Part shown: positions 1 to 64,000 of the stretch, in pieces | How positions within the stretch are numbered: position 1 is the first letter of the stretch | Layout: every line of letters begins with the position of its first letter | Assembly (NCBI GenBank): GCA_031458695.1 | Contig: JAVKJW010000008.1 | Coordinates: forward strand, 2,967 to 66,966 | Reading direction: 5' to 3' | From: Candidatus Thermofontivivens primus | Lineage (GTDB): Bacteria > Sysuimicrobiota > Sysuimicrobiia > Sysuimicrobiales > Thermofontiviventaceae | Length of the DNA stretch: 64,000 bases | The notes under the pieces: model-generated | Told to the model about the DNA's origin: nothing | The model's input: only the letters and a program-made list of their open reading frames with translations | The model's database searches: none | Made by a program: the position numbers and the translations under genes

Positions 1-1295
1 TCAGATTCCACAGTGGGAGAGAGCTCACAGCTGAGGATGTCGTCTTCTCTATGGAGAGGGCGCTCCGTATGAAGAAAGGTTTCTCCTGGGTTTGGACGCC
101 TGTTCTTGAGCCAGGTCGGATCAAGGCATTGGATAAATACACCGTACGATTCGAGCTCAAGGAAGCATATGCGCCATTCTTGGGTTCCCTTCTTCTCTTC
201 TTCATCCTTGACAAAGACTTAGTCATGCGGAACATCAGGCCGGGTCCCTATGGAGAGTTCGGTGATTACGGATCTGCCTTCTTGGAGCGCGCCGATGCGG
301 GGTCTGGCCCTTACCGGATGGAGCGCTTTGATCGGGCCACCGAGATGGTCATGACACGGTTTGAAAACTACTGGAGGGGATGGAAGCCGAACCAGATCTC
401 CCGTGTCTCCTTTAAGACGGTGACGGAGGAGGCGACCGTGAAGACGCTCATAAAGTCGGGGCAAGCCGATATGGTGAACCAATGGCTGTCAGTACAGGGC
501 TTTCAGGAACTGAAACAGGTACCAGGGATCGTGGTCAAAGAGGACCCAAGCGTCCAGCTTTTCCACCTGCAAATGAATACCAAGAAACCACCTTTGGACA
601 ATGTGAAGGTGCGTCAGGCGATCTCGTATGCTTTTGATTATGACACTGCCATCCAGAAGATCTTCCTGGGTGCCACTAGGGCCCGCGGTCCCGTGCCCGT
701 TCGCGTGCCCGGTTGGAACCCGAAGGTGCCTGTGTATACCCGGAACGTGGCCACGGCCAAAAGGCTCGTGGCAGAGTCTGGAGTTCCTCCAGAGCGCCTT
801 TCTATTGAGTACGCCTATGTTGTAACGTTACCTCTTGAACGCCAGATCGGTTTGCTCCTCAAGGCCAACCTCGAGGAGATTGGGTTCAAGGTAGAGATCC
901 GTGGGGAGCCGTGGGCACGGATCGTGGAGCTTGCCACGAAACCTGAGACGACTCCCCATATCACAGCGATTTTTGATACGCTGAAGTACCCGCATGTGGA
1001 TAGTCATACCTATGGGATGTACCATCCCTCCTGTTGGGGGACGTTCCGGTGCATGAGCTTCTACGAAAACCCGAAGGTCACGCAGGTACTTGAGGCAGCC
1101 CGGCGGGCTGTCAAACCAGAAGAGCAGATGCGTCTGTACCAGTTAGCTCAGGAATTGATTGTACGCGACGCGCCGAGCATCTATGTAGCCAATCCGTTGC
1201 ACCGGATTGCCTTCAGAGATTACGTGAAGGGATACCGCTATGTCGGGCTGTTAGGTTTTGATGTCGCCTTCTACGACTTCACCATTGCGCGGTGA
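1..1295 (+). CDS. ABC transporter substrate-binding protein, family 5 (peptide/nickel type), 5-prime partial (continues upstream of window)
   Basis: Frame is open from base 3 (RFHSGRELTAEDVVFSMERAL...), so the gene starts before the window. Family-5 SBP-like sequence, followed by DppBCDF-type genes. Confidence 0.8.
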   Translation, partial: RFHSGRELTAEDVVFSMERALRMKKGFSWVWTPVLEPGRIKALDKYTVRFELKEAYAPFLGSLLLFFILDKDLVMRNIRPGPYGEFGDYGSAFLERADAGSGPYRMERFDRATEMVMTRFENYWRGWKPNQISRVSFKTVTEEATVKTLIKSGQADMVNQWLSVQGFQELKQVPGIVVKEDPSVQLFHLQMNTKKPPLDNVKVRQAISYAFDYDTAIQKIFLGATRARGPVPVRVPGWNPKVPVYTRNVATAKRLVAESGVPPERLSIEYAYVVTLPLERQIGLLLKANLEEIGFKVEIRGEPWARIVELATKPETTPHITAIFDTLKYPHVDSHTYGMYHPSCWGTFRCMSFYENPKVTQVLEAARRAVKPEEQMRLYQLAQELIVRDAPSIYVANPLHRIAFRDYVKGYRYVGLLGFDVAFYDFTIAR

Positions 1296-1325
1296 GGAGG
1301 AGAGGACCGGGGTGAAGGAAGAGCG

Positions 1326-2333
1326 ATGAGTTTCCGCACGTATCTCCTCCGGAGATTGCTGCATATCATTCCTGCGCTCCTTGGCCTGTCCATCCTCATC
1401 TTCGTGCTTTCCAGGGTGGTCCCAGGTGATCCAGCTCGTCTGGCCCTGGGACCAGATGCCACGCAGGAGCAGGTAGAGCAACTCCGGCGGGAGATGGGCC
1501 TGGATAAGCCCCTCGTCGTGCAGTATCTCCGCTATATGGGGGGGCTGTTTCGTGGGGACTTTGGGTTCTCCTTGAGGACGCGGCGGAACGTTGCCCAGGA
1601 CATCAAGGAGTTCCTCCCTGCGACTGTGGAGCTTACCACGGTCGCCATGCTCTTTGCCATCGCCCTCGGGGTTCCCCTTGGCGTTCTCTCAGCAGTTCGC
1701 AAGGATCGTCCAGAAGACCATATCTCCAGGATCCTTGCACTTATCGGGGTAGCCCTTCCCCGGTTCTGGCTCGCCATTCTGCTCCAGCTCCTGTTCGCCT
1801 ACTATCTTGGGATCCTCCCAACCATTGGCCGTGGTCCTGCTCCGCCTGTTCGACTGACGGGGATTTATCTCCTCGATAGCCTTCTCGCGCTGGATTTCCG
1901 CGCGTTCCTCATTGCCCTCAAACACCTTATCCTTCCTGCCTTTGCTCTCTCGGTGGGTTCGCTTGCTCAGATCATGCGCTTGGTTCGGGCGAACATGATC
2001 GAGGAGATGCGAAGGGATTATGTCTTGGCCGCCCGGTCTTATGGGCTTCCTGAGCGGGTCGTGATCTACAAGTACGCGTTGAAAAACGCCTTTTCCTCGG
2101 CCCTTACGGTGATCGGGCTCTCCTACGGGTTCCTCCTTGGCAATGCCTTCCTCGTGGAAACCGTATTTGCCTGGCCAGGGTTGGCGTTTTATGGTGTCGA
2201 TTCCCTTCTGTTCAAAGACCTGAATGCTGTCGTCGGCGTGACCATCGTCATTGGTGTGGCTTTCGCTGTGGTGAACCTTCTGGTGGACATTGCCTACGGA
2301 TACCTGGATCCGCGGATCCGGTACGAGACCTGA
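1326..2333 (+). CDS. ABC transporter permease, DppB/OppB type
   Basis: N-terminus MSFRTYLLRRLLHIIPALLGLSILIFVLSRVVPGDPARLALGP and C-terminal LDPRIRYE are classic DppB signatures. The protein is multi-TM. Confidence 0.9.
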   Translation: MSFRTYLLRRLLHIIPALLGLSILIFVLSRVVPGDPARLALGPDATQEQVEQLRREMGLDKPLVVQYLRYMGGLFRGDFGFSLRTRRNVAQDIKEFLPATVELTTVAMLFAIALGVPLGVLSAVRKDRPEDHISRILALIGVALPRFWLAILLQLLFAYYLGILPTIGRGPAPPVRLTGIYLLDSLLALDFRAFLIALKHLILPAFALSVGSLAQIMRLVRANMIEEMRRDYVLAARSYGLPERVVIYKYALKNAFSSALTVIGLSYGFLLGNAFLVETVFAWPGLAFYGVDSLLFKDLNAVVGVTIVIGVAFAVVNLLVDIAYGYLDPRIRYET

Positions 2334-2343
2334 GGGGTGTACC

Positions 2344-3252
2344 ATGGCGGAGACCATCCTCGTTCCTCAAGAGATCCGAGCGACCCGCAGGGAGGAGCTG
2401 CGGAGAGCTTGGTCCCGGTTTCGATCCTCTACGCTCGCCTTAGTGGGACTTGGGATCATTCTCATGATGGCTGCCGCTGCCATTTTCGCACCAACCATTG
2501 CTCCCTACCCGCAGCATGCGGGAGGTTTTGTCGACTTCGCCAATACCTTCCAACCTCCCAGCAGAGCGCACCTTTTTGGAACTGACGATGTCGGCCGGGA
2601 TGTGTTCTCACGCGTCCTCTTCGGTGCCCGCATCTCCCTCTCCATGGGCATCGTCGTCCTTTCCATCGCATTGGCCATTGGTGTTCCCCTCGGACTCATC
2701 GCGGGGTACTGGAGTGGATGGGTGAGCAGTTTGATCATGCGGATTACTGACGTCTTCCTCGCTCTCCCCTCCATTGTTCTTGCGCTGGCTGTGGCGGCGG
2801 TACTCAAACCGACATTGACCAACGCCATGATCGCGATCGCCTTTACCTGGTGGCCATGGTACACGCGGCTCGTGTACGGAGAGGTCCTCTCCCTCAAACA
2901 GGAGGCGTTCGTGGAAGCAAGTCGCTCAGTCGGCGCGGGTCCCTGGCGTATCGTCTTTAAGGAGATCCTTCCGAACACATGGTCGCCCATCATCGTGAAG
3001 CTGACTCTCGATATGGGCTTTGTGATCCTGGTGGAGACGGGGTTGAGCTTCCTTGGATTAGGTGCCCAGCCGCCGACACCTGCCTGGGGCACGATGATTG
3101 CGGAGGGGCGTATCTACATGCCGGCGAACTGGTGGCTAGCTACGTTCCCAGGACTGGCGATCTTTCTCACCGTGCTCGGCTTCAACTTGCTTGGGGACGG
3201 GCTGCGGGATGTCTTCGATGTCCAGATTGAACAATGGCGTGGTGGTGCGTGA
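2344..3252 (+). CDS. ABC transporter permease, DppC/OppC type
   Basis: ATG at 2344 lies 10 nt after the dppB-like stop. Contains FGTDDVGRDVFSRVLFGARISL, typical of DppC. The ORF-track N-extension (2290-2343) is judged an artefact. Confidence 0.9.
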   Translation: MAETILVPQEIRATRREELRRAWSRFRSSTLALVGLGIILMMAAAAIFAPTIAPYPQHAGGFVDFANTFQPPSRAHLFGTDDVGRDVFSRVLFGARISLSMGIVVLSIALAIGVPLGLIAGYWSGWVSSLIMRITDVFLALPSIVLALAVAAVLKPTLTNAMIAIAFTWWPWYTRLVYGEVLSLKQEAFVEASRSVGAGPWRIVFKEILPNTWSPIIVKLTLDMGFVILVETGLSFLGLGAQPPTPAWGTMIAEGRIYMPANWWLATFPGLAIFLTVLGFNLLGDGLRDVFDVQIEQWRGGA

Positions 3253-4266
3253 ATGCAAAAGGAGCCCCTCCTGGAGATACGCAATCTGACCATCCACTTC
3301 CACACATTCGAGGGGCGAGCACGGGTGATCAACGGGATCGACTTGGTCATAGGAAAAGGGGAAAGTGTGGCCCTTGTCGGAGAGACGGGATGTGGGAAGT
3401 CGATTACGGCGAAGGCCATCCTGGGCCTCCTTCCGCCTAACGCAGAGGTAGTCTCCGGGAGTATCCTCTTTCAAGGCCAGGACTTGCTCCAGTTGAAGGG
3501 GGAGGAGCTCCGCAGGATCCGGGGCAGGCACATCGCCATGATCTTCCAGGATCCTTCCACTGCACTGAACCCTGTTTTCACCGTGGGCGAACAACTGATG
3601 GATGTACTGGTCCATTGCGATGACCAGGGTTCCGTTCAGAGGTGGAGAACGAGACGGCCAGTCGCAATGCTTCGACAGCGTTGTGTGGATATGCTCCGAC
3701 TTGTCCGCATCCCAGACCCAGAGTCCATGATGGGGCGCTATCCTAGCGAGCTCTCCGGGGGGATGCGCCAACGTGTACTGATCGCCCTAGCTCTTCTCCA
3801 GAGGCCAGAGCTTGTGCTCGCGGATGAGCTCGGAACGGCTTTGGATGTCTCCATCCAGGACCAAATCCTGCAAGAACTCAAAGACCTCGTGCGGACCCAG
3901 GGCATGTCTGTACTGTACATCACGCACAACCTGGGTGTTGCAAGGATGGTGTCCGACCGCGTCTACGTGATGTATGCAGGGGAGATCGTCGAGGTCGCTC
4001 TGACGCATGCTCTCTTCCGACGCCAGTTCCATCCTTATTCCCAAGGGCTCCTTGCTGCAGTTCCCCGACTCATTGGTTCGATCGGGGAAGGAATAGAGGG
4101 AAGGATTCCGGATTATGTGTCTCCTCCTCCCGCTTGCCGGTTTGAGCCCCGTTGTCCATACAGAATGCCGGTCTGTTGCGAGGTACGGCCTCCCCTGAGA
4201 GAAGTCGAGAGCGGGAGGTGGGTTGCCTGTCACCTCTATCCCGCTTCCGGTGGGGATTCTTCATGA
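3253..4266 (+). CDS. ABC transporter ATP-binding protein, DppD/OppD type
   Basis: Walker A GETGCGKS, LSGGMRQR signature motif, and the oligopeptide C-terminal domain. Confidence 0.9.
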   Translation: MQKEPLLEIRNLTIHFHTFEGRARVINGIDLVIGKGESVALVGETGCGKSITAKAILGLLPPNAEVVSGSILFQGQDLLQLKGEELRRIRGRHIAMIFQDPSTALNPVFTVGEQLMDVLVHCDDQGSVQRWRTRRPVAMLRQRCVDMLRLVRIPDPESMMGRYPSELSGGMRQRVLIALALLQRPELVLADELGTALDVSIQDQILQELKDLVRTQGMSVLYITHNLGVARMVSDRVYVMYAGEIVEVALTHALFRRQFHPYSQGLLAAVPRLIGSIGEGIEGRIPDYVSPPPACRFEPRCPYRMPVCCEVRPPLREVESGRWVACHLYPASGGDSS

Positions 4267-5330
4267 GCGCTGTATTGGTGGAAGCAATCAATGTCACGAA
4301 GATTTTCCTCCTGACAGCGGGTCTGCTTCGTCGCAAGGTGGGAGAGATCCGCGCTGTGGACGGGGCGACGATCTCCATTCATCCTGGTGAGACCATGGCC
4401 GTTGTAGGCGAGTCAGGGTCTGGGAAAACCACCTTGGGGAAAATGCTCATTGGTCTCCTTCCGCCTACCTCGGGGGTGATCCGGTTTGATGGGAAGGAGC
4501 TGGTGGGGTTGGACGACCTCTCCTGGCGTTCCATGCGCCGGCAGATGCAGATTGTCTTCCAGGATCCCGCTTCTTCCCTGAATCCCCGCAAGCGAGTGAA
4601 AGATATCATCGCAGAACCTTTAGAAGTCCATGGGATTGGAACACCCGCACAGCGCCTCCGCCGGGTGATCGATCTCCTGGAGCGTGTGGAGTTACCTCCC
4701 CGCGACTTCTTGTTCCGGTATCCGCATACCCTCTCGGGAGGGCAGCGGCAGCGTGTTGCCATTGCTCGAGCTCTCGCCCTTAACCCGAGGTTCATCGTGC
4801 TCGACGAGCCAACCTCCGCCTTGGATGTCTCTGTCCAGGCAAAGATCATTGATCTTCTCCGGCGGCTTCAACGTGAACTTTCCCTCACCTACCTCTTTAT
4901 CTCTCACGACCTCAGTCTCGTGCGTACAGTAGCCGATACAATCGCCGTGATGTACCTAGGGAAGATCGTGGAAATAGCTCCCGCAGGAGAGCTTTTCCGA
5001 TCACCATCTCACCCTTACACACGGGCTTTGCTCTCTGCCATTCCTGTGGTCGACGAAGCAGAGAAAGAGCTCGTGCCGGAGAAGATCACCCTGAGCGGGG
5101 AGATCCCGAGTGCGGCGCAGATTCCTGCAGGTTGTCCCTTCCATCCGCGGTGCTATGTGCGCATAGAGGGGTGCGATCGGGTTGTTCCTGAGCTGATCGA
5201 AATCGCACCGGGTCACTCTGTGCGTTGCCTCCTGTATGATCCAGCGTTTGGCGCACCAGGCCTCTCACAGAGGATGGCGGTGGGGCCGAGGGAATCTATG
5301 AGGGGAGGGGGAAAAGGTGGATTGGGTTAA
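4263..5330 (+). CDS. ABC transporter ATP-binding protein, DppF/OppF type
   Basis: ATG at 4263 overlaps the previous stop (ATGA). Walker A GESGSGKTT and signature LSGGQRQR. Confidence 0.9.
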   Translation: MSAVLVEAINVTKIFLLTAGLLRRKVGEIRAVDGATISIHPGETMAVVGESGSGKTTLGKMLIGLLPPTSGVIRFDGKELVGLDDLSWRSMRRQMQIVFQDPASSLNPRKRVKDIIAEPLEVHGIGTPAQRLRRVIDLLERVELPPRDFLFRYPHTLSGGQRQRVAIARALALNPRFIVLDEPTSALDVSVQAKIIDLLRRLQRELSLTYLFISHDLSLVRTVADTIAVMYLGKIVEIAPAGELFRSPSHPYTRALLSAIPVVDEAEKELVPEKITLSGEIPSAAQIPAGCPFHPRCYVRIEGCDRVVPELIEIAPGHSVRCLLYDPAFGAPGLSQRMAVGPRESMRGGGKGGLG

Positions 5331-6387
5331 CCAGGGGCTCATCGCAGCTGGCGTTCAAGCAATGCTTCGGGTGAATATGGGGGTCCGGGAAGGGGAGCGT
5401 ATCCTTGTGATCACCGACGTGCCAACGAAGGAACAATGGGAACTCATGCCAGCAGACGATGTGGAGGGGATGCTCCGGAGAGCTTATCTGGCTAGGCTGA
5501 TCGCTGACCTCGCGCGCACCTATTTCCCAGCATGCAAGGTAAAGTTCACCACGTATCCCTCTACCGGCCGCAGTGGTGTGGAGCCACCTGAGGATGTGGC
5601 ACGTCTCCTGCAGGATTCTGATGTTGTCCTGGCGATTACGTCCTTCTCCCTGACGCACACCGAGGCTCGCGCCGAGGCATGCCGCAAAGGCGCACGTGTC
5701 GCCAGCATGCCTAGGTTCGTGCCGGAGATGCTCTATCCAGATGGTCCAATGAGTACCGACTACTTCGCCCTCGCCTCCGCCACGAGGGCCTTCGCTGACC
5801 TGATCACTTCAGCAAGGGAGGTCCGGATTACCACCCCTGCGGGGACGGAGGTGACGTTCAGTGTGGTAGGACGGGAAGGGCGGGTGGATGCCGGGATCTA
5901 CACGGAGCCTGGGTCGTGGGGGAACCTGCCAGCAGGGGAGGCCTACTGTGCGCCTGTAGAGGGAACCGCGCGGGGGAGGCTTGTTGTGGAACCTGGTTGG
6001 CATGCAAAGCTCACGGAGCCCCTGACCATCTTTCTAGAGGCGGGTGAAGTCGTCGCGCTAGAAGGTGGGGGATCGGTGGGCAAGACCCTTGTGGAGGTCC
6101 TCGACCTTGCCCAACGACTGGAGGCCACCCGTCCGCGCCGGATGTTTGCGGAATTCGGCGTCGGCACAAACCCCAATGCACGGCGGACAGACATCACGTT
6201 AGAAGCGGAGAAAATCAAGGGGACCATCCACCTGGCAGTTGGGGACAATAGCCACATGGGCGGGATGGTCGTGGCGGATTACCACCAGGATTTCGTCTTC
6301 CCTCGGCCCGATGTATGGTTCGACGATCAACCGGTGATCCTTGAGGGGAAATGGGTTGCACCAACGGTAAGGAATGTTGGGTCATAA
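5317..6387 (+). CDS. M29-family aminopeptidase / NicX-like (2,5-dihydroxypyridine dioxygenase-like) protein
   Basis: GTG start with a GGAGGGGG RBS. ~356 aa, with EVRITTPAGTEVTF...IHLAVGDN and the overall pattern of the aminopeptidase-T/NicX superfamily. The precise subfamily was not resolved. Confidence 0.65.
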   Translation: MDWVNQGLIAAGVQAMLRVNMGVREGERILVITDVPTKEQWELMPADDVEGMLRRAYLARLIADLARTYFPACKVKFTTYPSTGRSGVEPPEDVARLLQDSDVVLAITSFSLTHTEARAEACRKGARVASMPRFVPEMLYPDGPMSTDYFALASATRAFADLITSAREVRITTPAGTEVTFSVVGREGRVDAGIYTEPGSWGNLPAGEAYCAPVEGTARGRLVVEPGWHAKLTEPLTIFLEAGEVVALEGGGSVGKTLVEVLDLAQRLEATRPRRMFAEFGVGTNPNARRTDITLEAEKIKGTIHLAVGDNSHMGGMVVADYHQDFVFPRPDVWFDDQPVILEGKWVAPTVRNVGS

Positions 6388-6401
6388 GGAGGGAATGCAA
6401 T

Positions 6402-7466
6402 ATGGAATTGGTGCTCGGCACAGAACCACTGCGGGAGTACCTTTCTTTCGAACTCACCGCAGCAGCGCATAAGCTTGTCAAGGAGATCATGCTGGTCAAA
6501 CCCGGGGAAGCGGTAGCCATCACTGCGGATACGAGCAGTGACAGGAGAGTCGTGGAGGCCACGGCAGGAGCAGCTTATGCAGTAGGAGCCACTCCCGTTA
6601 TCCTATGGTACCCTACCCTGCTCGGGAGCGGTGTAGAACCGCCTAGGCCAGTTGCCGGGGCGATCGCAGACTGTGATGTCTGGATCGAGTACGCGGTGGG
6701 GTACACCCTTTATTCCAATGCTTACCGCCGGGCAATGGAGAGAGGCGCCAGGTATATCTGCCTTACGGGGATGGATGCAGAGATGATGGTCCGTACCCTG
6801 GGTCGGGTGGATTACTCGAAGCTCCTCGCCCTGGGGGAGAGACTTCGCGCCCTTGTCGCCGCAGCGCGTACTGTGCACATCACCACGCCAGCAGGGACCG
6901 ACCTCGTAGCCGACAACGGCGGCCGGTACGTGCGCCATTCTGGGAAACTCGCTGACACACCTGGAGAGCCGGTAATGCTCGGGGGCCAAATCTCTTGGTG
7001 TCCCCTTGAAGAGACGATCCACGGTCGCTTGGTGTTTGATGGAGCCATCTGGCCTCCCGCGGACCTTGGGGTCCTGCGTTCGCCGGTGGTCCTCACCGTC
7101 GAGGAAGGGATAATCCGCCGGATTGAGGGAGGAACAGAGGCCCGGATCTTTGAGAGGTGGCTGGCCACCTTCAATGATCCAAACATGTATCGGATCGCAC
7201 ATTACTCCCTGGGGTTCAACCCGGGCGTGACGAAGCCGACGGGACGGATCGTTGAGGATGAACGCACCTTCGGCTGCTTGAACGTCGGGATTGGGACCCA
7301 AGGGCCACAGATGCGAGCAAAAGGATGGAAGGCGGCGGCCCATACCGATGGGATTGCCCTCAATCCCACGATTCTTCTGGACGGGGAGCCATTGGAGGTG
7401 GAGGGAAGATATGTTCACCCCGACGTTGTGGCCGCGTGTAGAGACCTCGGTGTCCCGGGATATTAA
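6402..7466 (+). CDS. M29-family aminopeptidase / NicX-like paralog
   Basis: ATG 6402 is preceded by AAGGAGGG. It is a paralog of the previous gene (VHITTPAGTDLV..., NPGVTKPTGRIVEDERTFGCLNVGIGT). Confidence 0.65.
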   Translation: MELVLGTEPLREYLSFELTAAAHKLVKEIMLVKPGEAVAITADTSSDRRVVEATAGAAYAVGATPVILWYPTLLGSGVEPPRPVAGAIADCDVWIEYAVGYTLYSNAYRRAMERGARYICLTGMDAEMMVRTLGRVDYSKLLALGERLRALVAAARTVHITTPAGTDLVADNGGRYVRHSGKLADTPGEPVMLGGQISWCPLEETIHGRLVFDGAIWPPADLGVLRSPVVLTVEEGIIRRIEGGTEARIFERWLATFNDPNMYRIAHYSLGFNPGVTKPTGRIVEDERTFGCLNVGIGTQGPQMRAKGWKAAAHTDGIALNPTILLDGEPLEVEGRYVHPDVVAACRDLGVPGY

Positions 7467-7470
7467 GACC

Positions 7471-8169
7471 ATGCCGGCGGTCTTGCATGTAATCCCTGTG
7501 CGCGCACGCCCTGGACGGGTTGAACGAGAACGAGAGCGGCTTTCTGCGATGGCTCCTTTCATCCGGGTCCATGTGATCGACCTTCCAGACGGGCCGTTGG
7601 ATCTCGAGTATCTCATAGACGATCACTTGGCCGTTGGGAAGATGCTAGAGATCCTTCCACCGTACATAGCTGAGCATTCGGTGGGGGCAGTGAGCATTGG
7701 TTGTTTTTATGATCCCGGCCTCTGGGAGCTTCGGGAGGTCCTGGATGTCCCTGTTGTAGGCATCGGAGAGGCGAGTTTGATGCTTGCGAGCATTGTTGCC
7801 TCCCGCATCGCGATCCTCGTTGGGGATTGGAAATGGGTCCCTAAGATGGAGCAGAATGTGCGTGCTTTGGGAGTGGCCCACCGGGTGTGCTCATGGCGGT
7901 CCATTGGGAGATCTGTCCAGGAGATGCAAGATGACCCCGAGGGGTGCTACTGGGAGATCAGAAGGGAGGCAGAGGCCAGTAGGGACCAAGACCACGCGGA
8001 AGCTGTGATCTTGGGATGTGGTGCGCTTGGAGGGATGGCCGAGCGCCTCCAGAGGGATATAGGGATGCCTGTCATCGATCCAGTGGCGAGCGGGTTCATG
8101 GTTGCATGCACGCTCGCGTGTATGGGGCTTCGGACCAGCAAGGTATGGGGATACAGGCCGAAGGGCTAA
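7471..8169 (+). CDS. Asp/Glu/hydantoin racemase family protein
   Basis: VGAVSIGCFYDPGLWELREVLDVPVVGIGEASLMLASIVASRIAILVG is typical of the PF01177-like fold. Start taken at ATG 7471, after the upstream gene. Confidence 0.7.
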   Translation: MPAVLHVIPVRARPGRVERERERLSAMAPFIRVHVIDLPDGPLDLEYLIDDHLAVGKMLEILPPYIAEHSVGAVSIGCFYDPGLWELREVLDVPVVGIGEASLMLASIVASRIAILVGDWKWVPKMEQNVRALGVAHRVCSWRSIGRSVQEMQDDPEGCYWEIRREAEASRDQDHAEAVILGCGALGGMAERLQRDIGMPVIDPVASGFMVACTLACMGLRTSKVWGYRPKG

Positions 8170-8177
8170 AGCTTACA

Positions 8178-9272
8178 ATGGACCACATCGAGCCTCTGGT
8201 TGTGGGCGGTTCCCTCCTTGGGGGCGGAGGAGGCGGGGATCCGCAAGATGGACGGCAGTTGGCCCGAAAGGCCTTAGAGCTTGGCGATCCCTACCTCGTC
8301 CCCATTGAGACCCTTCGTCCGGACGCTGTTGTCGTGACTGTTGCTCTTGTCGGAGCTCCTTCTGCACCTGAGCGCTCTCTCAACTTGGAGGATCTGCCCA
8401 AGGCGGTAGAACTGATTCAGGAGACCTTCGGGGCCCAGGTGCAGGCCATTATGACAAACGAGAATGGAGGCTTTGCATCGGTAAATGGGTGGATCCAGTC
8501 AGCGGTTCTGGGCCTTCCCATCGTGGATGCACCATGCAATGGGCGCGCGCATCCTACCGCCCTCATGGGTGCCATGGGCCTTCATCTGGTTCCAGGATAC
8601 CGGTCCTTGCAGGTTGCCCTCGGAGGAACTGGCACGCGCCGCGTAGAGGTATGCGTCTCCGGTTCACTGGAGGGAGCCTCTGCCATTGTCCGGCAGGCTG
8701 CTGTCCAGGCGGGGGGACTTGTTGCGGTAGCACGGAACCCGGTTACGGCGAATTACGTCGCGCAACATGGCGCGCCTGGAGCCCTCACAATGGCTCTGCG
8801 AATAGGAGAGGCGGTGCTGCGGACTCTTCCGCATCGCCAAGCGACATGGGAAGCAGCAGCCGAAGCTGTTGGCGGGAGGATCGTGGATGTAGGGAGAGTT
8901 CTTCGCGTTCACATGGAGACGGTCGGGGGGTTTGATCGCGGGGCCATCTTCGTTGAGGGTGGTAGAATCTATGAACTTACCGTGTGGAATGAGTACATGA
9001 CGTTGGAGGTGGAAGGGCAACGTTTGGCTACGTTTCCGGATTTGATTGCAACGCTTGGAGAGAACGGTTTGCCCCTGACGTCGGCAGAGATCCGGGAGGG
9101 AGTCACCGTTGCCCTTCTTGCCGCTCCCAAGGAGAATCTCATTCTTGGGGCAGGGATGCGGGACCCGCAGCTATTCCGCATAGTCGAGCAGAATATAGGT
9201 AAGGAGCTTATCCGGTACATCTTCGGCGAGGTGGAAAAGAATGGCAATGAAACAGACAATCGAAGCCTATGA
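8178..9272 (+). CDS. DUF917-family protein
   Basis: MDHIEPLVVGGSLLGGGGGGDPQDGRQLARKALE... has the Gly-rich N-terminus and length (~365 aa) typical of DUF917. ATG at 8178 lies just after the racemase stop. Confidence 0.65.
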   Translation: MDHIEPLVVGGSLLGGGGGGDPQDGRQLARKALELGDPYLVPIETLRPDAVVVTVALVGAPSAPERSLNLEDLPKAVELIQETFGAQVQAIMTNENGGFASVNGWIQSAVLGLPIVDAPCNGRAHPTALMGAMGLHLVPGYRSLQVALGGTGTRRVEVCVSGSLEGASAIVRQAAVQAGGLVAVARNPVTANYVAQHGAPGALTMALRIGEAVLRTLPHRQATWEAAAEAVGGRIVDVGRVLRVHMETVGGFDRGAIFVEGGRIYELTVWNEYMTLEVEGQRLATFPDLIATLGENGLPLTSAEIREGVTVALLAAPKENLILGAGMRDPQLFRIVEQNIGKELIRYIFGEVEKNGNETDNRSL

Positions 9273-10197
9273 GTTGTTGGACGCAGCTACGGTCAACGGA
9301 GAAATCGTCGCTTCCACCCTTCGGGGCCGTGGCCTGGATGTGGAGGTGCGGCATCTCTCCGGCAGGAATGGGGAGACGGATTTTCTCAAGATCCTCATCC
9401 CAGGAGAGCGTGGCCGGAGGAAGGGTGGTGATGCACCCACGTTGGGGATCATTGGGAGGCTAGGGGGCATCGGGGCACGCCCCCATAAGATCGGACTGGT
9501 CTCTGATGCGGATGGGGCTATCACAGCCATTGCGACGGCAATGAAGATAGCGGATATGCGTGCTTGTGGGGATGTGCTGGCAGGTGATGTGATCATCACA
9601 ACACACATCTGCCCTCGCGCACCTGTAAAGCCTCACCATCCGGTGCCATTCATGGACTCTCCGGTTGACATTGACACGCTGGTGCGTTTGGAGACCGATC
9701 CGGCAATGGAAGCCATCCTCTCCATCGACACAACACGAGGGAATCGTGTGATCAACATTCGGGGGATCGCAATCTCCCCCACCGTGAAGGAGGGGTACAT
9801 CCTTCGGGTGAGTGAGGACCTCCTGGAGATCCTACAAGTGGTAACGGGAAGGTTGCCCGTGGTCCTTCCGTTGACGACCCAAGATCTCACGCCCTATGGG
9901 AATGGGCTCTATCACTTGAACAGCATTGTCCAGCCTGCCACGGTCACTACCGCCCCCGTTGTTGGTGTTGCCCTCACATCCGAGGTCCCGGTCCCCGGTT
10001 CCGCCACAGGGGCGAGCCAGGTTGTAGATATTGAGCAGGCCGTGCGCTTCTGCATTGAGGTAGCAAAGGCATTCGGGGTAGGTATCTGTCGCTTTTATGA
10101 TCCAGAGGAGTTCGAGCGGCTGATCCAGCTCTACGGATCCATGCGACATCTGCAGGCTCCCCAACCGTGGTCGCTACCCGTGGGGAAGGGGGGATGA
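9241..10197 (+). CDS. conserved hypothetical protein (possibly DUF1177 family)
   Basis: 318-aa ORF that overlaps the DUF917 3-prime end. Family assignment is from memory only. Confidence 0.55.
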   Translation: MAMKQTIEAYELLDAATVNGEIVASTLRGRGLDVEVRHLSGRNGETDFLKILIPGERGRRKGGDAPTLGIIGRLGGIGARPHKIGLVSDADGAITAIATAMKIADMRACGDVLAGDVIITTHICPRAPVKPHHPVPFMDSPVDIDTLVRLETDPAMEAILSIDTTRGNRVINIRGIAISPTVKEGYILRVSEDLLEILQVVTGRLPVVLPLTTQDLTPYGNGLYHLNSIVQPATVTTAPVVGVALTSEVPVPGSATGASQVVDIEQAVRFCIEVAKAFGVGICRFYDPEEFERLIQLYGSMRHLQAPQPWSLPVGKGG

Positions 10198-10859
10198 GGA
10201 TGACCCTTGGTGTCCTGACCATTGGACAAAGCCCGCGTGATGATGTTCTGCCCACTCTCCGAGAAGTGCTCGGAGATGTTCCCATCGTTGAGGGAGGTGC
10301 GCTAGACGGCTGTACGGAAGACGAGATCGTCTCCTTGGCACCGCATCCTGGTGAGAGTATCCTTGTGACGCGCCTTCGGGATGGACGTGCAGTGACGTTG
10401 GCACGAGACCGTGTTTTGCCATACGTTCAGCGTGCCCTAGAGCATTTAGAAAACAGTGCGGATTTGATCCTGTTCTTGTGCACCGGAGAGCTCCCTTCAC
10501 TGTGCTGTAGCCGGTTCTTGATTGAGCCGGCCCGCCTCCTCCACCAGGTCGTGTGCGGAGTTGCTGCTGGGCGCACCCTGGGGGTGTTGGTTCCACTCCC
10601 TGAGCAGGTGAGAGAAGCGGAGGAGAGATGGAAGCGGGCCTCGTCTCATGTGATTGTAAAGGCGGTTACCCCCTATGGAGGAGGGGATTTCTCCTCCGTG
10701 GGGAGGGAGCTGAAGGCCGCAGGTGCAGAGATCGTGGTCATGGATTGTATGGGCTACAGGGTGGAGCAGAAACGCCTCGTTATTGCGGCCTCTGGGCTCC
10801 CGACAATCCTCGCAGGGACTGCCGTTGCCCGCGTTGTTCGGGAGCTTATTTCCTCATAG
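10194..10859 (+). CDS. AroM-family protein
   Basis: MRMTLGVLTIGQSPRDDVLPTLREVLG... is the hallmark AroM N-terminus (LTIGQxPRxD). A GGGGAAGGGGGG RBS precedes the start. Confidence 0.75.
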   Translation: MRMTLGVLTIGQSPRDDVLPTLREVLGDVPIVEGGALDGCTEDEIVSLAPHPGESILVTRLRDGRAVTLARDRVLPYVQRALEHLENSADLILFLCTGELPSLCCSRFLIEPARLLHQVVCGVAAGRTLGVLVPLPEQVREAEERWKRASSHVIVKAVTPYGGGDFSSVGRELKAAGAEIVVMDCMGYRVEQKRLVIAASGLPTILAGTAVARVVRELISS

Positions 10860-10918
10860 GAGCCTAAGCCCCTCTCAGTCGTTCACCTGTGTGAATTTCC
10901 TGGCACGAAAGTTGAGGG

Positions 10919-10945
10919 TTGACAAGCGGACTTTGGTTGTATACT
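10919..10945 (+). promoter_or_regulatory. candidate sigma-70-type promoter (TTGACA-N15-TATACT)
   Basis: TTGACA at 10919-10924 and TATACT at 10940-10945. The 15-nt spacer is shorter than optimal. Confidence 0.4.
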
Positions 10946-10962
10946 TGTATGCAGGTATACAA
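10937..10962. promoter_or_regulatory. palindromic GntR-type operator candidate (TTGTATAC-N10-GTATACAA)
   Basis: Exact inverted repeat that fits the GntR-family nGT-N-ACn half-site rule. A third palindrome, TCGTATACGA, lies at 11001-11010. Confidence 0.45.
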
Positions 10963-10985
10963 ACACAAAGGCAAGGTCGTTACGT

Positions 10986-11270
10986 ATGGAATCAGTTTTT
11001 TCGTATACGAATCTTCTGCCTGTGGCAGTGAGGGACAAAGCATATGAGATGCTACGCCTTCTCCGTGACCACATCAACCGGTATCGCTACCTTACCATTG
11101 CCATCCCCGGCCGTCATCGAGCAGCTTCCAGAGAGCACGAGGTTCTCCTAGAGGTCCTCCGTGCGCGGAACCCTGAAGCATCGGAACGTGCAATGCGCGA
11201 ACACGTCCTAGAGGCCGGGAATTGGATGATGCGCAGGCTACGTGAAACGCACTTGAATGGAAAAACCTAG
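10986..11270 (+). pseudogene. GntR/FadR-family regulator remnant (FCD-domain C-terminal half only, no HTH)
   Basis: The 94-aa product (...EHEVLLEVLRARNPEASERAMREHVLEAGNWMMRRL) resembles the C-terminal helices of an FCD domain. There is no room for a winged-HTH between AroM (ends 10859) and this ORF. Confidence 0.4.
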
Positions 11271-11341
11271 TCCCTCTCCAGATGTAGCGTATATGTGTGG
11301 ACCGACCAGAGGTTTACTTAAGGTGACAGGAGGGAGCAGAG

Positions 11342-12226
11342 ATGGGTCCAGGGAGAAAATTACGTGAGATGTTGAAACAGCCTGGAGCTTACATCATGCC
11401 TGGAGCTCCGAATGCCCTCACAGCTCGCATCATCGAGGAGGCTGGCTTTAAGGTAGTGCTCTTCACCGGTGCAGGGTTTGCCAACATGGAGCTGGCAGTG
11501 CCTGACCTAGGGCTCACGACGATGACCGAAGTCGTTCAACAGGTCGGTCGTATCTGTGAAGCTGTGGAAATACCTGTGGTAGCAGATGCGGACACGGGCT
11601 ATGGCAATCCCCTGAATGTACGGCGTACAGTCCGTGAACTTGAACGTGCAGGTGCTGCAGCGATCATCATCGAGGATCAAACTTGGCCGAAGCGATGTGG
11701 CCACTTCGAGGGCAAGGAAGTGATTGACCGGGAGGACATGATTGCAAAGATCAAAGCCGCCGTCGATGCTCGACGAGATCCCGACACAGTCATCATTGCC
11801 CGCACCGATGCCCGGGCTGTCTTTGGCCTCCAGGAGGCGATCGAGCGGGCCAGGTCCTACGCTGAAGCTGGGGCCGATGCCACATTCATTGAGGCTCCTC
11901 AGTCTGTGGAAGAGCTGGAGCTCATTCCGAAAAGCATTCCTGTCCCGCAGATGGCCAACATGGTAGAGGGCGGTAAGACGCCCATCTTACCCTTCAGACA
12001 GTTAGAGGCAATGGGGTTCAAACTTATTGCCTATGCGAATGCAGCCTTGCGCGCAGCGATCAAAGGGATGCAGATTGTGCTTGCTGGGCTCGCACGTGAC
12101 GGAACGACGGAGAATGTGCTCGATCACATGGTGACGTGGGAGGAGCGTCAGCGGCTAGTCCGCCTGAGGGAGTATAACGAGCTAGAAATGCAGTACACGA
12201 CCATGGTGTCTAGGAAGAGCAAGTAA
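11342..12226 (+). CDS. isocitrate lyase/PEP mutase family protein (2-methylisocitrate lyase / PrpB-like)
   Basis: VADADTGYGNPLNVRRTVRELERAGAAAIIIEDQTWPKRCGHFEGKEV is the ICL/PEPM active-site region (KRCGH). RBS AGGAGGGAG. Confidence 0.8.
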   Translation: MGPGRKLREMLKQPGAYIMPGAPNALTARIIEEAGFKVVLFTGAGFANMELAVPDLGLTTMTEVVQQVGRICEAVEIPVVADADTGYGNPLNVRRTVRELERAGAAAIIIEDQTWPKRCGHFEGKEVIDREDMIAKIKAAVDARRDPDTVIIARTDARAVFGLQEAIERARSYAEAGADATFIEAPQSVEELELIPKSIPVPQMANMVEGGKTPILPFRQLEAMGFKLIAYANAALRAAIKGMQIVLAGLARDGTTENVLDHMVTWEERQRLVRLREYNELEMQYTTMVSRKSK

Positions 12227-12294
12227 AAAGGGATCATGGATTCAACCATCCGGGTGAAGCGTCCTGAGCGCTTACCAGCCTCGATGGATTTCAG

Positions 12295-12489
12295 ATGGCT
12301 AAGAAAGGTCAAGCTGGTCCCGCGCTTGCGATTTCTGCCATTGGATTGTTGATCAGAGGTACCCTTTCTGTAGTGGTCCTTACCGTTCTGGCTTGCCCTA
12401 TAGCTCCTGCGATGCTACGATTTGGTCCAGCTGAAAACTTCGTTTTGATGATCTTTGCCCTGATTCTTTCTGCTACTCTGATCGGTTGA
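12295..12489 (+). CDS. hypothetical small membrane protein (2 predicted TM segments)
   Basis: 64-aa hydrophobic ORF in a lower-GC intergenic islet. No family recognised. Confidence 0.3.
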   Translation: MAKKGQAGPALAISAIGLLIRGTLSVVVLTVLACPIAPAMLRFGPAENFVLMIFALILSATLIG

Positions 12490-12592
12490 TCTTTGCCGCG
12501 GTCTACTCTCCCCTTCATAAAATGTTCATACGAAGAAGGTACAATGTCATTGCAGAGGGAAAAATGACTTCAAAGGAGAAGGAGGGTCTACG

Positions 12593-12835
12593 ATGTGGTG
12601 CATGTTGATGCATCTGCTGGGGCATCAAAACCATCATCAGAACCATACAGGGCACAAAGACTCGGCGACGCCTTCTGAGGTCTCGTTTGAGGAGGAGCTC
12701 CTGAGGATCCTCAAGCGCCGCTATGCGCTGGGAGAGATCACTCGGGAGCAACTGGAAGAGACGAAAGAGGCCCTTGGTTTGGGAGGTCAGACTTCTTCCA
12801 CCCCGCAAGCTGAAGAGCACGCTGCTCATGTCTGA
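12593..12835 (+). CDS. SHOCT-domain protein with His-rich N-terminus
   Basis: SFEEELLRILKRRYALGEITREQLEETKEAL matches the SHOCT motif. N-terminus is MHLLGHQNHHQNHTGH. RBS AAGGAGAAGGAGGG. Confidence 0.6.
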   Translation: MWCMLMHLLGHQNHHQNHTGHKDSATPSEVSFEEELLRILKRRYALGEITREQLEETKEALGLGGQTSSTPQAEEHAAHV

Positions 12836-12886
12836 CAGCTTCCCCCAGGGGGATAGGTGGAACGTGGAGGCTTGGGAGAGGGAGAG

Positions 12887-13426
12887 ATGAAAAACAAGGC
12901 ATTGCGCATCCGCTACACAGTTACTCCCTGCCCCCTGGGCAACCTGCTCGTGGCCGCCACAGAGAAAGGGATCTGTTCCGTCATGTTGGGGACCTCCCCA
13001 GCCGAGCTCGAGGCTTTGCTTGTGAAGGAGTACCCCCATGCCGAGTTCCATCGTGATCCAGCTGGTTTGGATCGATGGGTAAGGGTTCTGTTGAAGTATC
13101 TTAACGGCCAGCAGCGTGCTCTCGATCTCCCTCTAGATGTTCGAGGAACCGCCTTCCAGCAGAGGGTGTGGGAAGAGCTTCGGAGGATCCCTTATGGCAG
13201 TACCCGTACCTACAGCGACATTGCCCGTGCAGTAGGGAGACCCAAAGCGTCCCGGGCTGTTGCCCGGGCCTGTGCAACGAATCCCGTTGCCCTCCTTATC
13301 CCTTGTCACCGCGTAGTGCGGAAAGGTGGTGATCCCGGAGGCTTCGGATGGGGGGTGGAGCGCAAGCGTGCCTTGCTTGCCCTGGAACAGTCAGTCCTCC
13401 TGTCTTCTCCCGGATCCTCCTCATGA
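12887..13426 (+). CDS. ogt: methylated-DNA--protein-cysteine methyltransferase
   Basis: IPYGSTRTYSDIARAVGRPKASRAVARACATNPVALLIPCHRVV carries the PCHRV active site. ATG 12887 follows GGGAGAGGGAGAG. Confidence 0.85.
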   Translation: MKNKALRIRYTVTPCPLGNLLVAATEKGICSVMLGTSPAELEALLVKEYPHAEFHRDPAGLDRWVRVLLKYLNGQQRALDLPLDVRGTAFQQRVWEELRRIPYGSTRTYSDIARAVGRPKASRAVARACATNPVALLIPCHRVVRKGGDPGGFGWGVERKRALLALEQSVLLSSPGSSS

Positions 13427-14248
13427 GCTTGTGCGAGCCTTCTGGACGACGCGGGCCATTGATCTATCCACGAGAAAGGGGAGGAAGGTATTGAGAGCGA
13501 CCGCCAGCCAATAGATACCGGGCAGGATTCGACGAGGCCGGGGGCGGTCGGCGAGACGGACAATTTCCTCTGCGACACGCTGGGGTGTTACACTCAGCCA
13601 GGGAGGAGAGGTGAGACCCAGATCCACGCGCCTCTCTCGGCCAAACTCTGTTCCCCCGACAACTCCCGGGGAGAGGACACAGACATGGATCCCTAGGGGA
13701 AGGACCTCTCGCCGCAGGGCCTCGCTGAATCCATCTAGCCCGAATTTGGTAGCACTGTAGACCGCTAGGGTGGGGGTACCGATCCGGCCGGCGACGGAGG
13801 ATACGTTGATGATCGTCCCGCGCCGGCGGGCGATCATGGCAGGGAGGACTGCCTTTGTCAACAAGATGGGGGCGATGAGGTTCACTTCAATTTGCCTGCG
13901 GAGAGTCTCCTCAGAGGATCTGTCGAACCAGTTATGCTCCCCGAACCCTGCGTTGTTCACGAGGACATCAATCTGGCCATAGCAACGCAGAGTCTCCTCC
14001 ACGACCCTCTTGATCTGTTCCGGCCGCGCGAGGTCAGCGGTTACCACAAGGCTCTCTGGCAACTCACGGGCAATCTGCTGGAGGCGGTCCACTCGGCGCG
14101 CGGTGAGGACGACGCGGTCCCCAGCGCGGGAGAAGGCCCTCGCAGTGGCCTCCCCGATCCCGCTCGACGCCCCTGTAACGATCACAACCCTCCCGCTCAA
14201 GGGTGCCCTCCTGCACGTGCTCCCTCCCCTGGGGAGACTCGGTTCCAT
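13421..14248 (-). CDS. SDR-family oxidoreductase
   Basis: VVIVTGASSGIGEATARAF...NNAG...YSATKFG carries the TGxxxGxG, NNAG and YxxxK motifs. Start set at the first ATG before the Rossmann motif (MEPSL...). It overlaps the PPTase 3-prime end by ~50 nt, so an alternative downstream start is possible. Confidence 0.75.
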   Translation of the reverse strand: MEPSLPRGGSTCRRAPLSGRVVIVTGASSGIGEATARAFSRAGDRVVLTARRVDRLQQIARELPESLVVTADLARPEQIKRVVEETLRCYGQIDVLVNNAGFGEHNWFDRSSEETLRRQIEVNLIAPILLTKAVLPAMIARRRGTIINVSSVAGRIGTPTLAVYSATKFGLDGFSEALRREVLPLGIHVCVLSPGVVGGTEFGRERRVDLGLTSPPWLSVTPQRVAEEIVRLADRPRPRRILPGIYWLAVALNTFLPFLVDRSMARVVQKARTSS

Positions 14249-15018
14249 CCCCCTGACCACTTCCAGTACCGCACCCTGAAACCGTGGCCTTCCACCACCA
14301 GGGATGCAATATAGCCGGGGACGGGGGTGAATTCCCAGAAGGTCCAACGCAAGAGTTCTTGTGGATCCCCTTCGACATCGACCAAGTGGGCAGGTTCCCC
14401 TTGGGCCAGCGAGACGGTGAAATGCCGAAATGAGGAGAAAAGCCCGACACCCCTCGCCTTGACGTACGCTTCCTTCCGTGTCCAGCACGTAAAGAATGCC
14501 TTCTTCCTGGCTCTCTCTGGGATTTCGTTCAGCATGGCCACCTCCCGGGGGGAGAAGAACCGGCGGGCGAGCTGTTCCACCGGGACCCCCTCACGAATGC
14601 GTTCAAGGTCAATCCCCACCGCCCGTCCTCTGGCCACAGCGTAAATGGCTACTCCATGGGAGTGGGAAAGGTTGAAACGGAGGCCGATGGAATTGAAAGG
14701 AGGTGCCAGCTCAGGTTTCCCATAAGGGTTATAGGAGAATCGCAATGCGCGAGGTTCGGCACCGATGTACCGGCTCAGGATCATCCGGAGGATGGCACGG
14801 GCCACCTGAGCGCGGCCCCGATTGGGAGAGGATGAGAGACGGGCGACCTGTTCGCATTCAATGGGACCTAAGGCTTGGTAGAAGTGGTTCAGATCTCCTG
14901 GTGAAAGGTTGAGCGAGGCGCGCCAGACATGGACCTCCTCCTGTGGGAGGACGAGATCCGGTGGAGCCTGAGACCATATGGCCTGCGAGGAAGGACGGGG
15001 GTCGCCCAAGGGAATCAC
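14197..15018 (-). CDS. 4-prime-phosphopantetheinyl transferase, Sfp type
   Basis: Contains YNPYGKPEL, GIDLERI and FFTCWTRKEAYVKARG, the three PPTase motifs. Confidence 0.8.
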   Translation of the reverse strand: MIPLGDPRPSSQAIWSQAPPDLVLPQEEVHVWRASLNLSPGDLNHFYQALGPIECEQVARLSSSPNRGRAQVARAILRMILSRYIGAEPRALRFSYNPYGKPELAPPFNSIGLRFNLSHSHGVAIYAVARGRAVGIDLERIREGVPVEQLARRFFSPREVAMLNEIPERARKKAFFTCWTRKEAYVKARGVGLFSSFRHFTVSLAQGEPAHLVDVEGDPQELLRWTFWEFTPVPGYIASLVVEGHGFRVRYWKWSGGWNRVSPGEGARAGGHP

Positions 15019-15119
15019 CTCGGTCCCATCTTATCCTCAGTTTCACCATCACGCAAGAAGATCTAGGAGGTTTTTCGGGGCTCTCTCAAGAAAAAATCAG
15101 ACATCTACAGGAGGTACTG

Positions 15120-16892
15120 ATGGTTGTCCGGAGTCTTGTCAAACCGAGTACGTACTTTGATTCGGTGACCTTGATGCTCGTGCAGCGGGAGGTACGCGAG
15201 CTCCCCGGGGTGCACGAGGCAGGGGTGGTCATGGGGACTGAGGTGAATAAGCAGCTGCTCCGGGATGCTGGTTTGCTCCTCCCGGAGGCAGAAGCCGCCA
15301 AGCCGGATGATTTGATTCTCGTTGTGCGCGCGGAGAGCGAGGAAGCAGCAGCTCGTGCGCTGGCACATGCAGAGGAATTGCTCCTAGAGCGCCACCGGGC
15401 TCCCCTCCTCCCCACAGAGGCCTATCGTCCCAAAACCCTCTCCTCTGCTCTGCGCATGTTGGAAGGGGCAAATCTGGCGCTCATCTCGGTCCCTGGGCGT
15501 TTCGCTGGGGGCGTGGCACGGGATGCGCTCCAGGCAGGGCTCCACGTGATGCTCTTCAGCGATAACGTTCCAATGGAGGAGGAAATCGAGCTGAAACGCC
15601 TTGCCGCCTCCCAGGGACTCCTCCTCATGGGGCCAGACTGCGGCACGGCAATCCTCGGGGGAGCAGCGCTTGGTTTTGCCAACCGCGTACGCCGTGGGTC
15701 CATTGGCATCGTTGGTGCAGCAGGAACTGGGATCCAGGAGGTAGCCTCCCTGATCCATCACGCTGGGGCAGGCATCTCCCATGCCATTGGGACCGGGGGG
15801 CGGGATCTCAGCACGGCGGTTGGGGGTGTGACGGCGATGCAAGCGTTGACCGCTCTCGCGGCGGATCCTAGCACCCGTGTCATTGTGTTCCTCTCCAAAC
15901 CCCCCGCCCCTGAGGTCGCGGGAAGGATCCTGCACCTTGCCCGCACCATTCCAAAACCCGTGGTGGTGGATTTTATCGGAGCCAGGATTCCAGCGGAGGA
16001 AGGTCTCTATGGGGCGGAGACTCTAGAGGATGCTGCTCGGATTGCAGTGGAGCTTGCTACAGGATCGTCCCCGCGCTGGCCTGAGTGGATTGCCCTTCCT
16101 GCCCAGGAAGCTACCCGCCTCGCCCCTTCACAGAAATATGTGCGAGGACTGTATAGTGGAGGCACCCTCTGCTACGAGGCCCTTGTGCTCCTCGAGCAAT
16201 ACGTCGGCCCTGTCTTCTCCAACACACCCCTCGACCCCCTCATGAGGCTGGAGTCTCCCCACCACAGCCGGGACCACACCGTAATCGATATGGGCAGCGA
16301 TGAGTTCACCGTGGGCCGGCTTCACCCCATGCTCGACCCGGAGCTCCGGATCCAGAGGTTGCTCCGGGAGGCAGAGGACCCGCAGGTTGCGGTGATCCTC
16401 CTGGACGTTGTGCTCGGGTACGGTGCCCACCCCGACCCAGCCAGGGATCTCGCCCCTGCCATCCGGGAAGCCCGCGCCCGCGCGCAGGCCCGAGGCCGGT
16501 GGCTCCCTGTGGTGGTTCCGGTTGTGGGGACCGATGAGGATCCACAAGGGTACCAATCTCAGGTTCAGATGTTGGTCGAAGCGGGAGCGTTGGTGCAGCG
16601 CAGCAATGCCCAGGCAGTGCGGCTGGCGGGTTTGATTGCGGAAGCAGCGGGGAGTAGGGGGAGTCCGCGCCTCCTCGCCGAGATGCCCGTAACCCCAATG
16701 GAGGAACCACCCCCGGATGTCAGGAGAATTCTTCCCCTACTCGCTTCCTCGCCCCGCGTGGTCAACGTGGGCCTCGAGGGCTTCACCCAAAGCCTTGTCT
16801 CACAGGGTGTTCCAGTCATCCACATGGACTGGCGGCCACCGGCCGGCGGCAAGAAAGAGCTGATCGATCTGCTCGATAAATTAAACGCGTAA
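15120..16892 (+). CDS. fdrA: FdrA-family protein (succinyl-CoA-synthetase-like; AllF/FdrA homolog)
   Basis: MVVRSLVKPSTYFDSVTLM, ALISVPG, MLFSDNV, LLMGPDCGTAI, GIVGAAGTGIQE and AIGTGGRDLS are colinear with E. coli FdrA as recalled. ATG 15120 follows AGGAGG. Confidence 0.85.
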   Translation: MVVRSLVKPSTYFDSVTLMLVQREVRELPGVHEAGVVMGTEVNKQLLRDAGLLLPEAEAAKPDDLILVVRAESEEAAARALAHAEELLLERHRAPLLPTEAYRPKTLSSALRMLEGANLALISVPGRFAGGVARDALQAGLHVMLFSDNVPMEEEIELKRLAASQGLLLMGPDCGTAILGGAALGFANRVRRGSIGIVGAAGTGIQEVASLIHHAGAGISHAIGTGGRDLSTAVGGVTAMQALTALAADPSTRVIVFLSKPPAPEVAGRILHLARTIPKPVVVDFIGARIPAEEGLYGAETLEDAARIAVELATGSSPRWPEWIALPAQEATRLAPSQKYVRGLYSGGTLCYEALVLLEQYVGPVFSNTPLDPLMRLESPHHSRDHTVIDMGSDEFTVGRLHPMLDPELRIQRLLREAEDPQVAVILLDVVLGYGAHPDPARDLAPAIREARARAQARGRWLPVVVPVVGTDEDPQGYQSQVQMLVEAGALVQRSNAQAVRLAGLIAEAAGSRGSPRLLAEMPVTPMEEPPPDVRRILPLLASSPRVVNVGLEGFTQSLVSQGVPVIHMDWRPPAGGKKELIDLLDKLNA

Positions 16893-16906
16893 GTCAGGGG
16901 GAGGGA

Positions 16907-18157
16907 GTGTGCGTGGATATTGACCAAGCAAACCAGCTCGCCGTCGAACGGATCCTCCAGAGCCAGCCTGTGCTCATTGGCGTTGCCCGTGCAGGAGAGG
17001 TCATTCCAGGGATGCACAAGAACTTGATCCTCCATGCGGGCCCGCCGATCGATTGGCCCCGCATGTCGGGACCTCTCCGGGGCGCGGTGATTGGGGGACT
17101 GATCTTTGAGGGCCTTGCCCGGGACGAACGCGAGGCGGTTGCGCTGATCGAGAGGGGAGAGGTTACATTCGCCCCCTGCCACCACCATCAGGCGGTCGGG
17201 CCCATGGCTGGTGTGACAACCGCATCAATGCCGGTGTACATCGTCGAGAACAAGACCTTTGGAAACTGCGCGTTCTCTGGTCTCAATGAGGGGTATGGGA
17301 AGGTGCTGCGGTACGGGGCGTACAGCGAGGATGTCCTCGCCAGGTTACGCTGGTTGCGCGATGTCTGCGCTCCCATCCTGGGGAAGGCGCTGGAGCTCGC
17401 CGGTGGGGTCGACATGAAAACCTTGATCGCCCAGCAACTCCAGATGGGCGATGAAGGTCACAACCGCAACAAAGCTGGATCGAGTCTCTTTGCCCGCCTC
17501 CTTGCCCCACACATCGTTCGTACCGGAGCGAAGACCGAGGATGTGGCGGCTGTGCTCACCTACCTGGCAGAGAACGACCTTGCCGTCCTCAACCCTGTCA
17601 TGGCTGCCTGCAAGGCCACCATGGATGCAGCCCACGGGATTGAGGGGAGCACGGTGGTTACGTGCATGGCCCGCAACGGCACCGACTTCGGGATCCGGGT
17701 GAGCGGGCTGGGGGACACTTGGTTTACGGCCCCCGCCGAGATCCCCGTGGGGTTGTTCTTCCCTGGTTTCCGCCAGGAGGATGCGAATCCTGACATTGGG
17801 GACAGCACCATCACCGAGACCGCCGGCATCGGTGCGTTTGCTATGGCTGCCGCCCCGGCCATCGTGAAGTTCGTGGGAGGCACCCCTCAGATGGCCCTGG
17901 AGTCCACCCTGGAGATGTACGAGATCACCGTGGCCGAGAACCCTCATTTTACCATACCTCAGCTGGACTTCCGGGGGACGCCCACAGGGATCGACATCCG
18001 GAAGGTCGTCAAGACCGGGATCACCCCTCGGGTGAATACGGGGATTGCGCACCGCCAGCCTGGAATCGGGCAGATCGGGGCCGGGCTGGTACGTCCACCT
18101 ATGGTCTGTTTCGAGGAGGCGTTGAGAGCATTCGCCGCCCGCATTGCAATGGGATGA
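16907..18157 (+). CDS. DUF1116-family protein (YlbE/AllG-like)
   Basis: GTG start after GGGGGAGGGAG. Contains HAGPP, GEVTFAPCHHHQAVGPMAGV, NEGYGKVLRYGAYSEDV and NTGIAHRQPGIGQIGAG. Confidence 0.8.
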   Translation: MCVDIDQANQLAVERILQSQPVLIGVARAGEVIPGMHKNLILHAGPPIDWPRMSGPLRGAVIGGLIFEGLARDEREAVALIERGEVTFAPCHHHQAVGPMAGVTTASMPVYIVENKTFGNCAFSGLNEGYGKVLRYGAYSEDVLARLRWLRDVCAPILGKALELAGGVDMKTLIAQQLQMGDEGHNRNKAGSSLFARLLAPHIVRTGAKTEDVAAVLTYLAENDLAVLNPVMAACKATMDAAHGIEGSTVVTCMARNGTDFGIRVSGLGDTWFTAPAEIPVGLFFPGFRQEDANPDIGDSTITETAGIGAFAMAAAPAIVKFVGGTPQMALESTLEMYEITVAENPHFTIPQLDFRGTPTGIDIRKVVKTGITPRVNTGIAHRQPGIGQIGAGLVRPPMVCFEEALRAFAARIAMG

Positions 18158-18256
18158 TGGGGGAGGAGCCCCAGCAAGTTCTCGTTTGCGCAAGATTTCG
18201 CCGGGACTCTGTTCTGAGGGTGCTAGACTCATCAACAAAAGGAAAGGAGGGAGAAG

Positions 18257-19093
18257 ATGGCCATGAAACCATTCGACATGAGCAAGTGCCGTGTCCTAGA
18301 CCTTTCCCAGAATTTCAGCATCGATTCGCCCCCATTTGCGTTCTACGAGGGCCCGAAGATCACCTGGGTCAAGAAAATCGCCTTTGAAGGGGTGAATGCC
18401 CAGCACATCTCCACCACTAACCACATCGCCACACACCTGGACTCGCCACTTCACTTCTACGACCCGGGTCCCGACATCTCCGGGATCCCCATTGAGCATC
18501 TCGTCGGCCCGGCCTGTATTGTGGACCTCCAACAGTTCGGGATTGGGGACTACGATATCTACGGACCCGAGCACTTCGAGCAGTGGGAGAAGAAGTACAA
18601 CATCAAGATCGAGCCGGGGGACATCCTGGTGATTCACACAGGCTACCATGCCTATTACAACGAGGATTGGTCGCCGCATACCCGGGAGGTTCATAAGGAC
18701 GCCCGCCCAGATCTTCCTAGGGCGTTCTTGCGACACCCTGGCCCTCGCGCGGAGTTCTGTGAGTGGGTCCTAGACCGGGGCATTCGTTGGTTGGCCATCG
18801 ATGCCATCAGCACGGACCACCCCTTCAACACGAAGGTCCGCACGGCCCGGCCGGACCTCATCCCTGAAGTGGAGAAGAAAATCGGGATGTCCATCGATGA
18901 GGCCTTCCCGTGGCCCCGCGACTACCAGGCGACCCATACCATGCTCTTCCCCAAGGGTGTCTTCCATGTGGAGAATGTGGGAGGGCACATCGATCTTATC
19001 CTGAATCAAAAGGTGTGGGTGGGCTGTTTCCCCTTCCGCTTCAAGGGAGGAGAGGCTGCGTTCTGCCGGTTCGTGGCCTTCGTGGAGGCGTAG
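18257..19093 (+). CDS. cyclase-family protein (kynurenine formamidase-like)
   Basis: HIATHLDSPLHF is the HxxTHxDxPxH metal motif of PF04199. Confidence 0.8.
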   Translation: MAMKPFDMSKCRVLDLSQNFSIDSPPFAFYEGPKITWVKKIAFEGVNAQHISTTNHIATHLDSPLHFYDPGPDISGIPIEHLVGPACIVDLQQFGIGDYDIYGPEHFEQWEKKYNIKIEPGDILVIHTGYHAYYNEDWSPHTREVHKDARPDLPRAFLRHPGPRAEFCEWVLDRGIRWLAIDAISTDHPFNTKVRTARPDLIPEVEKKIGMSIDEAFPWPRDYQATHTMLFPKGVFHVENVGGHIDLILNQKVWVGCFPFRFKGGEAAFCRFVAFVEA

Positions 19094-19100
19094 AGGGGAC

Positions 19101-19985
19101 TTACTCCTTTGCGTAGGGCTGGCCCAGCGCTTCGGGTTTTGCCAGGCCCCAACGGGTCCGGAACCACGGGGTGGAGATGAGGGCGAGGATGACGATGGTC
19201 GTCGCAAAGGGTACTGCCCTCCACACGTAGCGGGAGAGGATCCCTGGCAAGAGGAGCTCTGGGCTGAGAGAGAGCTGCCACGTCATCCCAAAGAGGAGGG
19301 CGCCCACGAGAAGGATCCAGGGGTTCCACATGGAGAAGAACACCAGGGCCAGGCTCACAAACCCCCAGCCCATGAGGAAGTTGTAGTTCCATACGGGGTT
19401 GTAGGAGAGCGTGTAGGTTGCGCCCGAGAGGCCTGCGAGCATGCCACCGAGGACGACGCAGAGGTACCTGGTGATTGCGACGTTGATCCCAGAGGCCTCT
19501 GCAGCCGCTGGGTTCTCTCCCACGGACCGGATCGCGAGTCCCAGGCCGGTGTGGTAGAGCAAGAGCCAGACCGCGACGACCAAGGCGAAGGCGAGGTAGA
19601 CGAACGGGGAAAGCCCGAAGATCGAGGGGATGCGCGGCATCCCCAAGGGCCCGGTGTAGGGGTTGCCAATGTATGTGGTCAGGCCGAAACTTAGGATCCA
19701 CAACCCCATCCCGCTCACCACCTGGTCTCCCCGCATTGTGATGGAGAAGAACCCGTGGGCAAGGCCGAGGAGACCACCGATGGCGAGACCGGCGAGGAAC
19801 CCCAACCCGTAACTGCCCGTCGTCTGCGCGGCGATGAAGGCGAGGGTTCCCCCAAACAGCATCAGGCCCTCTAGCCCCACGTTCAGGATGCCCGAGCGCT
19901 GATTAAGGAGTTCACCCAGGGCAGCGAGCAGGAAGATCGTCGAGGCTTCCAGGCTGCGGACAAGCAGCTCCCACATGGAGGTCAC
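19101..19985 (-). CDS. ABC transporter permease (BMP/nucleoside-type uptake system)
   Basis: Multi-TM protein, last gene of the minus-strand ABC operon. YufQ-like. Confidence 0.85.
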   Translation of the reverse strand: MTSMWELLVRSLEASTIFLLAALGELLNQRSGILNVGLEGLMLFGGTLAFIAAQTTGSYGLGFLAGLAIGGLLGLAHGFFSITMRGDQVVSGMGLWILSFGLTTYIGNPYTGPLGMPRIPSIFGLSPFVYLAFALVVAVWLLLYHTGLGLAIRSVGENPAAAEASGINVAITRYLCVVLGGMLAGLSGATYTLSYNPVWNYNFLMGWGFVSLALVFFSMWNPWILLVGALLFGMTWQLSLSPELLLPGILSRYVWRAVPFATTIVILALISTPWFRTRWGLAKPEALGQPYAKE

Positions 19986-21127
19986 CTCTCTGGAATCCCC
20001 GCGGAGACACGGGGTACTTCCTCGGTTGCTACCGGTCGCCAGACGATACGGAACTGGTAAAGGAAGTGAGAGGCAACAAAGGTCATCATGAGGAGCCCTA
20101 AGAGGGCGTAGTCAACCCCAAAGGGGAGATGGAACTGCCCCTGGGCGAATCGGGCCCCTAGGGAGAGACCGGCAAAGAGGAGGGCAATGGGGACGGCCCC
20201 GAGAGCGGTCCCGCGCGCGATGAGGCCGCAAATGATCCCGTAGAATGCGAGGTCTCCGTAGAAGCCGTAGTTTCCGGGGATCTTGTAGACGCCTGGCACA
20301 GCGGCGAAATAGTGGTATCCGGCGAGGCCTGCGAACGCGCCGCCAAGGAGGAAGACCAGCAGGGAGATGGCCACAGGGTTGATGCCAGCATAGCGGGCAG
20401 CGGCTGGGTTGAGGCCGAAGACACGGATCCTGTAACCCAGAGTTGTCTTCACAAAGAGGAAGTCAAGGAGCCCTGCCGCAACGAGGGCGAGCAGAGCGGT
20501 GAAGGGCACACCACGTATAAGCGGGGCGTACAGAGAAGGGGGGAGGTTGAAGCTCTCCCCTTCGCCTGTGGCGCTCATGAAGGGGCCTCCCTCTTTGATC
20601 ATGTAGGCCACAAGCCAGAAAAGGATAGAATTCAGCATCATCGTGACGAGAATCTCGTTGACGTGGAGCTTAGCGCGGAGGATCCCTGCAAATCCAGCAA
20701 GCGCAGCACCAGCGAGGGAAGCCCCCACGACCATGAGGAGGATGATCAGCCCGGGATGGAAGGGTGGATGGGAGAGCTCGCTCATCCGGAGCGCATAGGG
20801 AACCGCGAACGCCGCAAGGGCGCCCACGTAGACTTGGCCAGGCAGGCCAATGTTCCACAAGCCCGCACGCATAGGTACAAGGAAGGCGAAGGTACATAGC
20901 CAGAGGAAGATGGCACGGTGGATAGTGGCTTGGAGCCCATAGGGGTTGGCGAAGGCGTAGGAGAAGACGGCGCGGTAAGCTGAGAGGAAACCAGTCTCAG
21001 CAGGGAGGAAGAGGAAGCTCGAAAGGGCTAAAGCCAGGAGGATGGCCGGGAACGCAGTCAAAGCCGTATGCAGAGCAGGACGCGTGGGCCTCGCTTCTAG
21101 GGTGAGCTCGTACCGGCCGATCCTCAC
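19982..21127 (-). CDS. ABC transporter permease (BMP/nucleoside-type uptake system)
   Basis: Multi-TM protein, YufP-like. 4-nt overlap with the neighbouring genes. Confidence 0.85.
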   Translation of the reverse strand: MRIGRYELTLEARPTRPALHTALTAFPAILLALALSSFLFLPAETGFLSAYRAVFSYAFANPYGLQATIHRAIFLWLCTFAFLVPMRAGLWNIGLPGQVYVGALAAFAVPYALRMSELSHPPFHPGLIILLMVVGASLAGAALAGFAGILRAKLHVNEILVTMMLNSILFWLVAYMIKEGGPFMSATGEGESFNLPPSLYAPLIRGVPFTALLALVAAGLLDFLFVKTTLGYRIRVFGLNPAAARYAGINPVAISLLVFLLGGAFAGLAGYHYFAAVPGVYKIPGNYGFYGDLAFYGIICGLIARGTALGAVPIALLFAGLSLGARFAQGQFHLPFGVDYALLGLLMMTFVASHFLYQFRIVWRPVATEEVPRVSAGIPER

Positions 21128-22710
21128 GACACTCCAGCCTCCTCCCGCCGAAGGCCGGCCATCATCGCGCCCACGGTCTCCGCGTCAGCACCCTCTCGAG
21201 GGAGGATGGCAACGAACCGGCCTTCGTAGATCGGCGCGACCCAGTCGCTCAGGGAGAGGATCTCATCCAGGTCCTCGGAGATGAGCAGGACAGCGGCACC
21301 CCCAGCCTTCGCTTCAAGGAGCTTCCCTCGGAGGAAGGCTGTGGCCTCCACATCCAGCCCCTGGGTTGGGAGGTGGGCGATAAGGAGCTTTGGCTTTCGG
21401 GCGAGAACCCGGCCCACGATGAGTTTTTGCAAGTTGCCTCCGGAGAGGTGGCGAGCCTGGGCATACAGGTGGGGAGCCTTGACCCTGTAGTGGGAGAGGA
21501 TGTGCCGGGTCACCTTTTCCAACCCCGGATGATTGAACAACCCTCGCCGGGAGAACAGGGGGTCAAAGTGAAAGTTCAAGGCAGCGTTCTCCACGAGCGT
21601 GAGGGTTGCGACAGAGGCTATCTCGTACCGTTCCGCAGGGATATAGCCAATGCCCATACGCCATCGGTCAAGAGGCGAAAGCCAGGTTACGTCCCGGCCA
21701 TCGAAGAGGACCCTGCCAGATGCCGGAGGACGCAAGCCGGCCAGGACCTGGACGAGTTCCTCTTGACCATTCCCCGTGACGCCGGCGATTCCCAGGATTT
21801 CTCCCTCGTGGAGGGAAAAGGTGACCCCCCGGAGGGAGAGTACCCCCTTGTCGTTATAAGCGGAAAGGTGTTCCACACGGAGGAGAGGCCTGCCTTTCTC
21901 CACAAGCAGGTCTGAAATCGAGTAGGAGGAGATGTCCTGGCCAATCATGTGCTGGACGAGGAGTTGCTCTGTGGCCTCACAGGTTCGGAGACGCGCTACG
22001 ACCGTTCCCGACCTCAACACTGTGACCGTGTGGCTGATGGCTGTGACAATGGGGAGCTTGTGGGTGACAAGGATCACCGTGACCCCGTGGTCTTGGACAA
22101 GGGCTTGAAGGCTAGCCATGAGCGTTTTGACCTCTGGCGGGGTGAGCACAGAGGTTGGCTCGTCCAGGATCAGGATCTTCGCGCCGCCGTAGAGGGCTTT
22201 CAGGATCTCCACCCACTGCTTCTCCCCCTCAGAGAGCTGCCATACCTTAGCCCCGAGATCCACGGTGAAGCCGTAGCGGTGACAGAGTTCTTCTACCTCT
22301 CGCCGGATGGTCCGGAGGTTGAGAAATCCGCGCGTACCTGGATGCCCGAGGAGGATGTTCTCGAGCACCGAATGCGCCGAGACAAGCTTACGAGTCTGGT
22401 GGACCATGCTGATCCCCATGGCTAGGGCATCATGAGGAGACCTGAAGTGGACCCGCTGGCCCCTGAAGTAGAGTTGCCCCTCATCAGGCTGGAGGAGGCC
22501 GAACAAGATGTTCATGAGGGTGGTCTTCCCGGCACCGTTCTGGCCAAGGACCGCGTGGATCTCTCCTGCCTTCACATCGAGATCTACCCGATGGAGGGCG
22601 AGCACGCCAGGGAACCGTTTGGTAATCCCCCGTGCGGCGAGAAGAGGCTCTTCGGGTTCTGGGTGGGTGAAAGGGAACCTCACCACAAAAGTATACCTCC
22701 ACTCCGTCAT
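21124..22710 (-). CDS. ABC transporter ATP-binding protein, duplicated (two NBDs)
   Basis: Two Walker A sites (GQNGAGKTT and a second NBD). 528 aa, YufO-like. Confidence 0.9.
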   Translation of the reverse strand: MTEWRYTFVVRFPFTHPEPEEPLLAARGITKRFPGVLALHRVDLDVKAGEIHAVLGQNGAGKTTLMNILFGLLQPDEGQLYFRGQRVHFRSPHDALAMGISMVHQTRKLVSAHSVLENILLGHPGTRGFLNLRTIRREVEELCHRYGFTVDLGAKVWQLSEGEKQWVEILKALYGGAKILILDEPTSVLTPPEVKTLMASLQALVQDHGVTVILVTHKLPIVTAISHTVTVLRSGTVVARLRTCEATEQLLVQHMIGQDISSYSISDLLVEKGRPLLRVEHLSAYNDKGVLSLRGVTFSLHEGEILGIAGVTGNGQEELVQVLAGLRPPASGRVLFDGRDVTWLSPLDRWRMGIGYIPAERYEIASVATLTLVENAALNFHFDPLFSRRGLFNHPGLEKVTRHILSHYRVKAPHLYAQARHLSGGNLQKLIVGRVLARKPKLLIAHLPTQGLDVEATAFLRGKLLEAKAGGAAVLLISEDLDEILSLSDWVAPIYEGRFVAILPREGADAETVGAMMAGLRREEAGVS

Positions 22711-22859
22711 TCAGGGCGGAGAGGCCGTAGACGGAGAAGTTACAAGAGGGAGGGAGGCTCCTCCCGCTGTGGAGTACCATAGGCAGGAGGAGCCTCGGAC
22801 CCTCATGGAATGATCACCCTGGTGCAGGACCCAGCTGTGGGGTGGCGCCGGAACCCGCA

Positions 22860-24116
22860 TCACTTCAGGATGGTCATCCCCTCGAGATCGAAGTTGAACT
22901 TCCCAAGGAGCCATTCGTCAGAGGGCATCTGACGGGCTTTCTTCACCACCGTTCCCTTCGGGGGGATTGGGGTGTCCTTGAGCGCCAATCCCGTGCCGTT
23001 GCTCACAAAGGCGTGCTCGAAGAAGGGATCCCACTGGCCCTTCATCATCTGTTCCCTCCGCTGCGCCACGAGCTTGAGAATGGCCTCGGGGATGAGGGGT
23101 CGTGCTTTCGGGCTAATTGCATCGAGACCCACCTTATTGTTGTTCATGATGTCCACGGTCGGGACCACGGCGCCGTCCGCAAGGGTCATGGTGTCCCGCA
23201 GACCCAGGTAGAGAAGGGTCTTGGGGTTGCGGTTGCCGGCGAGATACTCCTTGATCATGTGCTCGTAGAGGACCTCCCAGCGGGTATCGAAGGAGACCGC
23301 AACGGTGTCAGTGCTCGACCAGCCGTAAAAACCGACCACGTCCATGTCCTTGCCCACGAACCAAATCTTCCGCTCTTGCGCTACGTCCAGGGGGGAGCCA
23401 GAATCGGTCTGCTGGGTGATCACGTCCACCTTATACTGGCTCACAAGTGTCTGGGCCACCTCCCGTTCTTCGGTGGGTTTATACCAGTCCCCCACGTATT
23501 TCACATAGACGTTAACCTTTTTGCCCAAGACCTTGGCCGCATCCTGGACACCCAGGAAGAAACCGGCTTGGCGGCGCATCACCTGGACGTTGGGGAAGGC
23601 AGAGACGATGCCGATGTTCCCGGTACGGGTCAGGGCTCCCGCGATCAGGCCTTCGAGATAGAGGGCCTGGTACTGGCGTGGGAAGAAGCGGATGAAGTTC
23701 CGCTTCCTCGTCAAGTCGCTCGCAATGACGGAGGCGAAGTAGACGTTCGGGTACTGGTCTGCAATGGTAGCCAGAGGAAGGCCGATGAACTCAGCATTCC
23801 CCACCACGATGTTGGCACCCTGGGCGATAAGCTCCTTGGCGTAGGGAACGGTTGCATCGGGCCCGACCTCCTCGCGGTAGACGTATCGCACGTTGGGATA
23901 CTTCTGGGCGATGCGTTGTGCCGCACGGTGGTGGGCTCCAGACCAGGTTGTCCCCTTAATAATGCTGAAGTGCAGGATCGCCAGCGTCAGGGGCTTCTGA
24001 GGCGCAGCGGTTGCAGGGGCCCACAGCGTGGCGCCAGCAACCAGAACAAGGGCAACGAGCAGGGCAAAGGCCCGATGCAGGATCCGCACGAACTGGGAAC
24101 GATCTCGTTCGCTCAT
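22860..24116 (-). CDS. BMP-family ABC transporter substrate-binding protein
   Basis: Signal/TM N-terminus, then a PF02608-like sequence (LTLAILHFSIIKGTTWSGAHHRAAQRIAQKYPNVRYVY...). Confidence 0.8.
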   Translation of the reverse strand: MSERDRSQFVRILHRAFALLVALVLVAGATLWAPATAAPQKPLTLAILHFSIIKGTTWSGAHHRAAQRIAQKYPNVRYVYREEVGPDATVPYAKELIAQGANIVVGNAEFIGLPLATIADQYPNVYFASVIASDLTRKRNFIRFFPRQYQALYLEGLIAGALTRTGNIGIVSAFPNVQVMRRQAGFFLGVQDAAKVLGKKVNVYVKYVGDWYKPTEEREVAQTLVSQYKVDVITQQTDSGSPLDVAQERKIWFVGKDMDVVGFYGWSSTDTVAVSFDTRWEVLYEHMIKEYLAGNRNPKTLLYLGLRDTMTLADGAVVPTVDIMNNNKVGLDAISPKARPLIPEAILKLVAQRREQMMKGQWDPFFEHAFVSNGTGLALKDTPIPPKGTVVKKARQMPSDEWLLGKFNFDLEGMTILK

Positions 24117-24130
24117 AGCATCCCCCCTAC

Positions 24131-25111
24131 CTAAGGATTAGGTGAGCACAACACGGTGCAGTTGCTTGCGGTATTCTCCAGGGAATCTGGAAAATCCTGC
24201 GCATGTTTCCTGAGGATCGCCCCCGCAGCAAGGAGGAAGCCCGCGAGCATGTCGGCACCAGAGGTCTCTCCATAGGCCATTACCTTTCGAACGGCCGGGG
24301 TAATGGCTGTAGGGTCGCCTCTAAGGGTCACGTCGAGCAAGCGATGCCAAGCTTCGCTGGCCTCGCCCTCCCTTGCCGCTGCAAGATATGCCGCGCTGAT
24401 CCGGTGGGTCTGGGAGGGGCCTATGCTGGTGATGGCCTCGCGAAGGGTTTCATGGCTTTCTCTAGGGAGGACTGCAAGCGCGAGGAGGACCCCAGCGAGG
24501 ACATCGTCGCCTGAGGGGGTGAGTCCTGGGCCAAGGCCTGCAAGCCCTTTTGCTGCTCTTGCAGCGAGGGCAGGGGAATCCCTCTCCAGTGCTTCCTGGA
24601 GCATCCTCATCGCTTCCCGGGCCCTGACCAGCATAGGGCTGAACGCACCCCCGGCTTCCCTGGTATCTTCGAGGATCCTCGCAAGGCTCTCTGTGGGTGC
24701 CTCTGTAGCGAGGGTCGCTCGCACGGCAGCGAGGCCCTGGAGGAGGCGCTGGGGCACGAAGCTGTTCCAGGGCGTGTAGCGTGCTTCCCAGATCGTCGCT
24801 TTGTCCCATGCGATCGTGAGATCGGAGCCGAAATCGGAGCCGAAATGGATCGTTTCCCTCGTCACGACGAGGGGGGTACCTGGGGTGAGATGGCGAAAGA
24901 CGGCGGGATCCGCGACCACAACGTTGAGCGGACCATTGCCCAATTCTACGGACACGAAGGCAACGATCTGGCCGCTAAGCTCTGCGTAGCAACTCCGGGA
25001 GAAGCTGGCGATCACCGTCCCCCGGTGGGAGAGCTGGAGAATGCCGTGGGCCCGCCGGCTGAGGGAAAGGGCATGGAGGAGCGTGCTGGGGGGAAGGGTG
25101 TTATGCTCCAT
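24131..25111 (-). CDS. DUF2877-family protein (YlbF/AllH-like)
   Basis: Contains a TPSGDDVLAG motif. Start chosen at MEHNTL (ATG 25111), giving an 11-nt overlap with the coxS stop. Family call is from memory. Confidence 0.6.
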   Translation of the reverse strand: MEHNTLPPSTLLHALSLSRRAHGILQLSHRGTVIASFSRSCYAELSGQIVAFVSVELGNGPLNVVVADPAVFRHLTPGTPLVVTRETIHFGSDFGSDLTIAWDKATIWEARYTPWNSFVPQRLLQGLAAVRATLATEAPTESLARILEDTREAGGAFSPMLVRAREAMRMLQEALERDSPALAARAAKGLAGLGPGLTPSGDDVLAGVLLALAVLPRESHETLREAITSIGPSQTHRISAAYLAAAREGEASEAWHRLLDVTLRGDPTAITPAVRKVMAYGETSGADMLAGFLLAAGAILRKHAQDFPDSLENTASNCTVLCSPNP

Positions 25112-25673
25112 ATCCAGAACGTAAGCGCTGCGCAGCGTCCCGGACGGCGTCGATGATCCCCTGGTACCCTGTACAGCGGCAGAGGTTTCCGGCGAGGACC
25201 TCGCGGATCTGTTCATCGCTGGGCTCTGGGTTCTCTCGCAGGAAGGCGAGGGTGCTCATGAGGAACCCAGGGGTACAGAACCCGCATTGCAGGGCGTGGT
25301 GGTCCCGGAATGCTTCTTGGAGAGGATGGAGGCGCTCCGGTGTTCCAAGCCCCTCTACGGTCGTGATCTCAGCCCCATCAGCCTGGACGGCGAAGAGGAG
25401 ACAGCTGCGCACGGCCTGGCCATCGAGGAGGATGGTGCAGGCTCCACAGACCCCATGTTCACAGCCGACGTGGGTGCCCGTCAGCCCGAGTTCGTGTCGG
25501 AGGAAGTCCACCAGGGTCATACGGACATCTACGGTGGAGGTATACTCCACCCCGTTCACCCGCAGCCTGATCTCCTTGCGCGTCCACAAGGGGGGAAGGG
25601 AGACCTTAGCTTGCTTGGACCTTCTGGCCTGCGGGGTTCTCCGCGATGCATTTGTCTGGGCTCTCCTCTTCAT
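25101..25673 (-). CDS. (2Fe-2S)-binding small subunit of xanthine-dehydrogenase/CO-dehydrogenase family (CoxS-like)
   Basis: CEHGVCGACT and CGFCTPGF...CRCTGY cluster motifs. A ~30-aa N-extension suggests the true start may be an internal alternative codon. Confidence 0.85.
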   Translation of the reverse strand: MKRRAQTNASRRTPQARRSKQAKVSLPPLWTRKEIRLRVNGVEYTSTVDVRMTLVDFLRHELGLTGTHVGCEHGVCGACTILLDGQAVRSCLLFAVQADGAEITTVEGLGTPERLHPLQEAFRDHHALQCGFCTPGFLMSTLAFLRENPEPSDEQIREVLAGNLCRCTGYQGIIDAVRDAAQRLRSGYGA

Positions 25674-26545
25674 GCTCCCTCCCTCTGTTTGAACCTTTCC
25701 GCAGCTAGGCGAAGGGCACGCCCGGCGAGGATGCCCGCGACTTCCTTGCGGTAGGTTGCTGAGGCATGGATGTCGCTGTGGGGATCCAGGCGAGCGGCCA
25801 CGATGCGCGCGATTTCCCCAAGCGTGGAATCGTCAAGGGGCCTCCCGGTAGCCGCTTCTTCGGCTTCGGGGAGCCGTACCGGCACAGGGCCCACGCCTGT
25901 GAACCCCAAGCGGGCTTCCGTGCATCGTTCCCCATCCATCTGGACCATCGCCGCCACCCCGACGAGCGCATAGTCCCCATGCCGCCGGGCAACTTCAAGG
26001 AATGCCGTCCCGTATGTCCGGTGAACGGGGAAGCGAACCTCGACCAGCAGCTCCTCGGGTGCGAGGGCCGTCTGCAGGAAGGAGACGAAGAACTCCTCAG
26101 GACGGAGGACACGCGTCCCTTCGAGCCCTCGAACAACGAGCTGCGCTCCCAGGACAAGGGTAACGACAGGGAGCTCCGCAGCAGGGTCTGCGTGCGCGAG
26201 GCTCCCGCCTACCGTCCCCCGGTTACGGATCTGGGGATGGCCGATGTACCGGACTGCTTCGGCAAGGAGAGGAAGTTTCTCCCGCACGAGGCTGGAGAGC
26301 TCGACAGCTCGCTGGCGGGTCATCGCCCCGATGGAAACCGTCGCGTCCTCGTCATGGATGTAGGAGAGTTCGCGCACGCGATTCAGGTCGATGAGGACCG
26401 AGGGGCGCGCCAGGCGCATGTTGAGCAAAGGGACGAGGCTCTGGCCGCCGGCCAGGGGTTTTCCCTCCTCCCTGAAGGTGTGCAGGAGGACAAGGGATTC
26501 CTCAACGGTCTCAGGTGCGGTGTACTGGAAGGGAGCTGGTTTCAT
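25670..26545 (-). CDS. FAD-binding medium subunit of XDH/CODH family (CoxM-like)
   Basis: MKPAPFQYTAPETVEESL...AGGQSLVPLLNMRLA. ATGA overlap with coxL at 26542-26545. Confidence 0.9.
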   Translation of the reverse strand: MKPAPFQYTAPETVEESLVLLHTFREEGKPLAGGQSLVPLLNMRLARPSVLIDLNRVRELSYIHDEDATVSIGAMTRQRAVELSSLVREKLPLLAEAVRYIGHPQIRNRGTVGGSLAHADPAAELPVVTLVLGAQLVVRGLEGTRVLRPEEFFVSFLQTALAPEELLVEVRFPVHRTYGTAFLEVARRHGDYALVGVAAMVQMDGERCTEARLGFTGVGPVPVRLPEAEEAATGRPLDDSTLGEIARIVAARLDPHSDIHASATYRKEVAGILAGRALRLAAERFKQREGA

Positions 26546-28932
26546 CGCGGAGATTTCGCCTCCTTGCTCCTCTCTCGTGCCGTCCGGATGATCTCCAGGA
26601 GCCGGTTTGGGCTCAGGGGCATCTCGGTGATCCGCACGCTGAACTCGGCAAGGGCGTCGTCGATCGCCGAGGCAAACACCGCCGGAACAGGGATGGTACC
26701 CGCCTCCCCCGCTCCCTTCACCCCGAGGGGGTTGAGGGGGGAAGGAGTCTCCACGTGGGCGATCTCGACCTCGGGGACCTCCATCGCTGTAGGGAGCAGG
26801 TAGTCCATGAACGTGCGCGTGAGAAGCTGCCCGTTTTCGTCGTAGACGAGCTTCTCGTAGAAGGCGTTGCCGATGCCCTGGGCGACCCCGCCCCGGATTT
26901 GCCCATCCAGGATCATGGGGTTGATGATGCGACCGCAATCGTGCACGACGACATACTTGAGGATGTTGATCATCCCGGTGTGGATATCCACCTCAAGGAT
27001 AGCCGCGTGGACACCGTTGGAGAACGTCCCTCGGGGCGGGGCGAAGTACCGGGTTGCCTCTAGCCCTGGTTGCTCCCACTCCTCAGGGATGGTTCCGCGG
27101 AGGGGGTTGGCGGCTACGGCGATCTCGCCGAGAGAGAGGGACCTTCCAGGCACGCCGCGGACGAACACACGGCCATCCCGCAGTTCCAGGTCCTCGACGC
27201 GGGCCTCCAGCAGAGTAGCGGCGACGCGCAGGGCCTTCTCTCGGACGGCCTGCGCGGCAAGTGCGACCGCGTTGCCGGCAACCACGGCGGCTCGGCTGGC
27301 AAAGGTTCCAGTCCCCCAGCTGAATGCCCCGCTGTCTCCCGTGGTGATGGTGACATCCTCTACTGGCACGCTGAGGATGTCGGCGATGATCTGAGCGAAG
27401 GAGGTGAAGTGTCCCTGCCCCTGAGTGCCCACGCTAGTCGCTGCGTACACCTTCCCAGAGGGTTCCACCGTCACCCGGCACCCCTCGTACGGGCCGATCC
27501 CGGAGCCTTCCACGTAGCAGGCCAGGCCAAGCCCAACATACCTCCCCTCGCGCCGGTAGCGTTCACGCTCAGAGGGCCAACGATCGTATCCGATCATCTC
27601 CAGGGCCTTTTCCAAGCACGCCGGGTAATTCCCGCTATCGTAGATCAGTGGTGCATTGTCCTGATAGATCAGGCCGACGTCGTAGGGGAACTCGTCTGGC
27701 TGGATGAAGTTCCTGCGGCGGACTTCTGCCCGATCCAGGTTCAGCTCTCTGGCGACCCGGTCCATCAACCGCTCCATCACGAACACTCCGTGGGGCCTTC
27801 CAGCACCACGGTATGGGCTCACAATGGTCTTATTCGTGAACACCGCACGGAACTCGCAGTGGTAGTTGGGAATCTTGTAGGGTCCTGGAAGAGTCGTGCT
27901 GGCCACGATGGGGACGATGAGGCCATAAGGGATGTAGGCACCGGCGTCATAAAGGAAGACGGTCTTGACGCCCAGGATGCGTCCCTCCTTGTCCACGGCG
28001 ATGGATGCTTCATGGATTTGCTCGCGCTCCTGGTTCATGGCCACGAAGTTCTCCAGGCGATCCTCGATCCACTTCACCGGCCGCTCCAGTTGCATTGCCG
28101 CGAATGGGACCACAACCTCCTCAGGGTAGAACATCATGATCTTTGGTCCAAAGCCACCCCCGATATCCGGTGCAATCACCCGCACGCTCGACTGGGGGAG
28201 CCCGAAGAGCCTGGCAAGCCCATTGCGGATGGGGATCGGCGCCTGGGTGGAGTCCCACACTGTGAGCTGGCGCATCTTAGGCTCCCACTGGGCCACAACG
28301 CCGCGACACTCCATAGGTGCAGCAGTACCACGATCGATCACGAACCGCTCGGTAAAGACATATGCTGCCTTCGCGAAGGCCTCCTCCACGTTCCCGACCC
28401 GCTGGGTGTAGTGTGCGCAGACATTCGTCCCGGCATCCTCGTGCACGAGAGGGGCATCGGGCTGGATCGCTTGCTCGAGATCCACCACGGGCGGGAGGGG
28501 ATCGTATTCCACCTCGATGAGCTCGAGAGCATCCTCGGCGACATAGCGATTCTCGGCAATCACAACAGCAATAGGCTCGCCGACGTGGCGGACCTTATCA
28601 GGCGCGAGCGCGTACTGGGTCTTGTGGTGGATAAGGGCAGGGTGGGGAATCAGCTTAGGGAGTGGCTCCTGTAACGCAGGGGGAAGGTCGGCATGGGTGT
28701 ACACTGCGACAACCCCTGGGAGAGCTCGCGCCTTCTCCGTTCGGATCGAGAGGATGCGAGCATGTGCGAATGGGCTGCGCAAGAAGGCAGCGTGCAGGAG
28801 GCCAGGGGGTCGGATATCATCGACGAAGGTCCCACGGCCTGTGAGGAGGCGGGGGTCTTCGTTCCGTTTGATGGGTTCACCAAAGTACCTCGTCACCATA
28901 CTCTCACGACTCTCCCCGGGACGTTCGTTCAT
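26542..28932 (-). CDS. molybdopterin-binding large subunit of XDH/CODH family (CoxL-like, form-II-type motif)
   Basis: 796 aa with IVSPYRGAGRPHG (AYRGAGR-like form-II motif), and a typical aldehyde-oxidase/XDH a/b hammerhead plus MoCo domains. Confidence 0.9.
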   Translation of the reverse strand: MNERPGESRESMVTRYFGEPIKRNEDPRLLTGRGTFVDDIRPPGLLHAAFLRSPFAHARILSIRTEKARALPGVVAVYTHADLPPALQEPLPKLIPHPALIHHKTQYALAPDKVRHVGEPIAVVIAENRYVAEDALELIEVEYDPLPPVVDLEQAIQPDAPLVHEDAGTNVCAHYTQRVGNVEEAFAKAAYVFTERFVIDRGTAAPMECRGVVAQWEPKMRQLTVWDSTQAPIPIRNGLARLFGLPQSSVRVIAPDIGGGFGPKIMMFYPEEVVVPFAAMQLERPVKWIEDRLENFVAMNQEREQIHEASIAVDKEGRILGVKTVFLYDAGAYIPYGLIVPIVASTTLPGPYKIPNYHCEFRAVFTNKTIVSPYRGAGRPHGVFVMERLMDRVARELNLDRAEVRRRNFIQPDEFPYDVGLIYQDNAPLIYDSGNYPACLEKALEMIGYDRWPSERERYRREGRYVGLGLACYVEGSGIGPYEGCRVTVEPSGKVYAATSVGTQGQGHFTSFAQIIADILSVPVEDVTITTGDSGAFSWGTGTFASRAAVVAGNAVALAAQAVREKALRVAATLLEARVEDLELRDGRVFVRGVPGRSLSLGEIAVAANPLRGTIPEEWEQPGLEATRYFAPPRGTFSNGVHAAILEVDIHTGMINILKYVVVHDCGRIINPMILDGQIRGGVAQGIGNAFYEKLVYDENGQLLTRTFMDYLLPTAMEVPEVEIAHVETPSPLNPLGVKGAGEAGTIPVPAVFASAIDDALAEFSVRITEMPLSPNRLLEIIRTARERSKEAKSPR

Positions 28933-28970
28933 TCAGGTATCCTGCTCCTGCGTGTTTAGCCATGGTGCGT

Positions 28971-30341
28971 TCACCGTTTGAGATTCTCCTCAGGAGGCCG
29001 GAGTTCCCGCCATGGGTTGACCCGCTCGTACGCAGCTGCAGCTCGGAGGAGGGTGACCTCGTCCAGGGGACGGGCGACGAGCTGGATGCCGAGGGGGAGG
29101 CCACTGGGCGAGAGGCCAGCTGGGACCGTCATCGCCGGGAAGCCAAGAAAGGTAAATGGGAGGTTGAAGATCGGATCCCCGGTGGACGCGAGTCCTTCCG
29201 GTGCAGGTCCCGGGGTCGTAGGCGTCACCAAGAGGTCGACCTCCGCGAAGAGCCCCTTCATGGCCTGGATGCATGCAGTGCGAGTCTCACGAGCTCGGAG
29301 ATAGGAGACTGCAGGAATCCGGAGGCCCTCCTCGATCATCGCGCGGATCTTGGGGCCATACTCGTCGGAGCGGTCCCGGAACCACCTCTGGTGGAAGGCT
29401 GCTGCCTCGGCGTACATGATGGTCCGGTGGGCCTCTAGGCAATCGTCAAACTCAGGGGGGAGGTGGATCTCACGCACCTCCATCCCCGCTTCCTCAAGGA
29501 GCGGGAGGGCACGGCGGTAAGCGCTCACCATCTCCGGGGTGGATCGCTCAAGGAAGAACCGGTCTGGAACCCCTACACGCAGACCAGAGGCAGGCCTCTC
29601 GCACGCTGAAACGCATCCTTCCAGCGTCTCCTCAAGGCAGGTCGTATCGTAGCCATCAGGGCCAGCTGTGGCCTCCAGGAGGATTGCGACATCCTGAACG
29701 GTTCTCCCCATGGGGCCTGGGTGGTCAAGAGTCCAGCTCACAGGAACCACTCCGTGCCGGCTGATCCTTCCATACGAGGGTTTGAGACCAACGATGCCGC
29801 AGAAGGCAGCTGGGCGAAGGATCGAGCCTGCCGTCTGGGTTCCAAAAGCACCTGGGCACATGCGCGCGGCCACGGCCGCCGCCGACCCGCTACTCGAACC
29901 CCCAGGAGTATGGCGAAGGTTCCAAGGATTACGGGTCGGGCCAGGGTCAAAGGTGGCGAATTCAGTCGTGACAGTTTTCCCGAGGATAATCGCCCCTTTG
30001 GACTTCAGCCGGGCGACGACGGTAGCATCAAAAGCGGGAAGAAATCCTGCAAGGATGCGAGAGCCAGCGGAAGTTTCCCATCCTGCTGTATAGAAGATGT
30101 CCTTCACGCCGATGGGCACGCCATGCAAAGGGCCCAGGGGCCCCTCGCGGGCAAGACGGCGGTCCAGCTCCTCGGCCTCGACCAAGGCCTCTTCGGGTCG
30201 CAGACGTGCCCATGCCTGGATCTGCGGCTCAAGCCTCTCGATCCTGTCCAGCAACGAGCGGACGAGATCCCGGGAGGAGAGTTGCCGCGAAGCAATGGCC
30301 TTTGCCGCCTCGTGAAGGGACAGGTCCCATGGATCACGCAT
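28971..30341 (-). CDS. amidase (amidase-signature family)
   Basis: GGSSSGSAAAVAA and the GVPIGVKD signature. ATG 30341 (MRDPWDL) is preceded by GGAGAGGAAG. Confidence 0.85.
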   Translation of the reverse strand: MRDPWDLSLHEAAKAIASRQLSSRDLVRSLLDRIERLEPQIQAWARLRPEEALVEAEELDRRLAREGPLGPLHGVPIGVKDIFYTAGWETSAGSRILAGFLPAFDATVVARLKSKGAIILGKTVTTEFATFDPGPTRNPWNLRHTPGGSSSGSAAAVAARMCPGAFGTQTAGSILRPAAFCGIVGLKPSYGRISRHGVVPVSWTLDHPGPMGRTVQDVAILLEATAGPDGYDTTCLEETLEGCVSACERPASGLRVGVPDRFFLERSTPEMVSAYRRALPLLEEAGMEVREIHLPPEFDDCLEAHRTIMYAEAAAFHQRWFRDRSDEYGPKIRAMIEEGLRIPAVSYLRARETRTACIQAMKGLFAEVDLLVTPTTPGPAPEGLASTGDPIFNLPFTFLGFPAMTVPAGLSPSGLPLGIQLVARPLDEVTLLRAAAAYERVNPWRELRPPEENLKR

Positions 30342-30562
30342 CGGCTTCCTCTCCGATCGTTTGATGGATCTATTCATTCCCCATCGAGATCCCTGTTTCC
30401 TCTTCACCCCTCCCACAAGATCGTCTCCTTCGAACTTCCTAGGTCTCTCAAGTTGAAGCCCGATGTTTACTCCCGTACACACCTGAGGTACGAATCGATT
30501 CTCTGCTCGATTCCATTGTGTGTGTTGGGATCCTACCATAAGGAGGGTGGAGGTGGAGAGAG

Positions 30563-30793
30563 ATGCAATGGGTGCGCAGGATCGCTCAGGAGCTAGGAGC
30601 AATGGGTGGCGCGTTCGCACGGATCCCGGAGTACACAGAGACGGCGGAGCGTCTGTACCTCCTGCTCCGCAACCGCACCGCGATCTCTCGGGACGGTTCG
30701 ATCGTCTCTCCCCTTCTGGGAGCACATAGGCAAACGCCAGACGAGACTGGCTTCGAGGTGTTCCCCATCCCCTCCCTTTCCCGATCGCGCTGA
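30563..30793 (+). CDS. hypothetical 76-aa protein (may instead be leader RNA of thiW)
   Basis: ATG preceded by AGGAGGGTGGAGGTGGAG. No homology recognised. Confidence 0.25.
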   Translation: MQWVRRIAQELGAMGGAFARIPEYTETAERLYLLLRNRTAISRDGSIVSPLLGAHRQTPDETGFEVFPIPSLSRSR

Positions 30794-30929
30794 TTCTTCA
30801 CCAACGCCTCAGGGAAACCTGGGAAGCACCCTGCGTGCAGGAAGTCTTCCCTGCCACACAGAAGAACACGAGGGAACCTTGTTCCCTCAAGAACGGGAGC
30901 GTACACAGCACTCGCGCCATGAGGTGACC

Positions 30930-31436
30930 ATGACACCGGTTCGAAGACTCGTTCTGTCAGCGTTGTTTGCAGCAGTGCCGGTGATCCTTTCGTTCGTGCC
31001 TGGTTCGATCCCGGTAGCCGGGGCGAAGTTGCTGCCCTGGCAGCACATGACGAATGTCATCGCAGGGGTTGTAGTAGGTCCGTGGTATGCGGCGCTGGCG
31101 GCGACGGCCGCGGCAATTCTCCGGAATGTGTTGGGGGTAGGGACGCTGCTCGCCTTTCCTGGAGGGATCCCCGGGGCAATTGTCGTTGGGCTGGCCTACC
31201 GGATCTGGCGGAGTGAATGGGTCGGACTCCTGGAGCCCGTTGGGACCGGCCCCATTGGGGCAACGGTTGGATCGCTCTTGGTCGCCCCGGCGCTCATGGG
31301 TACGGCGATCCCGCTGGGGACCCTCCTTCCTCTCTTCCTGGCCAGCAGCGTCCCCGGCTCGCTCTTCGGCGTGGTGGTCCTGAAGGCATTGGCCCGCCTT
31401 GGTTTCAGTCCTGCTCGCCTCCCTGGAGGGTCCTGA
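30930..31436 (+). CDS. thiW: ThiW-type membrane protein (ECF S-component-like thiazole transporter)
   Basis: ~168-aa multi-TM protein directly upstream of thiM, as is typical of thiW. ATG 30930 follows GAGGTGA. Confidence 0.65.
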   Translation: MTPVRRLVLSALFAAVPVILSFVPGSIPVAGAKLLPWQHMTNVIAGVVVGPWYAALAATAAAILRNVLGVGTLLAFPGGIPGAIVVGLAYRIWRSEWVGLLEPVGTGPIGATVGSLLVAPALMGTAIPLGTLLPLFLASSVPGSLFGVVVLKALARLGFSPARLPGGS

Positions 31437-31441
31437 AGGAC

Positions 31442-32278
31442 ATGCTCTTGGCAGCCCAGGCTGGTAGCCTCCTTACGCGTATCCGCGAAACTCGCCCTTT
31501 GGTCCACCACCTTACGAACTTCGTCGCGATGAATGACGTAGCGAACGTCACCCTTGCCACTGGTGCGCTCCCGATCATGGCCCATGCTCCCGAGGAGATG
31601 GAAGAGGTCGTTTCTGCTGCCTCCGTCCTTGTACTCAACCTAGGCACATGGACGCAGGAGAGATGGGACGTGATGCTTCTTGCGGCACGCATCGCCAACA
31701 GGCGTGGGATCCCGGTTGTCCTGGATCCCGTGGGCGCGGGGGCCTCTCGAGTTCGTACGGAGAGTGCACTCAAGCTCCTCCGCGAGAAGCGTGTCACCGT
31801 GGTAAGAGGCAATCGGGGAGAGATCGCCTACCTCACGGGGGCGCTCGCGAGCGTCAGGGGGGTGGAGTCCCTGGGGTCGGACGTCCCTCCCCAGGATTTG
31901 GCCCAAACCCTGGCCCGGGAACATGGGTGCATTGTTGCGGTTACGGGCCCGCGCGACTGGATCAGCGATGGGAAACGCCTCCTCGCCGTGGACAACGGGC
32001 ACCCCCTCCTCCAGAGAATCACCGGTTCCGGGTGTATGGCCACGGCGGCCATCGGCTGTTTTCTCGCTGTCCCCGGAGATCCTCTCATCGGCACCGCCGC
32101 AGCCCTGGCCTATTTCGGGTACGCTGCCGAGCTGGCAGCGAGGGATTCCAAAGGGCCAGGGAGTTTCCGGGTATCTCTGCTTGACCACCTTGCCTTGCTC
32201 GATGCAGCTTCTCTGGAGGCAGGGGCGCGGATCCTGGAGGATTTCGATCCTGGTGGAGGGCCTCAGGGATCCGGGTGA
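31442..32278 (+). CDS. thiM: hydroxyethylthiazole kinase
   Basis: HHLTNFVAMNDVANVTLATGALPIMAHAPEE...VDPVGAGAS...ITGSGCMATAAIGCF is a ThiM-like sequence. Confidence 0.85.
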   Translation: MLLAAQAGSLLTRIRETRPLVHHLTNFVAMNDVANVTLATGALPIMAHAPEEMEEVVSAASVLVLNLGTWTQERWDVMLLAARIANRRGIPVVLDPVGAGASRVRTESALKLLREKRVTVVRGNRGEIAYLTGALASVRGVESLGSDVPPQDLAQTLAREHGCIVAVTGPRDWISDGKRLLAVDNGHPLLQRITGSGCMATAAIGCFLAVPGDPLIGTAAALAYFGYAAELAARDSKGPGSFRVSLLDHLALLDAASLEAGARILEDFDPGGGPQGSG

Positions 32279-34458
32279 GGAAAGCCCGCGAGGACGCCGA
32301 AGGGGGAGAGCAGCGTCTTCGCTGCTTCCAGGACGAGCTCGCTGTATTTCTGCACATCGTAGCTCCAGCCGTCCTGCAGGAGAGCCCACGGCTTGGCCCG
32401 CTCCTCGGGAATCCTGCTGCGGAAGTCGGTGATGACGTACTGTACGGCCTCTCCAGGGTGAAGCCGGACCCCGCGGCGGGCGAGCTGGCGGGCAGCGATG
32501 GCGAGGAGGGTTTCGTGGGTGTAGGACTCCGGGGGTTTGGAGAGCACCTGTTGGATGACGAGGTCCCTCAGCGTGACGTCGCCGTCTCGCAGCCGTGCCA
32601 AGAAGGTTTCCACCACAGCGACCACTTCAGGGAGCCGCTCTTGGAGTTCGTGAAGGGTGCTGGCGGAGGCCAGGACCTCCACCATGCGCTGTTGCGCCTC
32701 CCGCACAATGGGGGGGAGGTCCGAACGCCGGAGCTCAATCCCCCGCACTTTTACAGTCCCGTCCTCGAAGACGCCCACGAAGCGGTTAGGGACCCCCAGG
32801 CGACGACGGATCCTGGACGGGATGAAAGCGATCCAGCGATAACGACCCTCTAGGAGGATGGGAATCCCTGTGGCCTCTGTGATCTCCTGAACCAACGCCT
32901 CCACCTCCTCTGGGCAGCTGCCAGCCTTATGGATCCAGAGGGAATCCACGATGGCATGGAGGAGGCGGAATCCCCGTGACTCGGCGAGTTCTTTCGCCCG
33001 CAGCAACAGCTCCCGGCTGTAGGCAGTAACGGCTTCGTGCGCCTCGATCCTTCCGAACCGGGCGTTCCGGTATCCGAGGTAACCGAAGCACGTCACAAGA
33101 CACCACTTCAGGGCGTTCTGGCGGTGCTCGTAGACTATCCGCTCCTCCCCTGGGGTCTGCCGCATGAGGTGCTTGTAGGCAAGACGTTTCTCAATCAGCG
33201 GCGCGAGCACCTGGGGGATCAATCCCTTCCTCCTCCGGCACACAGAGTACCCAATCTCCGGAACGCGGTGGTCTGGGCAACACGCGCATCCCAGCGTCTC
33301 GGGGGAGATGTTGAACCGCGCCATGATCATGGGGTACATCGAGGCAAAATCCAGCTCAAACACGTCCTCGTAGACGCCGATCGGAGGAAGGTAAACGAGC
33401 CCCCCTTTGTCCGTACGGAGGAGTTCGAGGGCCGACTTGAACTCCTCGGCCTGGCGTTTCCGCCAGGGGATGAGGATCCCCTGGCGGACCGCCGTGTCCA
33501 GCTGCATGGAGGTGATTGCCGTCCCTGTGGTGGTCCGCGCGAGGCGTTGTACTGGGATCTTTGCTAGGCGAGCGACCTCCACCAACCCTTCGAGGCCGCT
33601 CTCCCCCATCAGGAAAGAGTTCACAGTATCGACGTGCAACCGCCCTCTGAAGAGTTGGGCTCCTGCACGATAGACCCACCGGCCGTACGTGTAAAAAGAG
33701 TACCCTCGCCGAGCTAAGGTCGTCCGCTCGCGGTTGAATGGAAGGGGAATCCCAGTCATCCGGCTGAGGCGCTCCAGCCGGGGGATGAGGAAGGAATCCC
33801 CCCACTCCGTCAGGATGATGTCGGGGTCGTACCGGGTGAACAGCGAGCGCAGGCTCTCCAGGAGATCTACGGGCCCGTCCCCATCGAGAACGATGGTCTG
33901 CCCCTCTATCGTTGCCTCCAGGAAACTCCTCCGGCCGTGGGGGGCGATGATCGGGTCTCCCTCCAGCCGGAGGTGAATCATGGTGAGGGGCGGAAGGTGG
34001 TAGGAGAGATCCCAGGGGGAGTCCTCCAGTGCAATGGCTTGGACGGTTCCCTGTTCGTGCTCGATGGCGCAGCGGGCCAAGGGGAAGAGGCCGGACTCGT
34101 AAAAGTAGAGCTGCTCCAGAGGGATGTCCACGTTGAATAGCTCTATCCCTGGGATGTTTGCAACCAAGCGCACCATGGAAGGGAAGTGCGCAGGCGAAGT
34201 TGTCAGCTCGATCACAGGCCGCTCCCTTCCACTGAAGAAGTCGACCCTGCTGGTCGTGCGCAAAGTCACGGGGGCGCGGCATCGCTGGAGAACGGCCTCC
34301 ACCTGGCGGCGTACCCTTGGAGGACCATCGGCATAGCAACGGAGGGAGACAGGGTGGGTGAGGCGGAGGCGGCGGCCTTGCCCGTCTATGAGCCAGAGGA
34401 CCATCCCTCTCTCCCCAGGGTAGGCGTCAAGGATCCACGCGGTGATCTGCTCGCCCAC
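32263..34458 (-). CDS. family-B DNA polymerase (Pol II-like) with degenerate exonuclease motifs
   Basis: Motif A LDFASMYPMIM and motif B KWCLVTCFGYLG are present, and motif C is reduced to AIVDS. Exo I reads HLRLEG (vs SIDIET) and exo II reads WGDSFLIPRL (vs QFDLRML). Start is uncertain: GTG 34458 just before the conserved ITAWILDAY, or ATG 34566/34611. Confidence 0.8.
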   Translation of the reverse strand: MGEQITAWILDAYPGERGMVLWLIDGQGRRLRLTHPVSLRCYADGPPRVRRQVEAVLQRCRAPVTLRTTSRVDFFSGRERPVIELTTSPAHFPSMVRLVANIPGIELFNVDIPLEQLYFYESGLFPLARCAIEHEQGTVQAIALEDSPWDLSYHLPPLTMIHLRLEGDPIIAPHGRRSFLEATIEGQTIVLDGDGPVDLLESLRSLFTRYDPDIILTEWGDSFLIPRLERLSRMTGIPLPFNRERTTLARRGYSFYTYGRWVYRAGAQLFRGRLHVDTVNSFLMGESGLEGLVEVARLAKIPVQRLARTTTGTAITSMQLDTAVRQGILIPWRKRQAEEFKSALELLRTDKGGLVYLPPIGVYEDVFELDFASMYPMIMARFNISPETLGCACCPDHRVPEIGYSVCRRRKGLIPQVLAPLIEKRLAYKHLMRQTPGEERIVYEHRQNALKWCLVTCFGYLGYRNARFGRIEAHEAVTAYSRELLLRAKELAESRGFRLLHAIVDSLWIHKAGSCPEEVEALVQEITEATGIPILLEGRYRWIAFIPSRIRRRLGVPNRFVGVFEDGTVKVRGIELRRSDLPPIVREAQQRMVEVLASASTLHELQERLPEVVAVVETFLARLRDGDVTLRDLVIQQVLSKPPESYTHETLLAIAARQLARRGVRLHPGEAVQYVITDFRSRIPEERAKPWALLQDGWSYDVQKYSELVLEAAKTLLSPFGVLAGFPHPDP

Positions 34459-34714
34459 GATTCCTCTCCAGGGAATCCAGCCTGCGTTCAAGAGATCGCA
34501 CCCGCTTGAGTGTCTCGAGGAGCATGCAAACCAGCATCGTTTCGAAGGGAACTGGGTGGCTGGCATAGGCGGCTTCGGCAGAATGGTGCCGTGCTGCTTC
34601 AAACAGCTCATCCAGGACCTCCTGGTCCTCTCGCCGCAACGCCCTCCGGAACGGCATCCAGCGCTCGATCTCTTCCAGAACGAGGTTGGTCATGGTACGC
34701 AGCGTCCGTCCCAT
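34427..34714 (-). CDS. hypothetical 95-aa protein, middle gene of the SOS operon
   Basis: Sits between the ImuA-like gene (6-nt gap) and polB (overlap). Predicted helical, no family recognised. Confidence 0.55.
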   Translation of the reverse strand: MGRTLRTMTNLVLEEIERWMPFRRALRREDQEVLDELFEAARHHSAEAAYASHPVPFETMLVCMLLETLKRVRSLERRLDSLERNRGRADHRVDP

Positions 34715-34720
34715 CGCACC

Positions 34721-35368
34721 TCACTCCTTTCCTCTTTGGGAGTACCCCCAGACGAATCTCTTCGAGATCCTGCTGGCGTGGTTAGGATGTTCCTGGAGCA
34801 CGAGGTAAGAACCATCGCCTGTTGCCTGAATACGCAAAATCCAAGAGGCCAGGCGGCGCAGCAATGGGAACAAGTGGGCCTCCCGGGATCGTTCCACGGG
34901 GCTCGGGCAGGCGACGAGAAGATGGCATCGGCGTTTGACCAGGCGCTGGAAAGTCCAGAGAATCCCTCTGAAGATACGATGTGCCTCCGGGTTGGGCACA
35001 GCTTCGTCCCCGAACAGGTCCAGGAGGCCGAGGAGGAGGACTGGGCTGGCCTCCCCACAGAGGGCAGGGAGGCGTTTGGTGATTAGGACCTCAAGCTGGT
35101 GTACGGTGAAAGCCCTGGCGATGCTGACGCGAGCCAACCATCGTTCAGGGATCTCCCCCGCTGCCCTCGCCGCGTCGGAGATGATGTAGGGATCAAAGGC
35201 GTTCCCAGCGTCCACGACGATCAGGTGAGAAGCTCGTCCTTGTCCTGGTTGCCTTCTCTCGAGGAATGTGCGGGCGGTAGTCCACATGGCAACGGTCATG
35301 CATGTGTGGTCCCCGCAAAAGAGGACCAGTTCACCATAGCTGAGAGGAAAAAGGTCTAGAAAGTTCAT
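34721..35368 (-). CDS. RecA-fold protein with degenerate P-loop, ImuA/SulA-like (SOS cell-division/mutagenesis protein family)
   Basis: LSYGELVLFCGDHTCMTVAMW...LIVVDAGNAFDP has RecA/ImuA-like topology, but Walker A lacks Lys. First gene downstream of the LexA-box promoter. Confidence 0.55.
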   Translation of the reverse strand: MNFLDLFPLSYGELVLFCGDHTCMTVAMWTTARTFLERRQPGQGRASHLIVVDAGNAFDPYIISDAARAAGEIPERWLARVSIARAFTVHQLEVLITKRLPALCGEASPVLLLGLLDLFGDEAVPNPEAHRIFRGILWTFQRLVKRRCHLLVACPSPVERSREAHLFPLLRRLASWILRIQATGDGSYLVLQEHPNHASRISKRFVWGYSQRGKE

Positions 35369-35389
35369 AGGCGCACCCGGTCTGAGGTT

Positions 35390-35418
35390 ATTATATCGAA
35401 CTTATGTTCGCATGTCAA
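35390..35418 (-). promoter_or_regulatory. sigma-A promoter TTGACA-N17-TATAAT (minus strand) with embedded LexA box
   Basis: On the minus strand, TTGACA is at 35418-35413 and TATAAT at 35395-35390, with exactly 17 nt between. The -10 ends ~21 nt upstream of the ATG at 35368. Confidence 0.75.
35397..35410. promoter_or_regulatory. LexA operator (Cheo box) CGAACTTATGTTCG
   Basis: Perfect match to the Gram-positive SOS box consensus CGAAC-N4-GTTCG. It lies inside the spacer of the promoter of the minus-strand operon. Confidence 0.8.
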
Positions 35419-35505
35419 CTTCCCTCATGGAGTGAGGAAGAACCTGGCGTATTGACGTCCTCTGGTGCGCGGTGCTACCAATAAACACGGGTGCGATAGG
35501 GGGAA

Positions 35506-36705
35506 ATGGCGCTTCCACGCCTCCGGCGTTTTGACGCATATCCTGTTCGCCTTAACGGCCGGGACTTCATCTGCCTGCGCGACCTGGAAGGTGTGCTCGA
35601 TGAGCCAGTCCTCCTCTCGCCGCAGGCGTTTCTGGTTGCTACCCTCCTGGACGGGCAACGAGACGTGCTCGATATCCAGGCGGAGTATGCCCGGCGGTCG
35701 GGCGGAGATCTCCTCCTTTCCTGGGATCTCCAGAGGATCGTGGAAGAGCTGGACCGATACGGCCTTCTAGAAACTCAGACGTTCACAGAGCGCCGCAAGC
35801 AGTTGGAGGAGTCCTTCCGGAACGCACCGATCCGGTCTCCCTATCACGCTGGCAAGGCCTACCCATCGGATCCCGACGTCCTGCGCACACAGCTCTCAGG
35901 GTATTTCGCAACGGTAGATCCCCGGGAGCTCAACGGTCTCAAGCCGCGCGGAATTATCGTGCCGCACATCGACTTCGCCCGCGGCGGTTGGTGCTATGCT
36001 TGGGGATACGCTACCCTTCATCCGTATCAGCGGAGGACATACATTGTGCTTGGGGTTGCCCATTCCGGGCCACCCGTGCCGTTCGTGCTCACGAGGAAAC
36101 CTTTCCAGACGCCCCTCGGCGTGATGGAGGTGGATCAGAACCTCGCGGATGCACTCCAGAGGGAAGCGGGCGACCTTACAGAGTACGAGGCGATCCACCG
36201 CACCGAACACTCGGTGGAGTTCCAAGTTCTCTTCCTTCAGCACATGGCGGGAAGCCGTCCCATACGTATCCTTCCGCTCCTGTGTGCAAACCTAGAAGAA
36301 TGGGCAAAGGAAGGTTCCCCACGCGACGTGGAGGCGATCGAGCGGGTGATCCAGGTGCTCCGTGACCTAGTGCTGCAGGCAAGGGGAGAAATTGGGGTGA
36401 TCGCGAGCGTGGACTTCAGCCATGTCGGCCCGCGCTTTGGAGACGTCGAACCTGTCGGGCCCGCTCTTGCTTCGCGGACCTCGCTGGATGATCGGGCGGC
36501 GCTAGAGGCCATTGTCCGCGGCGATGCTGAGGAGTTCTGGAGGACGATCACTAGGAGAGGGAACCCAAACCGCATCGACGCCCTCTCTGCTGTGTACGTG
36601 GCGTTGCGACTTCTCGAACCTGTGCAAGGGAAGCTCCTCCGCTATGGCCAGGCTCAGGATCCCGCGGGCGGCCTTGTCTCCTTCGCGAGCCTCGCCCTCC
36701 TGTAG
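35506..36705 (+). CDS. MEMO1-family (AmmeMemoRadiSam system protein B-like) enzyme with N-terminal PqqD-like RRE domain
   Basis: C-terminal 290 aa carry GIIVPHIDFARGGWCYAWGY...SVDFSHVGPRFGD. The N-terminal ~105 aa (LSPQAFLVATLLDGQRDVLDIQAEYARRSG..LSWDLQRIVEELDRYGLLE) follow the PqqD/RRE pattern. ATG follows GATAGGGGGAA. Confidence 0.75.
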   Translation: MALPRLRRFDAYPVRLNGRDFICLRDLEGVLDEPVLLSPQAFLVATLLDGQRDVLDIQAEYARRSGGDLLLSWDLQRIVEELDRYGLLETQTFTERRKQLEESFRNAPIRSPYHAGKAYPSDPDVLRTQLSGYFATVDPRELNGLKPRGIIVPHIDFARGGWCYAWGYATLHPYQRRTYIVLGVAHSGPPVPFVLTRKPFQTPLGVMEVDQNLADALQREAGDLTEYEAIHRTEHSVEFQVLFLQHMAGSRPIRILPLLCANLEEWAKEGSPRDVEAIERVIQVLRDLVLQARGEIGVIASVDFSHVGPRFGDVEPVGPALASRTSLDDRAALEAIVRGDAEEFWRTITRRGNPNRIDALSAVYVALRLLEPVQGKLLRYGQAQDPAGGLVSFASLALL

Positions 36706-36773
36706 AGAGGCGGGCGCTTCCTTTGACGACCTTTCCTAAAGGACCTCCACACCAAAGAGCATGGTGGTGAGGG

Positions 36774-37259
36774 TCAGAATGTAGCAAAGGGGACGATTCC
36801 TGTCTCGCCGATAGCATAGATCACCAGAGGGCCCTGGCGCGCACCGTCCATGCCCGGTGATCCTGGAGGCATTCCCGGCAAGGCGATACCTTTGATCTTC
36901 GGCTTCGTCTGGAGCAGCTTTGTAATCGCTGCGGCAGGGACGTGCCCTTCTACGAAATAGTTTCCCATGATCAGGGTGTGGCAGCTGCGCATACTCTGTG
37001 GAATTCCCCATCGATCCTTAATCTTCTCAGGATCCTGCACCGGCATCAACCTGATGCCGAAGCCCGCGGACGTGAGGTAATCCGCGTAGCTCCTGCAGCA
37101 CCCTCAGGTGGGGGAGAAGTAGATGTCCCCCACGATAGGTTTCCCCGGTTGCGCAGCACGTGCACTCTCCAGGAGCTGTGGGGACAGGGCTGCAAGCATT
37201 GCGGTGATCACTCCGACCAGCAGGGCTGCTTGCACAGCGCGCTTCTGAGCGGGACGCAT
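36774..37259 (-). CDS. DUF411/CopG-like secreted metal-binding protein with in-frame TGA at the conserved CxCC motif (candidate selenoprotein)
   Basis: Manual translation of the minus strand gives MRPAQKRAVQAALLVGVITAMLAALSPQLLESARAAQPGKPIVGDIYFSPT[TGA]GCCRSYADYLTSAGFGIRLMPVQDPEKIKDRWGIPQSMRSCHTLIMGNYFVEGHVPAAAITKLLQTKPKIKGIALPGMPPGSPGM... A GAGGAGG RBS precedes ATG 37259. The TGA at 37104-37106 replaces the first Cys of CxCC. Confidence 0.6.
37062..37092 (-). promoter_or_regulatory. candidate SECIS-like hairpin 14-42 nt downstream of the in-frame UGA
   Basis: mRNA GCUACGCGGAUUACCUCACGUCCGCGGGC folds as a 6-bp stem CGCGGA/UCCGCG (extendable to ~9 bp with a bulge) with a 10-nt loop. It does not match the E. 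coli fdhF SECIS loop. Confidence 0.25.
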
Positions 37260-37286
37260 GCACGTACCTCCTCGCAAGTGATCTCA

Positions 37287-37308
37287 CAAGAATCCCCCAG
37301 GATTCTTG
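37287..37308. other. perfect inverted repeat CAAGAATCC-ccca-GGATTCTTG (9-bp stem)
   Basis: Lies 28 nt upstream of the DUF411 gene start, in the intergenic region after the PepSY-like gene. No U-tract follows, so it is not a canonical terminator. Confidence 0.4.
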
Positions 37309-37449
37309 CGGGGGCCTCGACACGAGATGGGGCGGCCCTTGGGCCTCGGCCCAGGGCGCGCCCCTTCCCAAGGTCATTCGGAGTACCCCGGCAAAACTCC
37401 TTCGACTCCTGCCGGGGCTCACCTGAAAAATCGGGGATACTTGGACGCA

Positions 37450-38169
37450 CTAGTCAAGCTCCTTCTCCCGGATAAAGTCCCCGTGCCAGTAGTGGTACCA
37501 CACCGCGCCTGTGTAGCCGTTGACGCTGAGCATGCCTACAATCTTCCCCCCACGGGCCACGTGGATCGTATAGTACCCGTAAAAGGTGTGGACATCCTCC
37601 GCGGTCGCCCCGGGCATGACCGTTGCAAGGTAGCGGTTGGCGATCTGCTTCGCCTGTTCCTTCGTCACGGGCATGGCTGAGGGCGGAGTGATCCGTGTAG
37701 GCGCTTGGTACCCCCACCGTGGGCCCCAGCCAAAGCCACCCATCATACCGTAGCCACCTCGCCAAGCAACCATATGACCGTATTTCGTGTTCCACATCAT
37801 ATTCGGGCCAGGCTCGGGGTAGACAGCACCGGTGAATCGATCGACGAGTAGCTCAAACGCGCCGATGCCGGTGCTTTTCTCCTTCACGACGACGTAGAAA
37901 TTCCGAGTGAACTCCATGATCTCTTCCAATATGAGGTCAGGGTTGCCATAGGAGGCAACAGCCTGCCGGGCAATCTCCACGGCGCGTTCCAGCGAAATCG
38001 GCTGGGCATTCGGGGGAACTGCTCCCCAAAAGCCAAAGTGGGGACACGCCCCAGGACCGTATCCCCCCATCATCCATGGGCCAGGCCAATACGGCTGGGC
38101 AAATACGGGGATTGCAGAAACGAGTACCCCTGCGATGGCAAGGATCCAGGCGAACTTCTTCACCCTCAT
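37450..38169 (-). CDS. secreted PepSY-like protein with Gly/Met/Trp-rich repeats
   Basis: Signal peptide MRVKKFAWILAIAGVLVSAIPVFA, followed by ISLERAVEIARQAV (PepSY-like) and repeats such as MMGGYGPG and GGYGMMGGFGWGPRWG. Confidence 0.55.
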   Translation of the reverse strand: MRVKKFAWILAIAGVLVSAIPVFAQPYWPGPWMMGGYGPGACPHFGFWGAVPPNAQPISLERAVEIARQAVASYGNPDLILEEIMEFTRNFYVVVKEKSTGIGAFELLVDRFTGAVYPEPGPNMMWNTKYGHMVAWRGGYGMMGGFGWGPRWGYQAPTRITPPSAMPVTKEQAKQIANRYLATVMPGATAEDVHTFYGYYTIHVARGGKIVGMLSVNGYTGAVWYHYWHGDFIREKELD

Positions 38170-38477
38170 CACCCCTTCCTTGGTAGTCTTATCTCTGAGG
38201 TCATCCCCCTCCACTACTGATCCTACGAGAGGGATATGAAGAATCTTTGAAGGGAAAATGGGAAGATTGTGAAAGGGCTTCAGGTGGTGTCTGAGAGAGG
38301 GAAGCGGCGAAATGCCTGCTACCACCTACACCGAACCAGTACACAAGAAGGTGGGCGTCCTATCCTCGGAAATCTTCCCCAAAAATCGGGTCTTCGCCCG
38401 ATGGTGAGCGTGTCCATTGTGGAGTATCTTTTCTTAGGAGATCCTTACGAATCCTGATAGGGTATCCTTAGAAAGCG

Positions 38478-38738
38478 ATGCGGCGGCTAGCGGAGCTCAA
38501 ACCTGGAGAGAGGGGACGCATCCTGGAGGTTATCGCAATGGCAGAATCCCTCGCCGCCCTGGGGTTCATCCCGGGGGCCACAGTACGAGTCCGCCAACGG
38601 GTCCGCGGGGGTCCTCTCCTTGTGGATCTTGGTGAATCGATGTACGCCCTCGGTCGAGAGATAGCTGCCATGGTTGCGGTAGAACCAGAGATGGACTGTC
38701 TCGGTCCAAGAAGAGGAACCAGTCAGAGAGGGAGATGA
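38478..38738 (+). CDS. feoA: FeoA-family protein
   Basis: LAELKPGERGRILEVIAMAESLAALGFIPGATVRV matches the FeoA SH3-like pattern. It lies directly upstream of feoB with an ATGA overlap. Confidence 0.8.
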   Translation: MRRLAELKPGERGRILEVIAMAESLAALGFIPGATVRVRQRVRGGPLLVDLGESMYALGREIAAMVAVEPEMDCLGPRRGTSQRGR

Positions 38739-40744
38739 GGCATTCCTGTCACTCTCCCACCACAACGATCCCCTTTTTGAGGTCTGCCCAGGACCTTCCT
38801 GTTGTTGCTCTCGTGGGAAACCCGAACTCGGGGAAGTCCACACTTTTCAATGCGCTCACCGGGTCATGTGCCGAAACGGCGCACTATCCGGGAACCACAG
38901 TGGAGATCCTCACAGGTCTTGTCCCGCTCGGGGATCGACAGATCATGCTGGTAGACCTGCCTGGCTTGTATACCCTGCGGGGAGGAGGGGAGGAGCGGCA
39001 AGTCGTGCGCGAGGTGCTGCGTTCTGGTGTGGACGCAGTAGTTGCTGTGGTGGACGCGACGAACCTGGCGCGGCATCTCTACCTTGTTTTAGAACTGCGG
39101 TCCCTCGGTCTCCCCCTGGTCGTGGCCTTGAACATGATTGACCTCCTGACGTCGCAGGAAGGAAGGGTTGACGTCAAGGAGCTCGAGCGCCTCCTCGGAG
39201 TCCCTGTCATTCCTACCATTGCCACCACAGGGCAGGGAGTAGACAAGGTCGTCCAGAAGATCCTCTCCATCACTTCCAGCCCTCCTCCTGCAGTGGCCTT
39301 CCTGGGTCCGGAGCTAGATGATTCGATCGAGAAGTTGGGCGATGCTCTTGAGGGATATCCGCTCCCTCCAGGGCTTTCCCGTCTTTCTGTCGCACTGTTG
39401 CTCTTGGAAGGAGATCCAGAGGTCACCTCGTTCTTCTCCAGCCGCCCGGGAATGGAGGGCATACTCCAGCAGGTCGTGGAGACGCAGGAGCGCCTAGAGG
39501 AAACCTTAGGGATGCCCTTGGCCGTTGCAATAGCTGCAGCCCGCCACAGGGTCGCCGATCACATTGCGAAGCAGGTGGTGAAACCTGGCGTTCGTCGGGA
39601 GAGCTGGCTATGGTCCTTGGCGATCTCTCCCCGCGCGGGCGTCTTCTTCCTCCTGGGTGTCCTGGCGATCTTGTTCACCGTCTTGTTCTGGGGTGGAAAC
39701 TTCCTTTCTACGCTTCTCAGCGCAGGCTGGGCAATGGCTGTCTCCCCGTTCCTCCAAACGGCTGCGCGGGCGATGTTCGGTGAAGGAGTGATCGGCAGGA
39801 CGGTCCTGTGGGGAGTCGACGCGGGCCTTCTTGCAGCTCTTTCGGTAGGGATTCCCTATGTCCTCACTTTTTACATCCTCCTGGCGTTCCTGGAGGATAC
39901 CGGATTCCTCAACGCCATGGCTTTCCTTGCGGACCGACTCATGAGGAGTTTCGGTCTCCATGGTCGGGCCATCATTCCTCTCGTGGCCGGGGCAGGGTGC
40001 AACGTGCCCGCCATCATTGGCACGCGCGTGCTGCCGACCATGCGAGAGCGGACCATCGCCTCCACCCTGATCACCCTTGTTCCGTGCAGCGCGAGAACGG
40101 CTGTGATCTTGGGCGCCGTTGCCCTCTCCCTGGGTATCCTCCCTGCACTTGCGCTCTACCTCCTCGTCCTAGGGGTGATCGTCCTCGTAGGGTGGGGTCT
40201 TGGGAAGGTATTGCCTGGACAAGCCTCGCCTCTCGTCATGGAGGTGTTCCCTTTTCGTAGGCCGGTGGTCAGGGTCTTGTGGAGAAAGACATGGGCTCGG
40301 TTCAGGGAATTCCTCATCGTGGCCCTCCCCTTGGTGATGGTGGGGAGTATTGTCCTGGGTGGTCTGTACGAGAGTGGTCTCATCTGGAAGCTGAGCAGGC
40401 CTCTCGCTCCCGTCGTAGAAGGCTGGCTAGGGCTCCCTGCGGTGGCTGGGTTGACCCTCGTCTTTGCCGTGCTCCGCAAGGAGCTGGCACTCCAGCTCCT
40501 CGTAGCCCTGGCCATCGTGCGCTACGGGCCAGGAGCGGAGAGCCTCCGGGCTTTTTTGAATGGGCGCCAGATTTTTGTCTATGCCCTCGTGAACACCCTG
40601 TACATCCCGTGCATCGCCACGATTGCAGTTCTTGCAAGAGAGCTGGGGTGGAGACGCGCCCTCCTGATCTCCACCTTTACCGTGGCCCTGGCGGTGGCTA
40701 TCGGGGGCGTCGCCAATAGGCTGATCCTGTGGTGGGGAGCTTAG
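38735..40744 (+). CDS. feoB: ferrous iron transporter FeoB
   Basis: N-terminal GTPase GNPNSGKSTLFNALTG plus a ~450-aa polytopic membrane domain. Confidence 0.9.
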   Translation: MRHSCHSPTTTIPFLRSAQDLPVVALVGNPNSGKSTLFNALTGSCAETAHYPGTTVEILTGLVPLGDRQIMLVDLPGLYTLRGGGEERQVVREVLRSGVDAVVAVVDATNLARHLYLVLELRSLGLPLVVALNMIDLLTSQEGRVDVKELERLLGVPVIPTIATTGQGVDKVVQKILSITSSPPPAVAFLGPELDDSIEKLGDALEGYPLPPGLSRLSVALLLLEGDPEVTSFFSSRPGMEGILQQVVETQERLEETLGMPLAVAIAAARHRVADHIAKQVVKPGVRRESWLWSLAISPRAGVFFLLGVLAILFTVLFWGGNFLSTLLSAGWAMAVSPFLQTAARAMFGEGVIGRTVLWGVDAGLLAALSVGIPYVLTFYILLAFLEDTGFLNAMAFLADRLMRSFGLHGRAIIPLVAGAGCNVPAIIGTRVLPTMRERTIASTLITLVPCSARTAVILGAVALSLGILPALALYLLVLGVIVLVGWGLGKVLPGQASPLVMEVFPFRRPVVRVLWRKTWARFREFLIVALPLVMVGSIVLGGLYESGLIWKLSRPLAPVVEGWLGLPAVAGLTLVFAVLRKELALQLLVALAIVRYGPGAESLRAFLNGRQIFVYALVNTLYIPCIATIAVLARELGWRRALLISTFTVALAVAIGGVANRLILWWGA

Positions 40745-40756
40745 GAGCAGAGGGGC

Positions 40757-40954
40757 ATGGGAGCAGAGGGGCGGAGGATCAAGGGAGCACAGGGGGAAAC
40801 GAGGATCATTTGTCCTTTATGCGGGGCCCTCTTCGACCCGGCCGATTTACGAACGTGCCAGCTCTGTCCCCTGGGAGGTTCGTGTGACTTGGTGATGTGC
40901 CCAAGGTGCAACTACGAGTTCCCGCTAGAAGAGAGAGGTAGACTACCGTCCTGA
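40757..40954 (+). CDS. Cys-rich zinc-ribbon-like small protein
   Basis: CPLCG...CQLCPLGGSC...CPRC form three CxxC pairs. The ATG lies between two copies of the 13-mer GGAGCAGAGGGGC. Confidence 0.45.
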   Translation: MGAEGRRIKGAQGETRIICPLCGALFDPADLRTCQLCPLGGSCDLVMCPRCNYEFPLEERGRLPS

Positions 40955-40972
40955 CACCTGACGACTGGAGTT

Positions 40973-41362
40973 CTACGACGTCCTCGGTTGCAGGGGGCAT
41001 AGGGTTCCTCGCCAGAGCTTCTTCCCCCGTGCCCACTCCATCCACGCCTCATCTCCGAGCTCTGCCCTCTTCGCCGCAGACTCGATGCGAAGGCGTGGAG
41101 GTTGGTCGTGGGCCGCGAAGGAGATGAGCAGTTCGCAGGGGAATTCGGGACAGACCCCGCAGTGCGCTACCCCACGCTCCTTAGCGCACTGGTAAATGGG
41201 GCAGATGTTCCGGAACTCCACCATCTCCTGGAGGGTACACGCGGGGACGTATTCCTCATACCAGGGATCGCCTTCTGCGAAGACACCACAGACTCCAGCG
41301 AAGCGAAGCTCCCCTAGCTCCGCCTGTGCTTTTTCGATGAGCTCTCGCGATGAGGCCATCGC
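40973..41362 (-). CDS. DUF3795-like Cys-rich protein
   Basis: ICPIYQCAKERGVAHCGVCPEFPCELL. Start chosen at MASSREL (ATG 41362). Confidence 0.55.
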   Translation of the reverse strand, partial: AMASSRELIEKAQAELGELRFAGVCGVFAEGDPWYEEYVPACTLQEMVEFRNICPIYQCAKERGVAHCGVCPEFPCELLISFAAHDQPPRLRIESAAKRAELGDEAWMEWARGKKLWRGTLCPLQPRTS

Positions 41363-41575
41363 CTTTTTCCTCCTCCCCTGGTGCCGTTTCCACTTCCACC
41401 ATAGTCCAATTGGATCACTTCTGGTATCCGGCGAAGAGAGTATTTCCCCTGCCCTCCCTACGGTATATCTTTGTTCCCACCGAACTCGCCCCATCAAGAA
41501 CCTTCTTGAATGGAGGAAAGCCCCTCCGCGCGAGAGAAATGAACCCCAAACGCTTTATCTCAGGCGGTGGTGAGG

Positions 41576-42706
41576 ATGGCACGGACTGCAGATGCCGTAA
41601 TCGTCGGAGGAGGAGTCATCGGATGTGTATGTGCCTACCATCTGGTGTGCGCAGGTGTGAGGCGGGTAGTGGTCCTGGAGCGGGGAGAGGTCGGTGGGGA
41701 GGCGAGCGGTGCCTCAGCTGGGATGCTTGTCCCCCAGAGCGAGGCGAGCGGTCCCGGTCCATTTCTAGACCTGGGCCTCTTCAGCAGGAGTCTCTTCCCC
41801 AGGCTCCGGGACGAGCTGCGCGAGCGGGCGGGAGTGGACATCGAATACCTCCCCTGGGGGACCCTCCTCATCTTCGAGGAAGGAGAGGAGGAGGCTGCTC
41901 TGGGCCGTCAGTCCTGGCAGAAGTCCCTAGGCCTTCGTGCGGAAGTCCTTCCACGGGAGGAGGTATTGCGGCTTGAGCCCGCTCTTCGGGGGGACATCGG
42001 CGGTGCCCTCTTCCTTCCTGACGACCACCACCTCAACAATGTCGAACTCGTACGGGCCCTGGCGACGGCTGCTCGATCCCTGGGGGCGACGATCCTTGAA
42101 CACACCCCTGCCCTGGAGCTCCTTGTGGAAGGGGATCGGGTCATCGGAGTGAGGACCCCGGAGGATTCCTTCCTCTGTGGGACTGTCATCCTCGCCAATG
42201 GGTGCTGGACTCCTGAATTGACACGCCCCTTGGGGCGGCCGCTTCCTGTCCAGCCCGCCCGCGGCCAGATCGTCTACACTGAACTGCCGCACTTTCTGCT
42301 CCATCATGTGGTTTGGGGGAAGGGTGGGTACCTCGTCCCCAGGCTCAACGGGGGGATCCTCGCCGGAAGCACGGTGGAATTCGTAGGCATGGATAAGAGA
42401 GTCACCTTGGAGGCGGTCAGCCAGCTCAGCGCCATGGCTTTTGAGACGATCCCTGCTTTGCGGAGCGCCCCCTTGATCAGAGCGTGGGCTGGGCTCCGTC
42501 CACATTCCCCTGACGATTTGCCTCTGATTGGTCCTCTCCCTGGTGTAGAGGGTCTTGTGGTAGCGACGGGCCACTTCCGCAACGGGATCCTGTTTGCCCC
42601 CCTCACGGGGATCCTAGTGAAAGAGATGGTTCTTGGTGAACCGCCGTCGGTCGACCCCTCCCCGTTGAGTCCAGGCCGCTTCTTCCACTCCAGCAAAATC
42701 TCCTGA
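41576..42706 (+). CDS. thiO: FAD-dependent glycine oxidase (ThiO-like) / DAO-family oxidoreductase
   Basis: AVIVGGGVIGCVCAYHL dinucleotide-binding motif and C-terminal GHFRNGILFAPLTG, typical of ThiO. Confidence 0.65.
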   Translation: MARTADAVIVGGGVIGCVCAYHLVCAGVRRVVVLERGEVGGEASGASAGMLVPQSEASGPGPFLDLGLFSRSLFPRLRDELRERAGVDIEYLPWGTLLIFEEGEEEAALGRQSWQKSLGLRAEVLPREEVLRLEPALRGDIGGALFLPDDHHLNNVELVRALATAARSLGATILEHTPALELLVEGDRVIGVRTPEDSFLCGTVILANGCWTPELTRPLGRPLPVQPARGQIVYTELPHFLLHHVVWGKGGYLVPRLNGGILAGSTVEFVGMDKRVTLEAVSQLSAMAFETIPALRSAPLIRAWAGLRPHSPDDLPLIGPLPGVEGLVVATGHFRNGILFAPLTGILVKEMVLGEPPSVDPSPLSPGRFFHSSKIS

Positions 42707-42749
42707 TGCGATGTTGCTAGGACCTCATCCTCCAGGGCGGAGCTAGCGG

Positions 42750-45700
42750 TTACCTGACTTTCACGAGCTTCACTCGTGTATCGTAGAAGACCGCGCTGCC
42801 ACCGGTGAGGTCTACGAGGCAGGTATTCTTGAGATACGGGTCTATCCGCATGGCGGCGTTTGCATGCACGCCTGTACGCCGCCTAGGATCGCCTTTGATC
42901 ACCTTTCCGTCCACTACGATGTCTGTGGACCCATAAGCCCAGTGCCCATTTCCGAGGGAGAAGGAAATGACTCCAGGTCGCATTCCTTCCACGACTTTCA
43001 CTTTGCCAACCATTGGGACCTGTTTCCCGTTCCCCACAGGCCAGACGCCCTCCGGGTTACTCGCAGAGGTGATGCGCACAAGGTCTCCTTCCGAAAGACC
43101 CAGCTTCTCTGCGTCCCGTTTGTTCATCACCACAAAGTTCTCCGGGTAGATCGAGAGGAGCCAGTAGTCTGCAATGGTCCGGCTTTTGGTGTGGAAGATC
43201 TCCCGGTGGGTGATGAGGTTCAGGGTGTATCCTGCAGCCTCGTCGGGGATCGGCCGGCCGAGGGAATCTGTGATGGGGACGTACGTGGCGATACCCAGGA
43301 AGGGTTTCCCAGCCATAGAGTTCTTGGTCTCCGCAGCTTTTTCAGAGTACAGGTTGATCAGGGTCCCATACTTGTGCCGTACCTTTTCCCCTTCGTAACC
43401 TTGCTCGTAGTCTTCAAACCGGCCGCCCCGGTTGAGGACGTAGATCACCTTGGGCCACCAGCGATCCCCCACGATGCGCCGCCAGCGGTTCGGGTCGAAG
43501 ACGCTCTTTGGAAGATGGGACCGCGCGCGGAGGAAGAGATCGACCTCCGCGGCATCGGCGTCTGGAACTTCCTCTCCAGGCGCGTCCCCGGCCGCTACAT
43601 TGGCTACCATGCGGAGGTAGAGATCTTCCGGGCGGCGGAAATCCAGCCCGGGTCCGAAGGCATCCTTCCCAAATCCTGGAAGCCCCATCTTCTCTGCAAT
43701 CCCGAGGATCAGCGCCTCTAGGGAGAGGGGGATCTCCTCTCCGAACACCCTCACCGTCCTGGGGATCGGCGCTACAACAGGCGAAAAGATAGGCTGGACC
43801 TTCTGGGCTACAGACGGGTGGGACCCCATGAACTCCCACCGTTCCAGGTAGGTCAGGTCCGGGAAGATGTAGTCGGCATACATGGACGTCTCGCCCACGG
43901 TGATGTCACAAGCCACAACCAGCGGGATCTTTGCAGGATCCCGGAGGATCTCAATGTTGGTGTGGCCTGCGGGCAGGCTGTAAACCGGGGAACCCATATA
44001 GAGGAATAACGCCTTGATGGGGTAAGGATACCCGTCGCCAGCGGAGGGGATGATCTCCTGATAGATGTCACTGGCGAGAGGATACCAGGGCCGCTTGGCC
44101 GGGTATCCGCTGAAGAGCGTGGACTCCTCGTACTTGACTTCGTGGCGGATGATACTGATCCCGAAGGGCTTCATCTTCCCCGCCATCGCGCTGAGGTCAA
44201 AGGGCTTGGGCGGCCTTCCCCCGACGATGTCGTAGGTCGTCGCCTTGATCATCCCGCCCTTCCAGTCGAAGTTCCCCACCAGCAGGTTGAGGGACATCCA
44301 GGCGAGGACGTTGTAGAAGCCGTTGGTATGCTGGGAGACACCACGGTGGATGTCAACGGCTGCCTGCTTTCCGTAGCTCGTGAACTCCCATGCCAGCTCC
44401 ACGATGTCCTGTTCCTTGATCCCGCACAGCTTGGCCCAGGCCGCCAGCGTGCGGGTCTTGCTGGACTCATACAGGACCTGGAGGCCGCTCTTCACTCGAA
44501 TCCCGCCGATCACAGTGTCCACGAGGAGATCCCCTTCCACCGGGGTCTTCTCGTCGTACGGGTCGAAGGCTACAGGCTTGCCATCGCGGAGGACGACGAA
44601 CTCGTCTTTCTCGGATAACCCAATCTCTTTCGCCCGCAGGAACCTTCCTGGCCGGCCATCAGGGCCAATCTTGATGAGCCAGGTTGCATTGGTCCAGGTA
44701 GGTTCTCCGTCGGCTTTCGCCGCACCCTTATTGGCGTTCTGGAGGTAGCGGGCGTCGTAGCGCTTGTTCTCAATGATCCAGCGGATCATCCCGAGGGCGA
44801 GAGCTGCCTCGGTCCCCGGCTTGATAGGGACCCACTTCCAGGCCTTAGCCGCGGTCTTGGAGAGCCTGGGATCTACGACGGCGATCTTGAGGCGCCCATG
44901 TACGATGCCGTCGGTGATCTTGCTGGAACGAAGAGGCGGGCCGTAGTTTCCCTCGAATGGGGATGCACCCACAAAGATGATGAACCGGGCGTTTGCCGTG
45001 TCTGCCTGCCAGTAGAACTTCCGCCCTCCCGTCCACTTCCCCCCAATGTACTGCTCGCTCATGGCTTTGCAGGTGAAGTAGAGGGAGCCCTGGCAGACCG
45101 TGGTATGGCCGTGGGCGTTTACCGACCCAAGCGCGTCTCCGGTGAAGCGCTTGATGAGATCGCCGCGCCCACCCTTCAGGCGACCCCACATGAACACAAA
45201 CTGGTTGTTCTTCGGCCCGAGGTCGGGGTGGTCGGGGTCGATAAGGAGGTGGAGGTGCTCCCGGTGCTTGGCCTTGAACTCCGCCACGGTCATCTCTTTC
45301 TTCTTGATCTTCTCTACATCAGCGGCCAGAGCAGCGGCAAGCTTTGGATCCCGCAGGGCCCAGATCTCCTTTAACCCTTGTACGTAGCGGTTCTCCTCTC
45401 CTGGGACATCCTTGAACAAGTAGCCACCATTGACGATCTCCTCAATCGCTTGTTCGAACGAAATGGTTCGCCACCGGTTGGATCCCCGTGGCCCGGCCCG
45501 CTTGAGGACGGCCCGGAGGCGGTAGGGGTCGTACAAGGTTTGGATTCCAGCCTGTCCCTTCGGGCAGATCGCCCCATCGATGCGGGCGGTGTCAAAGGGG
45601 GAGGCTGTATAGGGGAGATGGGGGGTCATCGTCCAAGGGCTCTGCGGGTTTCCGTCGATCTTGACGACCACACCCTGGAGGAGCTTCACTTTAATCCCAC

Positions 45701-45929
45701 ACCCTGTGTTGCACTGGAGGCAGACAGTGCGCAAGATGTTTTCCGGACGAGAGAGCTCATAGAGGGCACTCCCCTCTCCCGCCTCGGCCTGGTGGAGGAG
45801 TTCAAACGCCCTGTCGATGCGGCGTAGGAGGAGGGCTGAACCTCCCAGGAAGGCCGTGGTCTTGAGGAATTCCCGCCGGGTCATGGGGAGGTCCATCTTT
45901 GGAGATTCCTTCAATGTGCTCCTTAGCAT
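42750..45929 (-). CDS. Tat-exported molybdopterin oxidoreductase catalytic subunit (tetrathionate/polysulfide reductase TtrA/PsrA-like, ~1059 aa)
   Basis: Twin-arginine signal [15 protein letters not shown] and N-terminal [14 protein letters not shown] [4Fe-4S] motif, with large MopB and molybdopterin-binding domains. ATG 45929 follows GGATAGGAGGGGGAAG. Confidence 0.85.
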
Positions 45930-45939
45930 CTTCCCCCTC

Positions 45940-46836
45940 CTATCCATGGCAGACCTGGCAGTTCTTCTTGACGTCTTCAGCGATGTAGTAAACCCTTGGC
46001 CGGGTCCCCAGGTTCGCGTTCACCTGCATATGGGGATTCCGGCGGAGGAGATCGGCGACGAGGCTCCTCTTGTCGGAGATGTCCCCAAAGTACATGGCCC
46101 GGCCAATGCAGGTGGTCACGCAGGCCGGAAGCATCCCGACCTCCAGACGTTGCAGGCAGAAGTGGCACTTCCGACCGGCGCCAATGGGGAGTTGCCCCTC
46201 CATCCGCGTCCATCGCTGGCCGTACTCCACATGCGGTCGAGTCTCATATGCCTGGAGCCTCGGCGTTCCCTGAGTCCAGTATTTCCCATCATCGAAGTAG
46301 AGCGCTGTGTAAGGACAGGCCTTCGCCGCGGCCTCGAAGGCCTTGCGGGTGCGGAACTTGGTGTAGTCAACGACCACGATGCCATCTGGCCGTTTAGAGA
46401 TCGCCCCGGGAGGGGCTGCCTTCATACAGGGTGGATTGTCGCACTGCTGGCAGTTTGTAGGCATGAATACCCGCCTGACTGCGGGATATTCCCCGACTTC
46501 TACCTCTGGAACGGTGCGGTAGGAGACTCCAGGGGGGAGCCTGTTTTCTGCGATACAGGCCACCACACAGGCGTTGCACCCGATGCACTTGCGAGTGTCA
46601 ATGACCATCACCCACTGGCGCTGTTCCACAGGCTTGCGCAACGCCCTCTCCAGGTCCTGCTGCATGCGCAGGACTTCATTGTCGGTAGAGAACCGTTCTT
46701 CCGCACTTGCCCGCCGTTCCGTGGTGACCCCCTTCAGGACAGTTCCCACTTCCGCTGCGACGACCGTGGCCGCAGCAGAGATCACGCCCCTCAGCAACTT
46801 GCGTCGCGTCGCCTTCCCTTTGCAAGGTTGGCTCAT
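45940..46836 (-). CDS. Tat-exported 4Fe-4S ferredoxin-type subunit (TtrB/PsrB-like)
   Basis: [11 protein letters not shown] Tat motif and multiple CxxCxxCxxxCP clusters. ATG 46836 is preferred (AGGAGG-5nt-ATG) over GTG 46842. Confidence 0.85.
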
Positions 46837-46858
46837 AGCCACCTCCTGGACTTGCGGA

Positions 46859-47950
46859 TTACTTCTTCCGCTTCCCTAGGCTGTGGATCCCCTTCGCATA
46901 CTGCGCAGCCCACTTCACCGTCTTGTCCTGGTGGCACTGCAAGCATGCGAAGTCCAGGGTCACGTAGTGCTTGGCAAAGGCTCCGTCAGGGGTGAACATC
47001 TTCGCCTCAGGGTCGGTCTTAATCAGGAAGAGGTGGGTCTTTACATCGCCCTTGTATGGACCCAGGCTTACTGCCGATTTCGTGGCCATAGGCATGTGGC
47101 AATCCACACACCTGACCCCGACGCGTTGCATTGTGCTACCAGCGAAGGCGGCCTGAGCAGCAGAATGGCAGGATGCACAGGTGGTGCGGATAGAGAACTC
47201 TGCCTTCTTGTGGGGGTCGTGACAGTCCACGCACGCAAGCTTGCGATGCGGGCTGGCGAGGTGTTCATTGAACTGCTCGTGGTGCTGGATAAACCCACCT
47301 ACAGCGGGAATGGTTGTCGCTTTGCCCCGGATATGGCAGTTGCCGCAGAACCAAGCGGAGCGATCCGTGGCGATCAGCTTCTTGTCTCCTCCTGCCGCGA
47401 TATGCGCCTGGCCGGGGCCATGGCAGGATTCGCACCCCACGCCAGGGAATACCCATGTGCCTACGATGCCGGGGAGGCCACCCTGGCTTCCCTCAGGCGA
47501 ATACCCCGTGGTGTGACACCGACCGCAGTCATATTTCTTGACCTTCCCGGCCTCGTAATCTGCCCAGGCTCCGGTCATCAGGTTATATTGGTTCTTTCCT
47601 GGTTTCCCGGCTGCGGTGGTGATGAAGAACCCTTTCTTGTCGAGGTAACGTGCCTTCCACTTGTATCCCCCCACGACGTAACTGATGTCGTCCCAGGAGT
47701 ACCCGGCAGGCAAGGGGAGAGGCATATTCTTCGCCTGCTCAGCGGGGATCAGGATATAGGGATGACCGGAGACCTTCCAATCGTTGAACTCCCCAGGGTG
47801 GCACTTGAAGCACGCTTCCGACCCTGCATACGGAGATGTTGCTACTTGCCCGGAGGCGGTGCGGAAGGAGAAAACAGAGGGTGCAAACATGACGCTGACC
47901 AGGAAGATCAGCACTCCTACGATGAGGAGAATCCCACGCGCCCTTCTCAT
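46859..47950 (-). CDS. membrane-anchored octaheme c-type cytochrome
   Basis: Eight CxxCH motifs (CFKCH, CGRCH, CESCH, CGNCH, CVDCH, CASCH, CVDCH, CLQCH) and an N-terminal TM anchor ILLIVGVLIFLVSVMF. Confidence 0.85.
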   Translation of the reverse strand: MRRARGILLIVGVLIFLVSVMFAPSVFSFRTASGQVATSPYAGSEACFKCHPGEFNDWKVSGHPYILIPAEQAKNMPLPLPAGYSWDDISYVVGGYKWKARYLDKKGFFITTAAGKPGKNQYNLMTGAWADYEAGKVKKYDCGRCHTTGYSPEGSQGGLPGIVGTWVFPGVGCESCHGPGQAHIAAGGDKKLIATDRSAWFCGNCHIRGKATTIPAVGGFIQHHEQFNEHLASPHRKLACVDCHDPHKKAEFSIRTTCASCHSAAQAAFAGSTMQRVGVRCVDCHMPMATKSAVSLGPYKGDVKTHLFLIKTDPEAKMFTPDGAFAKHYVTLDFACLQCHQDKTVKWAAQYAKGIHSLGKRKK

Positions 47951-48369
47951 CGAGCTCACCTCACGCGCTGGAGGTTTTTCCTTCAACCCTCGTATCTCCA
48001 ATTCCACCCCTTCTTAGCTTATCGGTGAACCTGGAGCATGAGAATCGAACTAGAACTTGATTCTCCATGTGGTGGTCCACAATTTTGCCTCCTACTCAAA
48101 TCCGATGACCAATGTGGTCTTGATGCATGCGTATCGCACAGCGAAGGAAATAGATCTTCGATCTCATCGCGACCACTGGTGGGTAGAAGACAACCTCCCT
48201 CGCCGATCGATGAGGAGGATCCCTTGCCACAATCTGGCGCGATCTGTTCGCAGATCTCATTCATGATCCTTGTGCTGCTAAGCCGGCCTTGTTTCCTTGC
48301 CGAACGAAGGAGCTCTTTGAGGCTGCTAGGACCGATGGAGGGAGGTCCACGTGATTCCAAGGGGAGCGC

Positions 48370-49557
48370 TCATCCTCGGGAGCGCGGGCTGAACACGATA
48401 TTCAGTTTCCCGTCCTCCAACCGCGCGTCCCTGGCATCCAGGCCTGCCAGGGTAAGAGGCAGGAAGATGTTCCGTTTGAATGTTCCCACGCGCACAATGA
48501 GCTCGTGTCCTGTCTGAAGGAGTTCGACTTCGCCCTTCTCCACAAAGGGGAGGGAGAGGGTGAGGATATACCTGTTCCCTTGTTTGGTCACCTTCTGAGG
48601 GGTCCCTTTGTAGTATAACCGGGTGGGGTCATCATCGCCGAAGAGGTGCTCGGCCACCTGGCGAAGCATCTTCACCCCAACAACCTCGTGGGGGAATAAA
48701 GGCACGTGGAGGATGGGAAGGGGGGTGAAGGCCTCCTCAATCATCTGGGCGTACTTCCTTTGGGTTTCGGACCACTGCCCAAAGAGCCCATCCATAGTTC
48801 CCTCTGGGAGTACTTTGTTCACGATAATGGCATCCGTACCATATCCGAACAGGTTAAAGTATGTGTAGGCCCTCTGAGATTCCTTAATGACCATCTTCTC
48901 TAAATTCAGGACAAGGCGGATAGAGGTCGTGGAGGTATCCGCCAGAATCTCCTTCATCTCCTCCACAGCGTGCAGGAGGTTTTGGGCAGCGACAAAGACG
49001 TCATCTGTCGGCAGGGGAAGGCGAATGAGCGGTTGTACCACCGGACGCACCACTCGAGTCGCGGCACGTCCAATTGGGAAGAGCTTCTCCAGCCACCACC
49101 GTGCCATATCCGGGAAACCGAGGAGTTGTATGGTTTCTCCCGTAGGGGCGCAGTCGACGACGATGACATCGTAGTTCCCTTCCCGTGCGAGATGGCTCAA
49201 CTGGAGAAGACTGCTGATTTCCTCCATGCCCGGGAGGTTGGCCAGCTCTTCGCTCGTGATCTCATCGACGCCCTGCGATGCCAGGAGTGTGGAGAGGTAC
49301 GCCTTGAGGACGCCCCAGTACTTCTCCAGCTGGTACAGGGAGTCGACCTCTTGCGCCCACAGGTTCTCGCCCACCTTCACGACCTCGTTGCCAATGGGAG
49401 ATTCCAGGGAATCACCCAGGCTGTGCGCTGTGTCGGTGCTCATGACGAGGGTCCGGTAGCCGAGGTCGGCACACCGGATCGCGGTGGCCGCAGCGACGGT
49501 GGTCTTCCCTACTCCACCCTTCCCAGTGTAGAGGATGACGCGCTTGACCATCCCCAT
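48370..49557 (-). CDS. ArsA/Get3-family single-domain anion-transporting-type ATPase
   Basis: YTGKGGVGKTTVAAATA P-loop plus the DTAHSLGDSL motif of the ArsA family. ~395 aa. Confidence 0.8.
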   Translation of the reverse strand: MGMVKRVILYTGKGGVGKTTVAAATAIRCADLGYRTLVMSTDTAHSLGDSLESPIGNEVVKVGENLWAQEVDSLYQLEKYWGVLKAYLSTLLASQGVDEITSEELANLPGMEEISSLLQLSHLAREGNYDVIVVDCAPTGETIQLLGFPDMARWWLEKLFPIGRAATRVVRPVVQPLIRLPLPTDDVFVAAQNLLHAVEEMKEILADTSTTSIRLVLNLEKMVIKESQRAYTYFNLFGYGTDAIIVNKVLPEGTMDGLFGQWSETQRKYAQMIEEAFTPLPILHVPLFPHEVVGVKMLRQVAEHLFGDDDPTRLYYKGTPQKVTKQGNRYILTLSLPFVEKGEVELLQTGHELIVRVGTFKRNIFLPLTLAGLDARDARLEDGKLNIVFSPRSRG

Positions 49558-49572
49558 GCGTGAGGAGGAACC

Positions 49573-49815
49573 TTACTTGACCACGACGCGTTTTGGCCTC
49601 TTGGACTCGGGCTTTGGTTGGGTCCGGGCGATGGCCACGTCGATCATCGCCCGCATTGCCTCGAGGAACTCCCGCAGGGCGTTCGTGAGATGGTGCTGGA
49701 CCTCCGCGGGAATAGCACCTTCCAGTGCATTCCAGAACCGTTCCTCCAGTTCTGCCGCGACCCTCATGGGCCGCACTCTCCCGCGCCGGGGTTGCGGCAT
49801 CTTCCTCACCTCCAT
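49573..49815 (-). CDS. hypothetical 80-aa protein downstream of the ArsA-like gene
   Basis: MEVRKMPQPRRGRVRPMRVAAELEERFWNALEG... No SD-like sequence upstream. Low confidence. Confidence 0.3.
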   Translation of the reverse strand: MEVRKMPQPRRGRVRPMRVAAELEERFWNALEGAIPAEVQHHLTNALREFLEAMRAMIDVAIARTQPKPESKRPKRVVVK

Positions 49816-49888
49816 GGCCAATGGCTTGAGGAGCCGGCCAACTCCATTATAGCAAAGCTTCCCGGCCACGGCCGCTTTTTGGGGGGCG

Positions 49889-51559
49889 TTAGGATCTCGT
49901 GTAGAGACGCCGGAGGGCGCATGCTGCAGTGAACTCCGCGAGGGCTCCAAACAACCCTTCCGCCTGCGCTTCCTTCTCCTCCGGCGGTAAGGCCAGGTGC
50001 GATCTGACCCGTTCATCCATTTCCTGGAGGGCTTCTCGATCTGCGTACGGGGCGAGGTGCAAGAACAGCTGGTGGTGGGCTTCCCGGCGTTCCATGACCT
50101 CAAGGCCATCCAAAATCTGCCTGTGCGGGGTTCCTTCCCATATGGGGAGGATCATAGCCTCCCGGAGCAGTCGCTCTACAGAATACTCGGCTAACACGCC
50201 AGCACCACCATGGACTTCCATCGTCCATTTGGCTGTCTGGACTGCTACCTCTGCTGTCCAGTATTTCGCCAGGTGTGCGACGAGGCGGAAGAGGTGGTAC
50301 CGGCCAGAGTATCTTGGGGTCTCCAGCCAAACTTCGTCGAGGAGCTGCACAGCTTCCCAGGCAAGGGCGAATGCGAGCTGGAGGGTCCTCACACGCTCCT
50401 CAAACTGCTGGTGAAGCAGGGGGTGGTCAAGGATGCGCTTGCCGAAGGCGACACGTCCTTCCGAGAAGGCAAGTGCTTCCTGGATTGCCCGCTGGGCCAG
50501 AGCGACGCTTCCTATACTGTTGGCGACGCGGGAGATGTTAAGGACCTCCAGAATGAGGTAGATCCCCCATTCGGGTTTGCCAAGGAGATAGGCTACACTG
50601 TCGAGAAGCTCTACCTCCCCGGTAGGAACAGAGCGTGTGCCGATTTTATCCTTCAGGCGGCGGATGAAGTAGTTGAGCCGCCCATCCTCCAGCCTCCTTG
50701 GGAGGAGGAAGAGCGCCAGGCCGCGAACTCCGGGCGGTGCCCCCTCTGGCCTGGCTGCCACCACCGCAACATCCGCTCCCACATTGCTGGCGAAGTACTT
50801 CTCTCCCCTCAGGAGCCAGTAGTCTCCCTGGGGTCGGGCCACTGTCTCCACGCTAGCTCCAAGGTCCGAACCTCCCTTTACCTCTGTCATCCAGGTTGCA
50901 CCCTGCCAAGCGTTGCCATCCCTGCGGAGCAGAGGTGGGAGGTACTTTGTCTTCACCGCCTCGCTTCCATACTTCCAAAGGGGGACACCCGTTGAGAGGG
51001 TGACGGTATAAGGACAGTAGACCCCTGGGTCATAAAAAGAGGTGACGTACCCAAAGAGATAAAAAGGGAGGAGGGTCCTTTCCTCAAAGACCCGCCAGAC
51101 CGCCCCTGCCTTATAGCCCGTCTGAAGCATCTCCCAGTACTCTGGAGGGTACTGGATCTCATCCACACGATTGCCAAAACGGTCGAACATTCGGAGCCAA
51201 GGAGTACCTAAGCGATCAATAAAAGAGGAAATCGCTTTCCCCCTCTCCTCCCACCATCGTTCGTACTCTTCCAGTTGGGCGCGGAGGGCAAAGTCTCTGA
51301 AGGTTTCCTGGAGGAAGCGCGTGGGTGACCGGACAAAATTCCAGCTCACGTTGGACCCTCCTGGTTCCGATTCAGTTTCTAAGGGGAAGTATTCTCCTTG
51401 TCTTGAGGTGGACCTTTCGGAGGACAGGGATGGAGCTCCAACGAAATCTTTTGACAGATGGTGTGTGATGCGGGCTGTCTGGCGAATATGCAATTCGTGG
51501 CTCGCTCGTTCATGCGCTTGCCTGAGAGAGGAATCGGGTACAAGCCCGATAGCGTCCAA
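49889..51559 (-). CDS. acyl-CoA dehydrogenase family protein (AidB-like, ~556 aa)
   Basis: ACAD middle and C-terminal domains (EVKGGSDLGASVETVARPQGDYWLLRGEKYFASN). TTG start as drawn, so the true start is uncertain. Confidence 0.7.
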   Translation of the reverse strand: MDAIGLVPDSSLRQAHERASHELHIRQTARITHHLSKDFVGAPSLSSERSTSRQGEYFPLETESEPGGSNVSWNFVRSPTRFLQETFRDFALRAQLEEYERWWEERGKAISSFIDRLGTPWLRMFDRFGNRVDEIQYPPEYWEMLQTGYKAGAVWRVFEERTLLPFYLFGYVTSFYDPGVYCPYTVTLSTGVPLWKYGSEAVKTKYLPPLLRRDGNAWQGATWMTEVKGGSDLGASVETVARPQGDYWLLRGEKYFASNVGADVAVVAARPEGAPPGVRGLALFLLPRRLEDGRLNYFIRRLKDKIGTRSVPTGEVELLDSVAYLLGKPEWGIYLILEVLNISRVANSIGSVALAQRAIQEALAFSEGRVAFGKRILDHPLLHQQFEERVRTLQLAFALAWEAVQLLDEVWLETPRYSGRYHLFRLVAHLAKYWTAEVAVQTAKWTMEVHGGAGVLAEYSVERLLREAMILPIWEGTPHRQILDGLEVMERREAHHQLFLHLAPYADREALQEMDERVRSHLALPPEEKEAQAEGLFGALAEFTAACALRRLYTRS

Positions 51560-51696
51560 GGCTTCCTCTTCGCTAAGATGGAAGTGGCCCTGTGGAGATC
51601 TTTGGACAAGATTCCACCGGAAACGCTGAGCTTTCAGGTGGAGCCGCGGATCACGTCAAAAACCTTCTGTCAAGGGACTGAGAAGGGGGTGGTGGG

Positions 51697-52269
51697 GTGA
51701 TTGAGATCCGAATCCATGGCCGCGGAGGCCAGGGAGCGGTGGTCGCTTCGAAAATCCTCGCTGATGCGGCCTTTCGTGAAGGGCACTCCGTCCAGACTTT
51801 TCCCCAGTTTGGCGTAGAACGACGCGGTGCGCCGGTTGCTGCTTTCGTCCGCATTGCCGATCCCGACGAGCCCCTCTGGATTCGCTGCCACGTCACCACA
51901 CCCCATATCGTTATCGTCCTCGATGCTACCCTGTTGGAAACTGCCGGGATCCTAGAAGGTTTGCGCGATGGAGGGATCGTCCTGGTGAACTCCCCGCAGC
52001 CTCCAGATGCCCTGGCGATCCCATCCAAGTACCAGGTGGCTACTGTGGATGCTTCGGCGATTGCACTCAAACACAAGCTTGGCACGCGGACCCAACCCAT
52101 TGTGAACACCGCGATCTTAGGTGCGTTCGTGAAGGTGACGCGGTTGGTCCGGTTGGAGTCCGTGCTGGAGGCAATCCGCGAAAACGTCCCCGTAGACCCC
52201 GAAGGGAACGTCCGTGCTGCGGAGGAGGCATTCGCAACTGTCCTGTCAAGCGCACGCGCAGCGGCATGA
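51697..52269 (+). CDS. 2-oxoacid:ferredoxin oxidoreductase gamma subunit (PorG-like)
   Basis: MIEIRIHGRGGQGAVVASKILADAAFREGHSVQTFPQFG. GTG start after GAGAAGGGGGTGGTGG. Confidence 0.85.
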   Translation: MIEIRIHGRGGQGAVVASKILADAAFREGHSVQTFPQFGVERRGAPVAAFVRIADPDEPLWIRCHVTTPHIVIVLDATLLETAGILEGLRDGGIVLVNSPQPPDALAIPSKYQVATVDASAIALKHKLGTRTQPIVNTAILGAFVKVTRLVRLESVLEAIRENVPVDPEGNVRAAEEAFATVLSSARAAA

Positions 52270-52282
52270 GGAGGGATCTCCC

Positions 52283-53953
52283 ATGGGCTCCGATTCGATG
52301 CAGGACCTTCCAGATGCTCCCCTCTCCTGGGGAGACACGCGCTGGAACAAGACGGGGAACTGGCGCCACATGCGTCCTGAAGTGCGCGAGCGTGCTGCGC
52401 CTTGTGCCAAGGCCTGCCCGCTCGGAAACCCTATTCCCAAGGTGATGACTGCCGTGTCCCGGGGGGATCTGGAGGAAGCGGCCCGTCTTCTCCTTGAGCG
52501 TAACCCTTTCCCCGCGATTACCGGAAGGGTTTGCCCACACCCTTGTGAAGTGGGGTGCAACCGGAGGCGCTACGACGAACCCCTGGCGATCCGGTCCATT
52601 GAGCGCCTCGTGGGGGATTGGATCCAAGAACACAGGACGGTTTACTTTCCCTCCGAGACAGGCAAGCGCGTGGCGATCGTTGGATCAGGGCCAGCCGGCC
52701 TCGCGGCAGCCAGCTACCTCCGGCGACAGGGACATCGCGTGGTGGTGTACGACCGGAACGACCGTGTGGGAGGAATGCTGGTGGATGCCATCCCCAGTTA
52801 TCGTCTTCCCCGGAGCGTTGTAGAACGGGAGGCGCGAGCGCTCGAACAGATGGGGGTAGTTTTCCAGCTTGGTGTGACCATCGGGCGCGATGTCTCTGTG
52901 GAGCAGCTTCTTTCCAGTTATGATGCGGTCCTTGTGGCCACTGGCGCACACGGAGAGCGGAGGATGGGGATCCCAGGCGAAGAGCACTTCCTCGGAGGTT
53001 TGGAGTTCCTCCGCGCGGTGCGGCGGGGAGAGAGGAAACCTCCTGGCCGTCGGGTGGCGGTGGTGGGCGGGGGAAACGTGGCGATCGACGTGGCTCGTAC
53101 CCTTGTCCGCTTGGGCGCTTCCCCTGTGATCCTCTACCGCCGGACCCGTAAGGAGATGCCGGCGATTGAGGAGGAGGTGGAGCGTGCTGAGGCCGACGGG
53201 GTGGAATTCCAGTTCCTCACCCTCCCCACATCTGCCGTCAAGCTGGACGGGTACCTTCGTCTTGTGGTGGTCCGAATGCAGCTCGGAGAGCGCGATCGCA
53301 CCGGGCGGCCGCGGCCAGTTCCTATTCCTGGGTCGGAGTTCGAGCTGGAGTGTGACGCAGCCATCCGGGCAATTGGGGAGGTCGCCGAGACAGAATTCCT
53401 GCCCAGGGAAGTCCTGGACGACCAGGGATGGGTTGTTGCCGACAAATTTACAGGGGCGACAAAGAGGGCCGGGCTGTTTGTCGCTGGAGATCTTGTAACA
53501 GGGCCGGCAACAGTTGTGGAAGCGATTGCAGCAGGGCTCAGGGCAGGCAGGGCCATTGACCGGTTCGTGCGGGGGGAGGCTCTTCCCGTGCAGGAGAAGC
53601 CTCTGCCCACAGTTCCCCTCAAGGAGATCAACCTTGATTACTTCCCAAGGGCGTCCCGGGTCTCGATTCCGGAGCTTCCCCTCGCGGCGCGTTGCAAGAC
53701 CTTCGATGAAGAGATCCTAGGCTTGGACCTCAATTCTGCTAGGGGGGAAGCGGCACGTTGTTTTAGCTGCGGGAGTTGCAACCTTTGCGCCAACTGCTGG
53801 ATCTTCTGCCCCGATGCGGCAATCCACCTTGATGGCGATCTTCCCTGGGTGAACCTCGAGTACTGCAAAGGGTGCGGCGTCTGCGCAACGGAGTGCCCGC
53901 GTGGGGTCATCACCATGAAGGAGGAGCTGGCGAGAGAGGGGGCGGTCGCCTGA
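52283..53953 (+). CDS. fusion protein: GltD-like NAD(P)H-dependent FAD/FeS oxidoreductase + PorD-type 2x[4Fe-4S] delta subunit
   Basis: N-terminal CAKACPLGNPIP...RVCPHPCEVGCN...VAIVGSGPAGLAAA (glutamate-synthase small-subunit-like). C-terminal CGSCNLCANCWIFCP and CKGCGVCATECP ferredoxin motifs. RBS GAGGAGGG. Confidence 0.8.
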   Translation: MGSDSMQDLPDAPLSWGDTRWNKTGNWRHMRPEVRERAAPCAKACPLGNPIPKVMTAVSRGDLEEAARLLLERNPFPAITGRVCPHPCEVGCNRRRYDEPLAIRSIERLVGDWIQEHRTVYFPSETGKRVAIVGSGPAGLAAASYLRRQGHRVVVYDRNDRVGGMLVDAIPSYRLPRSVVEREARALEQMGVVFQLGVTIGRDVSVEQLLSSYDAVLVATGAHGERRMGIPGEEHFLGGLEFLRAVRRGERKPPGRRVAVVGGGNVAIDVARTLVRLGASPVILYRRTRKEMPAIEEEVERAEADGVEFQFLTLPTSAVKLDGYLRLVVVRMQLGERDRTGRPRPVPIPGSEFELECDAAIRAIGEVAETEFLPREVLDDQGWVVADKFTGATKRAGLFVAGDLVTGPATVVEAIAAGLRAGRAIDRFVRGEALPVQEKPLPTVPLKEINLDYFPRASRVSIPELPLAARCKTFDEEILGLDLNSARGEAARCFSCGSCNLCANCWIFCPDAAIHLDGDLPWVNLEYCKGCGVCATECPRGVITMKEELAREGAVA

Positions 53954-55119
53954 TGATTACCGCGAGCGCGACAAAGGTCATCACGGGAAACCACGCCGTG
54001 AGCTACGGCGTTCTCCTCAGCCGGGTTCAGGTCATCTCAGCCTACCCCATCACCCCCCAGACGCAGGTAGTGGAACTCCTCTCCGAGTTCGTGGCCAGCG
54101 GGAAGATGGCTGCGCGATTCATCACCGTGGAGTCCGAGCACTCCGCCATGGCCGCCTGCATTGGCGCCGCGTCCGTGGGAGCCAGGACATTCACAGCAAC
54201 TTCCTCCCAGGGCCTTGCCCTCATGCATGAGATGCTTCACTGGGCATCGGGGGCGCGGCTCCCCATTGTGATGGCGAATATCAATCGTGCCCTTGCCCCT
54301 CCTTGGTCCATCTGGACTGATCAGACCGATTCCCTTGCCCAGCGCGATACTGGGTGGATGCAGATCTACGTGGAGACAAGCCAGGAGGCCCTCGATTCCA
54401 TCATCCTCGGGTTCAAGGTCTCTGAGCGTGTCCTTTTACCCACCATGGTCGTTTTGGATGCCTTCCTGCTCTCGCACACCGCCGAGCCTGTCGAGATCTA
54501 CGACCAGGGGAGGGTTGATGAGTTCCTCCCTCCTTTCTCTGCTCCCTATCGCCTGAAGCCTGGTGTGCCTCAAGCACTCGGGGGGCTCGCCGATCCAGGG
54601 GTCTACTTCGAATTCCGGGTGAAGCTCCAAGAGGCCATGGAGAAGGCAAGGGAAGCCATCCTCGAAGAGGGGAAGCGTTTCGCCAAGCTTTTCGGGCGGT
54701 TCTATGGCCTCGTCCAGGAGGAGTTCATGGAAGACGCCGAGATGGTGATCGTGACGGCGGGGGCCATGGCGGGAACTGCCAGGGCCGCTGTCCGGGAGCT
54801 GAGAAACGAGGGCCGGAAGGTAGGGCTCGTGCGGATTCGCGTCTTCCGTCCCTTCCCCTTTGTAGAACTTCGGCAAATCCTGGGAGGGCGAAAGAAAGTG
54901 GCTGTGCTCGACCGCAACCTCTCCCTGGGTCACCACGGGATCTTCTACGAGGAGGTGAAGTCCGCGCTTTACCCCATGGCTGCACGACCCTTAGTGGTGG
55001 GATACGTGCTTGGGCTTGGAGGGCGCGATGTCCGGCCTGAGGATATCCAAGCCATCGTAGACGATCTGGAGATGCGGGAAGAAGCGCCGGAAATCGTCTG
55101 GTGGGGGGTGAAGCGATGA
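53953..55119 (+). CDS. 2-oxoacid:ferredoxin oxidoreductase alpha subunit (PorA-like)
   Basis: MITASATKVITGNHAVSYGVLLSRVQVISAYPITPQT. Overlaps the previous gene by TGATG. Confidence 0.85.
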   Translation: MITASATKVITGNHAVSYGVLLSRVQVISAYPITPQTQVVELLSEFVASGKMAARFITVESEHSAMAACIGAASVGARTFTATSSQGLALMHEMLHWASGARLPIVMANINRALAPPWSIWTDQTDSLAQRDTGWMQIYVETSQEALDSIILGFKVSERVLLPTMVVLDAFLLSHTAEPVEIYDQGRVDEFLPPFSAPYRLKPGVPQALGGLADPGVYFEFRVKLQEAMEKAREAILEEGKRFAKLFGRFYGLVQEEFMEDAEMVIVTAGAMAGTARAAVRELRNEGRKVGLVRIRVFRPFPFVELRQILGGRKKVAVLDRNLSLGHHGIFYEEVKSALYPMAARPLVVGYVLGLGGRDVRPEDIQAIVDDLEMREEAPEIVWWGVKR

Positions 55120-56060
55120 GGACGGGGACGTTGCTGTGGGCAGGACTGGAGGTCCCACAGGAAGAGTACCTCCACCCCGGCCACCTGGCCTGCCAGGGGT
55201 GCGGGGCAGCGCTCGCCATGCGCCTTGTCCTGAAAGCGGTGGGAGGGGATGTGATGGTGGTGCTCCCGGCCTGCTGCTGGACGATCATCGACGGGCCTTT
55301 TCCCTACCACGCTCTCAGAGTTCCCCTCCTCCATACTGCGTTTGAGACGGCAGCAGCGGCAGCAGCGGGGGTGAAGGCGGGGCTTGAGGTTCTGGGGGAT
55401 ACAAGGACCCAGGTGATCGCCTGGGCAGGGGATGGAGGTACTTTCGACATCGGTCTCCAGGCTCTTTCAGGAGCTGCAGAGCGGAACGAGGACATCCTCT
55501 ACATCTGCTACGACAACGAAGCCTATATGAACACAGGGATCCAGCGGAGCAGCGCCACCCCCCTCGGCGCCTGGACAACCACAACACCCGAGGCGCACCC
55601 GGAGGATCGCCCCAAGAAAGACTTAATGGCCATCATGGCCGCCCACCGCATCCCCTATGCTGCGACGGCGACGGTCGCCTTTCCCGATGACCTCATCCGG
55701 AAGGCCCGCAAGGCCAAGGGGATCAGGGGTACGCGTCTATTACATATCCTTGCGCCCTGCCCGCCGGGATGGCGCATGGAGAGCGAGCGGATGATCAAGG
55801 TCTCCCGCCTCGCCGTGGCCACAGGAGCTTTTCCCCTCTTCGAGGTGGAGGAGGGAACACGGTATACCCTGACTTATCGCCCCGCAGGGCTCCCCCTGAA
55901 GGAGTATCTGAAGCTCCAAGGGAGATTCGCGCATCTCACCGAAGACCAGATCGCCGTTTTGGAGAAGCAGGTAGAGGCGCGCTGGAAGGAGCTCTTGGAG
56001 TTGCATGCCCGAACCCACGGAACAGTCGAAGATATCCCTGTAGTTCCCTTTGGAGGGTGA
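55116..56060 (+). CDS. 2-oxoacid:ferredoxin oxidoreductase beta subunit (TPP-binding, PorB-like)
   Basis: CQGCGAALA...GDGGTFDIGLQALSGAAERNEDILYICYDNEAYMNTG is the TPP motif. ATGA overlap with the alpha subunit. Confidence 0.85.
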   Translation: MRTGTLLWAGLEVPQEEYLHPGHLACQGCGAALAMRLVLKAVGGDVMVVLPACCWTIIDGPFPYHALRVPLLHTAFETAAAAAAGVKAGLEVLGDTRTQVIAWAGDGGTFDIGLQALSGAAERNEDILYICYDNEAYMNTGIQRSSATPLGAWTTTTPEAHPEDRPKKDLMAIMAAHRIPYAATATVAFPDDLIRKARKAKGIRGTRLLHILAPCPPGWRMESERMIKVSRLAVATGAFPLFEVEEGTRYTLTYRPAGLPLKEYLKLQGRFAHLTEDQIAVLEKQVEARWKELLELHARTHGTVEDIPVVPFGG

Positions 56061-56064
56061 GAGA

Positions 56065-57180
56065 ATGGATATCTCCGTGCCCCGGGAGACGACCCGGGAG
56101 GAGACGAGAGTGCCCCTCTCCCCGGCCGCGGTACGGGCGCTGGTGCAGCGCGGGCACCGTGTATTCGTGGAGCGCCGTGCCGGGGAATTCGCAGGGTTTA
56201 CAGACGATGCCTACACTTCTGCCGGGGCCACTGTGGTCTACAGCGCAGAGGAAGCCTTTCGCCGTGGCGAGCTCGTGGTGAAGGTCCAGGCCCCGTCTCC
56301 TTCGGAGCTTGCCCACCTGGAGAAGGGCCAGATGGTCATGGCATTCTGGCACTTCCCCATCCTGCCGTCCGCTAGCCTCGAGCGAGTTCTTGCAGGGGAG
56401 ATTACCGCCATCGCCTACGAGCTGATGCAGTCCTCCAACGGTACCCTCCCGGTGTTGCGGGCGATGAGCCAGATTGGGGGGAGGCTCGCGATCCAGAGAG
56501 CCGCCATTCTCCTCGAGACGATCCAGGGAGGTGCTGGTGTCCTCCTCGGGGGGATCCCAGGGATTCCCCCCGCAGAGGTCGTGATCCTGGGAGGAGGCAC
56601 GGTGGCGCAGAATGCCGCCATGGCTGCGCTCGGTCTGGGGGCACATGTCACCATCATCGAGAAGGACTTAGAACGCCTCCAGTTGCTGGAACAACGGTTT
56701 CCAGCCGGGGTGACCACTATGGTCTCCAATGAGGAGACCATCCGCAAGGCCGTCACGTATGCCAACGTCCTCATTGGGGCGGTGCTCGTCCCAGGAGAGC
56801 GAACGCCCATCCTGGTCACGCGGGAGATGGTTCGGTCGATGCGTCCCAGGTCCGTGATCATAGACCTTTCCATTGACCAAGGAGGATGCGTGGAGACGAG
56901 CCGGCCCACGACCCTGAGGGATCCCGTGTATGTCGAGGAGGGAATCATCCACTGCTGCGTTCCGAACCTTCCCGCAGCCGTGAGCAGGACGGCCTCCCGG
57001 GCGCTCAGCAACGCCATCCATCCGATCATCGAGGAGCTTGCTGAAAAAGGCTTCTCTCAAGCGGTCCGTACCAATCCTCTCCTGGAGTCTGCGGTGTGCT
57101 CCTACCGTGGGCACCTCACCCATCCCACCGTCTCCCGCTCCCTTGGCCGAACTTGGACTCCCCTCACTTCCCTCCTCTGA
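56065..57180 (+). CDS. ald: alanine dehydrogenase family protein
   Basis: MDISVPRETTREETRVPLSPAAVRALVQRGHRVFVE plus the VILGGGTVAQNAAMAALGLGAHVTI Rossmann region. RBS GGAGGGTGAGAG. Confidence 0.8.
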   Translation: MDISVPRETTREETRVPLSPAAVRALVQRGHRVFVERRAGEFAGFTDDAYTSAGATVVYSAEEAFRRGELVVKVQAPSPSELAHLEKGQMVMAFWHFPILPSASLERVLAGEITAIAYELMQSSNGTLPVLRAMSQIGGRLAIQRAAILLETIQGGAGVLLGGIPGIPPAEVVILGGGTVAQNAAMAALGLGAHVTIIEKDLERLQLLEQRFPAGVTTMVSNEETIRKAVTYANVLIGAVLVPGERTPILVTREMVRSMRPRSVIIDLSIDQGGCVETSRPTTLRDPVYVEEGIIHCCVPNLPAAVSRTASRALSNAIHPIIEELAEKGFSQAVRTNPLLESAVCSYRGHLTHPTVSRSLGRTWTPLTSLL

Positions 57181-57184
57181 GGTG

Positions 57185-58492
57185 ATGCCGTTGGCTGGGA
57201 TCGATTGGGTGAACCTGTACAGGAGCAAGATCACGACTCCTGAGGACGCCGTGCGTCTCGTCCAGAGAGGCCACCGTGTGTATATCAGTGGGAACGCGGC
57301 AACGCCGCACATCCTCCTAGAAGCCCTCGCCCATAGGGCACCTGAGCTCGAGGGGGTAGAGGTCCTCCATGTCTTGATGCTCGGAGAGACCTCGCTCTCC
57401 CGCCCCGAGATCGCTGGGCACGTCCGGTTGAACGCCTTCTTCGTGGGGCCTGGGGACCGGGAGGCGGTGAACGAGGGGCGAGCGGATTACATTCCCATCT
57501 TCCTCCATGAGATCCCGAAGGTGCTGAGGGGTGAGCTGGCCCCCGATATCGTCTTGCTGCAAACCTCACCTCCCGATGAGCATGGCTTCTTGAGTCTGGG
57601 GACCGAGGTCCTGGCCAACCTCGCCGCCATCTCCCAGGCGAAATACGTTATCGTCCACGTTAACGAGCGCATGCCACGGACCCTTGGGAACTCGTTCATT
57701 CACCTCTCCCGTGTCTCCCGGATTGTGGAGATGCCTTGGGAGCTCCCAGAGCTCCGTCCCCGGCCGTTCACCGAGGTCGAGGAGCGCATTGGGAGGTACA
57801 TCGCAGAGCTCATTCCCGATGGCGCCACCTTACAGCTTGGAATCGGTGGGATCCCCGATGCCGTCCTCGCGGCATTGACCAACCATCGAGACCTTGGAAT
57901 CCACTCTGAGATGGTCTCCGATGGTGTCATGAACCTGGTGGAGGCAGGAGTCATTACAGGAGCGCGGAAAACCCTCCACCCCGGGAAGGTGGTTGCCACG
58001 TTCATCCTAGGGAGCCGGCGGCTCTATGACTTTGTGGACAATAACCCCCTATTTGAACTTCATCCCGTGGATTACACCAACGATCCCTTTGTGATCGCCC
58101 AGAATGCACGGATGGTCGCAGTGAACTCTGCCCTGGAGGTCGACCTCACGGGGCAGGTTTGCGCGGATTCTCTGGGGACATTTATTTACTCGGGGTTTGG
58201 TGGACAGCTGGATTTCATCCGCGGCGCAGCCCGCTCCCAGGGTGGGATCCCCATCATCGCCCTTCCTTCCACAGCCAAGGGAGGGACTGTTTCCCGCATT
58301 GTCCCGACGCTGACCCCGGGCGCAGGCGTTGTCACCACGAGGGCCGATGTACACTATGTGGTCACGGAGTACGGGGTTGCTCATCTCCACGGGAAAAGCC
58401 TCCGGCAGCGGGCTCAGGCGCTCATCGCCATCGCCCATCCTAAGTTCCGTCCTTGGCTAGAGGAGGAAGCCCGCAAGCGCCACCTCCTGTGA
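57185..58492 (+). CDS. acetyl-CoA hydrolase/transferase family protein (4-hydroxybutyrate/succinyl-CoA:acetate CoA-transferase-like)
   Basis: Two-domain CoA-transferase pattern (…GIHSEMVSDGVMNLVEAG…GGQLDFIRGA…). Confidence 0.8.
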   Translation: MPLAGIDWVNLYRSKITTPEDAVRLVQRGHRVYISGNAATPHILLEALAHRAPELEGVEVLHVLMLGETSLSRPEIAGHVRLNAFFVGPGDREAVNEGRADYIPIFLHEIPKVLRGELAPDIVLLQTSPPDEHGFLSLGTEVLANLAAISQAKYVIVHVNERMPRTLGNSFIHLSRVSRIVEMPWELPELRPRPFTEVEERIGRYIAELIPDGATLQLGIGGIPDAVLAALTNHRDLGIHSEMVSDGVMNLVEAGVITGARKTLHPGKVVATFILGSRRLYDFVDNNPLFELHPVDYTNDPFVIAQNARMVAVNSALEVDLTGQVCADSLGTFIYSGFGGQLDFIRGAARSQGGIPIIALPSTAKGGTVSRIVPTLTPGAGVVTTRADVHYVVTEYGVAHLHGKSLRQRAQALIAIAHPKFRPWLEEEARKRHLL

Positions 58493-58668
58493 GAATATCC
58501 ACCACACTCCCCTAGGTCCTCCATCGGGCTTGGGCCCGAGGAGGAAATTCCCCCGCGTACCCTATGGTTTGACTCCCCCAGAGACGTTAGACTGGGACAT
58601 GGAAGGACCTCTTTCCACGCTCCAGGGTTCCCTGCGGGTGATGGAAAGCAAAGAAAGGAGGATTCGAG

Positions 58669-59319
58669 ATGCTTGTCAAGGAGTGGATGACCACCGAGGT
58701 GATCACGGTAGATAGCAGGACACCGCTCTACGATGCATTGCGCCTCATGGAGAAGAAGCGTATCCGGCGTCTCCCGGTGGTGGACCGGGGGAAGCTCGTG
58801 GGGATCGTTACTTGGACAGATTTGATGCGCGCTCAGCCCTCTCCGGCCACCTCCCTTGCCGTGTGGGAAATTCCTTATCTTCTTTCCAAGGCCCAAGTCG
58901 CAGATGTGATGACACGGAACCCCATCACCATCTCCCCCGATATGCCTCTTGAGGAGGCTGCCCTCCTCATGCGGGAAAAGAAGATCGGCGGGCTCCCGGT
59001 GATGGAAGGGGAGCGCCTTGTGGGAATCATCACCGAGAGTGACATCTTCGACGCTTTGATCGACGTCCTAGGTCTTCGCACGCCTGGCGCGCGACTCGTC
59101 GTGACCTTGGAAACTCCCCAGGCCGTTTGCGGCGTCCTGAGTGCCATTGAATCCACGGGATCGGCAGTCCACAACTTGGCCCTCTACCACCAGGATGGTC
59201 AGGTCCGGCTCGTCCTGCGGGTGGAAAAGGCGAAGGCGAAGGAAGTCGAGCGCGTGTTGCACGACCAAGGATTCCGGATTGTGTACGCGAACCATGTAGA
59301 GGTACGCGCGGCAGGATAG
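58669..59319 (+). CDS. CBS-pair protein with C-terminal ACT-like domain (AcuB-like)
   Basis: Two CBS motifs (VITVDSRTPLYDALRLM.., VMTRNPITISPDMPLEEAALLMREKKIGGLPV) plus a C-terminal ~70-aa ACT-like region. RBS AAAGGAGG. Confidence 0.75.
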   Translation: MLVKEWMTTEVITVDSRTPLYDALRLMEKKRIRRLPVVDRGKLVGIVTWTDLMRAQPSPATSLAVWEIPYLLSKAQVADVMTRNPITISPDMPLEEAALLMREKKIGGLPVMEGERLVGIITESDIFDALIDVLGLRTPGARLVVTLETPQAVCGVLSAIESTGSAVHNLALYHQDGQVRLVLRVEKAKAKEVERVLHDQGFRIVYANHVEVRAAG

Positions 59320-59386
59320 AAAGAACCCCCTGCAAAATCCCCGTTGCAGCTCTCAGGCAACGGGGGAACGGGGAAGGTGGCGGGAC

Positions 59387-60583
59387 ATGGCGTCTGAGGT
59401 GACCTTCCCCTTTCTCTCCATCCGAGAAGGGACCATCAACATTGGAACGCGCGACGGCGCCCTCTACACATTCGACCGGGAGGGGCGTCTCTTCGCCGCC
59501 TACCGGGACGGACACCTCTACCGGAGGGGGTTGGATAACCGTCTCAAGGAGAAATGGTCGGAGGGAGGTCGGCGGTTCTACCGGGACGTGGAAGGGGAAG
59601 AAAAGGCGATCTTCCTGGAGGGCGTGATCAAAGTTGTGCAGGAAGTGGTATGGGCGCTGAAACGCGGGGATGCAGAGGTGCTTGCGCCCGCCAGGGCTGT
59701 CTCCCCAAGAGAAGTCGAGGAGGTATTGGAACGGATCCTGCGGCACGACGCGAAGACTTTGGAAGAGGAAAAGCAGGATTTCTTTGCTGTGTACAAGCCC
59801 GTGAGCATTCTTCCTCCCGACCAATACCTTGCCGTGGTCTTCCAGGCGACGGAGGGGTGCCACTGGAACCGTTGTACATTCTGCACCTTCTACCGGGACC
59901 GTCCTTTCCGGATCAAACCCCTTGAGGAGTTCCGCAGGCACGTCCGGGCTGTCCTGGAGTTCCTGGGAGAAGGCCTCTCCATGCGGCGTTCGATTTTTCT
60001 CGCCGATGCGAACGCCCTGGTCACTCCCCAGCCTCACCTGAGGGCGTTCATCCAGACGATTGAAGAGGTCCTGCCCGTACGCGAGATGGGCATCTACTCT
60101 TTCTTGGATATCTTTACCGGGCGGAGGAAACCTCCTGAGGAATTTGCCGAGCTCCGGGAGCTTGGATTGCGGCGTGTCTACATAGGGCTGGAAACCGGGG
60201 ACGATGAACTCCTCCGCTTCTTGAACAAGCCAGGGAGCGCGCGGGATGCCATTGAGGTGGTCAGGGCGCTCAAGGGAGCAGGGGTGCATGTTGGTGTGAT
60301 TGTCATGGTAGGGGTTGGAGGGGAGAAGTTTGCCCAAAGTCACGTAGATCGCACTGTCGAAGTCCTCCATGCTATGGAGCTCGGACCCGGTGATATTATC
60401 TACCTCTCCGAGTTCATCGAATTTCCAGGAAGCGCTTATGTGGAGAGAGCGCGTGCGGAAGGGATCCGGCCCCTGGACGAAGGAGCGATCAAGGCGCAGA
60501 GACGGACTCTCATCGAGAGACTCCGATTTCCTAGCGGCCGTCCCAAGATCGCCCGCTACTCCCTCCAGGAGTACATCTATTAA
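59387..60583 (+). CDS. radical-SAM-like protein with atypical CX4CX2C cluster motif and uncharacterised 150-aa N-domain
   Basis: ATEGCHWNRCTFCTFY, and downstream the LETGDDELLRF/GVIVMVGVGGE TIM-barrel-like region. Confidence 0.55.
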   Translation: MASEVTFPFLSIREGTINIGTRDGALYTFDREGRLFAAYRDGHLYRRGLDNRLKEKWSEGGRRFYRDVEGEEKAIFLEGVIKVVQEVVWALKRGDAEVLAPARAVSPREVEEVLERILRHDAKTLEEEKQDFFAVYKPVSILPPDQYLAVVFQATEGCHWNRCTFCTFYRDRPFRIKPLEEFRRHVRAVLEFLGEGLSMRRSIFLADANALVTPQPHLRAFIQTIEEVLPVREMGIYSFLDIFTGRRKPPEEFAELRELGLRRVYIGLETGDDELLRFLNKPGSARDAIEVVRALKGAGVHVGVIVMVGVGGEKFAQSHVDRTVEVLHAMELGPGDIIYLSEFIEFPGSAYVERARAEGIRPLDEGAIKAQRRTLIERLRFPSGRPKIARYSLQEYIY

Positions 60584-60660
60584 GGTAACCCTAGCAGGAT
60601 CTCGACAGGGGATTTTGCTGAGGACCCCGTTATCTCAAGAAAGGCCTCGCGCCAGCCCCC

Positions 60661-61743
60661 TCAGGTTCGTGGGTTTGGCGGAGGAGAGAGCCGCCCAGCC
60701 TGGTGTAGCAGGGCGAGGGTCTCTTCCAAAGGAAGCGCCTCCAGGAGGTGGCCGTCTCTTCCTACCAGGGTTGTCGCCCGGAAGAGGCTATTGAGAACCG
60801 CTTCCTCGGTGGCCTCCTCGGCTGCGCGGAAGAGATGGTTGAGGACCTCGGGGTCAACCTTCTCCATGGCACGTGTGGTCGTGAAAGCGATCACAAGGTC
60901 ACCACTGCGGTAGCCGCCTGTCCAACCAGTGCGGGCGAGGCCGATGGGACACCGCCGGGCCACCCGTTTCAAGGAGGTGGGATCAAGAAAGGCATCGGTG
61001 GCGAGGACGATGACCACGGAACCTCCTTGGACGATGGGAGGCTCTCTTTGGCTGAGGAGTCGGCCGACGGGAACGCCGGCGATGAGAAGGTCCTCCCTTC
61101 GCCCCATATTTGTCACCACCAAGACACCTACCCGGAACCCTCCTGCCTCCTCCGGGAGGAGGCGAGAGCTGGTCCCTACCCCTCCCTTGAAGCCGTAACA
61201 GGCAGTTCCGACACCTGCTCCGACGGTCCCCTCCTCGACGAGACCGCCTTTCGCGCCTTCGATGGCGGCGAAGACATGCTCCTCTCTCACGTGGCGGCCC
61301 TGGGCATCGTTGAGGTAGCCATCGTGGCACTCGGCGACTACTGGGTTGACGGTGGGTCCAGAGATGCCGATCTCCCGGTTCTCCCGGAGGACCCAGGAAA
61401 TGAGCCCATCGGCCACCCTGGGGACGTTCAAGGTGCTGGTGATCAGAATGGGTGTCTCCAGTTCCCCGAGTTCTTCGATCTGGATCAACCCTGTCGCTTT
61501 CGCGAATCCATTGAAGACGTGAACAGCAGCCGTCACAGGTTCTCGGTAGATATTCCCAGGGTGCGGAAGGATAGCGGTCACGCCGGTCCGGATGGGTCCT
61601 TTCCCCGGGATCAGAGGGCCTTCCCCTTCGAGGAGGGAAACGTGGCCAACACGCACTTCGCCGACGTCGGTGATGGCATTCAGCGGACCACACGGCAAGG
61701 AACCGATCTGAAGCCCCGTCTCTCGGACTCTAGGACGGTACAT
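60661..61743 (-). CDS. peptidase family S58 (DmpA / L-aminopeptidase D-Ala-esterase/amidase-like)
   Basis: GPLNAITDVGEVRVGH...GFKGGVGTSS are DmpA/P1-family motifs. Confidence 0.8.
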   Translation of the reverse strand: MYRPRVRETGLQIGSLPCGPLNAITDVGEVRVGHVSLLEGEGPLIPGKGPIRTGVTAILPHPGNIYREPVTAAVHVFNGFAKATGLIQIEELGELETPILITSTLNVPRVADGLISWVLRENREIGISGPTVNPVVAECHDGYLNDAQGRHVREEHVFAAIEGAKGGLVEEGTVGAGVGTACYGFKGGVGTSSRLLPEEAGGFRVGVLVVTNMGRREDLLIAGVPVGRLLSQREPPIVQGGSVVIVLATDAFLDPTSLKRVARRCPIGLARTGWTGGYRSGDLVIAFTTTRAMEKVDPEVLNHLFRAAEEATEEAVLNSLFRATTLVGRDGHLLEALPLEETLALLHQAGRLSPPPNPRT

Positions 61744-61870
61744 GCAAAGTTCCCCCTTCTGCGTGTGCAGGCAATCCTAGGATGTTCCGACACATCGGGA
61801 GCTAGCGTATCACGACATCTCAGGAACGGCAACTATCAGCTCTTCTGGACCCTATAGCGGGACGATCGTC

Positions 61871-62788
61871 TTACCGCCCTCGCAGCCGTGGATCGAGGAC
61901 GTCCCGGATTCCGTCCCCCAGGAGGTTGAAGCCCAGCACCACCAGAGAGATCGCCAGGCCAGGGAAGGTAGAAAGCCACCACTGCCCGGGGATGTAGTTG
62001 CGCCCCTCGGAGATCATCAGCCCCCACTCTGGTGTCGGTGGTTGCGCGCCGAAGCCGATAAACCCCAGGCCTGCCGCGGTGAGGATGATCCCGCCCATGT
62101 CGAGACTCACCTGGATGATGACGGGGCTCACGACGCCGGGAAGGATATGCCGCAGCAGGATGCGAGAGGTGCTGGCTCCCACTGCCTGGGCGGCCTCCAC
62201 GTAAACCTCCTCCCGGATGGCCATCGTGACGCTCCGTGCCAGACGAGCGTACGTGGGCCATCCGGCAAGGGCGATGGCGATGACTACGTTCTCAAGTGTA
62301 GGGCGGAGGGCAGCGGCGATGGCCATGGCAAGGACAAGCCTGGGGAATGCCATGAACATATCGGTGACGCGCATCAGCAGATCATCCACACGGCCGCGGA
62401 AGTACCCGGAGAAGATCCCTACTGGGAACCCAATGACCGTCGAGATCAACGCTGTCAGGATGGCGATGCGCAGGGAGATGCGCGCACCATACAGGACGCG
62501 GCTGAAGACATCGCGTCCCAGCTGGTCGGTACCAAAGAGATGGTGGCTGCTCGGGGGCGCCAGGCGATTGGCAATATCGGTGCGCAGGGGATCGTAGGGG
62601 GCGAGGAGGGGAGCCAGTGCGGCGACGCAGATGAGGAGGCCAATGATCGCGAGGCCAGCAAGGGAGAGCGGGTTGCGCAGCGTCCTCCAGGCGAGGCGCA
62701 GGGTCCGGACCCGCTCCTGCCGAAGACGTGCGGCCATCGCCGCCTCCATCCACACTGTGGCAGGGGTTTTTGCCTCCGCTGGTTCCAT
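61871..62788 (-). CDS. ABC transporter permease, DppC/OppC type
   Basis: FGTDQLGRDVFSRVLYGARISL. ATG 62788 (MEPAEAK). Confidence 0.85.
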   Translation of the reverse strand: MEPAEAKTPATVWMEAAMAARLRQERVRTLRLAWRTLRNPLSLAGLAIIGLLICVAALAPLLAPYDPLRTDIANRLAPPSSHHLFGTDQLGRDVFSRVLYGARISLRIAILTALISTVIGFPVGIFSGYFRGRVDDLLMRVTDMFMAFPRLVLAMAIAAALRPTLENVVIAIALAGWPTYARLARSVTMAIREEVYVEAAQAVGASTSRILLRHILPGVVSPVIIQVSLDMGGIILTAAGLGFIGFGAQPPTPEWGLMISEGRNYIPGQWWLSTFPGLAISLVVLGFNLLGDGIRDVLDPRLRGR

Positions 62789-62809
62789 CGGGATCGGTTC
62801 ACGCATAGC

Positions 62810-63817
62810 TTATTCGTACCGGATCTTTGGATTGAGGAACGCGTAGGCCAGGTCTACAGCTAAGTTGGCGAACGAGAAGATCAGGGCAATGAGGATCGTC
62901 ACCCCCATGATCGCAGCGAAGTCCTGGGAGAGAATGGCGCTTGTTGCGTATCGCCCGAGCCCTGGCCAGGCGAAGACCGTTTCAGTGAGGACGGCCCCTT
63001 CTAAGAGGCTCCCGTAGTAGATCCCAATCACGGTAATAATGGGTAACAGTGCATTCTTGAGGGCATGCCGTAGGATCACGATCCGCTCAGGCAGCCCTTT
63101 GGCACGTGCGGTCTTGATGTACTCCTGCCCGAGAACCTCCAGCATGCTGGCACGGGTGATGCGAGCGATTCCTACCATCGCATGGGAACCGAGGACGAAG
63201 GCGGGGAGTACCAGGTGCCGGAGCGCGTTGCGAAAGACCTCGAAGTCCCTGGCGATCAGGGCATCCACGGTGATGAGCCCGGTCACCCAGGGAGGCCGGA
63301 GGAGATAGACATCGATTTGCCCAGGTCCTGGTAGCCAGCCAAGGTTATAGTAAAAGATCAGGAGGGCGATCAACCCCAACCAGAATACAGGCATGGAGAG
63401 CCCTATGAGTGAGACGAACCGGACGAGGTGATCGAGCCAGCTTCCCCTGGAGATTGCCGAAAGAATACCCACTGCTAAGCCTGCGGCAACTCCCACAAGG
63501 ATCGAGGCGGTGGCCAACTCGACCGTAGCAGGGAAGAATTCCTTCAGGTCCTGGAGGACAGGGCGATGGGTGGCCAGCGACTGGCCGAAGTCCCCTTGCG
63601 CAAGCCGCCTGAGGTACAGGAGGAACTGCTCGGGGATTGGACGGTCAAGGCCCCAGCGGTGACGCAGTTCTTCGATGACGTCCTCAGGAGCTTGCGGCCC
63701 CAGGATCGCTGCCACAGGATCTCCCGGCACAATATGCGAGAGGAAGAAGGTGATTACGAGGACGCCGAAGATGGCAACGGCAGCTAGGAGAAGACGGCGG
63801 GCAACGTAGGCTCCCAT
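62810..63817 (-). CDS. ABC transporter permease, DppB/OppB type
   Basis: MGAYVARRLLLAAVAIFGVLVITFFLSHIVPGDPVAAILGP ... FLNPKIRYE. Confidence 0.85.
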   Translation of the reverse strand: MGAYVARRLLLAAVAIFGVLVITFFLSHIVPGDPVAAILGPQAPEDVIEELRHRWGLDRPIPEQFLLYLRRLAQGDFGQSLATHRPVLQDLKEFFPATVELATASILVGVAAGLAVGILSAISRGSWLDHLVRFVSLIGLSMPVFWLGLIALLIFYYNLGWLPGPGQIDVYLLRPPWVTGLITVDALIARDFEVFRNALRHLVLPAFVLGSHAMVGIARITRASMLEVLGQEYIKTARAKGLPERIVILRHALKNALLPIITVIGIYYGSLLEGAVLTETVFAWPGLGRYATSAILSQDFAAIMGVTILIALIFSFANLAVDLAYAFLNPKIRYE

Positions 63818-63854
63818 AAGGAGTCAGGGGGGCGAGTGTATCGCCCCCCTCGCG

Positions 63855-64000
63855 TTACTCCTTCCAGACCTCGAAGAGGTCGTAGGTCTCATACAGCGGC
63901 GATGGTTCCAGCCCTTTGACATTCGCACGCAAGGCGATCTGGCGGAGTGGGTATGCGAAGACGACGTAGGGACCCTCCTCAAGGGTGATCTTTTGGATCC
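63855..64000 (-). CDS. ABC transporter substrate-binding protein (family 5), 3-prime end only (gene continues beyond window)
   Basis: The reverse strand translates to ...EGPYVVFAYPLRQIALRANVKGLEPSPLYETYDLFEVWKE*, a typical SBP5 C-terminus, with the stop at 63855-63857. Confidence 0.55.
   Translation of the reverse strand, partial: IQKITLEEGPYVVFAYPLRQIALRANVKGLEPSPLYETYDLFEVWKE

What the first reader, a model, noticed from the sequence alone, without database searches (positions are those of the whole stretch)
14943..25111. Oxamate-carbamoyltransferase-like trio (FdrA, DUF1116, DUF2877) split across two convergent operons and embedded with XDH-family CoxLMS, amidase, cyclase and a BMP nucleoside-type ABC importer
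In E. coli, fdrA-ylbE-ylbF (allFGH) together form oxamate carbamoyltransferase of the allantoin pathway (from memory). Here FdrA+DUF1116+cyclase are on the plus strand (15120-19093). DUF2877 sits on the minus strand inside the operon amidase-coxL-coxM-coxS-DUF2877-BMP SBP-ATPase-permease-permease (30341 down to 19101). No carbamate kinase, allantoinase or ureidoglycolate genes are in the window. This suggests a variant purine/ureide-like or N-heterocycle degradation island in which the XDH-family enzyme, the amidase and the FdrA complex cooperate.
Basis: partly seen in the sequence, partly recalled or inferred. Interest (0 to 1): 0.55.

Follow-up and report, generated by a model that had tools for sequence, protein, structure and literature searches.

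The report
Heterocycle-breakdown cluster with split AllFGH enzyme
This is a real, uncharacterised gene cluster, conserved across several bacterial phyla, that joins a molybdenum hydroxylase, a ring-opening hydrolase and a relative of the three-part enzyme oxamate carbamoyltransferase, probably to break down a urea-containing ring compound such as a nucleobase.

Summary
Pfam and NCBIfam confirm FdrA/AllF (15120-16892), AllG/DUF1116 (16907-18157) and a cyclase-family hydrolase (18257-19093) on the plus strand. The converging minus-strand operon is amidase, coxL, coxM, coxS, AllH/DUF2877 (24131-25111), Bmp binding protein, ATPase and two permeases (30377 down to 19101). The window has no carbamate kinase and no allantoin genes.

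The source is an Armatimonadota MAG. The link between these genes is not chance. Of 87 AllH loci, 31 carry a CoxL-family gene. Of those 31, 20 also carry the cyclase (5 of the other 56) and none carries carbamate kinase (18 of the other 56). In Anaerolineales the same set forms one same-strand operon: coxM-coxS-amidase-allF-allG-cyclase-coxL-allH.

In the window's own clade allH always follows coxS. There allF-allG lie 0 to 40 kb away on the same contig.

The window's AllG belongs to a clade separate from both E. coli AllG and YahG. CoxL has the quinoline-oxidoreductase-type active-site loop, not the CO-dehydrogenase one.

Best reading: a catabolic module for a cyclic ureide. The steps would be import, hydroxylation, ring opening, phosphorolytic release of carbamoyl phosphate, then amide hydrolysis. 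The substrate is unproven. Weak clues lean towards a pyrimidine (uracil to barbiturate to ureidomalonate).

It is a new variant of a known kind, of moderate interest.

The parts
15120..16892 (+). allF-like gene (FdrA family, 590 aa). It is the succinyl-CoA-synthetase-alpha-like subunit of the predicted carbamoyltransferase.
   Evidence: Pfam CoA_binding plus Ligase_CoA. NCBIfam FdrA subfamily, 565 bits against a cut-off of 433. It is 38% identical to E. coli AllF and 46% to YahF over the full length. The family motif TVGR-HPM-DP is kept. AGGAGG lies 7 nt before the ATG.
16907..18157 (+). allG-like gene (DUF1116, 416 aa).
   Evidence: Pfam AllG, 327.6 bits. It is 52% identical to E. coli AllG and 53% to YahG. 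In the neighbour-joining tree it falls in a clade whose members all have a type-A CoxL and a cyclase nearby.
18257..19093 (+). Cyclase-family metal-dependent amidohydrolase (278 aa). It is the predicted ring-opening step.
   Evidence: Pfam Cyclase, 119 bits. The metal-binding motif H-x-x-T-H-x-D-x-P-x-H reads HIATHLDSPLH. The nearest solved relatives are a cyclase-family protein, kynurenine formamidases and isatin hydrolases. It co-occurs with cox-linked allH in 20 of 31 loci against 5 of 56.
19101..21127 (-). Two ABC permease genes (19101-19985 and 19982-21127).
   Evidence: Pfam BPD_transp_2 for both. Adjacent genes overlap by 4 nt.
21124..22710 (-). ABC ATPase with two nucleotide-binding domains.
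   Evidence: Pfam ABC_tran, two stretches. The best NCBIfam match is the ATPase of a BMP-type 'B6' ABC transporter, below its cut-off.
22860..24116 (-). Bmp/PnrA-family substrate-binding protein of the importer.
   Evidence: Pfam Bmp, 90 bits. The nearest solved structure is AtzT (6pi5), which co-purified with guanine and binds 2-hydroxyatrazine (PMC6834077).
24131..25111 (-). allH-like gene (DUF2877, 326 aa), encoded as the fourth gene of the coxLMS operon.
   Evidence: Pfam AllH, 94 bits. The motifs GLGPGLTPSGDD and GETSGADM are shared with E. coli AllH and YahE. Its start overlaps the end of coxS by 11 nt. It lies directly after coxS in every relative of the clade. The AF2 model has pLDDT 89 and no PDB fold match.
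25101..25673 (-). coxS-like subunit with two [2Fe-2S] clusters.
   Evidence: Pfam Fer2 plus Fer2_2.
25670..26548 (-). coxM-like FAD-binding subunit.
   Evidence: Pfam FAD_binding_5 plus CO_deh_flav_C.
26542..28932 (-). coxL-like molybdopterin subunit (796 aa) of a hydroxylase in the Qor/Kdh/form-II CoxL clade.
   Evidence: Pfam Ald_Xan_dh_C plus MoCoBD_1 and MoCoBD_2. The nearest solved relatives are Mycobacterium CoxL, quinoline 2-oxidoreductase and 6-hydroxypseudooxynicotine dehydrogenase. The active-site loop is PYRGAGR, not AYRCSFR, and the catalytic Glu is kept in GAGEAG.
28971..30377 (-). Amidase-signature amidase, the first gene of the minus-strand operon. The start may instead be at 30341.
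   Evidence: Pfam Amidase, 379 bits. It falls below every NCBIfam equivalog cut-off. The GGSSSGS motif is present. After GatA, the nearest solved relatives are malonamidase E2 and then AtzE. It is present in 7 of 31 cox-linked loci.

Best explanation
The two converging operons encode one catabolic module for a ring compound that contains a urea group (a cyclic ureide, probably a free nucleobase or a close analogue).

Proposed steps:
1. The Bmp-type ABC importer takes the substrate up.
2. The three-subunit molybdenum hydroxylase CoxLMS adds an oxo group at a ring C-H next to nitrogen.
3. The cyclase-family metal hydrolase opens the now activated ring to a linear N-acylurea.
4. The AllF-AllG-AllH complex, a relative of E. 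coli oxamate carbamoyltransferase, cleaves the carbamoyl-N bond with phosphate. The products are carbamoyl phosphate and an amide.
5. The amidase hydrolyses that amide to an acid plus ammonia.

Shown: gene identities, operon structure, conserved linkage of the parts across phyla, and the distinct subfamily status of AllG.

Inferred: the order of steps, the chemistry of each step by homology, and the substrate.

The most specific candidate route is a phosphorolytic variant of the oxidative pyrimidine pathway: uracil or thymine, to barbiturate, to ureidomalonate, to carbamoyl phosphate plus malonamate, to malonate. I give that route only about 0.2-0.25.
For: E. coli AllFGH needs all three proteins and converts the N-acylurea oxalurate plus phosphate into oxamate plus carbamoyl phosphate (PMC11326118). 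The window's AllH keeps the motifs it shares with E. coli AllH and YahE.

Linkage:
- 31 of 87 AllH loci carry a CoxL-family gene within 10 kb.
- The cyclase is present in 20 of those 31 against 5 of 56 (Fisher 8e-8).
- The amidase is present in 7 of 31 against 2 of 56.
- Anaerolineales loci L014, L016, L018 and L019 have coxM-coxS-amidase-allF-allG-cyclase-coxL-allH on one strand with tight spacing.
- A second architecture with an XdhA-like hydroxylase occurs in Ignavibacteria, Chloroflexia, Anaerolineae and Elusimicrobia.

The window's AllG clade consists only of loci with a type-A CoxL plus a cyclase.

In relatives where allH-coxLMS seemed to lack allFG, allF-allG are on the same contig, about 15 kb (L089/L090) and about 40 kb (L088/L091) away.

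Substrate clues:
- The nearest solved relative of the Bmp protein binds guanine and hydroxyatrazine.
- The Anaerolineales operons add an NCS2 permease that scores best against the uracil-permease model, and a cytosine-deaminase-like amidohydrolase between coxL and allH.
- The closest non-GatA solved relative of the amidase is malonamidase E2.
- A dicarboxylate-type CoA-transferase III recurs next to the cyclase.
Against: - There is no biochemical or expression evidence for any step.
- The loci are phylogenetically related, so the Fisher tests overstate independence.
- The amidase, the Bmp importer, the CoA-transferase and the cytosine-deaminase-like gene are each present in only some of the clusters.
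- All the substrate clues fall below the curated cut-offs of their families.
- No carbamate kinase is linked to any cox-type cluster. The fate of the carbamoyl phosphate is therefore open, and the product might not be carbamoyl phosphate at all.
- AllH diverges much faster than its neighbours. Between the window and L002 it is 57% identical, against 83-98% for the other eleven proteins. It sits with coxLMS rather than with allFG, so its role in the trio here is not proven.
Confidence: 0.6

Rival explanations
1. The trio is a true oxamate carbamoyltransferase at the end of a purine route. In this reading the Mo enzyme is a xanthine or urate-forming dehydrogenase, the cyclase and amidase replace the allantoin enzymes and lead to oxalurate (for example through parabanate), and AllFGH makes oxamate plus carbamoyl phosphate.
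For: The only characterised AllFGH acts on oxalurate. OXTCase was historically induced by parabanic acid, a cyclic ureide that opens to oxalurate (reference list of PMC3364942). AtzT, the nearest solved relative of the Bmp protein, binds guanine. A PucR-family regulator sits next to an allH-yahF-yahG-cyclase-carbamate kinase cluster in a Peptococcaceae MAG.
Against: The window's AllG is no closer to E. coli AllG (52%) than to YahG (53%) and forms its own clade. There are no allB, allC, allD, allE or allK homologs in the window. The CoxL belongs to the Qor/Kdh/CoxL clade and scores far below every XDH equivalog cut-off. The NCS2 permease in sister operons scores higher on the uracil model than on the xanthine model (206 against 127 bits).
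Confidence: 0.15
2. AllF and AllG work here as a CoA-dependent enzyme (an acyl-CoA synthetase-like or transferase-like enzyme). The Mo-hydroxylase acts on a heteroaromatic acyl-CoA, as 4-hydroxybenzoyl-CoA reductase or furoyl-CoA dehydrogenase do. No carbamoyl phosphate is made.
For: AllF keeps the CoA_binding and Ligase_CoA domains. CoA-handling genes recur in these clusters: CoA-transferase III next to the cyclase in Armatimonadota and Anaerolineales, and thiolase-like genes in type-B clusters. Carbamate kinase is absent from all 31 cox-linked loci.
Against: Purified E. coli AllFGH was assayed with carbamoyl phosphate and oxamate, and the discussion of that paper read here mentions neither CoA nor ATP as a requirement. 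The CoxL is much closer to Qor, Kdh and CODH (518-575 bits) than to 4-hydroxybenzoyl-CoA reductase (310 bits). The CoA genes can equally be explained as downstream handling of a dicarboxylate product.
Confidence: 0.1
3. In this lineage the DUF2877 protein is an accessory or maturation factor, or a fourth subunit, of the Mo-hydroxylase and not part of an AllFG complex. The closeness of allFG and the cyclase to the cox operon in this window would then be a coincidence of local gene order.
For: allH directly follows coxS in every member of the window's clade. It never sits next to allFG there, and allFG can be 15-40 kb away. It evolves much faster than the catalytic genes. In E. coli, AllH was substoichiometric in the purified complex. 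The fold has no solved relative.
Against: Outside this clade allH is usually adjacent to allF (26 of 87 loci), including loci with no cox genes at all, and E. coli needs it for OXTCase. In Anaerolineales allFG lie inside the cox operon itself. The window shows no second allH that could serve allFG.
Confidence: 0.1

Closest known systems
E. coli oxamate carbamoyltransferase AllF-AllG-AllH (allFGHK operon; Kim & Kim 2024)
   Same: It has the same three protein families, with full-length similarity for AllF (38%) and AllG (52%). The AllH motifs GxGPGLTPSGDD and GxTSGxD are conserved.
   Different: allH is separated from allFG and encoded inside a Mo-hydroxylase operon. There is no carbamate kinase and there are no allantoin genes. 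AllG belongs to a separate clade. AllH aligns only over its C-terminal ~110 residues in BLAST.
E. coli yahEFG-yahI-yahJ cluster (paralogous trio with an unknown substrate)
   Same: It has the same three families and is as similar as, or slightly more similar than, the All proteins (AllF 46%, AllG 53%). The type-B cox-linked clusters share the yah gene order H-F-G.
   Different: The yah cluster has a carbamate-kinase-like gene and an amidohydrolase but no Mo-hydroxylase and no cyclase. The window's AllG is not in the YahG clade.
Quinoline 2-oxidoreductase (Qor), 6-hydroxypseudooxynicotine dehydrogenase (Kdh) and form-II CoxL molybdenum hydroxylases
   Same: They share the three-subunit L/M/S architecture, the AYRG-type active-site loop and the catalytic Glu. 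Scores against the solved structures are 518-575 bits.
   Different: The substrate is unknown. The operon carries allH, a Bmp importer and an amidase instead of the quinoline or nicotine pathway genes.
Oxidative pyrimidine pathway of Rhodococcus and Nocardia (uracil/thymine dehydrogenase, barbiturase, ureidomalonase). This comparison rests on established biochemistry recalled from memory. No gene-level paper was found in the library.
   Same: The logic is the same: hydroxylation of a nucleobase, hydrolytic ring opening to an N-acylurea, then cleavage of the ureide, with an amidase-signature enzyme in the pathway.
   Different: The ring opener here would be a cyclase-family enzyme rather than an AtzD/barbiturase-family enzyme. 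The ureide would be cleaved with phosphate by AllFGH rather than by hydrolysis to urea. None of this is tested.
allFGHK clusters next to bmpA-nupABC and amidases in nitrifier MAGs (PMC12625717)
   Same: allFGH is co-located with a Bmp-type ABC importer and amidase-signature amidases.
   Different: Those clusters keep carbamate kinase and have biuret/triuret hydrolases. They have no Mo-hydroxylase or cyclase.

Membership tests
AllFGH oxamate carbamoyltransferase (OXTCase) | All three protein families are present: AllF (FdrA), AllG (PF06545) and AllH (PF11392). | tested here: met
   Pfam and NCBIfam hits are above their cut-offs. Motifs are shared with the E. coli proteins.
AllFGH oxamate carbamoyltransferase (OXTCase) | Orthology to E. 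coli AllG/AllF, that is, the same clade rather than a paralog. | tested here: not met
   AllG is 52% identical to AllG and 53% to YahG. The neighbour-joining tree puts the window in a third clade made up only of loci with a type-A CoxL plus a cyclase. The tree is a rough distance tree without support values.
AllFGH oxamate carbamoyltransferase (OXTCase) | Operon context allF-allG-allH-allK (carbamate kinase) next to allantoin genes. | tested here: not met
   allH is on the other strand inside the cox operon. No AllK, YahI or AllB-E homolog is found in the 64 kb. Carbamate kinase is absent from 31 of 31 cox-linked loci.
AllFGH oxamate carbamoyltransferase (OXTCase) | Catalysis of oxalurate + Pi <-> oxamate + carbamoyl phosphate. 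| not testable with these tools
   This needs an enzyme assay.
XDH/CoxLMS molybdenum hydroxylase family | L, M and S subunits carrying Moco, FAD and two [2Fe-2S] domains, plus the catalytic Glu. | tested here: met
   Domain hits. The Glu in GAGEAG aligns with the Glu of CODH and Qor.
Form-I aerobic CO dehydrogenase | Active-site loop AYRCSFR with the Cu-binding Cys. | tested here: not met
   The window has S-PYRGAGR aligned to vAYRCSFR of 1zxi and 1n5w. The Cys is absent and the loop is one residue shorter, as in Qor (AYRGVGF). No coxD, coxE, coxF or coxG genes are in the operon. The NCBIfam name 'CODH_aero_grp5' is therefore not taken as a function.
Bona fide xanthine dehydrogenase (XdhABC / PucCDE) | Score above the equivalog cut-offs for XDH subunits. 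| tested here: not met
   CoxL scores 450 against 780 (XdhA) and 345 against 784 (PucD). CoxM and CoxS are also below their cut-offs.
Cyclase-family metal-dependent hydrolases (PF04199; kynurenine formamidase, isatin hydrolase) | Pfam match plus the His/Asp metal-binding motif HxxxHxDxPxH. | tested here: met
   119 bits. HIATHLDSPLH is read in the translation. It falls below the arylformamidase equivalog cut-off (37.5 against 223 bits), so it is not KynB itself.
Amidase-signature family | Pfam Amidase over the full length, plus the Gly/Ser-rich signature with the catalytic Ser-Ser and the upstream Lys. | tested here: met
   379 bits, positions 1-445 of 445. GVKDIF and GGSSSGSAAAV are read in the translation. 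No equivalog cut-off is reached, so the substrate is not assigned.
Bmp/PnrA-type ABC importer | Bmp binding protein, a fused double ATPase and two BPD_transp_2 permeases in one operon. | tested here: met
   The gene order is conserved in L001, L002, L007 and L087.

The most novel reading that the evidence does not exclude
The CoxLMS enzyme is the uracil/thymine dehydrogenase (EC 1.17.99.4), for which the library searched here held no gene-level report. The cluster would then be a previously unrecognised variant of the oxidative pyrimidine pathway that conserves energy or nitrogen. In it a cyclase-family enzyme replaces barbiturase, and a third AllFGH subfamily cleaves ureidomalonate with phosphate to carbamoyl phosphate plus malonamate. 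The DUF2877 subunit, encoded in the hydroxylase operon, would couple the two enzymes.
Probability: 0.2. Interest if true: 0.75.

Novelty: new variant of a known kind. Interest (0 to 1): 0.55.

Why it matters
AllFGH was recognised as an enzyme only in 2024 and has one known substrate, oxalurate. This cluster shows that the family has at least one further subfamily, spread over several phyla, that is tied to a molybdenum hydroxylase and a ring-opening hydrolase rather than to allantoin genes and carbamate kinase. That makes a concrete set of 5-12 genes available for finding the substrate of an uncharacterised N-heterocycle pathway. It could also give functions to a large group of 'form-II CoxL' enzymes that are routinely mislabelled as CO dehydrogenases, and it offers a route into what the DUF2877 subunit does.

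Tried and rejected
1. AllH as a known fold. The AF2 model is confident (pLDDT 89), but Foldseek against the PDB gave no hit at E <= 1e-3. A profile search of PDB sequences gave nothing better than E 0.3. There is no support for an XdhC-like or kinase-like fold.

2. 'allH-coxLMS exists without allFG'. This first seemed true from the 10-kb flanks of L004, L087, L088 and L089. It was rejected after AllG homologs turned up on the same contigs 15-40 kb away.

3. The AccD-AccA fusion next to the cyclase as a malonyl-CoA decarboxylase. It passes the AccA equivalog cut-off and nearly reaches the AccD one, so it is probably the housekeeping carboxyltransferase. I do not use it as evidence.

4. CO dehydrogenase. 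Rejected on the active-site loop.

5. A phosphohistidine equivalent in AllF. The alignment with E. coli SucD is too gapped around His246 to decide, so I make no claim.

6. Promoter and terminator scans gave no more sites than shuffled sequence. Rfam gave no hit in the window.

7. Literature searches for the genes of uracil dehydrogenase, barbiturase and ureidomalonase, and for FdrA together with XDH and cyclase, found nothing relevant.

8. An exact look-up of the window's AllG in the contig collection found nothing. The source was instead identified through a 98%-identical AllH.

Full report
**What is in the window.**

On the plus strand, three genes run from 15120 to 19093. They encode an FdrA/AllF-like protein (CoA_binding plus Ligase_CoA; NCBIfam FdrA subfamily, 565 bits against a cut-off of 433), an AllG/DUF1116 protein (PF06545, 328 bits) and a cyclase-family hydrolase (PF04199).

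On the minus strand, nine genes run from about 30377 down to 19101:
- an amidase-signature amidase
- coxL, coxM and coxS
- AllH/DUF2877 (PF11392, 94 bits against a cut-off of 25)
- a Bmp binding protein
- a double ABC ATPase
- two permeases

Most neighbouring genes overlap by 4-11 nt or are separated by fewer than 40 nt. allH starts inside the last codons of coxS. The two operons end 7 nt apart. The allF start at 15120 has an AGGAGG site in front of it.

The window has no homolog of carbamate kinase (AllK, YahI), AllB, AllC, AllD, AllE or YahJ (tblastn). Pfam scans of the larger ORFs in the rest of the window show unrelated functions; several smaller ORFs were not scanned.

**Source.**

The closest AllH homolog (98% identical) is on a 58.9-kb contig of an Armatimonadota MAG, GCA_031432455.1, with identical gene order.

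**Is the trio a real AllFGH?**

AllF and AllG align over their full length with both E. coli paralog sets. AllF is 38% identical to AllF and 46% to YahF. AllG is 52% identical to AllG and 53% to YahG.

AllH is much more diverged: BLAST aligns only about 110 C-terminal residues at 35-36%. It does keep the two motifs that are invariant in 39 homologs and shared with E. coli AllH and YahE, namely GxGPGLTPSGDD and G(E/H)TSGxD.

An AlphaFold model of AllH is confident (pLDDT 89). It has an N-terminal beta domain and a C-terminal helical domain, but no solved structure resembles it.

A neighbour-joining tree of AllG gives three groups:
- E. coli AllG with proteobacterial loci that carry carbamate kinase
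- E. coli YahG with a mixed group
- a third clade containing the window, in which every member has the window-type CoxL and a cyclase nearby

So this is a member of the AllFGH protein family but not an ortholog of the characterised oxamate carbamoyltransferase.

**Is the link to the Mo-hydroxylase, cyclase and amidase more than chance?**

I collected 87 loci that encode an AllH homolog: 80 from a scan of one genome per species, the rest from metagenome look-ups. I labelled their ORFs by BLAST against the window and E. coli proteins. Thirty-one loci have a CoxL-family gene within the 10-kb flanks.

| Neighbouring gene | Cox-linked loci (31) | Other loci (56) | Fisher p |
|---|---|---|---|
| Cyclase | 20 | 5 | 8e-8 |
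| Amidase | 7 | 2 | 0.009 |
| Carbamate kinase | 0 | 18 | 1.7e-4 |

The loci are related to each other, so these p-values are only indicative. The architectures, however, speak for themselves.

In four Anaerolineales MAGs the genes form one same-strand operon: coxM-coxS-amidase-allF-allG-cyclase-coxL-(amidohydrolase)-allH. A second architecture is allH-allF-allG-cyclase-coxM-coxS-coxL, with a different, XdhA-like large subunit that is about 30% identical to the window's. It appears in Ignavibacteria, Chloroflexia, Anaerolineae and Elusimicrobia.

The recurring core is therefore AllFGH plus a cyclase plus a Mo-hydroxylase. The amidase and the transporter are variable additions.

**The split is a feature of the lineage.**

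In the window's own clade, coxL-coxM-coxS-allH is an invariant four-gene unit (L001-L004, L007, L008, L010, L022, L087-L089). At first several of these loci seemed to lack allFG.

Look-ups placed allF-allG about 15 kb (L089/L090) and about 40 kb (L088/L091) from allH. In both genomes they head an operon: allF-allG, a family-5 binding-protein ABC system, then a cyclase and a CoA-transferase III.

So both units are kept in these genomes, and allH travels with the hydroxylase. AllH also evolves far faster than its neighbours. Between the window and L002 it is 57% identical, against 83-98% for the other eleven proteins.

**What kind of hydroxylase?**

CoxL scores above the cut-off of an NCBIfam 'exception' model that is named for aerobic CO dehydrogenase. 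Its closest solved relatives are Mycobacterium CoxL, quinoline 2-oxidoreductase and 6-hydroxypseudooxynicotine dehydrogenase.

In the residue-level alignments the active-site loop reads PYRGAGR. That matches Qor (AYRGVGF) and Kdh (AYRAPGR). It lacks the Cu-binding Cys and the extra residue of the CODH loop AYRCSFR. The catalytic Glu is kept. All xanthine dehydrogenase equivalog models score far below their cut-offs.

It is a heterocycle-type hydroxylase of unknown substrate. It is neither a CO dehydrogenase nor a canonical XDH.

**Mechanism.**

The one characterised AllFGH cleaves an N-acylurea (oxalurate) with phosphate, giving carbamoyl phosphate and an amide. Cyclase-family enzymes are metal-dependent amidohydrolases that open lactams or remove formyl groups (isatin hydrolase, kynurenine formamidase). 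The window's enzyme has an intact metal motif. Mo-hydroxylases add an oxo group next to a ring nitrogen.

Put together, the most economical pathway has five steps: import, hydroxylation, ring opening to an N-acylurea, phosphorolysis to carbamoyl phosphate plus an amide, and hydrolysis of the amide by the amidase.

The gene identities and their linkage are shown. The order and chemistry of the steps are inferred.

**Substrate.**

No evidence settles this. The clues are all weak:
- The nearest solved relative of the Bmp protein, AtzT, binds the free base guanine and 2-hydroxyatrazine (PMC6834077).
- The Anaerolineales operons carry an NCS2 permease that scores best on the uracil-permease model (206 bits against 127 for xanthine permease, both below cut-off).
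- The same operons carry a cytosine-deaminase-like amidohydrolase between coxL and allH (246-271 bits, below the cut-off of 438).
- After GatA, the nearest solved relative of the amidase is malonamidase E2.
- A dicarboxylate-type CoA-transferase III recurs next to the cyclase.

These fit a phosphorolytic variant of the oxidative pyrimidine pathway. That route would run from uracil to barbiturate, to ureidomalonate (the next higher homologue of oxalurate), to carbamoyl phosphate plus malonamate, and then to malonate. I rate it at about 0.2-0.25.

A purine or parabanate route ending in oxalurate remains possible. So does a CoA-dependent reading, given the thiolase-like and CoA-transferase genes in related clusters.

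**Comparison with what is known.**

The literature held in the library describes allFGH in E. coli allantoin catabolism (PMC11326118, PMC12535856). It also describes allFGHK beside bmpA-nupABC and ureide amidases in nitrifier MAGs (PMC12625717). No paper was found that links FdrA, DUF1116 or DUF2877 with a Mo-hydroxylase and a cyclase.

I therefore file this as a new variant of a known kind. It is a third AllFGH subfamily embedded in an uncharacterised heterocycle-degradation module that spans several phyla.

**Verdict.**

Interest is moderate at 0.55. The cluster is well defined and gives a testable route to a new substrate for a newly discovered enzyme class, and to a function for a group of mis-named CoxL enzymes. 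The substrate and the role of AllH are still open.

Noticed in passing
window 51-12226: A second uncharacterised cluster lies about 4 kb upstream of allF. It comprises an Opp/Dpp-type ABC importer (51-5330), two ORFs with no Pfam hit (5317-7466), an Asp/Glu/hydantoin racemase (7291-8169), an S-Me-THD-like/DUF917 protein (8016-9272), DUF1177 (9241-10197), AroM (10167-10859) and a PEP-mutase/isocitrate-lyase family protein (11342-12226). It could be another hydantoin-type catabolic set.
   Followed up: partly
window 24131-25111 compared with L002 10001-11011: AllH diverges far faster than every neighbouring gene. It is 57% identical between the window and L002, against 83-98% for the other eleven proteins of the cluster.
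   Followed up: partly
window 16740-16883 (AllF residues 541-588): The last ~48 residues of the window's AllF match the first ~50 residues of E. coli YahG (39% identity, E 6e-7). This small segment is therefore encoded at the end of allF in some systems and at the start of allG in others.
   Followed up: no
window 26542-28932: NCBIfam model NF040766 ('CODH_aero_grp5', type 'exception') would name this CoxL an aerobic CO dehydrogenase (1059 bits against a cut-off of 950). The active-site loop, however, lacks the CODH Cys motif. The name is probably wrong as a function.
   Followed up: yes
L017 1627-3626; L077 7614-9613; L030 16916-18814: Type-B clusters (XdhA-like hydroxylase) carry a conserved pair of genes inside or next to the allFGH genes: a thiolase-like protein and an ORF of 235-276 aa with no Pfam hit.
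   Followed up: partly
L004 16306-20209; L087 15194-19006; L090 15756-19674; L091 15871-17882: In Armatimonadota relatives the cyclase is paired with a CoA-transferase III gene that overlaps or abuts it. An AccD-AccA fused carboxyltransferase is usually next to them, an NCS2 permease is present once (L089/L090) and a malate synthase once (L091). The window's cyclase lacks this partner.
   Followed up: partly
window 30606-32278: These are ThiW (thiazole transporter) and ThiM (hydroxyethylthiazole kinase) genes, divergent from the amidase. No TPP riboswitch, and no other Rfam family, reaches the gathering score anywhere in the window.
   Followed up: no
window 32263-34611 and 42750-48007: A family-B DNA polymerase is conserved next to the cluster in L001 and L002. 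Further downstream are a 1065-aa molybdopterin oxidoreductase and a multihaem cytochrome c.
   Followed up: no
window 13421-15018: An Sfp-type 4'-phosphopantetheinyl transferase and a short-chain dehydrogenase/KR lie divergent from allF. They are conserved in L001 and L002, and no carrier protein is visible nearby.
   Followed up: no

Follow-up and report, generated by a model that had tools for sequence, protein, structure and literature searches.

A candidate LexA operator inside the consensus promoter of a bacterial iRadA-PPB2-PolB2 operon

What controls the expression of an archaeal-type DNA polymerase operon that has settled in a bacterial genome? The question is raised by a locus in the 64-kb stretch of DNA analysed here (hereafter the window), where three tightly packed genes lie behind a promoter whose spacer carries a palindrome. 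Promoters under LexA repression are familiar from textbooks, as are error-prone polymerases under SOS control, and the element is in itself ordinary; its value lies in what the promoter controls. Judging from the arrangement of the site and from its recurrence in related operons, we consider it highly probable that the element is the LexA-repressed (SOS) promoter of a translesion operon, iRadA-PPB2-PolB2, and the most likely consequence would be that the host turns on the PolB2 complex only after DNA damage.

The initial annotation had described a minus-strand promoter at 35418-35390, made up of TTGACA, a 17-nt spacer and TATAAT, with a CGAAC-N4-GTTCG box fully contained in the spacer, and both descriptions were confirmed by direct reading. 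The -35 hexamer TTGACA occupies 35413-35418 and the -10 hexamer TATAAT 35390-35395, both on the minus strand; the latter was also recovered by a promoter scan, and at the 17-nt spacing the two hexamers jointly score 12/12 against the consensus, the sole such site found between 31 and 39 kb in the consensus scan. The spacer reads TGCGAACATAAGTTCGA (minus strand, 35412-35396) and across the element the minus strand reads agTTGACAtgCGAACATAAGTTCGaTATAATaacc. Wholly inside this spacer, at 35397-35410, lies the 14-bp palindrome CGAAC-N4-GTTCG (CGAACTTATGTTCG on the plus strand, CGAACATAAGTTCG on the minus strand), a candidate LexA operator of the Cheo type to which no strand is assigned.

Both parts of the element are rare in the window. 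TTGACA-N17-TATAAT occurs once in the 64 kb when up to one mismatch is allowed, against a mean of 0.02 in shuffled sequences, and an A+T-rich consensus promoter is the less likely to arise by accident because the window has a G+C content of about 60%. The perfect box likewise occurs once, against 0.06 in shuffles, with no other perfect copy in the 64-kb window besides that at 35397-35410, and even the 8-base core GAAC-N4-GTTC is found at this site only. When one mismatch is allowed in the box, the window holds three sites against 1.86 expected by chance, which is no excess; the one-mismatch boxes at 2972 and 21213 were set aside, their frequency being that of chance. What gives the site significance is therefore the perfect match, its place within the promoter and, most of all, the fact that related loci conserve it. 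Taken alone, the single site in the window is suggestive rather than decisive.

From the geometry of the promoter, transcription would start at about 35383, 7 nt past the -10 hexamer, and give a leader of about 15 nt (predicted at 35369-35383, minus strand). The leader carries a weak Shine-Dalgarno sequence, GGGTG, upstream of iRadA, and at that position the close relatives L001 and L003 have AGGAGG or GGAGGG. An RNA element was also considered and rejected, as Rfam returned nothing for the promoter region or for the whole window.

The first gene behind the promoter, iRadA, begins with an ATG at 35368, 22 bases past the -10 hexamer, and opens a series of three minus-strand genes in the order iRadA (35368-34721), PPB2 (34714-34427) and PolB2 (34458-32263), separated by a 6-nt gap and a 32-nt overlap, respectively. 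The same order is found in most of the related loci that keep all three genes. This operon is the bacterial iRadA-PPB2-PolB2 "PolB2 mutasome". Exonuclease site apart, all of the published hallmarks of PolB2 operons that we checked here can be recognised in the predicted gene products.

The iRadA product (34721-35368, minus strand, 215 aa) is an inactivated protein of the RadA/Rad51 family, an assignment based on its structure match and on the members of its family. In Pfam it matched no domain, and its sequence similarity to RadA is weak. A structural model built from five sequences reached moderate confidence (pLDDT 70, pTM 0.72), and with this model Foldseek retrieved the ATPase cores of RadA, Rad51 and DMC1 (E ~3e-10, TM ~0.7). 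An exhaustive profile search gathered 1,437 relatives; among 60 sampled, RadA models of NCBIfam were matched by 32 and Pfam Rad51 by 26. An ImuA identity for this RecA-fold protein was rejected: none of the 60 sampled relatives matched ImuA, and the relatives match RadA/Rad51 models. The P-loop reads GDHTCMT, with the Walker A lysine gone, and the protein is reduced to the ATPase core, without RadA's helical domain at the N-terminus. The long start at 35368 is backed by alignment. Close relatives are scarce, with only four found in 5.8 billion sequences. One of these close relatives comes from a metagenome-assembled genome (MAG) labelled "Armatimonadota bacterium".

The ATG of PPB2 (34427-34714, minus strand, 95 aa) lies 6 nt past the iRadA stop codon and is preceded by AAGGAG. 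Its identification rests on homologues and on identity to an annotated protein, P0274, whose assignment to PF26485 (DUF8156) was taken from precomputed annotations; the same family is found in 102 of the 102 PPB2 homologues recovered. We infer from context that PF26485 corresponds to arCOG07300. The N-terminal sequence MGRT is invariant, and the structural model (pLDDT 82) shows an N-terminal arm that stands free and then three main helices, ending with a long one.

PolB2 (32263-34458, minus strand, 731 aa) is an archaeal-type family-B DNA polymerase, identified by PF00136 (1.5e-36) and by NF004416, on which it scores 434 bits, under the model cut-off of 516. Its similarity to archaeal PolB (E 1e-51) far exceeds that to E. 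coli Pol II (E 1e-11). Motif A is retained as DFASMYP, while motif C reads HAIVDS against the YGDTDS of replicative enzymes, with which it aligns in Pyrobaculum PolB, the first catalytic Asp being replaced by Ile; the altered triplet is IVD in the window and IID in S. islandicus PolB2. At the Exo I motif FDIE stands opposite LRLE, so that the Asp of this motif appears to be missing, in a weak N-terminal alignment (11.9 bits) considered for Exo I only.

Exo I apart, these features agree with what has been published on the family. Timinskas et al. (2025, PMC11791011) describe PolB2 as being of archaeal origin, with probably a single entry into bacteria by horizontal transfer, and report iRadA-PPB2-PolB2 as the sole gene order in bacteria. 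They also note that the first Asp of the DxD motif is absent from most PolB2 proteins, with IID in S. islandicus, that both the N-terminal domain and the residues of the ATPase are missing from iRadA, that PPB2 has three helices and an N-terminal arm that is conserved, and that PolB2, iRadA and PPB2 are predicted to assemble 1:1:3 into a "mutasome" (PMC11791011). The linkage of the three families in several bacteria, sometimes with lexA in the same operon, is recorded in the corresponding part of Makarova et al. (2014, PMC4104785), and in both papers, where they discuss lexA, the operon is linked to the SOS response since lexA is often adjacent (PMC4104785, PMC11791011). Archaeal Dpo2 is damage-inducible and needed for targeted mutagenesis, according to studies cited in the passages of PMC11791011 that concern it.

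If the box belongs to the control of this operon, it should be sought upstream of iRadA elsewhere, and it is found there. In all four close or moderately close loci examined, the three-gene unit is present and the box lies in the promoter spacer. The promoter reads TTGACT-tgCGAACAAATGTTCGc-TACACT in L001, TTGACA-tgCGAACAATTGTTCGc-TATAAT in L003 and cATTGAtgCAAACATATGTTCGg-TATTAT in L004, the last being 38% identical and set among other flanking genes. We then scanned species-representative genomes with a 12-sequence alignment as query, which gave 80 loci covering 784 kb. In 27 of the 80, the 150 bp preceding the estimated start of iRadA include a perfect CGAAC-N4-GTTCG; these 27 sites are not phylogenetically independent of one another. 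Altogether the 784 kb contain 28 perfect boxes, the 27 upstream of iRadA and a single one in the other 772 kb. Only 0.015 boxes would be expected in the upstream windows (Poisson P ~4e-78, a figure that ignores shared ancestry). Across 38 sites the arms of the box are invariant and the central N4 takes 18 forms; an invariant pair of arms around a free centre is, at the level of sequence, the signature of a protein-binding palindrome.

The conserved boxes fall into two promoter architectures. In class A, formed by the window and 16 other loci, the box takes up the spacer that separates TTGACA or TTGATN from TATAAT, TATTAT or TATACT. In class B, with about 20 loci, the promoter has the form TTGACA...TGgTAnAGT and the box follows about 9 nt later, over the predicted start site; many of these loci are labelled Armatimonadota, "ANGP1" or Sysuimicrobiota. 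Perfect boxes are also present at loci of the MAGs ANGP1 NP_1 to NP_8.

The conservation of the box leaves the identity of its ligand to be considered. LexA of B. subtilis recognises this motif. For Firmicutes and Actinobacteria, GAAC-N4-GTTC is well established as the motif of LexA (PMC3323433). A second line of evidence comes from loci without the Gram-positive-type box. In about 20 of these, lexA itself lies directly upstream of the operon on the same strand; they belong to NC10/Methylomirabilota, Nitrospirota, deltaproteobacteria, Abyssobacteria and others. Several of them (for example L029, L072, L075, L078 and L083) have a palindrome of their own, in or overlapping an equally strong promoter: it reads TTGACAactGTACATATGTTCAgTATAAT in L029 and TTGACAaGTATAC-N4-GTATAGTAT in four deltaproteobacterial loci. 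From the sequence patterns, it is likely that the transferred PolB2 operon has been wired to the SOS response in two interchangeable ways, either with lexA as its first gene or with a LexA operator inside a near-consensus promoter.

The composite element is also found outside PolB2 operons. The exact arrangement TTGACA-N2-CGAAC-N4-GTTCG-N1-TATAAT is present in at least 120 metagenome contigs. Among the matches listed, lexA is by far the largest downstream class, with 18 of the 90 that have a recognisable downstream ORF, and its start codon lies 47-56 nt downstream of the composite. The other genes behind the composite, again among the matches listed, encode Y-family polymerases, a RecA-like protein, a LysM protein, Tag glycosylase, RecT and a metallophosphoesterase; the small LysM protein recalls YneA, the SOS division inhibitor of Bacillus. 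Since the composite precedes lexA and SOS-type genes, uncultured bacteria would seem to use this design for an autoregulated lexA and for genes of the SOS type.

In the window itself lexA is not at hand. No lexA or recA was found in the 64 kb by tblastn with LexA of B. subtilis and E. coli and RecA of E. coli, nor in the 10 kb past the right end of the window, which hold transporters and hydantoinases. A search at the protein level returned LexA sequences of which the best 120 matches are all NC10-like. The phylum CSP1-3 is the same as Sysuimicrobiota, a neighbour of Armatimonadota. In the literature searched, nothing relevant was found on LexA or the SOS regulon in Armatimonadetes/Armatimonadota. 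A study of CSP1-3 (PNAS 2025, PMC11962464) reports LexA and RecA in the NP-7 lineage, whose MAG loci carry the box, and its reconstruction of gene content places the gain of the two at one lineage of the phylum. Some related lineages may accordingly be without an annotated LexA. We assume that the host genome encodes LexA; by analogy with characterised promoters, the protein that binds the box would be LexA and repression would occur by occlusion.

Several other explanations for the palindrome can be weighed against this evidence. The first to fall is that of a fortuitous match, in which a strong constitutive promoter has a spacer that is palindromic by chance. The window taken by itself gives this some room, as it contains one site only and the one-mismatch boxes are no more frequent than chance predicts; however, the joint chance expectation of promoter and box is far under 0.01, and the enrichment upstream of iRadA in the orthologous loci, with its invariant arms, effectively refutes the idea, which we regard as scarcely credible. 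Quite unlikely, in our judgement, is that the palindrome is the operator of a repressor other than LexA, for instance a lineage-specific helix-turn-helix protein tied to the PolB2 cassette, with no link to RecA-mediated cleavage. The lack of lexA from the window and from the 10 kb past its right end speaks for such a protein, and a private regulator is conceivable for a cassette that is mobile between phyla and whose flanks vary by locus. Yet the box-bearing cassettes that we inspected have no accompanying regulator gene, and where the operon does include a regulator, this regulator is LexA. The composite element, moreover, drives lexA and classic SOS genes in metagenomes, and the motif equals the published LexA consensus (PMC3323433). 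A Rex operator was discarded on the spacing of the half-sites, which is GAA-N6-TTC in the box. Rex recognises GAA-N4-TTC.

It could also be asked whether one LexA site controls both of the genes that diverge from this region, which would make an SOS gene of the Memo-like gene as well. The initial annotation had raised this, placing the Memo-like ATG at 35506 and describing a divergently shared region of 140 bp; the ATG is confirmed, the gene runs from 35506 to 36705, and the intergenic region to iRadA measures 137 bp. The sharing of this region, together with a Memo-iRadA synteny that is retained in the two closest relatives, favours joint control, and supercoiling from strong divergent transcription could conceivably affect the Memo promoter. 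However, a promoter-like element lies on the plus strand at 35452-35481, formed by TTGACG (35452-35457), an 18-nt spacer and TGc-TACCAA (35473-35481), followed by GGGGG and then the ATG. This element was read directly, and it scores below the threshold of the consensus scan; it is kept in L001 and L003, where the spacer is 17 nt, and would represent a separate promoter outside the LexA-controlled unit. Its -35 hexamer is 41 bp from the end of the box, and relative to the start predicted for Memo the box lies at about -78 to -91, beyond the footprint of the polymerase. In L004 and L005, moreover, the box stays with iRadA though the upstream neighbour is a peptidase C15 gene and not Memo, and it lies next to iRadA in the 80-locus set too. 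The box follows iRadA when the neighbours differ, and therefore belongs to iRadA. No DNA-damage role is known for Memo/AmmeMemoRadiSam proteins. Given the gene's own conserved promoter-like element and the way in which the box tracks iRadA, an SOS influence on the Memo-like gene is not supported, and we hold it to be very unlikely. The broader claim of the initial annotation, an SOS-type promoter with a LexA box, gains support at the level of sequence from the uniqueness of the site, its footprint in related operons, the operons that begin with lexA and the metagenome composites.

If the element is indeed a LexA-repressed promoter of the PolB2 operon, its operation can be envisaged as follows. 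In the undamaged cell, a LexA dimer would sit on the 14-bp palindrome between the consensus -35 and -10 hexamers, its footprint reaching from the 3' edge of the -35 as far as the 5' half of the -10, and would thus exclude the RNA polymerase holoenzyme. Upon DNA damage, RecA filaments would form, LexA would cleave itself and the operator would be vacated. The freed consensus promoter would then fire strongly and the three translationally coupled genes would be expressed. Their products would form a complex in which a family-B polymerase, putatively exonuclease-dead, is joined by a small helical protein as a trimer and by a RadA paralogue with a dead ATPase site. By analogy with the work on archaeal Dpo2 and with published modelling, this PolB2 complex may be a translesion "extender" polymerase that extends DNA past lesions, at the price of mutations. 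With a perfect operator set in a consensus promoter, one may expect repression to be tight and induction to be strong, which would fit a mutagenic enzyme.

The closest regulatory likeness is to the Cheo-box SOS promoters of Firmicutes and Actinobacteria, such as those of B. subtilis lexA/dinR, recA, uvrBA and yneA, in which the same 14-bp palindrome overlaps a sigma-A promoter; the logic, occlusion followed by RecA-stimulated LexA cleavage, would by analogy be the same. Here, in contrast, the host is an uncultured MAG labelled "Armatimonadota" and the controlled genes are outside the classical SOS regulon of Bacillus and Mycobacterium. With the bacterial PolB2 operon as described in the relevant passages of PMC4104785 and PMC11791011, the operon in the window shares genes, order, inactivating substitutions and the predicted role in damage tolerance; it differs in that no lexA is adjacent and the link to the SOS response is a cis-acting operator in the promoter.

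Other SOS polymerases resemble the operon in part; it is itself a member of none of these systems. The imuA-imuB-dnaE2 and umuDC (Pol V) cassettes are LexA-controlled, as is proposed here, and horizontally spread as well, and in them too an error-prone polymerase is accompanied by a small partner and by an accessory protein that belongs to the RecA family or binds RecA; here, however, a family-B enzyme takes the place of a C- or Y-family polymerase, and that of ImuA or RecA is taken by a RadA/Rad51-type paralogue. No ImuB or UmuD homologue was found in the operon, and neither Pfam nor NCBIfam gave matches to ImuA, ImuB or DnaE2. E. coli polB (dinA, Pol II) is a family-B polymerase under direct LexA control, as proposed here, but Pol II works as one subunit, its proofreading is active and its operator is CTGT-N8-ACAG. 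The Dpo2 (PolB2) operon of Sulfolobus encodes three orthologous proteins, whereas its induction proceeds through Orc1-2 and not LexA. The bacterial PolB2 operon thus appears to have been rewired into the SOS network, an example of the adoption of a foreign repair module by the regulatory network of its host.

To our knowledge, no experimental or biochemical study of the bacterial PolB2 complex has been published to date. The word "promoter" is absent from Timinskas et al. 2025 (PMC11791011), and the passages on LexA in that paper and in PMC4104785 leave operator sites unmentioned. The operator evidence, the two promoter architectures and the alternation between lexA in the operon and the box in the promoter therefore seem to add modestly to what has been published. 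A box conserved in operons that lack lexA is independent cis-regulatory evidence for damage induction of the complex, and the two architectures could serve as a guide when SOS regulons are predicted for uncultured phyla. Were the dual wiring correct, several poorly studied phyla (Armatimonadota/CSP1-3, Elusimicrobia, Nitrospirota, NC10 and others) would share PolB2 as a widespread mutagenic polymerase under LexA control, which would add a fourth module of SOS mutagenesis to Pol V, Pol IV and ImuABC. The promoter offers a directly testable handle on an unstudied bacterial mutasome, even if a specialist in the SOS response would find it unsurprising.

The analysis also corrects the start codon of PolB2 in the public annotation. 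The most likely start is the GTG at 34458, which gives the protein of 731 aa that overlaps the end of PPB2 by 32 nt. It is preferred because the Shine-Dalgarno sequence GGAGAGG precedes it, because the L001 orthologue is called at 731 aa and because the alignments of homologues begin no earlier than residue 55-56 of the longest ORF; the start at 34611 in the ORF list, which would make a protein of 782 aa, was rejected on the same alignment and on the presence of the GTG with its Shine-Dalgarno sequence at 34458.

A second promoter architecture, lying about 70 nt upstream of iRadA, was found in L006-L011, L015-L021, L025, L028, L036, L039, L040 and L071 among the related genome loci compared. 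Here TTGACA is followed by a spacer carrying CGAACAG and then by an extended -10, TGgTAnAGT, and a perfect LexA box lies about 9 nt 3' of the -10, where it covers the predicted start site; the spacers of L008 and L016 contain an everted repeat, TGTTCG-N4-CGAACA, which may be a second LexA site of unusual form. Only one perfect CGAAC-N4-GTTCG in the 80 genome loci falls outside the 150-bp windows upstream of iRadA. It belongs to an NC10 MAG (L038, 6651-6664), stands 206 bp upstream of iRadA, and could be either a distal operator or a coincidental match. Two of the box-bearing loci, L016 and L052, are from Candidatus Sysuimicrobiota (formerly CSP1-3), a phylum that may also include many loci given as 'Armatimonadota' or 'bacterium'; the label that NCBI gives the window's MAG may for this reason be imprecise.

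In other loci the operon is headed by lexA itself, in the order lexA-iRadA-PPB2-PolB2 (L012, L029, L030, L044, L050, L063, L064, L072, L075, L077, L078, L083 and others). Several of these operons have consensus -35 and -10 hexamers before lexA, with a lineage-specific palindrome inside or overlapping the promoter: L029, for instance, has GTAC-N4-GTTC, and four deltaproteobacterial loci have GTATAC-N4-GTATAG. These palindromes may be regarded as candidate LexA motifs of their lineages.

The gene content downstream of iRadA also varies. NC10/Methylomirabilota loci L026, L032, L033, L035, L037, L038, L046 and L049 carry a two-gene iRadA-PPB2 unit, and PolB2 was not detected within these loci as fetched; in L033 the pair is followed by MmgE/PrpD and ferredoxin-like genes. 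In these genomes PolB2 is encoded elsewhere, or else the partner of the pair is a different polymerase. Three contigs of closer relatives also differ within the operon. In L001, a relative 63% identical, an IS607-like unit (serine resolvase and TnpB/OrfB_IS605; 6749-8564) lies between iRadA and PPB2, and this insertion cuts PPB2-PolB2 off from the promoter predicted to be under LexA control. The PolB2 of L004 (7131-10181; 1016 aa) contains an intein, in the order DNA_pol_B - Intein_splicing - DNA_pol_B, and in L003 (6939-8880) the PolB2 gene, coding for 448 aa, appears truncated or split and is preceded by an opposite-strand ORF.

In the window, the public annotation of iRadA (P0001, QN198_00605) gives a protein of 192 aa that begins at Met24, leaving out 35300-35368 on the minus strand. 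The N-terminal strand encoded there is kept in iRadA homologues, with G13, L14 and G19 near-invariant, and relatives use a start equivalent to 35368. Because of this conservation and these starts, the 215-aa form is the more likely one, and the deposited gene model seems to lack 23 codons at its start.

At the other end of the operon, PolB2, on the minus strand, shares its last 16 bp (32263-32278) with the 3' end of a convergent, plus-strand hydroxyethylthiazole kinase gene (thiM-like, ending at 32278), and no terminator-like hairpin was found between the two 3' ends. The kinase gene forms part of a ThiW-ThiM thiamine salvage pair (30606-32278); at gathering thresholds, neither a TPP riboswitch nor any other Rfam family was detected across the whole 64-kb window. 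The minus-strand gene at 49889-51559 encodes an acyl-CoA dehydrogenase that resembles the adaptive-response protein AidB in that it has an AidB N-terminal domain; it is the only other gene of the window nominally linked to DNA damage, and it has no LexA box nearby.

What the first reader, a model, noticed from the sequence alone, without database searches (positions are those of the whole stretch)
35506..36705. PqqD-like RiPP-recognition element fused to a MEMO1/LigB-superfamily enzyme
The N-terminal ~105 aa match the PqqD/RRE pattern (..LLDG.R.V.DI...........DL..IVEEL...GLLE). The remainder is a MEMO1 / AmmeMemoRadiSam-protein-B-like domain. RREs normally deliver peptide substrates to radical-SAM, YcaO or lanthipeptide enzymes. 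A fusion to a MEMO-type (extradiol-dioxygenase-fold) enzyme suggests a peptide-modifying role for this enigmatic family. No obvious precursor-peptide ORF was spotted nearby. The gene shares its upstream region with the LexA box.
Basis: inference. Interest (0 to 1): 0.6.

Follow-up and report, generated by a model that had tools for sequence, protein, structure and literature searches.

The report
PqqD-like peptide-binding domain fused to Memo
This gene encodes a Memo-family protein with a small N-terminal domain of the kind that grips peptides in natural-product pathways; the fusion is real, widespread and already noted in a 2025 paper, but nothing nearby suggests a natural-product pathway, and its substrate is unknown.

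Summary
ORF 35506-36705 (+) encodes 399 aa. Residues 110-388 are a clear Memo domain (PF01875 E=2e-40; TIGR04336 E=4e-32; TM 0.82 to human MEMO1).

Residues 1-90 are a PqqD/RRE-like domain:
- The AlphaFold2 model (pLDDT 94-95) has the defining βββ-ααα order.
- The only geometrically good PDB matches are RREs (PqqD, TbiB1, TglI).
- Profile-profile alignment to bona fide PqqD gives P=3.6e-6, against a best of 0.0085 in 60 shuffles.
- Single-sequence HMM hits stay below curated cut-offs.

The RiPP reading is not supported. Across 88 loci and more than 15 phyla, no neighbour family occurs in over 15% of loci. I found no radical SAM, AMMECR1, YcaO or Lan neighbour and no conserved small ORF.

The third metal ligand of MEMO1 (Cys244) is Ser or Ala throughout the family.

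The LexA box lies inside the promoter of the divergent PolB operon, not this gene's.

The fusion is already published: RRE-Finder 2025 has the model RREFam044 "Memo_RRE".

Most likely this is a stand-alone enzyme or binding protein that uses the RRE fold to hold a peptide or protein segment encoded elsewhere. This function is inferred, not shown.

The parts
35506..36705 (+). Complete gene for the 399-aa RRE-Memo fusion protein (stop codon included).
   Evidence: ORF list. Full-length homologues at 99-100% coverage. AF2 model with pLDDT 95.5 and pTM 0.92.
35506..35775 (+). Residues 1-90: PqqD-like RRE-fold domain. Strands b1 10-16, b2 19-25, b3 35-37; helices a1 39-47, a2 54-64, a3 72-84. Near-invariant residues are P4, R7, D26, D49, G50, G67, L82, D83 and L88.
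   Evidence: AF2 secondary structure. Foldseek matches to PqqD, TbiB1 and TglI. hhalign against PqqD at P=3.6e-6, with controls. Per-member HMM hits to PqqD-type families. Conservation over 258 sequences.
35776..35832 (+). Residues 91-109: linker helix a4 (91-106) joining the RRE domain to the Memo domain.
   Evidence: AF2 helix H91-106 at pLDDT >90. The Memo profiles start at residue 110-112.
35833..36702 (+). Residues 110-399: Memo domain (class III extradiol-dioxygenase fold). H154 and H186 correspond to MEMO1 H49 and H81, and H235 to H192. Ser305 occupies the position of the metal ligand Cys244. Family-invariant motifs are PHIDFxRGG, HRxEHSxEFQ and DxSHVGPRFGD.
   Evidence: PF01875 E=2e-40. 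TIGR04336. Profile alignment to MEMO1 7kq8. Foldseek 7m8h E=1.9e-17, TMt 0.82. Residue census at the Cys244 position. Invariant columns.

Best explanation
The gene encodes a stand-alone two-domain protein. It belongs to a large family found in many, mostly uncultured, bacterial phyla.

Shown:
- The N-terminal ~90 residues adopt the PqqD/RRE fold (three strands followed by three helices) and are remotely homologous to PqqD.
- A linker helix joins this domain to a Memo domain. The Memo domain keeps two of the three MEMO1 metal ligands (His154, His186) and a strongly conserved pocket.

Inferred:
- As in characterised RREs, the N-domain captures a short linear peptide segment as an extra strand between b3 and a3. 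It holds that segment next to the Memo pocket, where it is bound or chemically modified.
- The gene has no conserved neighbours, and the polar residues of the N-domain are almost invariant across phyla. The ligand is therefore probably one conserved peptide, or a protein tail, encoded elsewhere in the genome. It is probably not a variable RiPP precursor in a biosynthetic gene cluster.
- The chemistry is unknown. Canonical 2-His-1-carboxylate (or 2-His-1-Cys) metal chemistry cannot be assumed, because the third ligand position is Ser or Ala.
For: RRE fold and homology:
- Confident AF2 models of the whole protein and of the N-domain alone both give the bbb-aaa order. This order is the strict RRE criterion used in PMC12710340.
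- All geometrically sound Foldseek PDB matches are RRE or RRE-like domains: PqqD 5sxy prob 0.97, TbiB1 with bound leader 5v1u prob 0.91, TglI 8hi7 prob 0.77, and the PKMT winged-helix domain.
- hhalign of a 258-sequence N-domain alignment against 20 bona fide PF05402 PqqDs gives Prob 87.5% and P=3.6e-6 over b3-a3, in register. The reversed template scores 13.4 and 60 column shuffles reach at most 18.6, against 35.4 for the native alignment.
- Recurrent sub-threshold hits go almost only to RRE families: TIGR03859 in 8 of 24 members, NF002535 in 4, ScmD in 4, ApyI in 1, geo_PqqD in 1.

Fusion and family:
- The N-domain profile finds 997 50%-identity clusters at E<=1e-10. The best 150 hits are all at the N-terminus of ~400-aa proteins or are shorter fragments; of the ten with odd lengths or domain positions that I scanned, six carry Memo and none another enzyme domain.
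- At least 575 GTDB species genomes carry the full-length protein.
- pTM 0.92 for the two-domain model suggests a fixed domain arrangement.
- The Memo pocket residues are invariant.
- An independent publication lists RRE-Memo fusions and a Memo_RRE model.

Peptide theme:
- Human MEMO1 was first identified among proteins bound to the ERBB2 receptor (abstract of PMC7694686, listed).
Against: - No peptide ligand was identified. There is no conserved small ORF within 2 kb in 88 loci.
- The N-domain fails the curated cut-offs of PF05402 and TIGR03859.
- No Foldseek hit reaches E<=1e-3.
- Model coordinates could not be inspected. It is therefore not shown that the b3/a3 groove is exposed or faces the Memo pocket.
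- The near-invariant polar residues could equally form a domain interface.
- The Cys244-equivalent ligand is Ser or Ala. MEMO1 C244S does not bind iron (PMC11081632), so the Memo domain may be metal-free or non-catalytic.
Confidence: 0.45

Rival explanations
1. It is a classical RiPP maturase. The RRE binds the leader of a precursor peptide that the Memo domain modifies to make a secreted natural product. The precursor would be encoded at a distance or be too short or divergent to detect.
For: RRE fold and PqqD homology. RRE-Finder treats Memo_RRE as a precision-mode class. About 60% of the RREs in that study are fused to, or encoded next to, a well-characterised RiPP-related protein.
Against: - In 80 diverse loci no neighbour family is shared by more than 15%.
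- A Pfam census of 114 directly flanking ORFs gave 134 different families. None of those found in two or more ORFs was Radical_SAM, YcaO, Lan or a leader peptidase.
- No conserved small ORF lies within 2 kb.
- The gene sits among housekeeping genes.
- The family is found, in a single architecture, across more than 15 phyla. That pattern is more typical of core metabolism than of a natural-product cluster.
Confidence: 0.1
2. The N-domain is a vestigial or re-purposed RRE fold that no longer binds peptides. It would act as an oligomerisation, lid or regulatory module. The Memo domain would act on a small molecule. From my own knowledge, Burroughs et al. 2019 (J Biol Chem) proposed nucleotide-base or isoprenoid substrates for Memo-clade proteins; I could not read that paper here.
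For: No peptide partner or RiPP context was found. The invariant charged residues R7, D26, D49 and D83 and the confident inter-domain geometry (pTM 0.92) fit a conserved interface. The Memo superfamily is otherwise made of small-molecule dioxygenases.
Against: The whole RRE architecture is retained at high predicted confidence. It is conserved in about a thousand 50%-identity clusters without decay. Every characterised protein of this fold found here binds peptides.
Confidence: 0.3
3. The protein is the B component of a canonical AmmeMemoRadiSam system, as its database name says. It would work with an AMMECR1 protein and a radical SAM enzyme.
For: TIGR04336 scores 111 bits against a cut-off of 26. 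Sources name the homologues 'AmmeMemoRadiSam system protein B'.
Against: - No AMMECR1 or radical SAM family appears among neighbours shared across 80 loci, nor among those families found in two or more of 114 flanking ORFs.
- None is annotated in the eight distinct neighbourhoods with precomputed Pfam.
- Motif scans of the window found no convincing CxxxCxxC or GCIG gene (a weak test).
- The MEMO1-family equivalog NF001987 scores 105 bits against a cut-off of 295.
Confidence: 0.1
4. The N-domain is a DNA-binding winged helix, and the protein is an SOS-linked regulator or repair factor. The lead is the LexA box upstream.
For: A LexA box lies in the shared intergenic region. DNA-repair genes occur near some homologues: LexA and MutS in L003/L010, SRAP in L008, Ku/LigD in L013, RmuC in Rokubacteria.
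Against: - The box lies within the spacer and -10 region of a 12/12 sigma-70 promoter on the opposite strand, which drives the PolB operon.
- No such box was found in the five loci of other homologues held at that point. The upstream regions of L003 and L010 were also read directly, and only the lexA gene has a box.
- The strand and helix order is bbb-aaa, not the order of canonical DNA-binding winged-helix domains.
- All fold matches are peptide binders.
Confidence: 0.03

Closest known systems
PqqD and other RiPP recognition elements (Pfam PF05402, TIGR03859; structures 5sxy, 3g2b, TbiB1 5v1u)
   Same: The bbb-aaa fold is the same and the size is about 90 aa. The LLDG turn after helix 1 and the hydrophobic xLxxxGLL end of helix 3 are shared. 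Remote homology is detectable by profile-profile comparison.
   Different: It falls below the curated HMM cut-offs. The b2-b3 loop appears longer by eye. It is fused to Memo rather than encoded next to a radical SAM, YcaO or lasso enzyme. It has no adjacent precursor.
RRE-Finder class RREFam044 'Memo_RRE' (Bregman et al., mSystems 2025, PMC12710340)
   Same: The architecture is the same: an RRE fused to a Memo-like PF01875 protein. The paper calls this a high-confidence AlphaFold-predicted fusion 'unprecedented in RiPPs'.
   Different: The HMM itself could not be run here, so membership is inferred from the architecture. The paper gives no context, distribution or function. Here the family is shown to have no conserved gene context and to lack the third metal ligand.
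Human MEMO1 (PDB 3bcz, 7kq8)
   Same: The Memo fold matches (TMt 0.82, E=1.9e-17). His49/His81/His192 equivalents are conserved as H154/H186/H235.
   Different: Identity is only about 21%. MEMO1 has no N-terminal RRE. The metal ligand Cys244 is Ser305 here and Ser or Ala across the family. The family-specific invariant motif is PHIDFxRGG, where MEMO1 has PHAGYTYCG.
AmmeMemoRadiSam system protein B (TIGR04336)
   Same: The Memo domain passes this model's cut-off.
   Different: There is an extra 109-residue N-terminal region. The AMMECR1 and radical SAM partner genes are not nearby in any locus examined.
Class III extradiol dioxygenases (LigB, DesB, 2-aminophenol 1,6-dioxygenase)
   Same: The fold is shared (Foldseek E about 1e-7, TM 0.5), as are the two His ligands.
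   Different: The carboxylate third ligand is absent, with Ser or Ala at that position. No aromatic-degradation context was found.

Membership tests
RiPP recognition element (RRE) / PqqD-like fold | Three-stranded sheet followed by three helices (bbb-aaa order), about 80-110 aa | tested here: met
   AF2: E10-16, E19-25, E35-37, H39-47, H54-64, H72-84. pLDDT is 94-95 both in the full-length model and in the isolated domain. The criterion is as stated in PMC12710340.
RiPP recognition element (RRE) / PqqD-like fold | Sequence match to PF05402 or TIGR03859 above the curated cut-off | tested here: not met
   The window protein has no PF05402 hit. TIGR03859 gives E=0.08 and 12.8 bits against a cut-off of 46. 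Among family members, PF05402 hits 3 of 24 (best E=0.0012) and TIGR03859 hits 8 of 24 (best E=4e-4).
RiPP recognition element (RRE) / PqqD-like fold | Remote homology to bona fide PqqD by profile-profile comparison | tested here: met
   hhalign gives Prob 87.5% and P=3.6e-6 over columns 33-82 against 34-84. The reversed and 60 shuffled templates score at most 18.6, against 35.4.
RiPP recognition element (RRE) / PqqD-like fold | Structural similarity to solved RREs | tested here: inconclusive
RiPP recognition element (RRE) / PqqD-like fold | Binds a leader or recognition peptide in the b3/a3 groove | not testable with these tools
   No coordinates or complex prediction were available, and no candidate peptide is known.
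RiPP biosynthetic gene cluster | Adjacent precursor peptide gene plus tailoring, protease or export genes | tested here: not met
   No conserved small ORF within 2 kb in 88 loci. No neighbour family in more than 15% of 80 loci. The census of 114 flanking ORFs shows no RiPP family among those found in two or more ORFs.
RRE-Finder RREFam044 Memo_RRE | Score of at least 20 bits against that HMM | not testable with these tools
   The HMM is not available here. The architecture matches the published description.
Memo (PF01875) | Match above the Pfam gathering score, and the Memo fold | tested here: met
   139 bits against a cut-off of 27. Foldseek to MEMO1 gives E=1.9e-17 and TMt 0.82.
Memo (PF01875) | MEMO1 metal site His49/His81/Cys244 | tested here: not met
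   H154 and H186 are conserved. The Cys244 position is Ser in 116 and Ala in 45 of 161 members, and is Ser305 in the window protein. The ligand assignment comes from PMC11081632.
AmmeMemoRadiSam system (TIGR04335, TIGR04336, TIGR04337) | The B protein matches TIGR04336 | tested here: met
   111 bits against a cut-off of 26, residues 110-388.
AmmeMemoRadiSam system (TIGR04335, TIGR04336, TIGR04337) | AMMECR1 and radical SAM partners encoded alongside | tested here: not met
   Absent from the annotated neighbourhoods. Absent among the neighbour clusters annotated and among families found in two or more flanking ORFs. Genome-wide absence was not tested.
Class III extradiol dioxygenase (LigB type) | 2-His-1-carboxylate iron site | tested here: not met
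   The position aligned to the Glu/Cys ligand is Ser or Ala. The correspondence of MEMO1 C244 to LigB E242 comes from PMC11081632.

The most novel reading that the evidence does not exclude
RRE-Memo would be a housekeeping, peptide- or protein-directed enzyme, not a natural-product enzyme. Its RRE domain would recognise one conserved peptide or protein tail encoded elsewhere in the genome. That would give the first direct experimental handle on the long-unknown biochemical function of the Memo family. It would also show that RRE domains work outside RiPP biosynthesis. The recurrent placement next to Lon and M20 peptidase genes in some lineages hints at a link to protein or peptide turnover.
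Probability: 0.3. Interest if true: 0.7.

Novelty: new member of a known kind. Interest (0 to 1): 0.4.

Why it matters
The primary molecular function of MEMO1 is still described as unknown (PMC11081632). A bacterial Memo clade permanently fused to a peptide-recognition domain argues that Memo-type pockets act on, or hold, peptide segments. It also gives a practical route to finding the substrate: use the N-domain as bait.

The family is also a large, clean example of an RRE with no RiPP gene context. That matters for genome mining, because these hits would be false leads for natural-product discovery. It also bears on annotation, because the name 'AmmeMemoRadiSam system protein B' appears to be over-propagated to this family.

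The fusion itself is already in the literature. The added value here is the context, the distribution and the missing metal ligand, not the discovery of the fusion.

Tried and rejected
1. A profile of the N-domain searched against PDB sequences gave nothing meaningful. The best hits were a phage DNA stabilisation protein (E=0.05) and Fur.
2. The first hhalign runs, against 3 and then 20 PqqD sequences with a shallow query alignment, were weak (Prob 27% and 48%). The result became convincing only with a 258-sequence query alignment plus controls.
4. I looked for the N-domain in other architectures. The only odd case, P0130 (986 aa, TPR), keeps the start of the Memo domain and then diverges. It looks like a chimera or frameshift.
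5. SOS regulation of this gene was rejected. The LexA box lies within the opposite-strand promoter. No box was found upstream of homologues outside this genus.
6. Apparently conserved small ORFs just downstream of the gene turned out to be antisense translations of its conserved 3' end. All other small-ORF clusters were lineage-specific alternative-frame artefacts, apart from one 79-aa convergent helical protein in one lineage.
7. Motif scans of the window for radical SAM, SPASM and AMMECR1 signatures hit only unlikely frames.
8. Burroughs et al. 2019 (PMC6664185) could not be read. Statements about it rest on my own knowledge.
9. The search for related loci with the N-domain alignment alone failed because it had no conserved stretch. 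The full-length alignment was used instead.
Full report
**Observation**

Homologues begin at the same MxLPxLR N-terminus, so the start codon is right.

Residues 110-388 are an unambiguous Memo domain:
- Pfam PF01875 gives E=2e-40.
- NCBIfam TIGR04336 "AmmeMemoRadiSam system protein B" gives E=4.4e-32 and starts at profile position 1.
- A family profile matches human MEMO1 at E=2.5e-23.
- An AlphaFold2 model (pLDDT 95.5, pTM 0.92) superposes on MEMO1 with TM 0.82 (E=1.9e-17). It then matches aminophenol, DOPA and LigB-type extradiol dioxygenases.

Residues 1-109 are therefore an addition to the canonical Memo protein.

**Is the N-terminal region an RRE?**

Single-sequence searches alone would say no. 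There is no Pfam hit. TIGR03859 PqqD reaches only E=0.08 and 12.8 bits, against a cut-off of 46. A profile of the domain finds nothing meaningful among PDB sequences.

Four further lines of evidence agree that it is.

1. *Topology.* The AF2 model of the domain, in the full-length protein and alone (pLDDT 94.2), has strands 10-16, 19-25 and 35-37 followed by helices 39-47, 54-64 and 72-84. This is the βββ-ααα order that Bregman et al. use as the strict definition of an RRE (PMC12710340). A further helix (91-106) links it to Memo.

2. *Fold matches.* In a Foldseek search of the PDB, the only geometrically sound matches are RRE or RRE-like domains:
   - PqqD 5sxy: prob 0.97, TM 0.51/0.57, rmsd 3.8 Å over 92 columns.
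   - The lasso-peptide RRE TbiB1 with its leader, 5v1u: prob 0.91.
   - TglI 8hi7: prob 0.77.
   - The winged-helix domain of PKMT1.

   The E-values are weak (0.08-0.8), and no hit reaches 1e-3. The nominal top hit, 8cwt, has TM 0.23 and rmsd 13.8 Å and is spurious.

3. *Profile-profile comparison.* I built an alignment of 20 bona fide PqqD proteins, all annotated PF05402.
   - The 24-sequence N-domain alignment gave P=1.8e-4 against it.
   - A 258-sequence alignment gave Prob 87.5% and P=3.6e-6. It aligned β3 to α3 in register, residues 33-82 against PqqD 34-84.
   - With the template reversed, the score fell from 35.4 to 13.4. Across 60 column shuffles the maximum was 18.6 and the minimum P was 0.0085.

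4. *Family-wide sub-threshold hits.* Scanning 24 family members individually, these hits go almost exclusively to RRE families:

| Model | Members hit (of 24) | Best E-value |
|---|---|---|
| TIGR03859 PqqD | 8 | 4e-4 |
| NF002535 PqqD | 4 | 0.0033 |
| ScmD (PqqD-related) | 4 | 0.0093 |
| ApyI | 1 | 0.0098 |
| GeoRSP PqqD | 1 | 0.17 |
| PF05402 | 3 | 0.0012 |

I conclude that the N-domain is a divergent member of the PqqD/RRE fold. Peptide binding itself was not, and could not be, tested.

**The family**

- The full-length protein has 719 or more homologues of about 400 aa covering 99-100% of the query. The closest is a 99%-identical protein from an "Armatimonadota" MAG.
- A profile of the N-domain alone finds 1,799 50%-identity clusters at E≤1e-3 and 997 at E≤1e-10. 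The best 150 are all at the N-terminus of ~400-aa proteins or are shorter fragments. Of the ten with odd lengths or domain positions that I scanned, six carry Memo and none another enzyme domain. The single outlier, P0130, looks like a chimera.
All matches are full-length.
- The carriers span Sysuimicrobiota/Armatimonadota-like thermophiles, Hydrogenedentota, Rokubacteria/Methylomirabilota, Nitrospirota, Nitrospinota, Thermodesulfobacteriota, Planctomycetota, Omnitrophota, Spirochaetota, Verrucomicrobiota, Acidobacteriota, Elusimicrobiota, Poribacteria, Sumerlaeota and Binatia. Essentially all of the best 80 are MAGs.
- Within the N-domain, conservation over 258 sequences is: P4, R7 and D26 at 100%; G50 at 99%; L82 at 97%; G67 at 96%; D83 and L88 at 95%; D49 at 93%.

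**Genomic context**

This is where the RiPP interpretation fails.

In the window the neighbours are:
- ThiW and ThiM;
- a divergent operon of a RadA-like protein, DUF8156 and PolB;
- DUF411;
- a PepSY-like protein;
- FeoAB.

Only an 87%-identical relative shares the upstream synteny. A 64% relative sits between a solute-binding protein gene and tig-clpP-clpX-lon. Other homologues have unrelated neighbours.

Systematic tests gave the same picture.
- I clustered all ORFs within ±6 kb of 80 diverse loci. No neighbour family occurs in more than 15% of loci.
- The recurrent neighbours are lineage-specific:
  - Lon protease directly upstream on the same strand in five Syntrophia-like loci.
  - An M20 peptidase directly upstream in six Rokubacteria-type loci.
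  - An FMN reductase in five deltaproteobacterial loci.
- A Pfam census of 114 directly flanking ORFs returned 134 different families. The commonest was Lon, with four members. No Radical_SAM, AMMECR1, YcaO or lanthipeptide family was among those found in two or more ORFs.
- Clustering of 18-100-aa ORFs within ±2 kb of 88 loci found no conserved precursor-like peptide.

The protein therefore passes the TIGR04336 threshold. However, it lacks the neighbouring partners that define the AmmeMemoRadiSam system.

**The Memo pocket**

Alignment to MEMO1 shows His154 = His49, His186 = His81 and His235 = His192.

MEMO1 Cys244 is the third Fe/Cu ligand. It corresponds to the Glu ligand of LigB, DesB and aminophenol dioxygenase, and its C244S mutant does not bind iron (PMC11081632). 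In the window protein this position is Ser305. Among 161 family members it is Ser in 116 and Ala in 45, and never Cys, Glu, Asp or His.

The family has its own invariant residues around the pocket: PHIDFxRGG, HRxEHSxEFQ and DxSHVGPRFGD. The pocket is therefore under strong constraint. A canonical 2-His-1-carboxylate or 2-His-1-Cys metal centre, and hence extradiol dioxygenase chemistry, cannot be assumed.

**The LexA box**

CGAACTTATGTTCG at 35397-35410 is real and is the only exact match in the window. It is conserved in the 87% relative as CGAACATTTGTTCG.

It lies inside the spacer and -10 region of a perfect (12/12) sigma-70 promoter on the minus strand, running 35418→35390. That places it about 20-50 nt upstream of the 215-aa gene that starts the RadA-like/DUF8156/PolB operon. 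No such box was found upstream of other homologues. In the loci where lexA is a near neighbour, only lexA has a box. The box belongs to the neighbouring operon.

**Most likely mechanism**

Shown: a PqqD-fold domain joined by a helix to a conserved Memo pocket, in one fixed architecture across many phyla.

Inferred: the N-domain captures a linear peptide segment in the manner of characterised RREs, as an extra strand on β3 packed against α3. It presents neighbouring residues to the Memo pocket for binding or modification.

The gene has no conserved context and the polar residues of the N-domain are nearly invariant. I therefore think the ligand is a single conserved peptide or protein tail encoded elsewhere, not a variable RiPP precursor (confidence about 0.45).

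The main rival is that the RRE fold has been re-purposed as a structural or regulatory module on a small-molecule enzyme (0.3). A classical RiPP role (0.1), a canonical AmmeMemoRadiSam role (0.1) and DNA binding (0.03) are less likely.

**Prior knowledge and novelty**

The fusion has been published. Bregman et al. (mSystems 2025, PMC12710340) list "Memo-like proteins (PF01875)" among high-confidence AlphaFold-predicted RRE fusions "unprecedented in RiPPs". Their Table S1 includes a precision-mode model, RREFam044 Memo_RRE, with 72% true positives and a cut-off of 20 bits. No other paper in the searchable library links PqqD or RREs with Memo.

The window gene is therefore a new member of a known, uncharacterised kind. 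This analysis adds:
- the size and breadth of the family;
- the lack of any RiPP or AmmeMemoRadiSam context;
- the missing third metal ligand;
- the reassignment of the LexA box.

**Verdict**

| Item | Verdict |
|---|---|
| Observation | Confirmed |
| Interest | Moderate (0.4) |

The open question is what Memo does. This fusion makes that question more testable, but the fusion is not a new discovery, and no substrate or chemistry can yet be named.

Noticed in passing
window 32263-35418 (minus strand): A LexA-box-controlled operon. It encodes a 215-aa weakly RadA/Rad51-like protein (34721-35368), a 95-aa DUF8156 protein (34427-34714) and a 782-aa family-B DNA polymerase of archaeal type (32263-34611; NF004416, 434 bits). 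A perfect TTGACA-17-TATAAT promoter (35418->35390) has the LexA box CGAACTTATGTTCG (35397-35410) inside it. The arrangement is conserved in an 87% relative (L012). It resembles an SOS-inducible ImuA-like plus PolB translesion cassette in a bacterium.
   Followed up: partly
loci L027, L028, L035, L051, L073 (directly upstream); L013, L047, L063, L083 (within 5 kb): Lon protease is recurrently close to the RRE-Memo gene in at least four or five lineages. In Syntrophia-like genomes it ends 20-190 nt upstream on the same strand. In Rokubacteria-type loci (L037, L052, L054, L068, L080, L090) an M20 peptidase ends 12-29 nt upstream. This may hint at a link to protein or peptide turnover, but it could be chance.
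   Followed up: partly
window 35506-36705 and homologues P0001-P0120: The database name 'AmmeMemoRadiSam system protein B' given to this family looks over-propagated. The TIGR04336 cut-off (26 bits) is passed, but no AMMECR1 or radical SAM partner was found near any of the 88 loci examined.
   Followed up: yes
window 36774-40744: There is a metal-related cluster downstream: DUF411 (36774-37049, minus strand), a PepSY-like protein (37450-38325, minus strand), FeoA (38478-38738) and FeoB (38735-40744). It is not conserved next to homologues elsewhere, so it is probably unrelated to the Memo gene.
   Followed up: partly
L003 7090-7105 and L010 7130-7150: The lexA genes near the RRE-Memo homologues in these loci carry a variant box upstream of lexA itself (CAAACAGATGTTCG and CAAACAGGTGTTCG). 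Nothing comparable lies upstream of the Memo gene.
   Followed up: yes
L008 5763-6458, L009 6847-7542: An SRAP (SOS-response-associated peptidase, PF02586) gene starts 12 nt downstream of the RRE-Memo gene on the same strand in this lineage.
   Followed up: no
L027, L028, L035, L051, L066, L073 (20-230 nt downstream, opposite strand): A conserved 79-aa predicted helical protein (MAQKKLSEILK...) is encoded convergently just downstream of RRE-Memo in the Syntrophia-like lineage. It does not look like a RiPP precursor.
   Followed up: no
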